Assembly: GCF_009914755.1 (NCBI RefSeq)
Contig: NC_060933.1
DNA: 64,000 bases
Reading direction: 5' to 3' (one strand)
DNA from: the human T2T-CHM13v2.0 reference genome, Homo sapiens
Below the pieces are notes generated by a model. It did no database searches, was not told where the DNA came from, and saw nothing but the letters and a program-made list of their open reading frames with translations. Below, piece after piece: positions 1 to 64,000 of this stretch. The position numbers and the translations under genes are program-made. Each line of letters starts with the position of its first letter. Position 1 is the first letter of the stretch.

Positions 1-225
1 TCCTTGTTGGAAATGAGTAAAACTTCAGAAAAGGAGTTGTACAGCAAAATCAAACTTAGATCTCAACCAGATTTTGGGAGATCAGGGACTCTTTGCAGGG
101 GAGAAGCTCCACAACCTCAGCAAATTATCCTGTTGGTTTGGGCAATAAAGATAGCCCAGGTTGGTATCAATCAATAATGAGATTTATCAAAGGTCAGGAC
201 CACCTTTGTAATGTCATTCTCTGTC
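1..225. mobile_element. Probable ERV1 (MER4-group) internal fragment
   Basis: aacctcagcaaattatcctgttggtttg...gagatttatcaaaggtcagg resembles MER4-group internal sequence from memory; short and cut by the window edge. Confidence 0.3.
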
Positions 226-747
226 TTTTTTTTATCTTTATTGGTATATACGTTTTGTCGAAACTAGGGGTGCAACACCTGATTTTTTCTGTTTTCCATT
301 TGCTTGAAAGATTTTTCACCATTCCTTCATTTTGAGCCTATGTATGGCACTGCATGTGAGATGGGTTTCTTGGAGACGGCATACTCAAATGGGTCTTGGT
401 TCTTTATCCAGCTTGCCCCTCTGTGTCTTTCAATCGGAGCATTTAGCCAATTTCCATTTAAGGTTAGTAATCGTATGTGTGGATTAGATCCTGTCGTCAT
501 GCTGTCAGCTAGTTATTTTGCAGACTTGTGTATGTGGTTGGTTTTTAGCATTACTGGTCTGTGTACTTCGGTGCATTTTTGTAGTGGCTGGTGATGGTCT
601 TTTCTTTCCATATTTAGTGCTTCATTCAGGAGCTCTTGTAAGGTAGATCTGGTGATAATGAATTCTCTCAGCATTTGCTTGTCTGAAAAGGATCTTGTTT
701 CTCCTTCACTTATGATGCTTAATTTTGCTGGACATGAAATTCTGGGT

Positions 748-843
748 TGAAATTTCTTTTTCTTTTTTTAACCATTTATAATAACACCATGTTATTATAT
801 GGTATATCTGTCTCTGCCATACTATGTGAAATTTCTTTTCTTT
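748..843 (-). mobile_element. ~60-bp retroposed fragment with target-site duplication inside the L1
   Basis: tgaaatttctttt(t)cttt at 748-765 and 827-843 flanks non-L1 sequence with a T-run at the left end; the target reads TT/AAAG on the minus strand. Confidence 0.65.
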
Positions 844-3415
844 AAGAAGTTGAATATCTTTTCTGGCTTGTAGGGTTTCAGCTGAGAAGTCTGCTAAGTC
901 TGATGGAATTCCCTTTGCAGGTGACGTTGCCTTTCTCCCTAGCTGCCTTTAACATTGTTTCTTTCATTTTGACCTTGGAGAATCTGATGATTATATGTCT
1001 TGGGGATGATCTTCTCATGGCTTATCTTACTGAGGTTCTCTGGATTTCCTGAATTGGAATGTTGGCCTGTCTGGATAGGTTGGGGATATTTTCATGAATG
1101 GTATTCTGAAGTATGTTTTCCAAGTTGGTTCCATTCTCCTCATCTCTTTCACGTACACTAATCAGTCATGGATTTGGTCATTTATATAATCTCATATTTC
1201 TCGGATGTTTTGTTCATTCATTTTCCTTCTTTTTTCCCCCATTCTTGTCTGCCTGTTTTATTTCAGAAAGCCAGTTTTCAAGCTCTGGGATTCTTTCCTC
1301 TGCTTGGTCTATTCTGCTGGGTGGTCTTGCACATGAGATGGAGCTGGTCTGACCTCAGCCCTCCTTAGTCTGCTTGCCTCTCCCAGGACCCCAGCCTGGC
1401 CACACCTGCTTACAGGGCAATCTCGGGTGCCCACACACACTACAATAATTTTCATAATGCAATCACACATAATCACCATGTGACTGCATTATGAAAATTC
1501 TTGTAGTGTGCTTTTCAGCTCTATTAGTTCGGTTATGTCTTCTTTATACTTGCTATTTTGTCTGTTAGCTCGTGCAATGTTTTACAATGATTTTTAGCTC
1601 GCTTGTATTGCATGACAACATACTTCACTCAGTGAACTTTGTTCCTACGCATATCCTGAACCCTGCTTGTATCATTCCAGACATCTCAGCCTCAGCCCAG
1701 TTCTGAACACTTACTGGAGAGTGGATACAGTCATTTGGAGGAAAGAAGGCATGCTGACTTTTTGAGTTTTCAGTGTTCTCACACAGATTCTTTCTCATCT
1801 TTATGGGCTTATCCACCTTCCATCTTTGAGGTTGCTGACCTTCGGACAGGGTATTTTTCTTTTATTGTATTTGATGATCTTGAGGGTTTCATTGTGGGAT
1901 AAGGTGGATTCAACCAACTGGCTTTGTTTTTGGAGGATTTTAGGGGGGCCAATGTGCAGCACCCAATTCCTGGACTGTGTGCTTTAACTCTGGGGAACTC
2001 GTCTTGGGCCCCAACTTTGTTCTCTGGCTCTTGGAGGTTTGGAGTCCACTGCACTGAGGGGACCAAAGTGTGGCAACTGTGGCAGAATGCTAGTGGATGC
2101 AAAATTCCCTGCCTCCCTACGGGCGTTCACTCAGTGGTGGAGGCAAGACAGCTGGGGTGTGGGCCAGGGGCCCCCTGCTGTGTGTGCTGTTGCACTGGAG
2201 GTAGTGTTGGTTCAGGGTGGGCTGCTGGCCAGTGCAGGCCATGGTGCCTTCTCTGTGCCCCTCAAAGCAACAGTGGTCGCTCAGGGTATAAGAAGGTCCC
2301 TTTTTCTCTGCACAGCATTAGCTCAAGGGTGAGGTGCTGGCAGGGGTGGTGTTCTTGGTTCTGTGACCACCAAGGCTCTGTCTTCAATGGCAGTTGGTGT
2401 GGGTTGGTGGGTGTGCTGCACTCCCGTGTGCTGTCAGGGCAAGTACAGCAAAACCCACCTGTGTAAACACACACAGCAAAGTGATGTAGGAAGTTTCCAT
2501 ATAAAGGGCTGCAGTATGGAGAGGTAATTGCAGGCTGGTACGTGGCTGTTGGGGCCACCTTGCTTCAGATCTCCACTGATCAGGTATGGACCACTAGCAT
2601 GGAAGCTATGCTGTGGGCATCCGACAGTGCCCTGTAAGCAGGTGTGGCCAGGCTGGGGTCCTGGGAGAGGCAAGCAGACTAAGGAGTGCTGAGATCAGAC
2701 CAGCCCCATCTCATGTGCAAGACTGCCCAGCGGAGATCAGGTCTCAGAGGAGAACTCTCTCAAAAGTGAACCCCCAGCACAGCATAGCTGCTTTACACAA
2801 ACATGGCCAGGCTTCTTTTTTAAGCAAGTCCCCTTTTTGAAGAGGGGAACTCTTGGACCTGATCTCTGCTGGGCAATCTTGAACATGAGATGGGGCTGAT
2901 CTGAACTTAGCATTCCTAAAGTGCTGGGATAAAGTGTCTCACAAGGGCAAGTGGAGCCTAGAGAGATAGCTGTCCCTGCCCTCTGGGCTCCACATCACCT
3001 GACTTGCTGCTCCACCAGTCTGCTTGTCTCCTGGGTGCTCCATCCCAGAAAGATGTGAGTTAGCAATCACTGAGCGTAATCAGCCCAGGTTGGAGGGTCT
3101 GTGTTGTGAGCCTAAGCCAGGGTTCCCTCTCTGGTGATGAGCAGTGGGGAGTGTGTGGTACCCGTGGGAGATGGACTGGCTTGTTCATTGGGTCAACTGC
3201 AGCTTATTGGAGGTGTCGATATGGCACTTAGGGTCTTTGCTCCCTTGATATTCTGAGTGTAGCAAGGGCAGTTCCCCTGCAGAGGCAGTGGCAGAGAGAA
3301 TTTCATTTGCTCCTGGAAGCTCTGTCCAGGGAATTGCTGAGTTGCTACTGGCTTGATAGCTTCAGTGGTGGACTGGCTGCAGACCCAGGCCAGGAGGACC
3401 TGCCTATCAAGTAGA

Positions 3416-4318
3416 CTGGCCGGCCACTTTTCTGTAAGGCTGCTGTGGTATGCTGGGGGTCCCCTCCAGTCCCTAATTGCCTTTCCAGGGAAGATGATAG
3501 CTTGCCCCTTCCTCTGGGAGCTCTGTGCCACTGAGGTACGAACTTGTTGCCGATATGAGCACACCTATAAGATGTGACTGGAGACAAGTTGAGAAGTCTT
3601 ATCTAGTCAGGAGGAACAAGAACAGGGCCTTGCTTAAAAAAAAGTCTGGCCACGTTTTTCTAGAGCAGCTGTGCTATGCCAGGGGTTCACTTCCACTCCT
3701 GGTCGCCTCAGACACTCTGAAGCCCTAAGGCTGAAATGGCTAAGTTGCCCCAACAGCAAAGATGACAGTCTGGTCCTCTCCCTGGGAGCTCTGTCTCAGG
3801 GAGGCCTGAAACCTCTGTCGGCCAGAGAACAGCACTGAAGGTAGCTGGAGACCCTGGTTGAAAGGCTTCACCCGCTGATTAGAAATGTGGTCGGGGACTG
3901 ACTTAAACAAGAGTCTGGCCACGTTTTTGTAGTGTGTCTGTGCTGTGCTGAGGTTCCTCTTCCACCCCTTGTCACCTTGGGCTTTCCAAAGCCCGCAGGC
4001 CAGAACGGCTAGTCACCCAAACAGCAAAGGTGGTGGCCTGCCCCTCTCTCTGGGAGCTCTGTCCCAGGAACACTTCAAATTTCCATTGGCCAAGGAATGC
4101 TGGTGGCGGTAGCTGGAGGCCCCAGTTGGGAGGTCCTGTCCAGTGACATGGAACAGGGTCAGGGGCCTGCTTACAGAAGCAGCCTGGCCATGATTTGGTA
4201 AAACAGCTATGCTGTGCTGTGGGATCTCTTCTGCCCCTTGTCGGTTTGTACTCTCCAAAGCCCTCAGGCTGGAATGACTAAGTTGCCTGAAAAGGAAAGA
4301 TGGCGGCCTGCCCCATCT
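3416..4318 (-). repeat. Tandem ~269-bp monomers of the L1 5'UTR (3-4 copies)
   Basis: Marker (t/c)ctggcca(c/t)g recurs at 3645, 3914 and 4183 (period 269) with a shorter copy near 3421. Confidence 0.85.
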
Positions 4319-4689
4319 ATTCTCTCAGAGTTCATCTTGTTTGATGGAGCTTAATTTTTAGCCTGTTAATTTTACTGTCTACATTAGACTTGTTCAGAAA
4401 GAATCTGTTATCTTTTAGGTTAGATATATGAGAATTCATTGTTTTCTGTAAATAAACCTGTTCATGTCTTGTTCTCTGGAAAGAAATCTCTTTCAACTAT
4501 CTGACTTTGGTCACAGTCATGTAGAGCAGTAGCCAGTCTACAGTGACATAATTGAATTTCCACTTCCAGTGTTTCATTTTTGTGTCTTACATTGTACAGT
4601 TCAGAACTGCGCATTTGATTCCCAATTGTCAAAATGCTAAGCTGTCCACTGTACTGAAATACTGTTTTTGTTAATTCTTCGTCATTCAA

Positions 4690-5093
4690 TTTTTTTTAAG
4701 ATGTGCACTTTTATCCAACTTTTCTCAAGTCAGAGTACAGGTAAGCCCTGGCTGCCTCCAGCCACTCTCAGGGAGACCAAAACCCTTCATGCACTCCAAG
4801 TTGGGGTACAAAAAAGGGGGGCCATGAAGGCTAATCATTCAAAATAAAACAAAATTTAAAAGTATTAATGCAAAGATTTAAAAAAATTTGCATTATGTAA
4901 TTTACACAAAAGCAATGCTATCACCTACCATGTGTGAACTCGGGAGAGGACTGGGCCATTCTCCTTAGAGAGAAGTAGGGTGGCTTTTAGGAGGGCAAGG
5001 GGCTTCCTGAAACAATGCATCTCACAATATTTGGAATGACTATTGAAAAGAAGAACAATGTACCGTCAAAGTCCTTGGCGACATTGTAGAACT
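4690..5093 (-). pseudogene. ACTB: 5'-truncated ACTB retrocopy (distal 3'UTR only, short poly(A) remnant)
   Basis: Reverse complement matches the beta-actin 3'UTR (cttctctctaaggagaatggcccagtcctctcc; ggcagccagggcttacctgtac; taaaagtgcaca); T-run at 4690-4697; poly(A) signal reads GATAAA rather than AATAAA; no actin CDS. Confidence 0.92.
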
Positions 5094-5276
5094 AGCGGGT
5101 GCTGACCCCTGAGCCACAACCACAGTTCTGGGTTTGGGGTTTGGTAAAACCACCCCAGGGACAGAGTTCTGGGGCCGGGTTTGGGAGGAACCAAGGCGCC
5201 TCCCAGGGATGGTGTGTCACTCCTGCTTGCCATGAAACGTGCACACAGGCTGTCCCCCTGCCCATCACATCCTGCT

Positions 5277-6241
5277 GGACAGGACGGAGGAAGTGAGGGA
5301 ACAGGCAGTGTGGACAGCTGGGGTGCAGGGAGAGGCAGGTGCATGCTGGGAGGTCAGGACCTGTGAGGGCTGTGGGCTCATCAGGTGGAGTGGGCTCCAG
5401 GTGCACCCTCAGTGCACTGGGCAGGTCTCAGGCCAGGCTCCCTGGACCCCGGCTGGGTGATGTGGTCACTCCCTGGGGGACTGCTGTCAGACACTGGCCA
5501 CCCACCCTGGGCAGCACCGTCCCATCCCAGGACTGGACTTTCTGAGTCCTGAGACAGGACAGTGCTGCCCAGGCCTGACAGACTGGGAGGACCTGTTAAG
5601 TACTCCATCCCTAGACCAGCCTCCCAACAGCAGGAACAGTCTCCTACCTTTACCTTCAGGGCACTGACTGATCCATCTCATTCTAAGGCAACCAAGGCAG
5701 AGCTGAGGACCTGTGCCAGGCTGGGAGCCAGTCCTCTCCCTAAATGGGCCTTAGGGAAGCCTCATCCCTGTCCTAGTGCACTGCAAGTTTCAGCCCAGGA
5801 GACACATAGGGAAGGGAGTATGGGGCCTCCCCACTGGTTGACCCTGGAAAAGCAGGATCTGGGAGAAGAGGGAGTGCAGGGCTGGCAGGTGACGCTCCAG
5901 GCCCATGGAGAGCTCAGGCTGCACCAAGGGGCTGCCTCTCCTGGGCTGGAGGCTGTGCCCTCTGCAAGATCTGAGGAAGTCCAGTCCTGAGATGGGACAG
6001 TGCTACCTATGGTGGGTGGCCAGAGCCTGACAATAGTCCCCCAGTAAGTGACAACATCACCCAGCCAGGGTCCAGGGAGCCTGGGGCAAGACCTGCCCAG
6101 TGCACTGAGGGTGCACCTGGAGCCCACCCCACCTGATGCCCTCACAGCCCTCACAGGGTCTGACCTCCCAGCATGCACCTGCCTCTCCCTGAAACCCAGC
6201 TGCCCACCTTGCCTGTTCCCTGGCCGCCTCCATCCTGTGCA
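5277..6241. repeat. GC-rich inverted repeat, ~265-bp arms (5277-5541 and 5975-6241)
   Basis: Arms are reverse complements; the ORF track shows the same peptide on opposite strands (SGGVGSRCTLSALGRS...GSTVPSQDWT in 5339..5545+ and 5762..6457-). Confidence 0.92.
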
Positions 6242-6449
6242 GACCATAGACTGTGACCCTCTCTCCGGCCACTCTGGCCCTTCCTTTACCTTTGTCCTGT
6301 CAGAATCTCTGAGCAAGATCTCCCAGGTCCATCCAGACCTGCTTTGTCCACTTTTGACTGGGCCATTGAACACCACTGGGCCACCCCAGCTGTCCACAGC
6401 CTCCTCGATAACATGCATTTCCCCTGACATCTCCCAGCAGTGCTCAGCA

Positions 6450-7315
6450 GCCCCCACTGACTAGGTCCCTGCTGAGCAGATTCAGCATATCAGATCCTCC
6501 CTGACCACACCCTCACTGATTAGACCCCCTTCACCAGGCCTCACTAACTAGATTCCCGCTGCCAGGCCCACAATGACCAGGACTCCACTGACAAGGACCT
6601 TACTGACAAGGCCTCACTGGCAAGGCCTCACTGACCAGGTCCTTGCTGACAAGGCCTCACTGATCAGGTTCCACCGATCATGACCCCATTGCCTGCTCCC
6701 ACAGATGAAGCCCCACTCACCAGGCCTGCAGGGAATAGGCTGCCAGTGACCAGGCCCCTGCTAACCAGGCCTGAGGTGACTAGATGCCCCTGACCAGGAC
6801 CCTAATGAGTATGCCCCACTGAACAGGCATGCACTGCTCAGATCCCCGCTGACCAGGTCACCCCGTAGACCAGTGCTACAAAAGCCACCACTGATCAAGT
6901 CCTCTCTGGCCAGGCCTCCACTGATTAGGTTTCCACGGACCAGCCTGCCCTGACCAGGGCCCCACTGACAAGAGCCTCTGCTGACTAGGTCCCACGTGAC
7001 CAGGCCTCCACTGAATAGCACCCCTTGACCTGGTCACCAGTAACCCAGCCCAATCTGACAAGGCCACCACTAAGTACTAGCTGACAAGGTCTCCACTGAC
7101 CAAGTCCCACAGCCCAGGTTGGCATTGACCAGACACCAAATATTTGTCTGCCACTAGGAACCCACTCACCAAGACCTGCACTACTAGGTCCCTCTAATGA
7201 GACCCTCTCTAAGCAGACCCCTGCTGACGACCCCCCACTAAATAGGCCTCACTTACCAAGTCCTGACTGACTAGGTCCACTGAGCAGGCCCACACTGATC
7301 AGGCCCCTCCTGACC
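6450..7315 (+). repeat. Degenerate ~18-bp GC-rich tandem array (core CCCACTGACCAGG), copy 1
   Basis: Dozens of variants of ccccactgaccaggcc / cctcactgacaaggcc in tandem. Confidence 0.85.
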
Positions 7316-10300
7316 ATATCAGAAGGTCAGGTGGCAATGAGATGTTTCATATGGCAGGAGTAGGAGCAAGACAGAGAGAGGAAAGAGGTCTGACATCCTG
7401 TTAGACAATCAAATCACATGAGAACTCACTATCAGGAGATCAGCATCAAGAAGACTAACCAATGGTGAAGGATTCTTCACCCACACCACCGCCCACTGCT
7501 TCCAGGCAGAAGCCTCCTACAGAGGCAGACCCTCTTAGGAAACTTCCACTATGGCAGTGCAGAAGGAAAATATAGGCTTTGAGCCCCCACACAGGAGGCC
7601 ACCATCCTCCAGACTCCAGATTTGTAAGCCCACCAACAGCTCACACCCTCGGTATGGAAAAGCTACAGGCACTCAACACCAACCCAGCCCATGAGAGCAG
7701 CCATGGGGGCTACACCCTGCAAAGCCACAGGTGCACTGTCCTAGTAGAGGTTTCCCATGAGCCTCTGCCTCTGCAGCAGGTTACTCCCACTCTCCCACCA
7801 CCCTACTGACAACCTACTCCTCCCCACACTACCCCTCCTTTTCCTTCCACCCCAATCCCCTCCCATCCAAGATTTAATCACTTCCCACCTGGCCCACCTC
7901 CAACATTAAGGATGACACATGAGTTTTATAGGGACACACAGCCAACCCATATTATTCTGACCCTGATACCCCAGAACCTCAGGTCCTTCTCACAGAGCAA
8001 AACACAATCATGCCTTTTCAAGTTTCCAAAAGTCTTAACTCATTCCAAATGTAAAAATTTCAAAGTCTCATCTGAGACAAGGTTACAGTCCCTTCTGCCA
8101 ATGAGTCCCTGAATTTAAAAGGGATTTCTTTTAAGGTACAGCAGATATTGGGTAAGGTTTCTCAATCCAAATGGAAGAAATTCCCCAGAAAAATAACACA
8201 AATGCAAGTCCAAAACCCAGCAGGACAGTATTCACTCAATCTCAGAGCTCCAAAGTCATCAAGAGAACTCACTGTCATGCGGACAGAATTAAGGAGATAG
8301 TGTTTACCCATTTGTGAAGGATCTGCCCCCCCCACTCTCATCTTTCACTCCCACCCACAAAATAATCTCTCCCATTCTCCCCACACCCCTACCTCCAACA
8401 CCCGCTGTTCTCCATGATTAAATCACCTCCCACCAGGTCCCACCTTTAACATTCCCCACTACAATTCCACATGAGTATTGTTAGGGACACAGAATCAAAT
8501 CATATTATTCTGACTCTTGCTCCCCAAATCTTGTATCCTTGTCACACTGCAAAATACATTGATGACTTCTCTACTGCCCCCCAGTGACTGAACTCATTCC
8601 AGCATTTACTGAAATGTACAAGGACTTACAGACCCCATGCAAGTCAAAAACCCAGCAGGCCAGTCATTGAATCCTACAGCTCCAAATCATCTTTTCTGAA
8701 TCTATATCTCACATCTAGAGCAGAGGTGTGTGATGCCTGGGCTCCCAAGGCCTTGGGCAGCTCTGTGCCTGTGGCTGTGCAGGGTCTATTCCCCACAGCT
8801 GCCCTCATGGGCTGGGCTGGCGTTGAGTGCCTGTAGCTTTCCCACACTAAGGGTGCCAGCTGTTGGTGGGTCTATGAATCTGGAGTCTGGAGAATGGTGC
8901 CTCCATATTTAGGGACTCCAACCCTATAGTCTCCTTCTGTGCTGCCCTAGTAAAGGTTTCCCATGAGGCTCTGCCTCTTGGAGAAGATTCTGCCTGAACA
9001 CCCAGGTTTTTCCTTACATACTCTGGAGTCTAGACAAAGGCTCCCAAGCCTCTAGTTTTGTGCTCTGTGCAGCTGCTGGCTTAACACTATGTGGAAGCCA
9101 CCAAGGCTTGAAGCTTGCACCCCTGAAGCAGTGATGCAAGCTATACTTGTGCATCTTTCAGCCATGGCTGGAACTAGAGCTGCAGGGATGCAGGCAACAG
9201 TGTCTTGAGGCTGCACATAGAGGGGGGTCATGGAACTAGCCCAGGAAACCATTCTTCTCTCCTAGGTCCCAGGGCCTATGATAGCAAGGGCTGCTGCAAA
9301 GGTTTCTGAAATGGCTTCAAGGCCTTTTGCCTATTGTCTTGGCTATTAGCACTGGGCTCCTTTTCATGCAAATTTCTGAAGCCTTCCTCAGTTTTCCCCT
9401 GAAAATGAGCTTTTCTTTTTGACCATTTGGCCAGGCTGCAAATTTTTGAGTTCTGTTTCTCATTTAATATAAGAGTTGGGACTGATTTAATGTAAGACCC
9501 ATCCAGATGTCATTTCCTCAGTCACACATAAGGGCACAGGCTGTTTGATACAGACAGGACACCCCTTCAGCTTTGCTGCCCAGAAGTTCATTCCATCAGA
9601 TACTCAGTAAGTCATTACCCTCAAGTTCAAAGTTTCATAGATCTCCAGGGCAGGGTCACTGTGCAGCCATGTTGCAGCAAAACAAAAGTAACCTTGGCTC
9701 CTGTTTGCAGGAAGTTCCTCCTTTTCATCTCAGAGCTTCTCAATCTGATCTTTACTGTCTATTTTCCTATGAGCCTGCTGATCACAAGTATTTAACAATT
9801 CTTTACAAAGATCCAAACTTTCCCTCATCTCCGTGTCTTCGAAGTCCTCCAAACTCTCCCAAACTTCATCTGCTACCCCCTTCTGAACCTGCTTCTACAT
9901 TATCAGCTATCTTTGTTGCAGGCTGGCAATGTGGTAAAGGAAGACAAGCCCATTTTCTGGGGAAAAATTCAAGGAGGCTTCAGATACTTGAATGAAAAGA
10001 AGCTGAGTGCTGATTGCCAAGACATTAGGGAGAAGGCCTTGAAGACATTTAATAGATCCACTTTGCAGTCATAATTTGCTCCATGATCATAAAGAAAAGA
10101 GGTTTAATTGGTTAATGATTCAGCAGGCTGTAAGGAAGCATAGTGGCTTGTGCATCTGACAGGACTCAGGAAGCCTCACAATCGTACCAGAATGTCAAGG
10201 GGCAAGGAGATGTCTCATATGGCAAGAGTAGGAGCAAGACTGAGAAAGGAAAAAGTTGTCATGCCTCATTATACAAGCAGATCTCATGAGAACTCACTAT

Positions 10301-13300
10301 CACAAGGTCAGCATCAAGAAGATGGTGCTTAAACATCGGTGAAGGATCTGACCCACACCCCCAACTCCCACTGTTTCCAGGCAGAAGCCCCCTTCAGATG
10401 AAGAGCCTCTTGGAAAACCTCTATTATGGAAGTGCAGAAAGAAAATGTGGGCTTGGAGCCCCCACACAGGTGGCCACCAACCTCCAGATCCCAGATTCAT
10501 AGACCCACCAACAACTCACGCCCCTGGTGTGGAAAAGCTACAGGCCCTCAATACCAGCCCAGCCCACGAGAACAGCTGAGGGGCTAAAACCTGCAAAGCC
10601 ACAGGTGCACTTCCCTAGTGGAGGTTTTCCATGACGCTTTGCCTCTGCAGCAGGCTACTCCCCCTTCTTACTTCCCCCCACCCTCCCACCACCCTACTGC
10701 CAACCCGCTCCTCCCCATCCTACCCATCCCTTTTACCTTCCACTACCACCAACCTCCTGTCCATAATTAAGTCACCTGCTTCAATATTAGGGATTACAAT
10801 TCCACATGAGTTTCATAGGGACACACAGCCAAACCATATAATTCTGACCCTGATATTCCAGAATCTCATGTCCTTATCACAGAGCAAAATACAATCATGA
10901 CTTTTCAAAAGTTTGCAAAATCTTAACTCATTCCAAATTTAAAAAATTCAGTCTCATCTGAGATAAGGCCACAGTCCCTTCTGCCTATGAGTCCCTAAAT
11001 TTAAAATGGAGTTTTTTTCTTTCAAGGTACAATGATGGTAGAGTCATTGTGTAATCTTTCTCAGTCCAAAGGGAAGAAATTTCTCAGAAAAATAACACAA
11101 ATGGGCCCACAGGCCCAATGCAAGTCCAAAACCCAGCAGGACAGTATTCACTCGATCTCACAGCTCCAAAATCATCAAGAGAACTCACGGTCATATGAAC
11201 AGCATTAAGGAGAGAGTGCTTAACCATTTGTGAAGGATCTGCACCCCCATCCTCATCTTTCACTCCCACCCACAAAATAATCTCCCCCATTCTCTCCACA
11301 CCCTTACCTCCAACCCCCATGCTTCTCCATGATTAAATCACCTCCCACCAGGTCCCACCTTCAACATTCCCCATTACAATTCCACACGAGTTTGGTAAGG
11401 ATGAAGAGCCAAATCATATTATTCTGATCCTGGCCCCCATATCTCATGTTGTTCTCACACTGCAAAATACAATGATGCCTTCTCTACAGTTCCCCAATCT
11501 CTTAACTCATTCCAGCATTTACTGAAATGTCCAAAGCCCAAAGTCTCGTCTGAGACAAGGCTGCCATATGTTCTACCTCTGAGCCTCTGAAATACCAAGC
11601 AAGTTAACTACTTCCAAAGTACAATGATTGTACATGCATTGGGTAATTATTCCCAGCCAAATGGAAGAAATTTGCCAGAAAGAAACACAAAACACAGATG
11701 GGACTTACAGACCCCATATAAGTCAAAAACCCAACAGGCCAGTCATTGAATCCTACAGCTCCAAATCATTTTTTTTTAACCCAGATCCCACATCCAGAGC
11801 ACAAGGGTATGAGGCCTGGGCTCCCAAGGCCTTGGGCAGGTCTGCACCTGTGACTTTGCAGGGTCTAACCTCCACAGTTGCCCTCATGGGTTGGGCTGGT
11901 GTTGAGTACCTATAGCTTTTCCACAATCAGGGTGCAAGCTGCTAATGAGTCTATGAAACTGGCGTTTGCAGAATGGTGCCTCCCTGTATGGGGTTCCAAC
12001 CCTATATGTTCCTTCTGTACTGCCCTAGTAAAGGAGGTTCTGCCTCTTGGAAAAGTTTCGACCTGGACACCTAGGTTTTTCCATACATACTCTGGAGTCC
12101 AGACAAAGGATCCCCAGCCTCTAGTTTTGTGCTCTGTGCACCTGCTGGCTTAACACTATGTGGAAGCCACCAAGGCTTGCAGCTTGCACCCTCTGAAGCA
12201 GTGACCCAAGCTGTACCTGTGCATCTTTCAGCCATGGCTGGAGCTGGAGCTTCAGGAATGCAGCCAGCACTGTCCTGAGGGTGGACATAGCAGCGAGGCC
12301 GTGGGGCTGGAGAAGGAAACCATTCTTTTCTCCCAGGCCTCAGGGCCGTTGATAGCAAGGGCTGCTGCAAAAGTCTCTGAAATGCCTTCAAGGCCTTTTA
12401 AACATTGTATTGGCTATTAGCACTGAACTCCATTTTATGCACATTTCTGAAGCCTTTTTGAACTTTCCCACTGAAAATCAGCTTTTCTTTTTGGCCACTT
12501 GGCCAGGCTGCAAATTTTCCAAACTTTTAAGTTCCCCTCATTTAAATATGTTTCACCTTGAGGTCATTTCTTTTGTCACATATAGGACCACAGGCTGTTC
12601 GACACAGACAGAACACCTCTTAAGCTTTGCTGCCTAAAATTTCATTCCACCAAATACACTCTAAATTATCACCCTGATGTTCAAAATTTCACAGGTCTCC
12701 AGGTTAGGGGCATTGTGCAGCAATGTTCTTTGCTAAGGAAAAAACAAAAGTGACCTTGGTTCCTGTTCCCAGCAAGCTCCTCATTTTCATATGAGACCTT
12801 CTAGGCCTGGTAATCACTGTCCATCCTTCTGTCACCTTTTTAATTATAACCATTTAACAAGTCTCTACACTGATCCAAACTTTTCCTCATCTTCCTGTCT
12901 TCTTCCAAGACCTCCAAACTCTCCAACCTCTGGCCATTACACACTTCTCAACCTGCTTCTACATTTTCAGCTATGTTTGTCACAGTCTGGCAATGTGGTA
13001 AGAGAAGAAAAGTCCATTTCAGGAGAAAAATTAATGCAGGCTTCACATATTTGCCTGAAAAGAAGCTGGGTGCTGATTGCCAAGACAATAGAGAAAAGGC
13101 CTTGAAGGCATTTCATAGCTCCACTTTATAGCATTAATTTTCTGTATAATCAGAAAGAAATGAGGTTAAACTGGCTGATGGTTCTACAAGCTTTAAATAA
13201 ATCATAGAGACTTCTGCTTCTGGGAGGATTCAGGAAACCTCCCAATCATACCAGAAGACCAAGCAGCAACGGGATGTTTTTTATGGCAGAAGTAGAAACA

Positions 13301-16300
13301 AAACAGAGAGGAAAAAGCTGCCACAAGCTGTATAACCCTGTTATACAACCAGATTTCCTGAGAACTCACTATCACAAGGTCAGTATCAAGATGTTGCTTA
13401 ACCATTGGTGAAATATCTGCCCCCTACCACCCACACCCCTCACTGTTTCCAGGCAGAAGCCTGAGGCAGAGGCAGAGCCACTAGGAAAACCTCTACTAGG
13501 GCAGAGCAGAAAAAATATATGGGCTTGGAGGCCCCACAAATGAGGTTCCCATCCTCAGAACCCAGATTCATAGACCCACCAACAGCTTGCACTCTCAGTA
13601 TGGAAAAGCTACAGGCACTCAACACCAGCCCAGCCCATGAGGGGAGCCACGGCGGCTACACCCAGCAAAGCCACAGGTGCACTGCCCTGGTAGAGGTTTT
13701 CCATGAGGCTCTGCCTCTGCAGCAGGCTACTCCCCCTTACTACTGCCCACCACAATCTCACCACCCTAGTGCCAGCCTACTCCTCCCCACCCTACCCATT
13801 TGTTTTCCCTTCTACCCCACCAACCTCCCGTTTGTGATTAAATCACCTCCCACCAGGCCCCACCTACAAGAGTTAGAAATACAATTCCCCATGAGTTTTT
13901 GTAGGGAAACACAACCAAACCATATTATCCTGACCCTGACACCCCCACATCTCATGTCCTTCTCACACAGAAAAATACAAACATGCCTTTTCAAAAGTTT
14001 CAAAAAGTCTTAAATCATTCCAGCAGTAACTCAAATGTAGAAAGTTCAAGTCTCATCCAAGACAAGGCTGCAATACCTTCTGCCTATGAGTCCCTGAATG
14101 TAAAAGACAATTCTTTTCTTTCAAGTTACAATGATGGCACAGGCACCGGGTAAGCTTTCTCAAACCAAAGGGAAGGTTTTCCCAGAAAAATAACACAAAT
14201 GGGACACAGGCCCAATCCGACTCCAAAACCCAGCAGGACAGCATTCATTTATCACGAGAACTCACTATCACACAGACTGCATTAAGGAGATAGTATTTAA
14301 CCATTTGTGAAGGATCTGTCACCCATCCCCATGTTTCACCCTCACCCACACCATGAACCTCCATTCCCCCACATCCCACTTCCAACCCCCATTCTCTACC
14401 ATGATTAAATCATCTTCTACCAAGCCCCACATTTAACATTCCCCATTACAATTCCACTTGAGTTTTGGTAGGGACACAGAGCCAAATCATATTATTCCCC
14501 CTTTGGCCCCCTAATCTCACATCCTTCTCATAGTACAAAATACAATGATGCATTTTCTACAGTCTCCCAATGACTGAACTCATTCCAGCATTTACTCAAA
14601 TGTCCATTTATGAAGGATCCACCCCCACCCCTGCCTTTCACCCCCAACCCCACCACAATCCCCCCAACCCTCCCCACCCCCCCAACCATCCAACCTCCAC
14701 TCTCCACCATGATTAAATCACCTTCCACCAGCCCCTACCTTTAACATTTCCCATTAAAATTACACATGAGTTTTGGTAGAGACACAGAGCCACAACATAT
14801 TATTCTGTCCCTGGTCCCTCAAAGTTCATGTCTTCCTCACATTGCAAAATGCAATGATGCCTTCCGTAGAGTCCCCCAAATCTTAACTCATCCCAACATT
14901 TACTCAAATGTCCAAAGCCCAAAGTCTCTTCTGAGACAAGGCTGCCATACCTTCTGCCCTGAGCCTCTGAAATACAAAGCAAGTTAACCACTTCCAAGGT
15001 ACAATGATTGTTGAGGCATTGGGTAAGCATTCCAAGCCAAAAAGAAGAAATTTGCCAGAAAGAAGGACAAAACACAGATGGGACTTACAAACCGCCTGCA
15101 AGCCAAAAACCCAGCAGGCCAGTCATTCCATCATACAGCTCCAAATCATCTTTTTGGAATCTACATCCACATCCAGAGCACAGGGTGGTGTGATGGCTGG
15201 GATCCCAAGGCCTTGGGCAGCTCTGCACCTGTGGCATTGCAGAATCTTCCCCCTACAGCTGCCCTCATTGGCTAGGCTGGTGTTGAGTGCCTGTAGCTTT
15301 TCAACACTAAGGGTGCAAGCAGCTGGTGGGTCTATGAAACTGCCGTCTGGAAAATGGTGCCTCCCTGTGTGGGGACTCCAACCCTATACTTTCCTTCTGT
15401 ACTTTCCTTCTGTACTGCCCAAGTAGAGGTTTACCATGAGGCTCTGTCTCTTGGAAAAGCTTCTGGCTAGGCACTCAGGCTTTCTGATATATCCTCTGAA
15501 GTTGAGACAAGGCTCTGAAACTTCTAGTCCTGTGCTTTATGCACCTGCTGGCTTAACACTATATGGAAGCCACCAAGGCTTGGAGCTTGCATCCTCTGAA
15601 GCAGTGACGCAAGCTGTACCTGTGCATCTTTCATCCATGGCTAGAGCTGGAAAGGGAGCTGCAGGGATGCAGGCAGCAGTGTCCTGAGGCTGCACACAGC
15701 AGTGGAGCCATGGGGCTGGGCCAGGAAACTATTCTTTTCTCCTAAACCCCAGGGCCAGTGACAGCAAGGGCTGCTACAAAGGTCCCTGAAATGCCTTCAA
15801 GGCCTTTTTTCCATTGTCATGAATTATTAGCACTGGGCTCTTTTTTATGCAAATATCCGAAGCCTTCTTGATTTTCCCCCTGAAAATCATCTTTTCTTTT
15901 TGACCAGTTGTCCAGATTAAAAATTTTCCAAATGTTGAAGCTCTGCTTCTCATTTAAATATAAGTTCCAACTTATGGTCATTTCTTTGATGACACATAGG
16001 AGCACAGGCTGTTCGACGTAGGCAGGACAGCTCTTGAGCTTTGCTGCTTAGAAGTTCATTCCACCAGATACACCCTAAATCATCACCCTCAAGTTCAGTT
16101 TCACAGATCTCCCGGGAAGGGTCACTGTGTAGCCAATTAATTTGCTAAGGCAAAACAAAAAAACCTTGGCTCCTTTTCCCAGTAAGTTCCTCAGTTTCAT
16201 CTGAGACCTTACAAGCCTGGCCTTCAGTGTCCATCCTTCTGTCAGCCTTGTAATCACAACTATTTAACAAGTCTCTGCAATGGTCCAAACTTTCCCTCAT

Positions 16301-19300
16301 CTTCCTGTCTTCTTCCAAGCTCTCCAAACTCTCTAACCTCTGGCCATTACCCAATTTGGAACCTGCTTCTACACTGTCAGCTATCTTTGTTGCAGCCTGG
16401 CAATGTGGTAAAAGAAGAAAAGTCCATTATCAGGGGGAAACATCAAGATGGCCTCCAATATTTGCATTGAAAAAAGCTCAGTGCTAATAGCCAAGAGAAT
16501 GGGGGAAACGCCTAGAAGTCATTTCATAACTTCACTTCACAGCATTAATTTTCTGTATCTACATAAAGAATAGAGGTCTATTTGACTCACAGTTCTTCAG
16601 GCTGTAAAGAAAGCATAGTGGTTTCTGCTTGTAGGAGGACTCAGGAAGCCTCCCAATTATACCAGAAGGCCAAGCGGCAATGAAATGTTTCATATGGCAG
16701 GAGTAGAAGCAAGACAGAGAGAGGAAAGAGGTGCGACATCCTGTTATACAACTAGATCTCATGAGAGCTCACTTTCAGGAGATCAGCACCAAGAAGATTG
16801 TGCTTAACTGTTGGTGAAGGATCCACCCACCAACCCATATCCACCACCCACTGTTTCCAAGCAAAAGCCTGAGGCAGAGGCAGATCCCCTTGGAAAACCT
16901 CTACTAGGGCAGTGCAGAAGGAAAATATGGGCTTGGAGCCCCCACGCCACCATCCTCCAGACCCAAGAGTCATGGACCCACCAACAGCTCACACCCCCAG
17001 TATGGAAAAGCCACAGGCACTCAACACCAGCCCAGACCATGAGAGCAGCTGCAGGTGCTAAACCCTGCAAAGCCACAGGTGCACTGCCTTAGTAGAGATT
17101 ATCCATGAGCCTCTGCCTCTGTGGCAGGCTACTCCCCCCTTGCTACACACCACCCTACATCCAGCCTACTCCTCCCCACCTTACCCACCTGTTTTTACTT
17201 TCAACCCCACCCCTCTCCCATCCATGAATAAATCACCTCTCACCAGGCCCCACCTGCAACATTCGGGATTACAATTACATGTGAGTTTAGGTAGGGACAC
17301 ACAGCTAAACCATATTATTCTGACTCTGATCCCCCAAATATCATATCCTTCTCACAGAGTAAAATACAATCATACCTTTTCAAAAGTTGCCAAAAGTCTT
17401 AAGTCATTTCAGCATTAACTCGAATGTAAAAAGTTCCACGTCTCACCTGAGAAAAGGCTACAGTCCCTTTTACCTATAAGTCCCTGAATTTAAAAGGGAG
17501 TTCTTTTCTTTCAAGGTACAATGATGGTACAGGCATTGGGTAAGTTTTCTCAATCCAAAGGGTAGAGGTTTGCCAGGAAAATAACACAAATGGGATCACA
17601 GGGCCAGTGCAAGTCCAAAACCCAGGAGGCCAGTATCCATTCAATCTCACAGCTCCAAAACCATCACAAGAACTCACCATCATGAGGAAAGGATTAAGGA
17701 GATGGTGTTTAACTATTTGTGAGGGATCCTCCCCCCACCCCCACTTTTCACCCCTCACCCCCAGCATAATCCACGCATTCTCCCCAATCTCCACCTTCCA
17801 ACACCCAGTGCCCTCCATGATTAAATCACCTTCCACCTGGCCCCACTTTTAACATTTCTGATTACAATTCCACATGAGTTTCCATACAGACACACAGCCA
17901 AATCTTATTATTCTGTCCCTGCCTCCTCAAATCTCATGTCCTTCTCACTTTGCAAAATACAGTGATGCCTTACTTACCATTCCCCAAGCCACTGTTTTTT
18001 TTTTTTGCAGTCTGCAGAACCATGAGCCAATTAAACCCCTTTATGTTATGATCATACAGAAAATTAGTACTGTGAAGTGAAGCTATGAAACGCCTTCAAT
18101 GACTTTTCCACATCGTCTTGGCTAAGACCCCCAAGGTCTTAACTCATTCCAGCATTTACTTAAATGTCTGAAGCCCAAAGTCTCATCTGAGACAAAGATG
18201 CAGTCCCTTCTGCTCCTGAGCCTCTGAAATACAAAGCAAGTTAACTACTTCCAAGGTATGATTGTCCAGGCATTGAGTAAGAATTCCTACTCGAAAGGAA
18301 GATTTTTGCCAGAGAGAAGAACAAAACACAAACGGGACTTACAGGTCCCATGAAAATCCAAAACCCAGCAGGCCAGTTATTAAAACCTACAGCTCCAAAG
18401 TCATCCTTTTTTAATCCTTGTCCCACATCCAGGGTACAAGGGCATGAGGGCTGGACTCCCAAGGCCTTGGGCAGGTCTGCACCTGTGTCTTTGCAGTTTT
18501 CAGTCCCCACAGCTGCCCTCATGGGCTGTGCTGGTGTTGAGTGCCTGTAGTTTTTACCCACGGAGGGTACAAAGCTCTTGGTGGGTCTATGAATCTGGGG
18601 TCTGCATGATGGTGGCCTCCAATGTGGGGGCTCCAACCCCATATTTTCCTTCTGCACTGCCCGAGTAGAGGTTTCCCAGGAGGCTCTGCTTTTTTGGCAG
18701 CCTTCTGTCTGGACACCCAGGCATTTTCATACATCTTCCAAAATCTATATGAAGGCTCTGAAGCCTCTGTGCTAGTGCTCTATGGACTCGCTGGCTTAAG
18801 ACTATGTGGAAGCCATGAAGCCTTATAGCTTGTACCCTCTGAAGCAGTGATGCAATTTGTACCTGTGCATCTTTCAGCCAAGGTCAGAGCAGGAGCTGGG
18901 CTGCTGGGATGCAGGCAGCAGTGTCCTGAGGCTGCACACAGCAGCAGGGCCATGGGGCTGGCCCCGGAAACCATTCTGCTCTCCTAGGCCCCAGGGCCTG
19001 TGACACCAAGGTCTGCTGCAAACATCTCTGAAATGCCTCCAAGGCTTTTTCCCCCATTGTCTTGGCTATTAGCACTGGCCTCCATTTTATGCAAATTTCT
19101 GGAGCCTTCATGAATTTTCCCCCTGAAAATCAGCTTTTCTTTTTGACCACTTGGCCAGGCTGCAAATGGTTCTAAACTTTTGAGCTCTGCTTGTCATTTA
19201 AATATAAGTTCCAACTTGAGGTCATTTCCTCGGTCACACAAGAACACGGGCTGTTTGATGCAGACAGGATCCCCCTTGTGCTATGCTGCCTAGAAGTTCA

Positions 19301-22300
19301 TTCCACCAGATATGCACTAAATCATCACCCTCAAGTTCAAAGTTTCACAGATCTCAAGGGCAAGGTCGCCCTGCAGCCATGTTCTTTGCTACAGCAAAAC
19401 AAAAGTAACCTTGGCTCCTGTTCCCAGTAATTTCCTCATTTTCATCTGAGACCTTGTAAGCCTGGCCTTCACTGTCCATCCTTCTGCCAGCCTTTTAATC
19501 ACAACTATTCAACAAGTGCCTACGATGGTCCAAAATTTCCTTGATCTTCCTGTCTTCTTTGAAGCTCTGCAAACTCTCCAACCTCTGGCTGTTACCCACT
19601 TCTGAACCTGCCTTACATTTTCAGCTATCTTTGTTGCAGCCTGACAATGTAGAAGAAAAAGAAGTCCATTTTCAGGGGGAAAGTTCAAGAAGGCTTCAGA
19701 TATTTGCATTAAAAAGAAGTCCAGTGCTAACAGCCAAGACGATGGGGAAATGTCATTAAAGATATTTCATAGCTCCACTTCACAGTACTTTATTTTCTGT
19801 ATGATGATAATGAAAAGGGGTTTAATTGGCTCATGGTTCTGTAGGCTGTAAAGAAAGCATAGTGGCTTCTGCTTCTCGGGGGACTCAGGAAGCCTCCCAA
19901 TCATACCAGTAGGAAAACAGCAATGAAATGTTTCTTACGGCAGGAGTAGGAGCAAGGCTGAGAGAAGAAAGAGGTGCCACACCGTTATATAACCAGATCT
20001 CATGAGAACTCACTATCGCTAGGTCAGCATCAAGAAGATGGTGCTTAACCATTGGTGAAGGATCCGCCCCCCAACACAGCTCCACCCCCTACTGTTCCGG
20101 ACAGAAGCCTGCTGGAGAGGCAGAGGCTCTTGAAAATCCTGTACTATGGCAGTGCAGAAGGAAAATAAGGGCTTTGACTTACTATGCAGGAGGCCACCAT
20201 CCTCGAGACCCCAGATTCATAGACCTACCAACAGTTCACACCCTCAGTATGGAAAAGTGATAGGCACTCAATACCAGCCCAGCCCATGAGAGCAGCCATG
20301 GGGGCTAAAGCCTGCAAAGCCACAGGCACACTGCCCTGGTAGAGGTTTTCCATGAGCCTCTGCCTCTGCAGCAGGCTACTCCCCCTTCCTACTATCCATC
20401 ACCTTCCCACTGCCCTACAGCCGGCCTACTCTTCCCCACCCTACCCACCCCTTTTTTCTTCCACCCCTACCCCTCCCATCCATGATTAAATAATCTCCCA
20501 CCAGGCCCCACCTCCAACATTTGGGATTACAATTCCACATGAGTTTTTCCAGGGGCACACAGCCAAATCATATTATGCTGACCTTGACCCCCCATATCTC
20601 ATATCCTTCTCACAGAATAAAATACAATCATGCCTTTTCAAAAGTTTCCAAAAGCCTTAATTCCTTCCTGCATTAACTCAAATGTAAAAAGTTCTAAGTC
20701 TCATCTGAGACAAAGCTACAGTCTCTTCTGCCTATGAGTTCCTGGAGTTAAAAGGGTGTTTGTTTCTTTCAAGGTACAATGATGGTACAGGTACTGGGTA
20801 AGCTTTCTCAATCCAAAGGGAAGAAATTTCCAAGAAAAATAACACAAATGGGACAACAGGCCCAATGGACATCCAAAATCCAGTAGGTCAGTGTTCATTC
20901 AATCTCACAGCTCCAAAATCATAAAGAGAACTCACTATCAGAAGGACAGCATTAAGGAGACGGTGTTTAAACATTTGTGAAGGATCCACCCCCACCCCTG
21001 CCTTTCACCCCCAACCCCATCACAATCCCCTCCAACCCTCCCCATCCCCAATTCCCTCCAACCCTCTCCACCCCAGAATCCCCCCAACCCTTCCCGTGCC
21101 CCCAGCCATCCAACCTCCACTCTCCACCATGATTAAATCACCTTCCACCAGCCCCCACCTTTAACATTTCACATTAACATTTCACATGAGCTTTGGTAGA
21201 GACAGAGAGCCAAAACATATTATTTTCTGTCCCTGGTCCCCCAAAGTTCATGTCTTTCTCACATTGCAAAATGTAATGGTGCCTTCCCTAGAGTCTCTCA
21301 AATCTTAACTCATTCCAGCATTTATTCAAATGCCCAAAGCCCAGAGTCTTATCTGAGACAAGTCTACAGTCCCTTCTGCCCATGAGCCACTGAATTATAA
21401 AGCAAGTTTTCTACTCCCAAGGTACAATGATTTTACAGGCAATGAGTAAGCATTCCCAGCCAACAGAAAAAAAATTGCTAGAAAGAAGCACAAAACACAG
21501 ATGGGACTCGTAGGATACATAAATGTCCAAAACCCAGCAGGCCAGTCACTCATTCCTACAGCTCCAAAATCATCATTTTTGAATCCTTGTCCCATATCCA
21601 TGACACAGGGCTGTGAGGGCTGAGCTCCCAAGGCCTTGGGCAGATCTGCACCTGTGGCTTTGCAGCGTTCAGCCTCCGTGGCTGTCTCTCATGGACAGGG
21701 CTGTTGTTGAGTGCCCATAGCTTTTCCACACTGAGGGTGCAAGCTGTTTGTGGGTCTATGAATCTGGGGTTTAGAGAATGATGCCTCCCTGTGTGGGGGC
21801 TTCAACCCTATAGGTCCCTTCTTTGCTCCCCTAGTAGAGGTTCCCCATGAGGCTCTGCCTCTTGGAAAAGCTTCTTCCTGAACATCCAGGATTTTCTGTA
21901 CATCTTCTGGAGTCTAGACAGGAGCTCCCAAGCCTCTAGTCTCTTTCTCTGTGCACCTACTGGCTTAACACTATATGGAAACCATCAAGACTTTGAGCCA
22001 CCTCTGAAGCAATGACCCAAGCTGTACCTGTGCATCTTTCAGCCATGGCTGATGCTGGAGCTGCAGGGATGCAGGCAGCAGTGTCCTGTGGTTGAGCACA
22101 GCGGCAGGGCCATGGGACTGGCCTAGGAAACCATTCTTCTCTCCTAGGCCCCAGGGTCTGTGACAGCAAGGGCTGCTGCAGACATCTCTAAAATACTTTC
22201 AAGGCCGGTTTCCCACTGTGTTGTCTTTTTGCACTGGGTTCCTTTTTATGCAAATACCCTAAGCCTTCTTGAATTTTCCCGCTCAAAATCGGCTTTTCTT

Positions 22301-24712
22301 TTTGACCACTTAGCCAGGCTCCAAATTTTCCAAACTTTAGATCTCCACTTGAAGTTCCAACTTGAAGTCATTTCTTAGGTCACCCATAAGAACACAGGCT
22401 GTTCAATGCAGACAGGACACCTCTTATGCTATGATGCCTAGATGTTCATTTCACCAGATACATCCTAAATCATCACCCCCAAGTTCATAGTTTCACAGAT
22501 CTCCAGGGCAGGGTCCCCGTGCAGCCAGTTTCTTTGCTAAGGCCAATCAAATGTAATCTTGGCTCTTGTTCATAGGAAATTCCTCATTTTCATCTGAGAA
22601 CTTTTAGGTCTGGACTTCAGTGTTTACACTTTAGTCAGCCTTCCGATCACAAGTATTTAACAATTCTCTATCGTGGTCCAATATTTTCCTCATCTTGCTG
22701 TCTTCTAAGCTTTCCCAGCTCTTCTGACCTCTGTCTTTTACCCACTTCTGAACCTGGTTCTACATTGTCAACTATCTTTATCACAGCCTGGCAATGCGGT
22801 AAAACAGAAAAGTCCATTTTCAGGGGGAAAATTCACGAAGGCTTCAGATATTTGCATGAAAAGAAGCTGAGTGCTGGTTGCCAAGACAAAGGGGAAAGGG
22901 CCTTGAAGGCATTTCATGGCTCCACTTCATAGCACTAATTTTCTGTATGATCATAAAGAAAAGAGGTTTAATTGGCTCACGGTTCAGCAGGCTGTAAAGG
23001 AAACACAGTGGCTTCTGTTTCTGGGAGGATCAGATCAGGAAGCCTCCCAATCATACCAGAAGGCCAAGGGGCAATGAGATATTACAAATGGCAGGAGAAG
23101 AAGCAAGACTGTGAGAGGAAAGAGGTGCCAGGTGAAGGATCTGCCTCCCACCTCCACCTCCCACTGTTTCCAGGCAGAAGCCTGCTGCAGATGAAGAGTT
23201 CCTGGGAAACTTCTACTAGGGCAGTGCAGAAGGAAAATATGGACTTGGAGCCCCCATGCAGGGGGCCACCACCCTCTAGACCCCAGATTCATAGACCCAC
23301 CAACAGCTTGCACCCTCCGTGTGGAAAAATCTACAGGCATTCAACACTAGTCCAGTCCATGAGAGCAACCATGGGGGCTCAAACCTGCAAAGCCACAGGT
23401 GCACTTCCCTAGTAGGGATTTTCCATGAGGCTCTGTCTCTCCATCAGGCTACTCCCCCTTCCTACTACCCACCACCCTCCCACCACCGTACAGCCAGTCT
23501 ACTCCCTCCCAACCTACCCACCCCTTTTTCCCTTCCACATCCACCCGCACCCATCTATGATTACATCACTCCCTCCCACGCCCCGTCATACTCTAATCCC
23601 TCCAAACCCTTCCAGTCTTTGTTTGCTACCCACTACTGAGCCTGCTTCTACTTTTTCAGAAATCTGTATAGCAGGTTGTCTATGTAGCAATAACAAAAAT
23701 CCCATTTAAAGGGAAACATTCAAGAAAACTTCAGAAATTTGCATATAAAGAAGCCCTGTGCTAATAGCCAAAACAAAGGGAAAAAGGCCTTGAAGACATT
23801 TCACAGCTCCTCTCTGCAGTTCTAATTTTCTGTATTATTGTAAATAAAAGAGGTGTAATTGACTCATGGTTCTGCAAGCTGTGAAGGAAGTATAGTGTCT
23901 TCTGTTTCTGGGAGGAATCAGGAAGCCTCTTCATTACATCAGAAAGCCAAGGGACAATGAGATGTCTCCTAAAGCAGGAGCAGGAGGGAGACAGAGTGAG
24001 GAAAGAGGTTCCACAGCCTGTTAAACAACCAGATCTCATGGGAACTCACTCACTTTCAGGAGGATAGCATCAAGGTGATGGTCCTTTATCATTAGTGAAG
24101 TATCTACCTGCACCATTTTATGACTAAATCTTTTTCCACCTAGACCTTGCCTCTAACATTACAAAACATAATTCCACATGAGTTTTGATAGGGACATAGA
24201 GAAAAACCGTATTATTCTGCCCTTGACCCCATGAATCTCATGTCCTTCTCAAATTGCAAAATACAATCATGCCTTGCCAGCAGTCTCCCAAAGTCTTAAC
24301 TCATTTCAGGATTAACTCAAAGTTACAAAGTCCAAAGTCTCATCTGGGTCAAGGCTACATTCTCTTTTGCCTGTGAGTCTCTGAAATAAAAAGCAAGGCC
24401 ACTGCTTCTAAGGTACAATGATGGTACAGGCATTGTGTAAGCTTTCCATATCCAAAAGGAAGACATTTTCCAGAAAGCTTCTTATTTCTCTCTGAGACCT
24501 CCTCAGCCTGGCCTTCACTGTCCATTTTTTCTGTCAGGATTTTTGTCACAACCATTGAACCAGACTCTAAGATGGTCCAAAAGTTTTCTCATCTATCTAT
24601 CTTCTTTTGAGCCCTCCAAACTCTTCCAACCTCCGTCCATTACCTGGTTCCAAAGCTGCTTCCACATTTCCAGGTATCTTTATAGCAATGCTCCAGTCCT
24701 CATTTGCCATTT
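7316..24712 (-). repeat. Macrosatellite-like tandem array of rearranged MaLR (MST/THE1-like) LTR+internal units, ~2.9-3.4 kb period
   Basis: Marker cagaagcc...ggcagtgcagaaggaaaat recurs near 7506, 10381, 13453, 16861, 20101 and 23174; LTR marker aaagaggtttaattggctca near 10091, 13154, 16565, 19812, 22954 and 23846; MaLR internal ORF remnants such as LEEDRKMRESLDHCRDLLN (16145..16354-). Confidence 0.9.
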
Positions 24713-25068
24713 TCTGTATGATTTATTTTGAAAAAGAGGTTTAATTGGCTCATGGTTCTAAGCACAGTGCTTCTGCTTCTAGGAGGCCTCAGAAATCTTT
24801 CAATAATCATGGAAGGCAAAGAAAGAATCAGTTGTCTCACATGGCAAGGGGAAAGCATGGAGAGTAGGAAGGTGATATAGAGTTTTCAGTGACCACATCT
24901 CATGAGAAGTCACTCATTATTGTGAGGATGGTACAAGGGGATGGTGCTGAACCATTCATGAGAAATTTGCCTTCATAATTCAATCACCTTATCCCAGGAT
25001 CCACCTTCCACATTAGGAAATATAATTCAACATGATATTCGGTGGGGACACACATTCAAATTGCATCG
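24713..25068 (-). mobile_element. Largely unrearranged MST-like MaLR LTR (5' LTR of the array's founder element)
   Basis: Complete LTR layout (gaggtttaattggctcatggttct ... ggtggggacacacattcaaa) adjoining the 5' start of MaLR internal sequence at about 24480-24712 (minus: gctataaagatacctggaaatgtggaagcagctttggaac). Confidence 0.8.
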
Positions 25069-25069
25069 T

Positions 25070-26681
25070 CAATCTTTGAATATAAAGACATCCACAGCAG
25101 GCTTTATCCAGCCAACTTCTTTGAGACTCTTTATAGGGTTTGAGGTCTAGAGCATATACACTAAAATATTCATACTTCAAAAAGCAATAAAGTGGTATTA
25201 TCATTTTTCCAAAAGTTACAGCAGTAGTTTAGGCATTCATAGTATGATTTAGTTCACGTTTGTTACTGTTTCTATTCTATCACCATATTAACTGTTTCCT
25301 ATACAATTCTGTATTCAGCTGGATTTCAGTTGAGCACAAAACCATCCTTGTACTAGCTGTTTGCTAGTGTTATTATTCTGCTGTAGAAAGTATCCTTGAA
25401 CTGGAAACCATCCACGATCGAGTATCGAGTCATTCAACACTATCAATTCCTGGGTGACTTTTTGAAAAAGTAGTATCTCTTGTTGCAAGAAATGCTGCAT
25501 CTGTGAGTCCATGTCTCTCACTGGAATTGGATGGAAGTGGTGAATTTCAGCCAAAGTTGCCAAAGAAATCCTGTTCCTGTGATTCTAACGTCATCAGCCT
25601 CTATACCTCTGTCTTCCCTTCTGCCACAGGTTGCCTGTTCTCCATGACTTTGGTAAGAGCTTCCTTGTGTATGTGGATGAAGTCCAGGATGTTGGTCTGG
25701 TGTCCCTGAGACAGCACTAACAGGTCCATGGCTGGGTCCAGGTCCTTTCTGGACTGATTGGCAAAGAGCTCACTGACAGAGTGGAAGGCATCTATACTGA
25801 AGTGGATGGTCTGGTCCAGCTCCAAGGCCTGGCTGAGGCTGAAGAAGAACTGTCAGGCTTCTGATGCTCTTTCTCAAACCCTGTCACCACTCATTGCCTG
25901 TGAAGTTAAGCTGAGTGCCCTGTTGTCCATCTTCTTGGTGAAGCACTTGAAGCCATCAATCTTGCTCTCCCACTCCTAAAAGTTGAGTGTCACCCTGCGG
26001 GTGGGCTCAGGGCCAGGAAGAATCTGGCACTCACCATCTCATTCTTCTCAGCCTTCCTCTTGCCCTGTCTCCAGGCTGTCTCTTCAGTGGTGGTAGGGCA
26101 CATCAGGAAATGACAAAAAATGGGGCACTGTGACTGCACCCAGAAGCTGGCTGTGTGGTTCATCTACAAGATTGGGCCCTTTCTGCACTTGAACATAGAT
26201 CCCACTTCACCATAGATGCGTTCCACACTGTCAGTGAGCTGTTTGCCAATCAGCCCAGGCAGGACCTGGACCCAGACATGGACCTGTTAGTGCTGTCTCA
26301 GGGACACCAGGCCAACATTCTGGACATCATCCACATACCCAAGGAAGCTCTTACCAGAGTCCTCCTCAAGATGGCCTGTGGTCTGCCTCTTGGCACCCGA
26401 GAAGCCCAGTGCTGTAGAAGCCCCGATGCTTGGACTGGAGCCCCAAAGGTGGCACACACCCCACTTCAGAGCCTGCTGCTCCTTTCCTCTATGTGGCTCC
26501 ATTTGCAGCACATTTGTTGCACTGGGGCCTGTGCATGCCAGGCAAAGCCAAGCTGGCTCAAAGAGCAACCAGCCACCTCTGCAAGGGTGTGCCAGGAGCC
26601 AGTGGACCAGCCACCAACGTCACTCCCTGCCAGTCAGGGTAAATCAGTTATTCTTCCCTGGAGGTAGAGACCCAGTGCCAT
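25070..26681 (-). pseudogene. SNX18P: Processed SNX18 (sorting nexin 18) pseudogene, rearranged
   Basis: Minus-strand remnants of the SNX18 PX-BAR region: [43 protein letters not shown]...DFIHIHKEALTKV (intronless across the exon junction), ATLAEIHHFHPIPVRDMDSQMQHFLQQEILLFQKVTQ, then 3'UTR; many indels. Region 26400-26681 (possible ATG GCA CTG start at 26681) is tentative; paralog number not assignable. Confidence 0.9.
26199..26361 (+). repeat. Inverted duplicate of 25646-25807 inserted in the SNX18 pseudogene
   Basis: HFTIDAFHTVSELFANQPRQDLDPDMDLLVLSQGHQANILDIIH on + (26155..26667) mirrors the 25601..25825 minus ORF. Confidence 0.92.
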
Positions 26682-26876
26682 CTGCTTTTCCTCAGGCCTC
26701 CACTCCATCAGCTCTCAGGTGGTGGTCACTCAGACTGTGGGAACCTGGCCATCCCTGTTTCCTTGAGTGGGTGAGGTTGGTGACTGCTCCACCTGCTCTT
26801 GGCACACCCTTGCAGAGGTGGCTGGTTGCTCTTTGAGCCAGCTTGGCATTGCCTGGCATGCACAGGCCCCAGGTAC
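26521..26876. repeat. Inverted repeat, ~105-bp arms (26521-26626 and 26765-26876)
   Basis: ggggcctgtgcatgccaggcaaagccaagctggctcaaagagcaaccagccacctctgcaagggtgtgcca and its near-perfect reverse complement. Confidence 0.92.
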
Positions 26877-27803
26877 TGAGGAGCTGCTCTGAGTAAGCTT
26901 GTCTTGGGCCAAATTCTAAGTCTGGCCAGGGCCACAGAAGGCCGAGTCCCCTGGGTGGTATCCTGGCTGCAGGGGGGCCCATGGTGCCCCTCCCCTCCCA
27001 GGGCTCAGGATGAGGTCCGACAGGGACAGGATGCTTTAGGTATGGGACTTGTGCCCCAGGAGGGGGCCTCTGTCACACAGGTTGGGTGAGAATATGTATG
27101 GCATGCTGCTGGCTGCCAGGGCTGTTGGGATGCACGTTCACCCTTCCCTTCAGGGACCTCAAAGTGACCAGCTTCCCCTTTAAGAATGACTTCCCAAGGC
27201 CCAGGAGCCATTTGGGGCTGCAGAGCAGCTGGCTGCCCTGGCTTCTTCCATGTTGTGCTGGTCACTACCCACCAAGGGGGGTCAGATGCAGGCATGATGC
27301 AGGACGGTTGTCTCTGGACCTGCGTCTTTGTTATCATGGAGCTGGACTGGGCCTGGTGACAGGGCCCTGATGGGGTTGTCCTGGGTGGTCACGGGGGTGA
27401 TCAGAAAAGATGCAGAAAGGAATGGCTGCGAGGATGAATGAGACGACTGTCAGCACAGAACAGGCACCCGGTGAGTGTTCAGGGATTACCCTCAGTAGCT
27501 GCCCAGAGGCCAAAACCACCCACCTGATAGTGACTGTCCCCAAGCCAGGAGGAATAGAAGAGAGCAGATCCCACTCATCTGAGTCTGATCAGTGAGCTGT
27601 GTTGAGATGTGACTCTCATTTAGAAAATGGTCCTTCACGCAGAGCTACTCACAGACACTGCTGTGTGTCTCTAACTGCTCCACAACACAGAGGCGATGGG
27701 GACTCAGTAACAGTGACATTGTTGGGTGACACAACCCACCACAACGGGAGCCTGCTTGGGTCAACAGGGCCCAGAGTCAGTGTCCTCTATCCCCTGAACT
27801 GAC

Positions 27804-27870
27804 ATGTGTGTATGCAATGTGTTTGTGTATGCATGTGTGCCTGTGTGTGTGTGTGCACATATGTGTGTGT
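27804..27870 (+). repeat. Imperfect (TG)n microsatellite
   Basis: atgtgtgtatgcaatgtgtttgtgtatgcatgtgtgcctgtgtgtgtgtgtg. Confidence 0.8.
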
Positions 27871-28239
27871 TTGTCTTGCTTCTCTGGACAGGCCTAGCTT
27901 CTCCACTCATGGGTGCACCCAGGTCCTCATCACTGTCACCTTAGAGCATTAGAGCCTCTATAGGTGCTCCCCAATCTCTGCCCTCCCCACCCATGGTGGT
28001 CCTGGGGATGCAGACAGAGGAGGGGCACTGCATAATGCTGAGAGGGCTGGCACCCTCTCTAGGTGGAACTCAGGTCATATGTAAAGTTGTAGGTCTGCCA
28101 AGCAGTATTGGATTCAACACATCTTCTCACCTTCTCTTTCCAGCCACCCTCCAGGTTGCCCTGACTCACCTTCCCTGCAGATGGAGGCAAGGAGGCTCCA
28201 CAGACAAACCCAATGCCTGAGGTCACATAGTGGCCAGCA

Positions 28240-28835
28240 GACTAGGTACTGACCAACCGCCCCTGACCAGGTTCCCAGTGATGAGTGATGAGGTCCCTAA
28301 TGACCACTCCTCCATTGACCAGGTCCCACTGATCAAGTCCCCACTGACCATGTCTTCCTAACCAGGCCCACACTTAATAGGCCTCATGGGCCAGACCCCA
28401 CTGACCAATTTTCCACTGACCTGGTCCCCATTGACAAGACCAGGTTCCCACTGACAAGACCACAATTTACCAGGTTGCTGCTCACCCAACCCCCTACTGA
28501 ACAATTCTCCAGCTGACCGAGCCCCCTCTGACCAGGCCCTCACTGACCAGGCTCCAAGCCACTAAGGCCCCACACTGACCAGGCCCCTGGTATACTGTAT
28601 ATGCCCCACCAACCAGTTTTTCATTGTTTTTGTTCCAACCGATCAGGCCCCACTAATAAAGCCACCACTGACTAGGTCCCCCCACTGACCAGGCTTCCAA
28701 CGACTAGGTCGCCAGGTCCCCACTGATGAGGCCTTTACTGAGGAGGCCACTACTAACCAGGCCCCTGCTTATCAGGTCCCAAATGACTAGGTCCTGATGA
28801 CCAGGTCATCTCTGACCATAGTCCACTGACCAGGC
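28240..28835 (+). repeat. Degenerate ~18-bp GC-rich tandem array (core CCCACTGACCAGG), copy 2
   Basis: Same motif and orientation as 6450-7315. Confidence 0.85.
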
Positions 28836-30161
28836 CTCTGAACAACGGGACTCAAAGTCTCATTACAATGTCCCCCTCAGCTCATAGGCCCTCCCTCCCT
28901 GCATGTGTGCCCAGAGGTCAGGCCCTGGGGTATTTTTTGGGGGACATGGCCTTTCCTCCAAGACACAGAGAGAGACAGTTGGCCTCAGGCTCCAGGTTCC
29001 CAGCTCCACACTCACCCCAAAGGCCCTCTGGGCCCATCTCAAAGGAGAGAGTGAGGTGGCCTGACACTGCCTGGACACGCCATCTACCCTATTCCTGAAT
29101 GTCAGAGTGTGAGGAAGGGAGGGACATTTGGCAGATAAGTCACGCGGTGCTGTTGGGTCTCTCAGGGCCCTTCCCACAGAGCCCCGATCTAAACACACAG
29201 CACAGAGGCTACAGGAAGACTAATCCAGAACCTCTGAGACAGCCAGGGACCACATGAGGACTGTCCCCAGAGAGCCAGATGGCCCTTTGCTAGTTTCTTG
29301 GTACCTCAGTGGATGCAGCAGCAGTTCTTCTGTTGGGGACCAGTGAGTACATGCTGGGGAGGGCTCACCTGTGCTTCCTCATTGGCTCCACCTCTGCTTC
29401 TAAAAAAAATTACTCATTCCAGAGCTGGGGCAGAGAAAATACAAGATGAGCTTAGAATATCTTCTGCCAGAAAGTAAAAAAGTGCCGACAGAGTAATGGA
29501 GACAAATCAAAAAGACATAAAGTCAGCTTGGAATGTCTACTACTGGCCTAATCTTGGGGAATTGGGGCATCAGAATCATGAGCTTTCCTTCTCCCTTATT
29601 TATTGGTTTTATTTCTCCATGTAGAACAAAGAAGAGAATAAGAAAATAATCATCTGGCAACCATCATAGTAATAATTGTTCAAACACAAGTCATCCATGA
29701 AATGCTAAATCTAGTAGGTTCTGAGGAGTAACCAGATATTTACAGAGCCTCAAAGTATCTCCATACAAAATACGGTTGAACTACAAAAAGAAAATCATAA
29801 CATTAGCATGGACAAACCTGGCAGGTACTCCTTAAGTTTCTTAAGTAATAAAAACTGTAAAATGCAAATAAGCCTTCGATGACCTTTACTAACCTTTACT
29901 AAAGTATCAATGATGACTTGGTTGTTTAAATAGCTGACATTTGGGCAATTTGTGTATGTCAAACTCAATAATACTGGTTTTCATTTGCAAGATCCACTTA
30001 AAACTTAAAGAGGCTAAAAAACATTATTTAAAATACCCTATAAATTATCATCATACATATGATACAAAAACATCCTACTTCAGTAAATATTGTAATGTTA
30101 TATATTTTATGAGAAACAATTAAAATGTGTAAATAGCCCAGTAATAAAGTTTTATAATCTT

Positions 30162-30283
30162 TTAAATCATCATACAATTTTTCCTTAAGACTTTATGGTT
30201 AAATATACTCTTCATTAGATGTGACTTACCAGTGGATTCTAGAGAAGAAAGTAGATGGCAGCAAGTGTCCAATACAGCAACAG
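30162..30283 (-). pseudogene. Ancestral terminal exon (ANKRD26-type), coding part
   Basis: tttctttccag|ctgttgct...; translates TVAVLDTCCHLLSSLESTGKSHLMKSIFNHKVLRKNCMMI*, similar to the recalled ANKRD26 C-terminus (SPLGSTD...VLKKNYMI*); internal donor actg|gtaagt at 30230. Confidence 0.7.
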
Positions 30284-30519
30284 CTGGAAAGAAAAATAAA
30301 GAATTATGTTCTTTACCTAAAACATTTCAGTTAACTAAGTGTGAGTTTAAAAACTAAAGACTTGAGAACTTTATCAGAGTTAATAAGAATGAGAATTATG
30401 TATGTACATTTACAATAAAAAATTACTATTTAATAATTTACACATGGCATTAATTCTAATTGTGTTTAAATATCAGAGCTTTTTCATTCTTCATTCATGT
30501 AATCAACAGTCACATGCTA

Positions 30520-30960
30520 AGGTACTAGAACCAGCACTGGAATTACAAGATGAAGATGGCATGGTCCACCTCTCAACAGTCATATGCTATAACCTAAAGA
30601 AACAGACAGGCAGGAAATGTCCATATAGAGTCACAGATACCATGACAGGTATACAGCAGGGCACTACTGGAACACACAGAAGGGACATCTACCCACTTTT
30701 ATGTCAATATCATGGGCTTTCTGGTGGAGGAGATAACATAGGTTGATACCTGAAGGACAAGGAAAGGCTTCCCAGATAGAGGGAAGAGGGGAAGGCAAAG
30801 AGCCTGAGGTGAGGAAGAGCCCTGCAGAGTTCCACTCCATCCAGTTTGGTGCTAGAGCAAAGGGCAGAGTGCAGTAACTGGTGAGAGACAAGGCTGAGTA
30901 ACTTGACGAGAATTACTTTGACATGGGTGTTTTTATTTCATGGTGAAAAATTTGGAAGTT
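30520..30960 (+). mobile_element. Probable L2 fragment
   Basis: Decayed L2-like sequence (tactagaaccagcactggaattacaagatgaa...gcaaagagcctgaggtgagg). Confidence 0.4.
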
Positions 30961-31450
30961 TTCCTGAGAACAAGTGTAAGCCAATGACACAGTAATTGAC
31001 AGGAGATTTAAAATGTCACCTGTCAAGTGACTGCTTATGAAGGGTTATTGCTCAGCTAAGTATTTCTGAATGAGTCTTAGGTCTGTTGGCCTTCAATCTC
31101 TACCGCAACCCTGAGAACTTGATGATGCTTTTGTTTTCTGAGAATCCTTTCAGTGTGCTGGCTGACAGTTCCATGAGGATGGCAAAACTTAAGAAAGTGT
31201 AGAGCCAGTGAAAAAGAGATGCACAGACTTCTCGGGAATTGTTTAAGCTTTGGAACATGATGAATTTATGGTGCATAAGTACAGTCTTCTCTGTGAAAGT
31301 TTTTGTTTTCACATCTTTCATTAGATGTGTGTAAGAAAAAAAAATTGATGTAGTATCTACTAACCCAAGAATGAAAAGGAATGCCATTTGCTATTTACAC
31401 TTTATTTCTAAAATAAACCTAAATGTAATTAATAAATTTTGACAACGTAC

Positions 31451-31496
31451 TTCTCTTTGTTTCTCTAATTATTTGTTCTACACAGTCCAGCTCCAT
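31451..31496 (-). pseudogene. ANKRD18/20-family exon (MELDCVEQIIRETKR)
   Basis: ttattttag|atggagctggactgtgtagaa...gagaa|gtacgt. Confidence 0.8.
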
Positions 31497-31765
31497 CTAA
31501 AATAAGTAAAAATAATAATAATATTTAAGTTAAACAAGAAACATTATCATAAAAATAAGGTATCACTTACAAAATGTGGCCTTTAGTATTTTTAGTGACT
31601 AGACATAACTTGAAGTTTGCTTAAATAGAAAAATAATCACATAAATAAAGTAAAATTTCTACTTATTTTAAGATTAGATAACAGAGGATGTATATGTGTA
31701 ATGCTGTTTAGAGTAATCAGACAAAAATGCAGTTAGTATTGATCTATTGCATATACATGATTTTA

Positions 31766-32173
<408 letters not shown>

Positions 32174-32269
32174 TTAGAAAACTCTGCCCTTTATAAAAGT
32201 TTAACCCGTTTTTTACTTCAATAAATTTTATCTTAAAAAGAAATTTCTGTTCTCTACTTATAGTAAACT

Positions 32270-33425
32270 TTTCTTTTTTTTTTTCTAGTTTGTATCCTAA
32301 ATTAACGTGGTACCTCTGTAGGTTTCTTTCAAAGGCATATTTAGGGATGCCGAGGTTTGCAGCACAATTGAACTCATCACACAGGTAGTGAGCATAGGAC
32401 CCAATAAGTAGTTTTTCAACCCTGGCCCACTCTGTCCCTCCCCGTTCTTATTTCCCAGTGTCTATTATTCCCATGTTTATGACAATGTGCACCCAATGTG
32501 TAGCTCCCACGTGAGTGAAAACATGAGATATTTGGTTTCTGTTTCTGTGTTGGTTTGCTTAGGAGAGTGGATTCCAGCTGTATCCTTGTTGCTGCAAACG
32601 ACGTGATTTTGTTCTTTTTATGGCTGCATAGTATTCCATGGTATATATGGAATTTTCCAATCTACCTTGGATTTTCAACCTACCTTGGATGCACCTGGAT
32701 TGACTCCACGTCTTTGCTATTGTGAATAGTGCTGCAATGAACATACATGTGTATGCATCTTTTTGTTACAATGATTTATTATCCTTCTGGTATACCCTTA
32801 GTGTAGTAATGGGGTTGCTGCATCCAACAGTCTTTCTTAGTTCTTAATTTCCAAACTGCTCTCCAGAATAGCTGAATTAATTAACTTTGCCACAAACAGT
32901 GTGTGTTCACTTTTCTCCACAGCCTCCCCAACATCTTTTTTAATTTTTTTATTTATTTTTTTTTTAAAAAGTCATTCTGACTGCTGTGAAATGGTATCTC
33001 ACTGATGTTTTGTTTGTCATTTTTATGATGATTAGCAATGGCAAGCATTTGTTAATGTTTGTTGGCCACTACAAGTGTTATTTTGAGAAGTATCTGTTCA
33101 TGTCCTTTGCCCATTTTTCATGGTGTTATTTATTTTTTGCTTGTTGATTTGTTTAGGCCTCTTATGGATTCTGGATAATAGGATAATAGGCGTTTGCTAT
33201 ATCCATAGTTTGTGAATATTTTCTTCCATTCTTTAGGCTGTCTGTTTAATCCCATGATAGTTTCTCATGCTGTGCAGAAGCTATTTAGCTAAATTAGATC
33301 ACACTTGTCAATTTTTGTTATTCTTGCAATTGCTTTTGAGGACTTAGCCATAAATTAATTGACAAATATGATGTCTAGAAGAGAATTTCCTAGGTTTTCT
33401 TCCAGGATTTTTATAGTCAGAAGAT
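32270..33425 (-). mobile_element. L1 3' fragment (old L1PA/L1PB)
   Basis: T-run, L1 3'UTR and ORF2 C-terminal remnant MFIAALFTIAKTWSQSRC (32559..32744-). Confidence 0.9.
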
Positions 33426-33453
33426 GTACTCTTATGTAAGAAAAGCACAAACC

Positions 33454-33753
33454 TTTTTTTTTATTTTTATTTTTTTTGAGATGGAGTCTCCATCACCCAG
33501 GCTATAGTGCAGTGGTATGATCTTGGCTTACTGCAACCTCTGCCTCCTGGGTTCAAGTGATTCTTCTGCCTCAGCCTCCTGAGTATTTGAGATTACACAT
33601 GCCTGCCAACACGCCTGCTAACTTTTGTATGTTTACTGGAAACAGATTTCATCATGTTGGCCAGGCTGTTCTCAAACTCCTGACCTCAGGTGATTCACCT
33701 GCCTCGGCCTCCCCAAATTTTGGGATTACAAGTGTGAGCCACCGTGCCTGGCC
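33454..33753 (-). mobile_element. Alu (AluS-like)
   Basis: Full reverse-complement dimer; TSD aagcacaaa(c/g)ctttt. Confidence 0.95.
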
Positions 33754-33931
33754 AAGCACAAAGCTTTTAACATAAAAATGGAACTGAACATTTTAGTGTT
33801 TTGTTTAATTCATAAAATGCAATTATTTTGGATTCTACTAAATAATAAACATCCATATGTGGTAAAGTGTTTGGATGTCAATCATTCAGTTGTGATTATG
33901 GGTGGGAAGAAATGAGATGATGCAAATAAAC

Positions 33932-34239
33932 TTTTTTTAAATTTTTTATTTTCAAGACAGAATCTTGCCCTGTCACCCAGGCTGGAGTGCAGTGGTGCAA
34001 TCTCAGCTCCTGCAACCTCCATCTCCCAGGTTCAAGCAATTCTCTGCCTCAGCCTTCCTAGTAGCTGGGATTACAGGTGCCCATCACCACACCAGACTAA
34101 TTTTTTTTTTTTTGTACTTTTAGTAGAGATGGAGTTTCACCATCTTGGCCAGGCTGATCTTGAACTCCTGACCTCGTGATACATCTGCCTCAGCCTCCCA
34201 AAGTGCTGGGATTACAGGCATGAGCCACAGTACCTGGCC
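33932..34239 (-). mobile_element. Alu (AluS-like)
   Basis: Full reverse-complement dimer; TSD tgcaaa(t/g)aaacttt. Confidence 0.95.
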
Positions 34240-34267
34240 AGTGCAAAGAAACTTTAAAAGTGACATG

Positions 34268-34618
<351 letters not shown>

Positions 34619-34913
34619 TCAAAGTATATCATCAGTTATCTGGCAATAACATGCAATTTCTAAAACCTAACTTAAATGCAGCTTTTAAAGACATTTTAAA
34701 TGTGTCAGTTTAGTCACATTTATTGAATAAAGTTAGCAAATGGATATCTCTTGAAAATGAGGGCTCCAGGGAATTAAAAAATGTAAAATTCCCATTTCCT
34801 ATCTGTGTTAACACAGCTAATTATGATCTTTACTTCACATGCAAAAGTCAACAGAACAACTCAGTATTTCACCAAATTATAAACAAGAATTACGCTAGAG
34901 AAATGAAACCCTA

Positions 34914-35231
<318 letters not shown>

Positions 35232-36474
35232 TTACCTTTAAAGTGTTGCCCTGAGAGTAAACCAAATTACCCACTAAATAGTGTTTTCACACCGAAGATG
35301 TGTAAGAGCATACCTGTTGTAAGGAATTATAATTTTAAAATCGTTCTAAAGAAACACCTTTGTTTCTAAGGTGATTTATACTGAACAAGCAGTTCAAACA
35401 AGGTAGACAGGGAAGAGAAATGGCTATCAGTGATGTATGGCTCAACAGGCAAAACTTACCGCCTTCTAAAATGGCTCTACTTGTAAGATTCTGAGGATTC
35501 CATTAGAAATACTTGTATTTAAAGGGCAATAATGTGGGAAAATGAATATGTTGATTTGCTCGATTATAAGAACCACTTCACTAGAAATAATTATATCAAA
35601 ACATCATGTTGTACTCCTTAATGTGGGTTAAGAAAACTAAAATGAATAAAAAAAATCTAGGAATACTTGTGTTTAGTAAACCAGTTTTAGATTTCACCCT
35701 TGTACATTTCACCCATTATCTAGGACTAATTAAACATTTGTCACTGAGGAATAATTCAGAGCAACAACTCCTAGGGGAGAACTAGATTGTCTGGTTGGTG
35801 ATCAAAAAGAACTAAAGAATCTCTGAAGGCAATTAGCCCCCAACACTGTGACCAAGGCCCAGGAGGTGGGGCATGTTCTTTCTGCCTTCCACACACCCCT
35901 TCAGGCTGAACAAGGTGTTATTTTTTAACCGCTTTGTGAATTACACTTCTTTAAATTCCTGTGATAATTATTCCCTATTTCACAAGGATGCCTTTCTGTA
36001 ACATCTTGAATATGTTACACAAATAGTCTTTCTTGAGGCACCCTCTGATGATAATACTAAAGATCACAATCAAAAACGATTGTGCCCAAAGTAGCAGTAC
36101 CACTTTTCATTTAGGTTGTGATCCACTGAAAAATAAATTAAACTCATTAATATTTCTATTTAGGGAAATTCTGACAAGTAATTTTATAACAGGATCACTT
36201 CATTAATTATAAAGCTTCAAAAATACTTAGTGAAAAAAACTAACAGATCAGGTTAATTACATGAGACTTTTCAGGGGAAAAAGCCATACAAAAACAAAAA
36301 AAAAAAATGAGAGGAGAGACAAAAACTATCTTTGACTAACATTAAATGGTAAGATTATTTACTAATGTTGTTTTTCAAAATTACATTGTCAAATTAACAT
36401 TCACTTCCTACTAATATCCTGAAGCCATCTCACTAAAAATTATGCTTTTGAAACAAATTAATGAGCTTAATTCA

Positions 36475-36708
<234 letters not shown>

Positions 36709-37215
36709 CTAAAACAAAGGAAAAGAATACACTTTTAAAACAATTATAATTATTATATGTTTGTTGCCTTTCATTTTGAGTCAGTGATTCAAAGAGCATT
36801 TTTGAATATGTTAAAAAAGAGGCTGAAGCTTAAAATATTTCAGCAATATCAAAACTAATAACTGAATTCAGAATTAAGTCTGATTTATAAAAATTTGAAA
36901 TCATAATTATGTTAGTATTAATATAATCTGGTCATATAAAAAGTAATAGAATCCATTCATAATTTGAAAAAGTGATCAATGAACAATGTAGCTTAAGACC
37001 AATTCAAAAGTATCACATAATTTCTAAATCACAATTTTTTCCTATGCCAACTGGTCTTAATCATCAAATGACTCCATAATGAGAATCATTACTCTGAAAG
37101 ATTGATTTTCTTATAACAATAATGGAAATTTAAATATTTAAAAGAAAAAACAGATGCCATTTTTTTCTACAACTCTACAAAGCAGATTGCTACAAGAGAG
37201 GCAGAGGAAACACTA

Positions 37216-37689
<474 letters not shown>

Positions 37690-38035
37690 TTATCAGTAAT
37701 GCACCAGATTCTTCAAATGTGAACCCTTAAATTACTCAGAATTTTAAGAACAATGTTAAAGCTACCATGAGTCATAAAAATATATTCTTTACTATCATCA
37801 TCTTTGCCACAGAACTTTTGTACTTCATCTTACTTTTATTTTTCTGATAATTTATTTTTGTTCCTCCTTAAATGGCACAAAGTTATCTCCTAGTAAAAAG
37901 TGTCTAATCCCCTTCCCTCATTATCATTCCCCACAATATGTCAAAAAAACTTTCAGAGATATCATATTGAGTTATTTAGGCCAAAGTCAATACATGGCTC
38001 TAGGAATAAGACTTTGAAAATAATATTACACTCTA

Positions 38036-38330
38036 TACTAGGCATGGTGGCTCATGACGGTAATCCCAGCACTTTAAAAAGCTGTGGCAGAAAGATCACT
38101 TGAGGCCAGGAATTTGAGATCAGCCAGAGCAACATAATGAGACCCCCATCTCTAGAAAAAAAAATTTTTTTTAATTACCCGGGCATGGTGGCTCATGCCT
38201 GTAGACCCAGCTAGTTGGGATACTGAGGCAAAAGGATGGTTTGTACCAGAGTTCAGGGCTGCAGTGAATTATTATCACTGCACTTCTGCCTGGATGACAG
38301 AAAAGGATCCTATCTCAAAAAAACACAAAA
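38036..38330 (+). mobile_element. Alu (AluJ-like)
   Basis: Diverged dimer; gatcacttgaggccaggaatttgag. Confidence 0.9.
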
Positions 38331-38424
38331 TAATGAATTCTATAATTAAGGATTCTGATGTCATAAGCCCTTCCTTAAACTGCAAATGTTTTATGCTAAT
38401 TTGAATTGCATTTTAAGAAGTAAT

Positions 38425-40110
38425 GATTCTTGGGGTAAAGGCCATAGAATATGGCACCCAGAAATAAATCCACATATATCCAGCCAACTGATTTTGGACG
38501 AACATGCCAAGAACATACGTTGGAGAAAGGACAGCCTCTTCAAATGAATGGCACTGGGAAAACTAAATATCCATATGGAGAAGAATGATACTAGCTTCCT
38601 ATGTAACACCATATAACAACATAAACTCAGAATCGATTGAAGACTGAAATGTAAGGCCGAAAACTATCAAACCACTATAAGTAAATATAGGGAAAATGCT
38701 TGAGGACATTAGTCTGCACAAAGATTTTTATGGGTAAGACATGAGAAGCATAGGCAAACAACAAATCATAGATAAATGGTACTATATTAAGCTAAAGAGC
38801 TTCTGTCAGGCAAACAACTGAGTGAAAAGAAAACCTGCAGAATGGGAGAAAATATTGTCAAGCTATTCATCTAATAAGGGACTAATATACAAAATATACA
38901 AAAAAACTCAAACAACTTCACAGTAAAAAAAAAAATCTGAGTTTAAAATTGGGCAAAATATCTAACCATACTTTTCTTTAGAAAAAGAAATACAAATAGC
39001 CAATAAATAAATTTTAAAATGCTCAGTATCACTAATCCTCAGGGAAATACAAATCAAATCTACAATGTGATATAATCTCGCTTCAATTTGAATAAATTGC
39101 TATCATTGAAAAGACAAAAAAAATAACAAATGCTGGTGAGGCTCCAGAGAACAGTAAACACTTACATGCTGTTGGTGGGAAGGTAAATTAGTGCAGCCAC
39201 TATAGAGAACAACATGAGGTTTTCTCAAAAAACTAATAATGGGACTGCCGAGGGATCTAGCAACCACACTACTGGGTATTCAGGCAATAGAAAAGAAAAC
39301 AATAGATCAAAAAGATACCTGTCCTCATATGTGTACTGTAGCACTATTCACAACAGCTTGTGTATGGAATCAACCTACATGTCCATCACCAAATGAATGG
39401 ACGAAAAACTGTGGCACACAAACACAATGGAATACTATTCACCGTATAAAGGAATTAAATCCTGCTATTTGTGGCCACATGGATCAGTCTGAGGGATGTT
39501 ATGTTAAGTGCAGACACAGAAAGATAAATACTGCACATTCTTACTCATGTGTGGGAGCTAAAGGAAAATTGAGGGCTGGGCAATATGGCTGATGCCTGTA
39601 ATTTCCTAGCACTTTGTAAGACCAAGGCAGGAGAATCATTTGAGGCCAAAAGTTCCAGAGAACCCTGGGCAACATAGGGAGATATCTCCAGAAAGTAAAA
39701 AATCAGACAGGTGCAATAATGCATGCCCATAATCCCAGCTCTTCAGGAGGCTGAGGTGTGAGGATCACATGAGCCCAAGAATTTGAGGCTGCAGTGAACT
39801 ATGATCAAACCACTGTCTCCAGTCTGGGTGACTACAGTTGCCCAGAGCCCAGACTACACTAGCAAGACCCTGTCTCTTAACAACAAAAAAAAGCTCATAG
39901 AAGTAGGGGAGGGGAGGCTGGTTAATGGATACAGAATTATTGTATATTTTTAAAAAGCCAGAAGATTTTGAATGTTCACAATTCAAAGAAATGAAAAATG
40001 GTTGAAGTAGTAAATGTGCTAGTTAGCTTGATCATTACACACTATATACATGTATAAAAATATCACTCTATAGCCCATAATTATGTATATATGTGTCAAT
40101 TAAAACAAGA
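38425..40110 (+). mobile_element. L1 (L1MA-like) ORF2 3' region and 3'UTR, interrupted by an Alu
   Basis: ccagaaataaatccacatatatccagccaactgattttggac; aacaaatgctggtgagg; ORF2 C-terminal remnant KDTCPHMCTVALFTTACVWNQPTCPSPNEW. Confidence 0.88.
39574..39893 (+). mobile_element. Alu (AluJ-like) nested in L1
   Basis: ggatcacatgagcccaagaatttgaggctgcagtgaactatgatc. Confidence 0.88.
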
Positions 40111-40129
40111 GAAGCTACATTCATCCCAT

Positions 40130-40525
40130 TTAAAAAACAGAATATGGGCCAGCCTTACTGACTTCCTTCTAATGAGTAGAATGTAGTGAAAGGGATACCA
40201 TGTGGCTTCCCTATTTCAGACTGTTTTCCCTTGGAACCCAGCTCCAATTGTGAGAGCCATCAGGCCACAAAGAGAGCCTGAAAGTGCCTGTGTCAGTGTT
40301 CATGCTGCTGTCCCAACCAAGTTTACAGCCGCTGGCCAGCATCAACCATCAAACATGTGGGAGAGCAAAGCTTCAGAGGATTCCATTTCCCCAACTGATC
40401 AGCTGTTCGTAGGGAAGCTGAAGGGAGCAGAGACAAGCTGTCCTGGCCAAGTTTTTCCCAAACCACTGGTTCATGAACAAAATAAATGTTTTTCTTTCAA
40501 GCCACAAGACTCTGGGTAATTGTTA
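40130..40525 (+). mobile_element. MLT1-type MaLR LTR fragment
   Basis: ttggaacccagc...aaataaatgtttttctttcaagccac...gggtaattgtta is typical of MLT1 3' ends. Confidence 0.6.
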
Positions 40526-41859
40526 GAAAAATAACTTTTAAAAAGAGACAACAGGAAACATAACTTATGCAGCAGAAAAGTCTCCTTTAAAGTAGGATCT
40601 AATAAATGTTGAGATTTATTTATTGATGTCAAACATTATTGAGAAGCAGCAGATAACCAGGAGAGAGACATAAGCTGCTGAGGAGGAAATTTTCCTAAAA
40701 CTCCTTCAATTATGGACTCTGATAACAAGGCAAGTGTGTCTCTTTACAATTTCCCCTCAAGTTAGGAAATAAGACTGGGAAGCAAGAAGATGTATGATTT
40801 GAAAAACAACTAGAAATACTTGGTGACATAGCCCAAATCAGACATTTACCTGATTTCAATTAACTAAAATTCTAAAAGAAGGAGTTTTGAGTATTTATTA
40901 ATCAACCTAGTATTCAATTTTCATTTTCTTTTCTAAATGAGGAAATAAGGAGAACATTATGGAATGATTTTTAGTCTTCACAGAAGTAAAATAAGCATAG
41001 TGTGTTTTGAGTGTTAAGACTTCAAATGCAATTTCTCCTTTACCTTACTCCAAGCTTGTTTCTATGGAGAAGTAAAGACCATCTCTTCTCTGTTATGCCA
41101 CAATGCTTCTCTATAGCACACAACTTGGCTCTGAAATTTTGAAAGTCAAAATACTAATCTACTATGTGTCTCTGATAAATTGCCTGAACGTTACCTGATT
41201 TTGAAGTGCTGCACTCCTAAGACTTTTTCTTGGAATGAGTTAAACGTTTTATTCTAAGAATCCTCTACTGAGCTAGAAAGCAGAGCTGTGCATCTCTGTT
41301 TCAATAAAACGAGATCAATACAGGGAACTGTGGTTTCTGAGAATGCAAGATCTGCACCAAGAAAAGGATTAGCCACAGTGCTACCCAAGAGAACCAGCTG
41401 CCAGATGGAAAGAGGGTCTGTAAACTGCAAGATGATGACTTCACTTGATTTCCACTGAGGAAAGCTGGCGGCTCAGACTTAAACTTCTCCTTCCTAGATG
41501 GTAAACATCTATGGAAGGTTCTATAAATTATAATGAGTAAGTAAAACATAATACACTAAATATTAGACTATGTCAGCAGATCCTGTGACCAAAACTTACT
41601 GAAAATATAACTATAGTGGGAGGCAATGTAAAAGAGACTAAAGGTTTGAATGGAGAAAAAAAGAAATTAAGTGTGTCTTGCAAGCCTGGCTTCTGACCAT
41701 GTCTTAGAGGAAGTAAGGTATAAGCTGGCAAGAGACTCCTTTGTGACACAAAAGGTGAAGTTACAGATATTCCACTAAATTTAATTTTTATTATGACATA
41801 AGACAACTGGTAATATGCAACATGATTGAAGAAAACTTCTCATTCAATTTGATTTGGCC

Positions 41860-43640
41860 TTGACATAAGAATAGACATAAACAAGCTAAGAATTGATAAC
41901 CTAAAAATAAGCCTGCACATTTACAGTCAATTGATTTTATAAAAGCTTAACAAAAGAACAAAATGGGAAAAGAACAGTCTTTTCAACAAATGGTGCTGGG
42001 ACAACTAGGTATCCATATGCAAAAAATAAAGTTTGACCAAATATCTTATTTAAAAATTAATTCAAAATAAAACAGTTAACTCTAACAGCTAAAACTATAA
42101 AAACCCCAGAAGAAAACACTGGCATAAATCTTTGTGACTGCATTTGGCAGTGTTTTCTTAGCTATGACTCCAAAGGAAAAATGGATTCAATGGACTTCAA
42201 TATTGAAAACTGCTGTGCCTGGGAAGACAGCACCAAGAAGTGAAAAGGTAAGATGCCAAGTAGAAGAAAGTATTTGAAAAGCGTATATCTGATAAGGGAC
42301 TTTCATATATAGGAAATATAAATAACTCTTGCAATTAATAAACAACAAGATAACCCAATTTTAAAAAATGGGCAAAGATTTTGAATAGATATATCTGCAA
42401 AGAAGATATAAAGATGGATAAGCACATTAATAGATACTTAATGTAATTAGTCATTAGGAAAATGTAAATCAAAACCATATGTGGTATCACTTCACACCAC
42501 AGGATAAAATCTTTGTTCAAGAAAAAAGAGTAAGTGTTAGAAAAAATGTAAAGAAATTAAAACCCTTATCTAATGCTGCTGGGAATGTAAAGTGATGCAG
42601 CCACTTTGGAAAACAAACTGGCAGCTTCTTAAAAGGTTAAGCATGAAGTTACCATATGACCCAGAAATTCCAGTCATAAGTATACGCTCCAGAAAAATAA
42701 AAACATACGCAAGCACAAAAACTCATACATAAATGTTTACAGCAGCATTATTAATAGGAGTCAAAAAGTGGAAAGAACAATAACGTGTATCACCTTTGGG
42801 TGGGAGAGAACCCAAAGTTCCATCACCTGGCCAATGGATAAATAAAATGTTTGATATATCCATACAATGGAATATTACTCAGCAATAAGAAGAAATTAAG
42901 TACAGATACTCTATTAGGAGGAGACAGCAAAATGCCTAGGCAGAAACGGAAGGGTCCGTGGAGAATCTCCAACCAGCCCCACAAGTGTTTACACCAGATG
43001 TTATGTGCAGATGAGGGAACCTGGACTTGTCTTGCCTGGACACGCCCGCAGCAGACTGGAGGCCCACATGCACTAGGGGAATGGGGTGGAGTCACCAGGA
43101 ATTCACGCCTTATGCAGAGGAGGAGCCTGGCCGCTTCAGCTCATGTGCTTCTGGTATTCAATTTTGAGGTGGAAACCTGTTTGCAGGACCCCTCTGTTTG
43201 CTGAGAGCTTTCCTTTCACATAATAAATTCTGTCCTCTTCAATGTGTCTGCATGCTTAATTTTTCCTGGTCATGAGAGAAGAACCCAGGTGTAGCTGAAC
43301 TAAGGAGCAAAAAACCAGCATCAATACCTGCTACAGCACAGATGCAGCATGAAAAATTATGCTAAGTGAAATAAGCCAGTCACAGCAGACCACTTGCTTT
43401 TTATTTCAGAGGCTTATAGGCGAATGTATACAAAGAAGGTGGGTGGTTCCCTAGGGCTGAAGGAAGACGGGAAAACTAGTGAAGATGGCTAAATGATGTG
43501 GGGTTTGTTTTTAGGGTGATGAAAATGTTCTAAAATTGATTGTAATGATGACTGCATAACTCTCTGAAAATATTAAAGTTAATGAATTGTATATTTTAAA
43601 TGAGTGAATTACATGGTATGTTCATTATTTCTCAGTAAAC
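41860..43640 (+). mobile_element. L1 (L1MB-like) 3' fragment, interrupted by a solo LTR
   Basis: agtcttttcaacaaatggtgctgggacaac; tatatccatacaatggaatattactcagcaata; gggtgatgaaaatgttctaaaattgattg. Confidence 0.88.
42910..43323 (+). mobile_element. ERV1 solo LTR (MER61-like)
   Basis: aaatgcctaggcaga start and gctgaactaaggagcaaaaa...catca end; AATAAA near 43222; 4-bp TSD atac (42906-42909 and 43324-43327). Confidence 0.75.
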
Positions 43641-43879
43641 CTATTACCACCCACCCCAAATTAATTTGGTACTAGTGATTTTCGTACTAGTGATCTGGAG
43701 ACAGGTACTGCTTGGTTTCAGATCACTGGGCAGGGTTCAAGGCCTAAGAGAATCAACAACATGTCCTTTTTATAGAAAAAGAGATTTATATTTTAAAAGC
43801 TATCCTTTTCATTAGTATCAAGTCTGTAAAATTAAATGAAAAATCTTTCTTTCACTGCTTGAAGCACGGACAGATTTAT

Positions 43880-44240
43880 AATGAGGAATAAGACCTTGTT
43901 TTCTTTGGCCCCAATTTCTATCTAAAGGGTCTGGGAATCACACCCTTCAAACTATCAAATCTCATCAGATGGGTTTTATTAACTCTTATTATGTGGCTTC
44001 CTTTCTAACCTGATTCTGGTGCAGTATCACAAAGAAGCTGAAGGAAATCAAAATATTTTACCCCTAAATATTTTTTGACATATTTTGAAATGGCTGCTGC
44101 AGGGCCAAGATATTGAAATGGCCCTCATTAATGTAGCCCAATCTCTCCCCTTCTAGGTCTTCCCAGATCTGGGGAAGATTAACTAAGAGCCTGAGGCATT
44201 TAAAGTCTGAAAAGATATATTTACCCTCTATTTTCTCAAC
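43880..44240 (+). mobile_element. ERV1 LTR fragment (MER34/MER39-like)
   Basis: aaatattttacccctaaatattttttgacatattttgaaatggc motif. Confidence 0.55.
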
Positions 44241-44344
44241 ATATTTTGGCAGAATTTGGGTTTTTCCATTATCAATATTTTCCAAAATTACGTGATTTTT
44301 AATACAAAAACTGATTTAAAATTACCATACGTTGGAATATAAAT

Positions 44345-44993
<649 letters not shown>

Positions 44994-45207
44994 TCAAGTA
45001 TTTTTAAGAGTAAATATTTAATCATTGTTTAAACATATATTATGTTATGGCATATCAAAGAAACAAATCTATGCACTATGTTCCTTTCAGTTTCAACTGA
45101 ACATAGTTTGAAAGCATTCTATATGAAATTATAATCTTAGGTAAATAATATGAAGACCAATTTTATGGCATATATGGCAGGTAAAGTAATATTAAAACCA
45201 TACAGTG

Positions 45208-45548
<341 letters not shown>

Positions 45549-46442
45549 TAGGTAAAATAACCTATTACTAAATATAAGCCATAACCCACAGATGAGTAAC
45601 CAAGATAAAAAAGTAAAACACATACATTTGAAAAAGACACAAAAATACACTTTGATACCCATTGACCACAGTCTATCAGAAGAAAAAAAAGTACACACAC
45701 AAAGCATCAAGGAGATCATTCAATGTAGAAAAAGAGAAGAAAACATCTTTAATATCTGAGTTGAGGAGAAAAAGGAAACAGGCAGTTTTAGAAAAAAGGA
45801 AAGGGGCAGAGAGATGTGAGACGATATAAAGACTTTGAAGAAGAGATCTAGACATCTTTGCTGACATAATGTCAACAAAATGAAAGAGATACAAAACCAT
45901 GTAGAGAAAGGCAATGACAGAAAGCTGTTGATTAGAATCTGAAAACCAAATTAAGTGCTCAGTAAATAAATAGAAAAGTAGCTGTGTTCAAGGCTTCAAA
46001 GACAGATTCCATTGTTTTAAAAAAAAACGTGTGATCAAAACTTGAATGTTCATTTTTCTTTTTCTTCAAGTTATACATATATTTTATATATATGAAATTT
46101 ATTTATGTAAAACAAGTTTAACGTGTATACTTCATGTATACAAAAGAGGTACTCATGTACAATGAGTAAATTTCCATGATATGTTTTATAACTAAAAGAA
46201 AAAGAAGCAGAAACAAAATATAAGCTACATATCAAGATAAATTTGATGTTAAAGAATGACACAAACAGGTCTTCTTTAAAGAATTTGAATGCAGCAGAGG
46301 ATACTACAAAAGGAAGAAAAAATGACCACAGACAGCAAAAAATATCTTCAGAAATAAAAATTCAAACTAAATAATGAAGAGTGCACTGGACATTATATGT
46401 CCGAGGCTTGGTTATTGTTTTCAAAATCATTAAAGAATAAGT

Positions 46443-46723
46443 GGCTGGGCATGGTGGCTCACGTCGCTTTGGGAGGCCGAGGTGGGCAGGTCACGTGGTC
46501 AGGAATTCGAGACCAGCCTGACCAACCTGGCAAAACCCCGTCTCTAGTAAAAATACAAAAATTAGCCGGGCGTGGTGGCACATGCCTGTAATGCCAGCTA
46601 CTCAGGAGGCTGAGGCAGGAAAATTGCTTGGAGGCATAGGTTGCAGTGAGCGAAGACTGTGCCATTGCACTCCAGCCTGGGAAACAGAGCCAGACTCTTT
46701 CTCAAAAAAAAAAAAAAAAAAAA
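46443..46723 (+). mobile_element. Alu (AluS-like) with small internal deletions
   Basis: ggctgggcatggtggctcac...A tail; ctgtaatcccagca missing from the left arm. Confidence 0.95.
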
Positions 46724-46964
46724 GCATATTTTGGCATTCAAAAAAAATTTCACCTTGCCCCAGCAGCTCAGCTGACTCCTGACCCCCTGACACACATGTC
46801 TAAAAAGTTGTGTTGTGAGTTTCTGAAATACATTTTAAAATAGAATTAATTTAATTATGAAAATGTAAACTTAAAATGAATTTGTATCTAGGTTTTAGTC
46901 AAGTAAAATTAGAGTTAAGCCAATTAATAAGTGGTTAACATGTTCTACAATATGAAAACCATAC

Positions 46965-47131
<167 letters not shown>

Positions 47132-47860
47132 TCAAAAATATTATTTCTCATAAGTGGATGAGTAATATGTATTTAGGCAGGTATATAAAGTGCATTTTAT
47201 AAACCTGATGCCAATAAGGGCAGATTTCAAAAACAGTCACTTTTCTTAAAACTGCTAAAAATGATTCAAATTTTCATCATTAACTTATCTGAAATTTAAA
47301 CTGCTAAAATCTTTGTTACAAATGAAGGTTTTTACACACAAAATACTAAGGGTTAGTAAAAAAAAGAGTAGTTATATTTACATTTTAGTTTTTAAAGATG
47401 CTTTAGAAACATTGTCTTTAATAGTTTAAGATATTCCAAGAAGTTTTCTTAAATTACATCTTACTAAGACAATTTTTAGAAAACTCTTATCTAGTTCCCA
47501 TTACATTTTTGATCCTCATCTGTCTTCAGGCTGAGCTAAATACTGTCATTCTAAGTATTCGCCCATAGGTTTCAGTTTTTCCCTTTCTCTTAACCATTTC
47601 TCTTTAAATAAAGTTTATTTTTTCTATAATCAACAAAAACAACTTTTGTCTACTTTTTGTGGCTTTTCTAATATCCTGTTTCTCCCCTTCCATTGGACTC
47701 TATGACACATGATCTCATTCAGAAATCCATTTTTCATCACTTATTGTGTTTTTTATTCTGAAATCTGATTTTTAATAATTCCAATATAGAAGTCCAAGGG
47801 TCATGGAGGACTTTATCCTGCTTTGCTCAGCAGAGCAGTGACCAAATGCTCCCTCTGCTC

Positions 47861-48487
<627 letters not shown>

Positions 48488-48672
48488 GGCTATTTCTCTT
48501 TTTAAATTCTCTCAGGACTCCTAAAATCTCAAAACTTTGACCTAGATTCCCTAATCTACATTTCCAGCTCTGACCATTTTCTTGAGGTCTCTTCCTTCTA
48601 ACATACATATTATAGACAATATTCTCAACCACATGCTCATACATTGCTAATTGGTGCAGATTACTTTTGTAG

Positions 48673-49179
<507 letters not shown>

Positions 49180-49567
49180 TGAGAATCAGATTATCACTTG
49201 TTTGCCTTTGTTTTCTTTTAGAGAAATTCCTTTTCATAGAGATATGGCACGATGAAATTCTTGTTCTAAAGTTTCTTTTGGGGAACACTTAACTATGTCA
49301 TTGGGAAGCTTCAGTAAGTAGAGATCTCCCTTCTTCCCACTCCAGATTCTTCATCTCAAAATGGTGTCCACCAAATGTCTTAATCTAGGTAGTCTCTTGT
49401 TTAGAAATTCATGAAATAAGAACCTTCTCGAGAAGTTGGAGGTTATTGATTGAGATGGTTTAAAGCTGCCCCTTATTATATGTTTTACTCCCAAGGTAGA
49501 CACCAAAGTGGCTAATAACTCTATGATTGATGCCTAACTCACTTCTATGGGAATCTATACAAAACGT

Positions 49568-49841
49568 TTGATTTATGAGACAGAGTCTCCCTCTGTTACC
49601 CAGGCTGGAGTGCAGTGGCTTGATCACCATTCACTACAGCCTCAATATTCCAAGCTCAAACGACCCTCCTACCACAGCCTCCCAGTGTAGCTGGGACTAC
49701 AGGCATGCCCCACCATGCCTCAGCTAAGTGTTTAAATTTTTTTTTTTTTTTTTTTTTTTTTAGAGACAGGGTCTCACTATATTGTTCTGGCTGGTCTCAA
49801 ACTCATGGGCTCAAGCGATCCTCCTGCCGCAGCATTCCCAA
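49568..49841 (-). mobile_element. Alu (AluJ-like), 5'-truncated
   Basis: gagacagggtctcactatattg...gggctcaagcgatcctcctgcc. Confidence 0.9.
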
Positions 49842-50934
49842 ACCTGGTGTTTAACTGGGGACTAACATGAAGCACTTAGAAGACTACATAGAACATAGTG
49901 AGCTACATAAAATATTTGCTATTAGCATAATAATTTTATTATATATCTTAACAAAATTGTGTATGTTAGGCAGGTGGCATGCCAATGGAAGTACTCTCCT
50001 ATAGCTGCTCTGAATCATTCTTACCACTGAGAGTTGCAGCAAATGGGGGACATAATTTATAACTTACTTTTCTTTCTGTATGACTCATTTGGCAATGACT
50101 ATATATGTACTACAATGTAAACAGCACCTCCTGGATTGAATAGTACATAACTGACATGACCAGCAAAGACAGGCTAAAGACACTGAGCTGAAAACCCTGG
50201 ACTCTATTGCTAAATCAAGGCTCCTGAATCCTTTCCCTCTGAGCAACTGTTTCTGTGGTGTTGCCTTCACAAGCACTCTGCTGAGCACTGAGAGTGAGGG
50301 GCTGTGCTATCCTTCATCAGAGAAGCTGCAGCCAGAACTGTTCAGCTGACAAACTGGTAGCAGTCCAGAAACACAGTTCTGCTGCATAGTGAAAAAAGGC
50401 TGATTTAGATTCTTTTTCATAGAGAGAAAAACATAAACATGTGATTGAACGCGTCTCCTGTATTAGACTAATTGGTTTAGATTTGATATTTAATTACTAA
50501 CATTACACTTAGTATATAAACCTTACTGTGTCAAGGTCTCAAAGAAGAAATAATTGGTATGGTACAAAGTATTGAATTGTATGCTACAAACTTCTAAGCT
50601 AAAATATTTTCAATGTATGCAAGGATAGGTGGCATACATATTATATATTATTCCCCCATTAAGCAAATTTATAATGAGAGAAAATTATCTTCCATAAAAA
50701 AATAAAAGCCATGTAAAATTAAGGACTAAGTTTTTCTGCACAGACTAGACAACGATTGCTAACACATAAGGTCAATGAGAGAACAGTCAGAGAAAGCTTC
50801 ATGAAAACAATAAATTGCCACGTCTGAGTGAATGAGGCTAGATGAACAGAAACTGAGAAGGCAGAAAGAATAGCATGAGCAAGACAAGTGCTGAAATCTG
50901 CCCAATTAACTCTGAGGATAAAGTCCAATGACAG

Positions 50935-51435
50935 AGAAATAAAAACCCGTGTCCACATAATAACCTGTAAGTGAATGTTCGCAGCAGCATTTTTCATAAG
51001 AGCTAAAAAGTGGAAACTAACCTAAAGGTCCATCAACCGATGAATGAATGGAAAACCAGTATAGCCATGGAATAGAATATCATTTAACTATAAGAAGAAA
51101 TAAACTACCAATGTGTACTAAAATATGCATGAATTCTGAAAACACTATGCTAAGTGAAAAAGCCAGTCACAAAGGACTACATATTGTATAACTCTATGTA
51201 TATGAAATATGCAGAACAGGCAAACATATGGAGACAAAAGTAGATAGATGGTGGTTGCCTACAACAGGCGTAGGTGGAGGGACATGGAGGAAGGCTGCAG
51301 TCATGCCTAGGAGATGTGGGGTTGCTTTTCAGGGTGATGAAAATGCTGTGAATATACTAATAGATACTGAGTTGTACATTTTAAATGGTTGAACTCTCTG
51401 AAATGTGAATGATATCTCAGTGAAACTGTTTTGAA
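50935..51435 (+). mobile_element. L1 (L1MB-like) 3' end
   Basis: gaatgttcgcagcagcatttttcataagagctaaaaagtggaaac; tatgctaagtgaaaaagccagtcacaaagg. Confidence 0.85.
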
Positions 51436-52081
51436 AATCCAAAGGCAGGATCAAGATAATTTTCTCAACTCTCAATTTTTGATGTACATGCTGTATCAAA
51501 TCTAAATATTTCTAGAGTTTTATAGTATATTTTAAATAAAAGATAAATAAAGAAAATGCCTAAATTTTCAAATAGTTTGTAAATTAACCTAAAACATGCA
51601 CATTTCAAAGAATGGTATAATGGCCTTTCTGTACAAGTTAACCTACAATCTGTGAAATAAATAGACACAGATTCAGTGTCCATTCACAAAAGTGAAGAAA
51701 CAAGACAATTTTCTGGAACTTTCCATGAAACATTTTCCTCTGATTTTATCTGGCCTGCCTCATCAGAGCAATACAAATTTACCTAAAAATACTGTTTTAA
51801 CAGGAAAAAAGTCAGTTTTCTATGAGGAATGATGTATAATTCTCAACTTTTCCAAGGGTACATATTGTAACAGAAAAGGTATGCAATGGTTTTTCAAAAT
51901 GGTAGAATGAAAGTCACAATATAAAAAAAATAATAAGTACATTATAAAGATAGTAAAATGGAAATAATTCTTTGTAATGAAACTAAAAAATCAAGCTTCT
52001 GCCAAAATTAGTATCCTAAAACACGTTATATAATTCAACTAGATACAGAATAAGAGTTGACATGTTAAATTCCATACATAC

Positions 52082-52231
52082 TTGACTTTTCACTTGAAAT
52101 AATTTCTTCTTTGGGGCCTGTGTCTCATCCAAATTAATGTGATAATGTGATATACCTTCCAGTGGAGACTCTAACATAGTTAATTTTTTTAGGCTGTCAG
52201 CTGCTTCTTGTTGAAGTTGTCTCACAACTAC
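52082..52231 (-). pseudogene. ANKRD18/20-family exon (VVVRQLQQEAADSLKKLTMLESPLEG...FQVKSQ)
   Basis: ttttctcag|gtagttgtg...agtcaa|gtatgt; 150 bp; ORF 52016..52225-. Confidence 0.9.
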
Positions 52232-53379
52232 CTGAGAAAATATTTTTGTTACTGATTTTATAAATTGCCTTATTATTAAATTATGTTAATAATATTTAAC
52301 TCTAACATACCAACTTTGAAAATTATCACCACACATATCAATTCACCTTCTTTTAATCACATGTACACATTTTTATTTATTACTGAATTCAGTGAGGGAT
52401 GCAGAATATGTTCTCTTCCTGCCAAATTGTTATTCTCTTACTTACACAACAGATTCATCCCACCATTCAATCACCTTAGAAGCTCAACTCAACCTCAAAG
52501 TTCCTGACATATTCAATCACCTGTTCAAATCCTTCCAACAGATTCCTATCTCAGAATAAAAGTAAAATTCCAATGGCCTTTGAGGCCCTAGGTAAACAGG
52601 CCTCTACCTCCCTCTCTGACTTCAAAGCTCCTACAACTCCCACCTGTAATTATTCCATTCCCACTGTACTTGAAGCCTGCCACCCCTCAGCCTGAAAATG
52701 GGGATCTAATGCCTAACTCATAAATCACAGGCAGCTACAAGTATCTTTGTACTGAACAAAATTATATTCCAATGATACTCATTGAGCCTCACAATAAAAA
52801 TTATGAGCTAATTATTAACATAGTCAAAGTAAACAATAAATACCAGTGGGAAGACTAAACCAAATATACTTTGGCGAATTATTACCACATTTATCCTAAA
52901 TTATGATTTTATGACAAGTAGGTGCCTTTAAAACATTACGTAGTCTTAAAAATACGTAATTTGACATATTTTAAAATTTTTTAAATTAATATGAATAATA
53001 ACAAAGATATACCAACAAAAATACATAAAAAGCTACTTAAAGCAAGGTATTACAAGACACAGCAATACACTTCAGTTCATCTGGGAAATCTAGAATTAAG
53101 TGTCAAAGAAAATCACTTAATTAAATTTTAATTTGAAAATACTCATTTCAGGTGTAAACATTTCCATTCATACCTACATTATGGTCTTAACATGTGGCAA
53201 CATAAAGTCATTAAAATTATTATTTCAGCAGTACAGAACTATCTACCTTAAAATATGACTCTGTGCCTAATAAAATTTCATAGGTGACACAATGTCTTTT
53301 CTCAAAGTAAATCATCTCTCACCTCTACCTTTTATTTCCTAGAAATGAGGCATGTTTCTAAGCTGATATAGTAAACACA

Positions 53380-53660
53380 TTTTTCCTTTTTTTATTAAAA
53401 CAGCTTTGTTGAAATATAGTTTACATACTATAGAATGTATCTGTTTTAACTTAAAGTTAAAAGATTTTTAGTCCATTTACTGAGTTGTGCAGCCATCTCT
53501 ACAATCCAGCTTTACAGCATTTCCATCACTGCAAGATCCCTCACGCCCATTAGCAGTCACTACCAGCTTCCAGTCCCAGCCCTTTGCAAACATTAATCTA
53601 CTTTTTGTCCCTATACGTTTATCTTTTCTGGATGCTTCATGTAAATGCAATTATACAGTA
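53380..53660 (-). mobile_element. L1M 3'-end fragment, sense to the ANKRD gene
   Basis: aacagctttgttgaaatatagtttacatac...gagttgtgcagccatc...aatctactttttgtccctat; AATAAA on the minus strand at 53391-53396. Confidence 0.8.
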
Positions 53661-53782
53661 TGGTAAACACACTTTTTAATCTATTGATTTTTATATTCAA
53701 CTAAGTTCAACATGTATCCAGAACCAAATGTTTAAATTTTCTTTCTAGAAGTTTGAAAATATTTATCTTCCTTGATACTTAC

Positions 53783-54701
53783 TACTCTTTCTGCTTTCTC
53801 TCTCTCATATTGAAAGAGACTTTCTTTTAAATGATCACATTCATTCATTAGCTTCTTATTTTTCTCTTCTAGCACGAGGTCTTTCCACTCTCAATAAAGC
53901 CTCTTTGGATATTAGTTACTATCTCTTTATGATACTCTTTCTGATGAACATCATCTAGTTGCTGTTCAATGCACGGATTTTCATGTTGGAATTGACATAT
54001 CCTCTCTTCTACACAGCTCCACTTTCCAGTGGAATTACCCACTTTAGCTTCTGCATTTTGATACATCTCTTTCATTTCCTTTATTTGCTGCTGTGTTTGG
54101 CTTAGGTCGTTTTGTACAGTTTCTGAAGCCAATGACTTTTTTCTGAGAGTATCTCTTGTCTTACGGAACTTATCTTTTAAGGTATTGAATTTATTTTGTG
54201 TTTTAGAAAGTTGTTCAGTAAGAAACTCATTCTTATCTTCTACTTCGGAAATATCAGAACTCATTTTTACTTGTACGGAAACATCTTGCGTTCTCTCTAA
54301 AGCAAGTTTTAGGTTTCTTTCTGTTTTCACACTTTCACTGTGTTTACTTATAGTAGCAGCCAGTCTAGACTGATAAGATTCAGTTTCAGCTTCCAGTCTT
54401 TTGTTGCTTTCTTCTTCCTTCAACAGTTCGGAATTGAGCCTTGTATTCTCAGCTTTGACATCATTAAGCTCTTGTTGATACCAGAATGCTGTTTTTGTTA
54501 TCAATTCCTCATTGAGTTTTATATACTTTACAAGGGCAGCATTTGTTTTTCTAACAATTTTAACGTCCTTAAGATATTTATTTTCTTTTCCCGGTTGTCA
54601 TTTTTCATTGAGCATATTTCCTGTCTGAGTATAGAAATATCTGTCTTCAAAATGCAATTTTCATCCATCAGATCTTTCATTTCTTCATGATTATGAAAAT
54701 C
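53783..54701 (-). pseudogene. ANKRD20A: Large coiled-coil exon of ANKRD20A type, two frameshifts
   Basis: ttttatttag|gattttcat (DFHNHEEMKDLMDENCILK); ORF 53869..54504 closely matches recalled ANKRD20A (YQQELND.KAENTRLN, ERNLKLALERT, IVTNIQRGFIESGK); 1-bp deletion near 54585, 4-bp deletion near 53882; read-through of the donor gives VSIKEDKYFQTSRKKI* (stop 53732-53734). Confidence 0.93.
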
Positions 54702-55870
54702 CTAAATAAAACAAAAGAAAGTTTTAGCTAGTACTCAATAAAATAACATATCATGATTACCTCTGAAGTTAAAGAATAACCTGCACATCCATACACTAAA
54801 AAGGTTACTGTAAGTGAATATCCAACTGGAGAAAAAGTTGAAGCAAAACTTTGAACCTTATAGAGCATAAATTACAAAAAGTTCAGAAATTTATTTAAAG
54901 TCAATGAATTTATAAAAGTAAACACACACACACACACTAGAGAATTTTTAAGAATTTCAGAATTGGAAAAGCCTTTCCCTGAATTACAACAAACTGAAAA
55001 GCATAAATTAAAGCATTAACAAATTTGACTAAATTAAAATATATCAAAAAATTGCACTTACACTTTGATATCTAACCCATACACCACCCTACAGTAAGAA
55101 CCTTAGTTCACACGTATTTGGACAGATAAAATTTCCCAGAGGAGTTATTACAGTTCTGTTTCACTGATAACATTCTATTTCAATTTGACTCTTTTAACAC
55201 TTTTATAGTCAGTTGTAAGAATTACATTTACTAAATCATAAATCTAGACCTTATACTAGTCACTCCTATATACATTCATTGATGAACTCATCTAGTTACC
55301 ACAATTTTGAAAAAGAAATGTTAAAAATATAAGCAAGCTACAGGATTTTCCCCAGGACTTCTGACTCTACTTCTAGTTCTCTGACAGATCACAGTTACTT
55401 CTGTGGTGTAAATATATCAATACGAAAGAAAACTTTTATTTCAAAACACCAATGGTAAATAAGATAAAATTTATAGAGCTCTTCTTAGAATATCATGAGA
55501 TTATTTGTGATTGCAATAATTTGTTTCCTCTTTATAGTATTAGGTACAGTAATCAATATGAAATAGGGGGAAGTACAAGGAACAATTTTACTGGGAACAA
55601 AATCTTTATCAATAGGTTATCACTAAGGATATATTATGTCACATTATTGTTTTCAAAAGCTCTTTGTAATAAAATAATATCCTATGTGGATACCAAGATT
55701 TATAATAAATAGTAATAATTGTACCTGTAATTGTCATCATTCATTTTTTAAAAATGAGATAACATTTCTGCTTTTAGACCTAAATATTGTATATTAAATC
55801 AAGAGGATATTATAAGTAACTTGATAAAATAAAGTTTAAAATATAGAATTTTTACCAAAGATTGATTTAC

Positions 55871-56047
55871 CTGATTTGGAGTATTTCTTGCAGTCTTCGG
55901 TTTCATCTCTAGTGATTGAACAGTTGGTTCAAGTTGTTTGCTTCAACTTCTTTCTTATATTTTTTCTCTTTCCTTTCTAATTCTTCTCTATTTTTGTACA
56001 GCATATTAACATTTGTTTTTTCTTCATTTTCTTGTCTTAAGATGCAT
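55871..56047 (-). pseudogene. ANKRD20A-family exon with frameshift (CILRQENEEKTNVNMLYKNREELERKEK...)
   Basis: tatctgcag|atgcatc...aatcag|gtaaat; gaagcaaacaacttgaa lacks one A relative to the EAKQLEPTVQSLEMK frame. Confidence 0.88.
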
Positions 56048-57071
56048 CTGCAGATAAAGACATTTATCTTAAAATTCATTTGTTAAAAAATAAAGAGATC
56101 ATCCTGTGATCTACCTCTGCAGATGCTCTTTATCATCCTAATAAAATTTCTATGTTCTGGATTATTTTTCCTTTGTAGTTCTCAGATATTTAATTTCTCA
56201 CTTCAACATCTTCAAACTAATGCATATACTTGAAAAATAGTAAGGAAAGAATATTCTGCTAAAGTTTTTATTACTAGTCACTCTAGTATGTATTATAAAA
56301 AAGGATACTGGAAATAATTCAGTATAGTTAGAAGTTCAAAATTACCTTTTCAAATCACACAGTCATAATTACTACCTGATTAGAAAAGGTCATTTACAAT
56401 CAACTAAATTTTTAAAGTTACTATTTATTGACAAGCGTATAAGTTCACTAGAAATAAATTTTCATCTCTATGAAATATTGCAGGTGTCTCTTCAAATGAT
56501 TTACAGAGTAAGATGTATCTCATACAAACTATATCTGCAGATGATTGTCATCTAAAACTAGGCTAAAGAGTCTAACATCTGTTACCCCACACTTTTTCTA
56601 ATTCTTTCTTAATACTTCCAATTCACCTTCTTATTACATATATTTTATATATTTATTAAGCTATTGTTCATTATGTGTAATATATAATTAATGCCCTTAA
56701 TAAGTGTGTGTATGTTTACACAAGTTATGTTTTCCTGTGAAATCTAGTCCCAGAAGTGGAGTTGTTGAGTTAAAGGGATGTCAGGTTATTTGAAATTTTG
56801 ATAAACAGCACTAAGTTACCCTTCAGAAATAATTTACCAATTTCATATACAAACAGTGTATGAGAGTGCCTTTTTCCTCACATTTTCAATGGTAGGAATT
56901 ACTTTTTCAATATCAGCATGACTTTACAAAATATATGTTATTTTATGTTAATTTTCATTTTTCTGATTACCAGGCAGGGCTAAATATCCCTGGTAAAACT
57001 ATAAAACTTGTTAATAATAATGAACATTAGTCCAATTTTGAATTAGTTTATAGCACAATGACAATTATTTA

Positions 57072-57398
<327 letters not shown>

Positions 57399-57419
57399 CA
57401 CTGCTATAGGCTTACTTAC

Positions 57420-57583
57420 CTATCGTGCTCTTCCTTCAGTTTCTTGGGAAATTGCTGAGGATACATTTTCCCAATCTTTCTTTGTTTGGTTAATCTGTCA
57501 GCAGCAGCAGAAGATGTACTATGACATACATTTTCTGATAGTTGTATTTTTTCACTTTTATTTGTATTATTTCCTTCTTTGAC
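57420..57583 (-). pseudogene. ANKRD20A-family exon (VKEGNNTNKSEKIQLSENVCHSTSSAAADRLTKQRKIGKMYPQQFPKKLKEEHDR)
   Basis: tttattaaag|gtcaaa...gatag|gtaagt. Confidence 0.9.
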
Positions 57584-59324
57584 CTTTAATAAAAGTAATA
57601 TGAATAATAATTATTATTTTATTCAATAAAAAAAACCTTTTTCCCTGATTTTTTCACTTGATTCAGGTTAACTATCACCATTTTAATGATAAAAGTATTT
57701 TGTGCTTACTTTAATTTTATCATTATACATAATAATTATAAGATACTCATCATTTTGTCATTGAAATTTTTGTCAAGTCTGCTCATTTCTGTTTGAGTGA
57801 ATGGAAGAATTTTCCAAAATTTCAAAAAGGACTCTTCTCCATTTTGTGCTTTTATTCGCATCCACTCTTTGCTATCTGATATAAATGTTTATGCTATCTG
57901 ACTGGCAGAAACAGAGAAATAAAAAGACACAGGCATAACATATATCTTCTGTCATTGCCACCTGGATTTTACATGAAATAGCCAGATTAAGAGGATGTGA
58001 CCTTGTAGGGCTTCAGGAACAGTAAAGAAATTTTCCCTTTTCTGCACTGAGCTATTCTTTTCCCCACTGTCTTTTATCTCTTTTTTTTTTTTTTTTGAAT
58101 CCTGGGATATCAAAAAAGTGAAAGTTCTCCCTGAACTATGGGAACCAATGTTTGCCACAACACAAGAAGCAGAGTGAAACTGCTGAGTTTCTAGTGCAGA
58201 ATTCTGGAAAACGAGATGCTTCCCAGACTTCACATTCAATTACCACAAACGTTTATAGGTGGAAAACATACGGTACAGTTATCTACTTTAGCCCCATTAT
58301 CTACTGAAAATGGGAGTCAAACCAACCAAGACATATGAAATGTTTCATCCAGAGCTCTTGAGGTGGCATTCCCTAGCATTTCATGACACCAAATAACATG
58401 ATACAATTCCATATTGCTGAATTACATAAATTACCAGATAAATTTATCAAATTAGTCAGATATGTTAAAAGTCTAACTTGAGCAAAGCAATTTAACACCT
58501 CAGAGGGTGGAAAAAGGCCTCATCTGCTTTTACTTTGAAAGAAGAAAATCTCTAGAATTTTGTCTATCTTTAGAACACAATGTACAGAACTCAGCTTTCT
58601 ACTAAAGAGTCAAAGGTTAAATTTTTAGCTAAGAAATTATGCTTCTTACATGATAAAAATCATACATGCCAAAACTTACCATACTTTATTAAACAACATA
58701 ATGTAAGGTCTGATTCAACAGAAATATTGGAGTGGTGATTTTTTAAAATATGTGGAAGTATATATTTGTTTTCAAAATATTGGAAATAACCATGATGGAA
58801 CTATAAATTCAAACAGTTTGAGCTAAGCAGATAAACTTGCATGCATGAAAACACATTAAACAGACTCATTTGGCTGGGAATATTCATTGCAACTCTCAAG
58901 GCTAGACGTGTATTTGTGGCTCATCTCAGTCATTGCTTCCCTCTCATTGTACTCCCATTCTATCATTAAATAAATGTAATTCATCTCTAAATAAATACAG
59001 AAAAAAGAATCTAGAATCTAAAGCTTATTTCTTTAGCAATTTCTTTATGTTGATCTGGTTCAGAAGGTCACATGGTATATGGCTGAATTAGTTTCCCAGC
59101 TCATATGCCACTTGGAAGACTGAGAGTGAGACTTAGGTTGATTAATGAAGAAACATTATGAGAACATTCTCCAGAACCGTTGTTTAGATAGCAGGACTAA
59201 TCTACTTTGACACATAATTACACATTTAGAAAACCCCGCTGTAACTGTACACATGAGATTTTCTTGAATAGAAAATTTGACTAAATCAAATAATTGATAA
59301 AGAGAAAAAAGAAGCAGCAAGTGA

Positions 59325-60362
59325 ACCTCTGTCTTTTTGAAGTTGGATTTTCTCTTTCTCCAAAGCCAGGAACTCTACTTGTAACATGCCTACCTCATTC
59401 TTTTTACTATTATTATACTTTAAGTTCTGGTACATGTGCACAATGTGCAGGTTTGTTACATATGTATACATGTGCTATGTTAGTGCCCTTGGAATATCTT
59501 GCTGTAAGTCTTCTAGCTATATTTTTGATGTTCTCTCACTATGTGGCAAAGAATAACCCGCATTTTATAATTCAAGATTCATGCTTTTGTAGTTATTAAC
59601 ACTGGGATTGTCATACAGTGGCTTCTGGAATAAGCACTGTGTTGGTTTTCTGTTTTTATAAGTATCTGTAGCAGCAGAAATACTGTGGCTTTCTATCTGA
59701 ATCATATGCTTCATTTCTTTGGGGTGGGTAAACCACAAATCAAAAAGACTTTCTGGATCTCTAGACTGAGACCAATGCCTAATGTCTAATTTCCAATTAG
59801 TGGTATTTGGGTTTATATATTTTTCCATGTGCATGTCAAACTCTTAATCACCTTTCATTTCAATCATAATTACTGGGTTCCTTACTTTTTCAGTTTCTAT
59901 ATCATAACAAAAATTTTCATCATCTGTGTTAGAAACAAGCTATGTGTCTGGTTTGTTATCATTTTTATAGTCTGATTTATTTTAATTTAAATGAAGCTTA
60001 GAAGATGACTGGTAAGTGTATTTCACGGACCTGGAGTGTGAATGGAATAAAAAGGCATTTGACATGGGCTTCCTCTGTTCAGGCACTGCCTGGACTGCCA
60101 CAGAGCTAGACCCTCCAGACACATTTTTCTCCTCACAATCAGGGACATGATTCATCAGATTAGAGGGCACTCCTTTTTTGTTCATCCTTCTTTAGAGTTA
60201 CTATGTAGGAGCTCTTCCTCAGGGCAAGCAGTAATTTTGGAGTTTTCAGAACTTTTACCAATATTCAGCTTGAACTTGTTTGTAATGAATTTTAAAGAAA
60301 GTCATGAATATATAGATAAATTCCCTTTATCACAATTCTTACCCTGTTCTGGTTCTTGAGAC
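59325..60362 (-). pseudogene. Fossil ~1-kb exon of CCDC144-like type, disrupted
   Basis: Fragments SQEPEQGKNCDKGNLSIYS*, ENSKITACPEEELL, VPDCEEKNVS, YQSSSKLHLN, NNYKSMNLEL and KNEVGMLQVEFLALEKEKIQLQKD resemble the recalled CCDC144 large exon; stops, frameshifts and an L1 insert. Confidence 0.7.
59401..59484 (-). mobile_element. ~85-bp extreme 3' end of L1PA inside the fossil exon
   Basis: tattattatactttaagttct(a)ggtacatgtgcacaatgtgcaggtttgttacatatgtatacatgtg is the canonical L1PA terminus. Confidence 0.92.
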
Positions 60363-61634
60363 TTTTTTTTTTTTTTTGGCAGGTGCAAAATGGAAAACAA
60401 ATTTGCTTGTTTTGTTTCTCAGATATCTTTTCTGTCAGAGTGCATGTTTTAAAATTAGCTTTAATCAAGTATAAACAAAGAAATATTAGAAAATAATTAA
60501 AATTTAACTGCGAAACTTAATCTATGTGTTGCTACTCTTAAATTATGGGATTGTAACTAAAAAGTGAAAAATAATTTGCCTTGGCTTAACATAGGACAGA
60601 AACATGAACCAGCAAGCTGAACTCTCAGTGTCTGTTTGGACTAAACTTAATGCATTTGTGTAAAATCTACCAGAAATGAATTCAAAGATGATAGGTAGTA
60701 TTATAAAAGCTTCCTCTCTTACAAAGACTTTACCTCAGCATATCAGAAAGAGTAAGCCCCTACAGTGCATGTTTATTTCTGAAGATGAACTAGAGCACTC
60801 GGCAAACACTAAATTATTAAGAGCTAAACTGAACACTAATAAGAAAGAGAAGCAAACTTTTAAATTCTAATTCAAATGATATACTATGATAGTGTTATGT
60901 ATCTAGATAGAATTTCTGCTTATATCCACTTCTAATATATTTTAAGTTCCAATAGTGACAGGGTTTGGATTTTTTAAATTTTAGTAATATTTACTATGTA
61001 TTTATGTGGAAATACAGTTATTGTTCACACCCTGACACCAAAGGTCCCATTCTGCAAGGTAGGATTCTCTTAGTAGGCAACTGCATTGACTTTTATGACC
61101 CCATTCACTGCCTGAACACAGACAGAGAAGTCAACTGGTGACCACGAAAGAGAATAAATCTTTAACCTCGGCACTGGTGAACAGCAATATAAAACTGCAC
61201 CATTTGAAGCACTGGCAATGATGACTCCTTTAACACTAGTTTAACTCAGTGGCCATTGTGGTTAAACTGTTCATAATTTCTATTCCTCAGTAATATGACC
61301 CAGTACTTCATGTTACCTTGTGTATTATGAGTAAGTTTATACAAATAAAACAGCAAGATAATTCTGAAAATTTCTTGCCTCAATTCCAAGGGTAAAGATA
61401 GCTATGAGTTACTAGAGATACTAAGAATTACTAGAATAACTAATAGTTACTAGAGATAGTAAGAATATCTTAAGTTTCATAAATTGTTAAAATGTTTTAA
61501 AAATTAAATATAAAATTATGATCTATTGGATTCTAAAGCTATAGTCTAAAAGGTGATGTCATTTGGACTATGCTTTGTTAGTAAAGCAAAAAAAAAAAAC
61601 ATAATATTAAACAAGAACTTAAATTTTCATATAC

Positions 61635-61705
61635 CTGTGGTTGCTTCTTTTCACTTCTTTCACACCTTTCTTGCTCTTCCTGTAAAGCCACTGGTAAGGT
61701 TTGTT
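61635..61705 (-). pseudogene. ANKRD20A-family exon (EQTLPVALQEEQERCERSEKKQPQ)
   Basis: ttgtcaacag|aacaaacc...ccacag|gtatat; 71 bp. Confidence 0.85.
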
Positions 61706-62216
61706 CTGTTGACAAATTCATTGATTTAGTTCAAATGAACTAAGAAGAGTTAGATAAAGACTATAATCTTTATAAAAATAAATAGAGATAACATTTCTTT
61801 GTATTTTATATTTTGAGAGTTTGAATGAAACAATGTTTACTGAAATATTTACTTCTGTAAGAAATACTTCTAATTATCCAAAACTTCAGCAAACCACTTG
61901 GGGAGACACTAGATATCACCAGATTCAAGCCATGCAAAATCACAGGGTCACTCACAAATTGTTCCACCCAACATAAGTCAACAAAACTGTTGGAAACAAA
62001 ACAGAAATTTGAAATACAGTCAAAATATACAATGTAATGCTTTACTATACTTCATAACAGTATCTTTTTAACAAGACACTGAGTTGGCAGTTACTAATAA
62101 TTTGCAAAATTATTGTTCTTTATACCTCAATTAGTGTGCACCCCATTTTTTACATCACAAATGTTTTCCCCTGCTTTCTGAAAAATTTATTTTCATCTTT
62201 TAAGACTCAGAAAGTA

Positions 62217-62510
62217 GGCTGGGCATAATAGCTCACATCTGTAATCCCAGCACTTTGAAAGGCCAAAATGGGAGAATTGCTCAAGGCCAAGAGTTTAAGA
62301 CAAGCCTGGGAACCATAGGTAACCTTGACTCTACAAAAAATTAGACAGGTATGGTGATATGTTCCTGTTGTCCCAGCTACTCAAGAAGCTTAGGTGAGAA
62401 GATCCCTCAAGCCCAGGAGTCTGAGGTTTCAGTGAGTCTCAATCATGCCATTGCACTCCATCCTGGGTGATAGAGTAAGAACTTGTCTCCAAAAAGAGGA
62501 AAAAAATAAA
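62217..62510 (+). mobile_element. Alu (AluJ-like)
   Basis: Diverged dimer; gagaattgctcaaggccaagagttt. Confidence 0.9.
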
Positions 62511-63053
62511 GGCTCAGAATGCTATGTGAAATCTTCCTTGATTCTAGCTATCTTTCTCCACACACACAGGTGTCTGCTTCGTTGGGGTCCCTTAGTACCT
62601 TGTCAATTTTTCTAGTGTCACTTTACCACCTGAACTGCACATCATGTCTTTACATGTTGACCCCCTTTGCTGCTAGACTGTAGAGGACAATCTTTTGAAT
62701 CATCTTTGTATAAACAGTCTTAATTTTGCTAAATAATTAGTTATTGAGTTCCTGCTAAGTGTTAGGCACTGGGGTAAAAGGAAGGAAAATAGAAGCTGTC
62801 AGGGATGGCTTTCCTAAAGATCATGCATGAGCTGAGACTTAGAGAGAGAGGTTAGCCAGATTAAGCGAGGCAGAGGGCAGGAAAGGGTGAGCACATGCCA
62901 GGAAGCAACAAGAGAGGAAGAGAAGCCTCCAAGAGAGTATGTATTTCTCTGCAGAAGAGGAATGGTGAGGGGGCCATTACCAGCAGCTCAGTAATTCCAG
63001 AGAAAAAGGCAGATGGGGAAAGGGATACAGATGGAGATTTGGGCAGAAATCAG

Positions 63054-63457
<404 letters not shown>

Positions 63458-63617
63458 TAAATACTGTGAGGAGCATAAAATTCTGAGGCATATAAATCAA
63501 TGAACAAAGATAAAATATAAGGCAATGTTGCAAAGATGATGCAGGCCTGAAGAGATGTTTTCAGAAATATTTAGGATATAGGTATCAGTGGCCATTATAA
63601 GAATGAATTTCTATTGA

Positions 63618-64000
<383 letters not shown>

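What the first reader, a model, noticed from the sequence alone, without database searches (positions are those of the whole stretch)
7316..25068. A ~17.7-kb macrosatellite built from one rearranged MaLR (MST-like) retroelement
Seen: five ~2.9-3.4-kb units (approx. 7316-10075, 10076-13140, 13141-16550, 16551-19795, 19796-22940), two shortened units (22941-24712) and one conventional LTR (24713-25068). The long units share the same unusual junctions (inverted cassette inside the LTR, duplicated LTR end, C-rich spacers). Inference: a single scrambled element was tandemly amplified, rather than many independent insertions. Repeat masking would likely fragment it into dozens of LTR/int hits and hide the periodicity. 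It is the best candidate here for an under-described structure, though it may already be catalogued as a composite repeat.
Basis: partly seen in the sequence, partly recalled or inferred. Interest (0 to 1): 0.75.

Follow-up and report, generated by a model that had tools for sequence, protein, structure and literature searches.

The report
Known MaLR "LTR array" megasatellite copy
This is a real, roughly 18-kb tandem array of a rearranged ancient MaLR retroelement, but it belongs to a megasatellite family ("LTR arrays") already described in 2008, so it is an old, decayed and ordinary passenger of pericentromeric duplications.

Summary
Window ~7300-25068 is a tandem array with start-to-start spacings of 2875/3071/3402/3247/3073 bp. 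It has five long units, two ~0.9-kb short units and a terminal LTR. Units share the same non-canonical junctions.

It is not new. Warburton et al. 2008 (PMC2588610) described "LTR arrays": ~3.5-kb MaLR-only monomers (MSTA and THE1 LTR pieces, MSTA-int in both orientations), 25 arrays, 10 of them on chr9. Their two array-specific primers hit once per unit here, in the expected orientation. In T2T-CHM13, 93 of 93 exact hits of one primer fall in 25 clusters, 10 on chr9, including this one.

Units differ by K2P 0.20-0.25, so the amplification is ancient and was never homogenised. Each unit has a positional ortholog in paralogous arrays: chr21/chr4 at K2P 0.04-0.06, the chr13 HOR array at 0.05-0.09, and other chr9/chr2 arrays at 0.07-0.16. 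The finished array was therefore copied by segmental duplication in waves. chr1/chr14 carry a U1/U2 crossover chimera.

No long ORF survives, and CpG o/e is 0.10. Verdict: already known, low interest.

The parts
6574..7306 (.). Left-flank 14-15-bp/29-30-bp minisatellite that abuts the first, 5'-truncated LTR of the array. It is part of the duplicon shared with the paralogs.
   Evidence: TRF rows; sequence; window 2659-7810 is collinear with chr21 and chr4 at 94-95%.
7300..25068 (+). Whole MaLR 'LTR array': five long units, two short units and a terminal LTR. All LTR matches lie on the + strand.
   Evidence: published primers once per unit.
7300..10086 (+). Unit 1. It begins inside the LTR, at about LTR position 108-122 of ~355.
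   Evidence: nhmmer with single dispersed LTRs; offset 2868-2875 to unit 2.
10087..13144 (+). Unit 2 (about 3.06 kb).
   Evidence: positional orthologs on chr21 and chr4 at K2P 0.043-0.056.
13145..16559 (+). Unit 3 (about 3.4 kb). It is longer because of an extra ~300-bp local duplication, 14301-14606 versus 14604-14914.
16560..19788 (+). Unit 4 (about 3.2 kb).
19789..22920 (+). Unit 5 (about 3.1 kb).
22921..23837 (+). Short unit 6: the LTR 5' part plus the cassette region only. The window lacks 77 bp at 23130/23131 relative to all four close paralogs.
23838..24712 (+). Short unit 7: an uninterrupted LTR of the unit type (23838-24197) followed by heavily deleted internal-region remnants.
   Evidence: K2P 0.305 to the unit LTR part.
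24713..25068 (+). Terminal uninterrupted MaLR-like LTR of a different type from the unit LTR.
   Evidence: nhmmer E 1e-20 to 2e-21 over LTR positions 45-353; K2P 0.55 to the unit LTR and 0.48 to the LTR at 23838-24197.
10087..10320 (+). Example in unit 2: the first ~3/4 of the LTR (LTR positions ~50-265).
10373..10609 (-).
   Evidence: Minus-strand self matches; minus-strand match to dispersed element L035.
10788..11176 (+).
   Evidence: K2P 0.32 to the main copy.
11322..12986 (+). Example in unit 2: LTR end followed by nearly the whole internal region, collinear with the dispersed full-length elements.
   Evidence: 1744-nt alignment to L034 and 1290+367 nt to L035.
12983..13121 (-). Example in unit 2: second small inverted piece derived from the internal region.
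25069..27600 (.). Right flank, copied together with the array in every paralog examined.
   Evidence: 80-97% identity at all 10 fetched arrays.

Best explanation
The region is one copy of the known human 'LTR array' megasatellite (Warburton et al. 2008). I reconstruct its history in four steps.

1. A non-autonomous ERVL-MaLR element was rearranged. Print names it MSTA/MSTA-int with THE1 LTR pieces. Two small internal pieces were inverted, and the LTR end plus the start of the internal region was duplicated.
2. This composite was amplified in tandem with a period of one LTR plus one rearranged internal region. I infer unequal exchange between LTRs, the usual route to LTR-int-LTR-int tandems. 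This happened in one burst in an early anthropoid ancestor.
3. The units then diverged without homogenisation.
4. The finished array with both flanks was copied repeatedly by pericentromeric and acrocentric segmental duplication. Afterwards individual paralogs underwent unequal crossing-over: unit loss on chr1/chr14, higher-order repeats on chr13/18/21, and a perfect 6.2-kb dimer expansion at chr9:77.8 Mb.

The window copy itself has no detectable function. It is decayed, CpG-depleted intronic DNA of an uncharacterised lncRNA.

Shown here: periodicity, family membership, unit orthology, relative order of events, and the crossover chimera. Inferred: the LTR-LTR exchange mechanism, absolute dates, and lack of function.
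For: Membership.
- Warburton primer 1A hits the + strand 5 times and primer 2B hits the - strand 6 times (plus one weak + hit), once per unit. Chance expectation is 0.02 and 0.00.
- The primer-to-primer distances are about 1.5 and 1.6-1.9 kb, against the paper's two ~1.7-kb products (passage).
- Genome-wide, 2B with up to 1 mismatch gives 168 hits against 0 for the reversed control.
- 1A exact gives 93 hits against 0 control. All 93 fall in 25 clusters on chr1, 2, 4, 9, 13, 14, 18, 20, 21 and 22, ten of them on chr9. The paper reports 25 arrays, ten on chr9.

Anatomy.
- Two dispersed relatives are LTR (~355-378) - internal (~1.5-1.6 kb) - LTR.
- The unit maps to the LTR end plus nearly the whole internal region collinearly on the + strand, plus small inverted pieces.

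Burst amplification without homogenisation.
- The 10 unit pairs have K2P 0.203-0.246, mean 0.226.
- Adjacent pairs are not closer than distant pairs.

Amplification before dispersal.
- U1-U5, the tail and both flanks lie in the same order on chr21:0.30 Mb and chr4:49.17 Mb at K2P 0.036-0.059.
- chr13 HOR array 0.054-0.086; chr2 0.074-0.112; chr9:40.3 and 77.8 Mb 0.079-0.135; chr9:33.6 Mb 0.10-0.16.
- chr8 flank 0.15-0.16, with no 1:1 unit orthologs.

Later unequal exchange.
- The chr1 unit is 92-96% identical to U1 for its first ~1.9 kb, then 92-97% identical to U2.
- Seven paralogs, including chr1 and chr14, have a 16.7-kb interval between flanks; this window and chr21:0.3 Mb have 19.9 kb.
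- A 6208-bp block repeats at 100% identity at chr9:77.8 Mb.

Age anchor. 5'/3' LTR K2P in the two dispersed elements is 0.206 and 0.199, about equal to the unit-unit distance.

Decay. The longest mechanical ORF is 164 aa, with 18 ORFs of 90 aa or more. Print gives 464 aa for the only intact MaLR ORF (PMC3836709 passage). CpG o/e is 0.10.
Against: - No repeat library (Dfam/RepeatMasker) was available. The subfamily names MSTA and THE1 rest on print, not on a test of this copy.
They seem to belong to a different subfamily from the array element (internal-region K2P 0.39-0.41, against 0.245 between the two of them).
- No other primate genome could be searched, so the dates rest on divergence alone. 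Gene conversion between paralogs could make the duplications look younger than they are.
- The period here is 2.9-3.4 kb, not the ~3.5 kb in print.
- This chr9 copy is not recognisable among the 18 rows of the paper's Table 3 (hg18 coordinates). The closest rows by size are its paralogs: 4p11 at 17.8 kb/5 units and 1q12 at 14.4-14.7 kb/4 units.
- Copies duplicated within a unit differ by K2P 0.14-0.375. This leaves open in-situ scrambling against nested insertion of other MaLR copies.
- Lack of function is inferred. No expression or chromatin data were examined.
Confidence: 0.88

Rival explanations
1. The unit is a mosaic of two or more independent MaLR insertions (for example an MSTA element with a nested, oppositely oriented second copy and a THE1 LTR), later trimmed by deletions and amplified. 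It would not be one element scrambled in place.
For: Print reports both MSTA and THE1 LTR fragments and MSTA-int in both orientations. The terminal LTR differs strongly from the unit LTR (K2P 0.55). In unit 2, the intra-unit copies differ more (K2P 0.32-0.375) than the units differ from each other (0.226).
Against: In unit 4 the homologous intra-unit pairs are closer (K2P 0.18 and 0.14). Every piece maps to the same LTR-internal-LTR architecture. No library was available to assign pieces to subfamilies.
Confidence: 0.4
2. It is a cluster of many independent MaLR insertions into a hot spot, with no tandem amplification.
For: MaLR elements are very abundant: print gives 19,782 MSTA and 22,433 THE1B copies. 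An 18-mer from the unit occurs about 1,486 times genome-wide with up to 1 mismatch.
Against: The units are collinear over ~3 kb, including inverted pieces, the duplicated LTR end and the C-rich spacers, all at the same positions. Unit-unit identity is 79-82%, against 69-70% to dispersed copies. Spacing is regular.
Confidence: 0.01
3. It is a young, concertedly evolving macrosatellite of the D4Z4/DXZ4 kind, variable in copy number at this locus and possibly functional.
For: A sister array at chr9:77.8 Mb holds 100%-identical 6.2-kb dimers. The chr13/18/21 arrays have higher-order repeats, and FISH showed variable presence on acrocentric chromosomes.
Against: In this array neighbouring units differ by 18-21%. 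Each has a 94-96% positional ortholog on other chromosomes, so there has been no homogenisation since those duplications. CpG o/e is 0.10. FISH showed no variation on non-acrocentric chromosomes.
Confidence: 0.05
4. The array is a regulatory or chromatin element, for example a DUX4-responsive promoter array, a boundary element, or the source of the surrounding lncRNA.
For: DUX4 binds and activates MaLR LTRs (PMC3836709 abstract and passages). The array lies inside lncRNA LOC124906850 (annotation supplied with the finding).
Against: Only 3.0% of MSTA LTRs are DUX4-bound in that study (table passage). No annotated exon lies in the array. Rfam finds nothing in it. No expression or chromatin data were examined, and I did not scan for the motif.
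Confidence: 0.05

Closest known systems
'LTR arrays' MaLR megasatellite family (Warburton et al. 2008, BMC Genomics 9:533, PMC2588610)
   Same: The monomer is ~3 kb and built only of MaLR LTR and internal pieces in both orientations. Both published primers match once per unit. The array sits in pericentromeric segmental duplications. Paralog arrays lie on the same chromosomes, ten of them on chr9. Its 17.75 kb and five long units match the paper's 4p11 entry (17.8 kb, 5 units), whose T2T counterpart is 94-95% identical and collinear with the window.
   Different: The window has no higher-order repeat, unlike chr13/18/21. The period is 2.9-3.4 kb rather than ~3.5 kb. This exact chr9 copy cannot be matched to a row of the paper's Table 3 (hg18).
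Tandem LTR-internal-LTR-internal-LTR proviral arrays formed by unequal LTR-LTR exchange (general ERV phenomenon; recalled, not from a call)
   Same: There is one LTR start per period. Consecutive internal regions are separated by a single LTR. All are in the same orientation.
   Different: There are many more copies than the usual two. The unit carries about 1 kb of extra rearranged pieces. The mechanism is inferred, not shown.
Classical macrosatellites (D4Z4, DXZ4, TAF11-like; review PMC5687341, passages only)
   Same: Kilobase-scale tandem units that include retroelement pieces.
   Different: Units here are only 79-82% alike, there is no gene in the unit, and the array is dispersed by segmental duplication rather than confined to one or two loci.
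T2T-CHM13 'composite' repeats (Hoyt et al. preprint 10.1101/2021.07.12.451456, passages only)
   Same: [quoted passage not shown] Like ACRO_Comp, it is spread over many chromosomes including the acrocentrics.
   Different: The main text has 0 occurrences of MaLR, MST or THE1. The list of 19 composites is in a supplementary table that I could not open, so I cannot say whether this family is in that track.

Membership tests
Warburton 'LTR arrays' megasatellite | Tandem monomers of about 3.5 kb | tested here: met
   Spacings are 2875, 3071, 3402, 3247 and 3073 bp, somewhat shorter than the printed ~3.5 kb.
Warburton 'LTR arrays' megasatellite | The published array-specific primers (pairs 1A/2B and 2A/1B) match conserved sites once per unit and split the unit into two ~1.7-kb products | tested here: met
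   1A: 5 hits on +, 3 of them exact. 2B: 6 hits on -, 3 of them exact, plus 1 weak hit on +. Shuffles give 0.02 and 0.00. Distances are ~1.52 kb and 1.59-1.92 kb.
Warburton 'LTR arrays' megasatellite | The unit consists of MaLR LTR fragments and internal sequence in both orientations | tested here: met
   The unit maps to the LTR and internal region of two dispersed LTR-internal-LTR elements on the + strand, with two small pieces on the - strand. About 150-300 nt per unit (the C-rich spacers) did not match either comparator.
Warburton 'LTR arrays' megasatellite | The pieces are specifically MSTA and THE1 LTRs and MSTA-int | not testable with these tools
   No Dfam/Repbase library or RepeatMasker was available. 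The names are taken from print.
Warburton 'LTR arrays' megasatellite | Embedded in interrelated segmental duplications, with paralogous arrays on chr1, 2, 4, 8, 9, 13, 18, 21 and FISH signals on chr14, 15, 20, 22 | tested here: met
   Primer clusters and flank paralogs lie on chr1, 2, 4, 8, 9, 13, 14, 18, 20, 21 and 22, with flank-only matches on chr3 and chr15.
HOR subtype of the LTR arrays (chr13/18/21) | Six-monomer higher-order repeat, each carrying an LTR6A insertion | tested here: not met
   No unit pair in the window is closer than K2P 0.203, so there is no higher-order repeat here. However, the window's U1-U5 have 90-93% orthologs, in order, inside the chr13 HOR array. LTR6A was not looked for.
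ERVL-MaLR retroelement | LTRs of ~350-430 bp flanking a ~1.5-1.6-kb internal region without pol or env | tested here: inconclusive
   Two dispersed relatives show LTR 355-378 / internal 1.53-1.63 kb / LTR, and the unit aligns to them. Gene content was deliberately not examined. The class name comes from print.
Concertedly evolving macrosatellite (D4Z4-like) | Near-identical units within an array | tested here: not met
   Unit-unit identity over aligned columns is 79-82%.

The most novel reading that the evidence does not exclude
The window array is a relic of the ancestral monomer series: five of at least seven ancient monomer types, in their original order. The six-monomer higher-order repeats of chr13/18/21 were later built from this series. 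The array plus its flanks acts as a core duplicon linking 9q12-proximal DNA with chr1, chr4, chr20 and all acrocentric short arms. The family is still recombinationally active in humans, as the perfect 6.2-kb dimers 1 Mb away suggest, so some copies may be unrecognised copy-number variants.
Probability: 0.35. Interest if true: 0.35.

Novelty: already known. Interest (0 to 1): 0.18.

Why it matters
It matters little as a discovery, because the family was published in 2008 with FISH probes and a genome map.

The work here adds a relative chronology: burst amplification, then at least four waves of segmental duplication, then local unequal exchange. It also adds unit-by-unit orthology between the simple arrays and the higher-order-repeat arrays.

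Because the units diverged without homogenisation, each monomer type is a durable marker for tracing how pericentromeric and acrocentric duplicons moved between chromosomes. The arrays are also a caution for repeat annotation: they hold many internal-region copies of this MaLR type, and none arose by transposition.

Tried and rejected
- **Whole-unit genome search.** It returned no scores because there were too many candidates. I replaced it with primer/pattern searches and flank queries.
- **Tandem Repeats Finder.** It cannot see a 3-kb period.
- **RefSeq soft-mask table.** It carries no family names and covers little of the array, so it was useless for naming.
- **LTR orientation recalled from memory.** I guessed that the LTRs lay on the minus strand. 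The nhmmer mapping showed all LTR matches on the + strand, so I dropped the guess.
- **DUX4-motif scan.** I considered it and did not run it. The paper passages I saw print no motif, and I would not type one from memory. MSTA is also only weakly bound (3.0%).
- **Later literature.**
  - 'LTR arrays' + MSTA found 1 paper, Warburton 2008 itself.
  - T2T-CHM13 + composite + MSTA + tandem found 0.
  - MSTA + acrocentric + tandem found 6, none on this family except Warburton. The OwlRep paper (PMC5765563, passages) concerns an unrelated MSTA+HSAT6 cluster.
  - MaLR + higher-order repeat found 13, none relevant by title or abstract except Warburton.
  - A citing-paper search found 5, none relevant by title or abstract.
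  - Two reviews (PMC5687341, PMC3465993; passages only) do not mention the arrays.
- **Supplements.** Table S2 of the T2T repeat paper may list this family.
- **Rfam.** It found nothing in the array.
- **Absolute dating.** Dates use recalled neutral rates (about 2.2e-9 per site per year overall, about 1e-9 in hominoids) and are rough.
Full report

Yes. The repeat finder on window 5000-28000 returns 20 direct-repeat families. Their in-register copies are spaced 2875, 3071, 3402, 3247 and 3073 bp. A gapped self-BLAST of window 1-40000 gives collinear unit-to-unit alignments of 1.3-4.9 kb at 74-80% identity, plus a recurring set of short minus-strand matches inside each unit. Tandem Repeats Finder reports nothing for the array because its longest period is 500. 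It does find a 14-15-bp minisatellite (6574-7306) that abuts the array's left end. The array runs from ~7300-7316 to ~25052-25068.

**2. Anatomy**

Two dispersed genomic relatives were found through an 18-mer conserved in all five units and fetched as L034 and L035. Both have the structure LTR (355-378 bp) - internal region (1.53-1.63 kb) - LTR. Against them, a long unit reads as follows, using unit 2 as the example:

| Window position | Strand | Content |
|---|---|---|
| 10087-10320 | + | LTR positions ~50-265 |
| 10373-10609 | - | inverted piece derived from the internal region |
| 10788-11176 | + | extra copy of the LTR end plus the first ~350 nt of internal sequence |
| about 11177-11321 | . 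| C-rich spacer |
| 11322-12986 | + | LTR end plus nearly the whole internal region, collinear with the comparators |
| 12983-13121 | - | second small inverted internal piece |

The next LTR follows at 13145. C-rich stretches (41-47% C) recur twice per unit. The period therefore equals one LTR plus one rearranged internal region.

The tail holds a short unit (22921-23837). It then holds an uninterrupted LTR of the unit type (23838-24197) followed by deleted internal remnants. Last comes a terminal uninterrupted LTR (24713-25052) of a clearly different type: K2P 0.55 to the unit LTR and 0.48 to the neighbouring LTR.

**3. What it is**

Warburton et al. 2008 (PMC2588610; passages, section 8 read whole) described exactly this as 'LTR arrays':
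- ~3.5-kb monomers consisting entirely of MaLR pieces: MSTA and THE1 LTR fragments, and MSTA-int in both orientations;
- 25 arrays on 9 chromosomes, 10 of them on chr9;
- location in interrelated segmental duplications;
- six-monomer higher-order repeats (HORs) on chr13, 18 and 21.

Their FISH primers give a direct membership test:
- Primer 1A matches the window's + strand 5 times and primer 2B the - strand 6 times (plus one weak + hit), once per unit. Shuffles give 0.02 and 0.00.
- In T2T-CHM13, 2B with up to 1 mismatch occurs 168 times against 0 for the reversed control (only the first 100 places were listed).
- 1A occurs exactly 93 times against 0 control. All 93 fall in 25 clusters on chr1, 2, 4, 9, 13, 14, 18, 20, 21 and 22.
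- Ten of those clusters are on chr9, at about 33.60, 38.58, 40.33, 42.97, 44.49, 76.83 (this window), 77.82, 79.73, 105.06 and 109.32 Mb.
- Adding loci seen only with 2B (chr8:43.79 Mb, chr22:7.50 and 7.63 Mb, and four small loci at chr2:130.5-131.7 Mb) gives at least 32 loci.

The subfamily names come from print. I had no repeat library to test them.

Within the window, the ten pairs of the five long units have K2P 0.203-0.246, mean 0.226. Adjacent pairs (0.203-0.246) are no closer than non-adjacent pairs (0.217-0.237). This points to a single burst followed by independent decay, with no concerted evolution.

Both flanks and every unit have positional counterparts in other arrays:

| Paralog array | K2P to the window | Unit correspondence |
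|---|---|---|
| chr21:0.30 Mb, chr4:49.17 Mb | 0.036-0.059 | left flank, U1-U5, tail, right flank in the same order |
| chr1:127.87 Mb, chr14:5.72 Mb | 0.034-0.055 | same order, one period missing |
| chr13:17.96-18.00 Mb (HOR array) | 0.054-0.086 | U1-U2-U3-U4 and U2-U3-U4-U5-tail in order, separated by two monomers that match no window unit above 83% |
| chr2:95.27 Mb | 0.074-0.112 | distal U2-U5, tail and flank in order |
| chr9:40.3 and 77.8 Mb | 0.079-0.135 | no ortholog of U3; unit order differs |
| chr9:33.6 Mb | 0.10-0.16 | no clear ortholog of U1 |
| chr8:43.79 Mb | flank 0.15-0.16, tail 0.18 | no 1:1 unit orthologs (0.19-0.25) |

The monomer types therefore existed before every duplication except possibly the chr8 split. 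All arrays descend from one ancestral array copied together with its flanks. Surprisingly, this chr9 copy is closest to arrays on chr1, 4, 13, 14, 21 and 22, not to the other nine chr9 arrays.

As an internal yardstick, the 5' and 3' LTRs of the two dispersed elements differ by K2P 0.206 and 0.199. That is about the unit-unit distance.

Absolute ages rest on recalled rates and are rough. At about 2.2e-9 per site per year, the amplification comes out near 50 Myr. The older duplications fall at about 25-35 Myr. The closest group falls at about 10-20 Myr, older if the slower hominoid rate applies.

Print gives compatible anchors, from passages only. An MSTA insertion is placed in an early simian ancestor (PMC5765563). 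A THE1B insertion shared by Old and New World monkeys is dated to 40-75 Myr (PMC3836709).

**5. Later unequal exchange**

The chr1 unit that replaces U1 and U2 is 92-96% identical to U1 over its first ~1.9 kb and then 92-97% identical to U2. This is a crossover chimera that removed one period.

The distance between the two flank matches tells the same story:
- It is about 16.7 kb at chr1, chr4:49.38 Mb, chr13:10.48 Mb, chr14:5.72 Mb, chr21:7.51 Mb, chr22:7.62 Mb and chr22:10.55 Mb.
- It is 19.9 kb in this window and at chr21:0.30 Mb.

The sizes match the paper's rows: 1q12 at 14.4-14.7 kb/4 units and 4p11 at 17.8 kb/5 units.

**6. Function**

None is apparent.
- The longest mechanical ORF in the array is 164 aa, with 18 ORFs of 90 aa or more. 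Print gives 464 aa for the one intact MaLR ORF.
- CpG observed/expected is 0.10 and GC is 46%.
- Rfam finds nothing in the array.
- The array lies in an intron of lncRNA LOC124906850, with no annotated exon inside it (and the supplied table).

I commit to 'neutral passenger of segmental duplication' at about 0.85. Regulatory or chromatin roles are untested.

**7. Novelty**

Already known. Searches of the held library found no later paper on this family. The main text of the T2T repeat preprint has no occurrence of MaLR, MST or THE1. Its supplementary list of 19 composites was not available to me, so I cannot say whether the family is in the T2T composite track. The modest additions here are the unit-by-unit orthology across arrays, the relative chronology, the reading of the period as LTR plus internal region, and the crossover chimera.

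**8. Limits**

- Only 2 dispersed comparators were available.
- There was no repeat library, no other primate genome, and no reads or population data.
- Gene conversion may bias the distances.
- The listing of primer 2B hits was cut at 100 of 168.

Noticed in passing
window 1436-1510 (+): Rfam gathering-level match to the mir-3118 microRNA precursor family (98.5 bits against a gathering score of 89, full length 1-76 of 76). It is not in the RefSeq gene table supplied for the window. It lies in the duplicated left flank.
   Followed up: no
L030-L032, G000 chr9:77,816,000-77,838,000 (sister array about 1 Mb distal): A 6208-bp two-unit block repeats at 100% ungapped identity over ~16 kb of lag comparison. 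Primer sites are spaced exactly 6208 bp apart. This is either a very recent expansion, and so a possible copy-number variant, or an assembly artefact. The otherwise similar arrays at chr9:40.3, 43.0 and 79.7 Mb do not show this exact 6208-bp primer spacing.
   Followed up: partly
window 6574-7306 and 28418-28587: Related 14-20-bp minisatellites (TGACAAGGCCTCAC-like units) lie on both sides of the array. The left one directly abuts the truncated first LTR.
   Followed up: no
window 25646-25805 and 26202-26361: A 160-bp inverted repeat at 91% identity sits in the right flank. It is conserved in the paralogs. In five paralogs (chr4:49.19, chr20:30.12, chr14:3.98, chr21:6.59 and chr22:7.51 Mb) the flank alignment breaks just after the first arm (window ~25787/25863), which suggests a deletion or rearrangement there.
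   Followed up: no
window 26358-26970 (query positions 1259-1871): This ~620-bp flank segment is itself tandemly repeated elsewhere, with an apparent period near 640 bp. The arrays lie at chr15:18.74 and 19.84 Mb, chr21:11.99 Mb, chr20:30.09 Mb, chr4:49.41 Mb and chr13:10.51 Mb, at 82-86% identity. It looks like a separate satellite-like family next to some LTR arrays.
   Followed up: no
window 4691-5094: A ~400-bp dispersed repeat has copies at 85-88% identity on many chromosomes (chr1, 5, 6, 7, 15, 18, 22). It has not been identified.
   Followed up: no
window 47859-48172: A 62/126-bp tandem repeat, 5 copies at 84% matches, lies outside the finding.
   Followed up: no
window 16880-17083 versus 18478-18689, and 18000-18123 versus 19732-19856: In unit 4 the inverted intra-unit pairs are much closer (K2P 0.18 and 0.14) than the pairs measured in unit 2 (0.33 and 0.375; the second unit-2 pair lies at a different position in the unit). 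This could be local gene conversion between inverted copies, or a unit-4-specific event.
   Followed up: no
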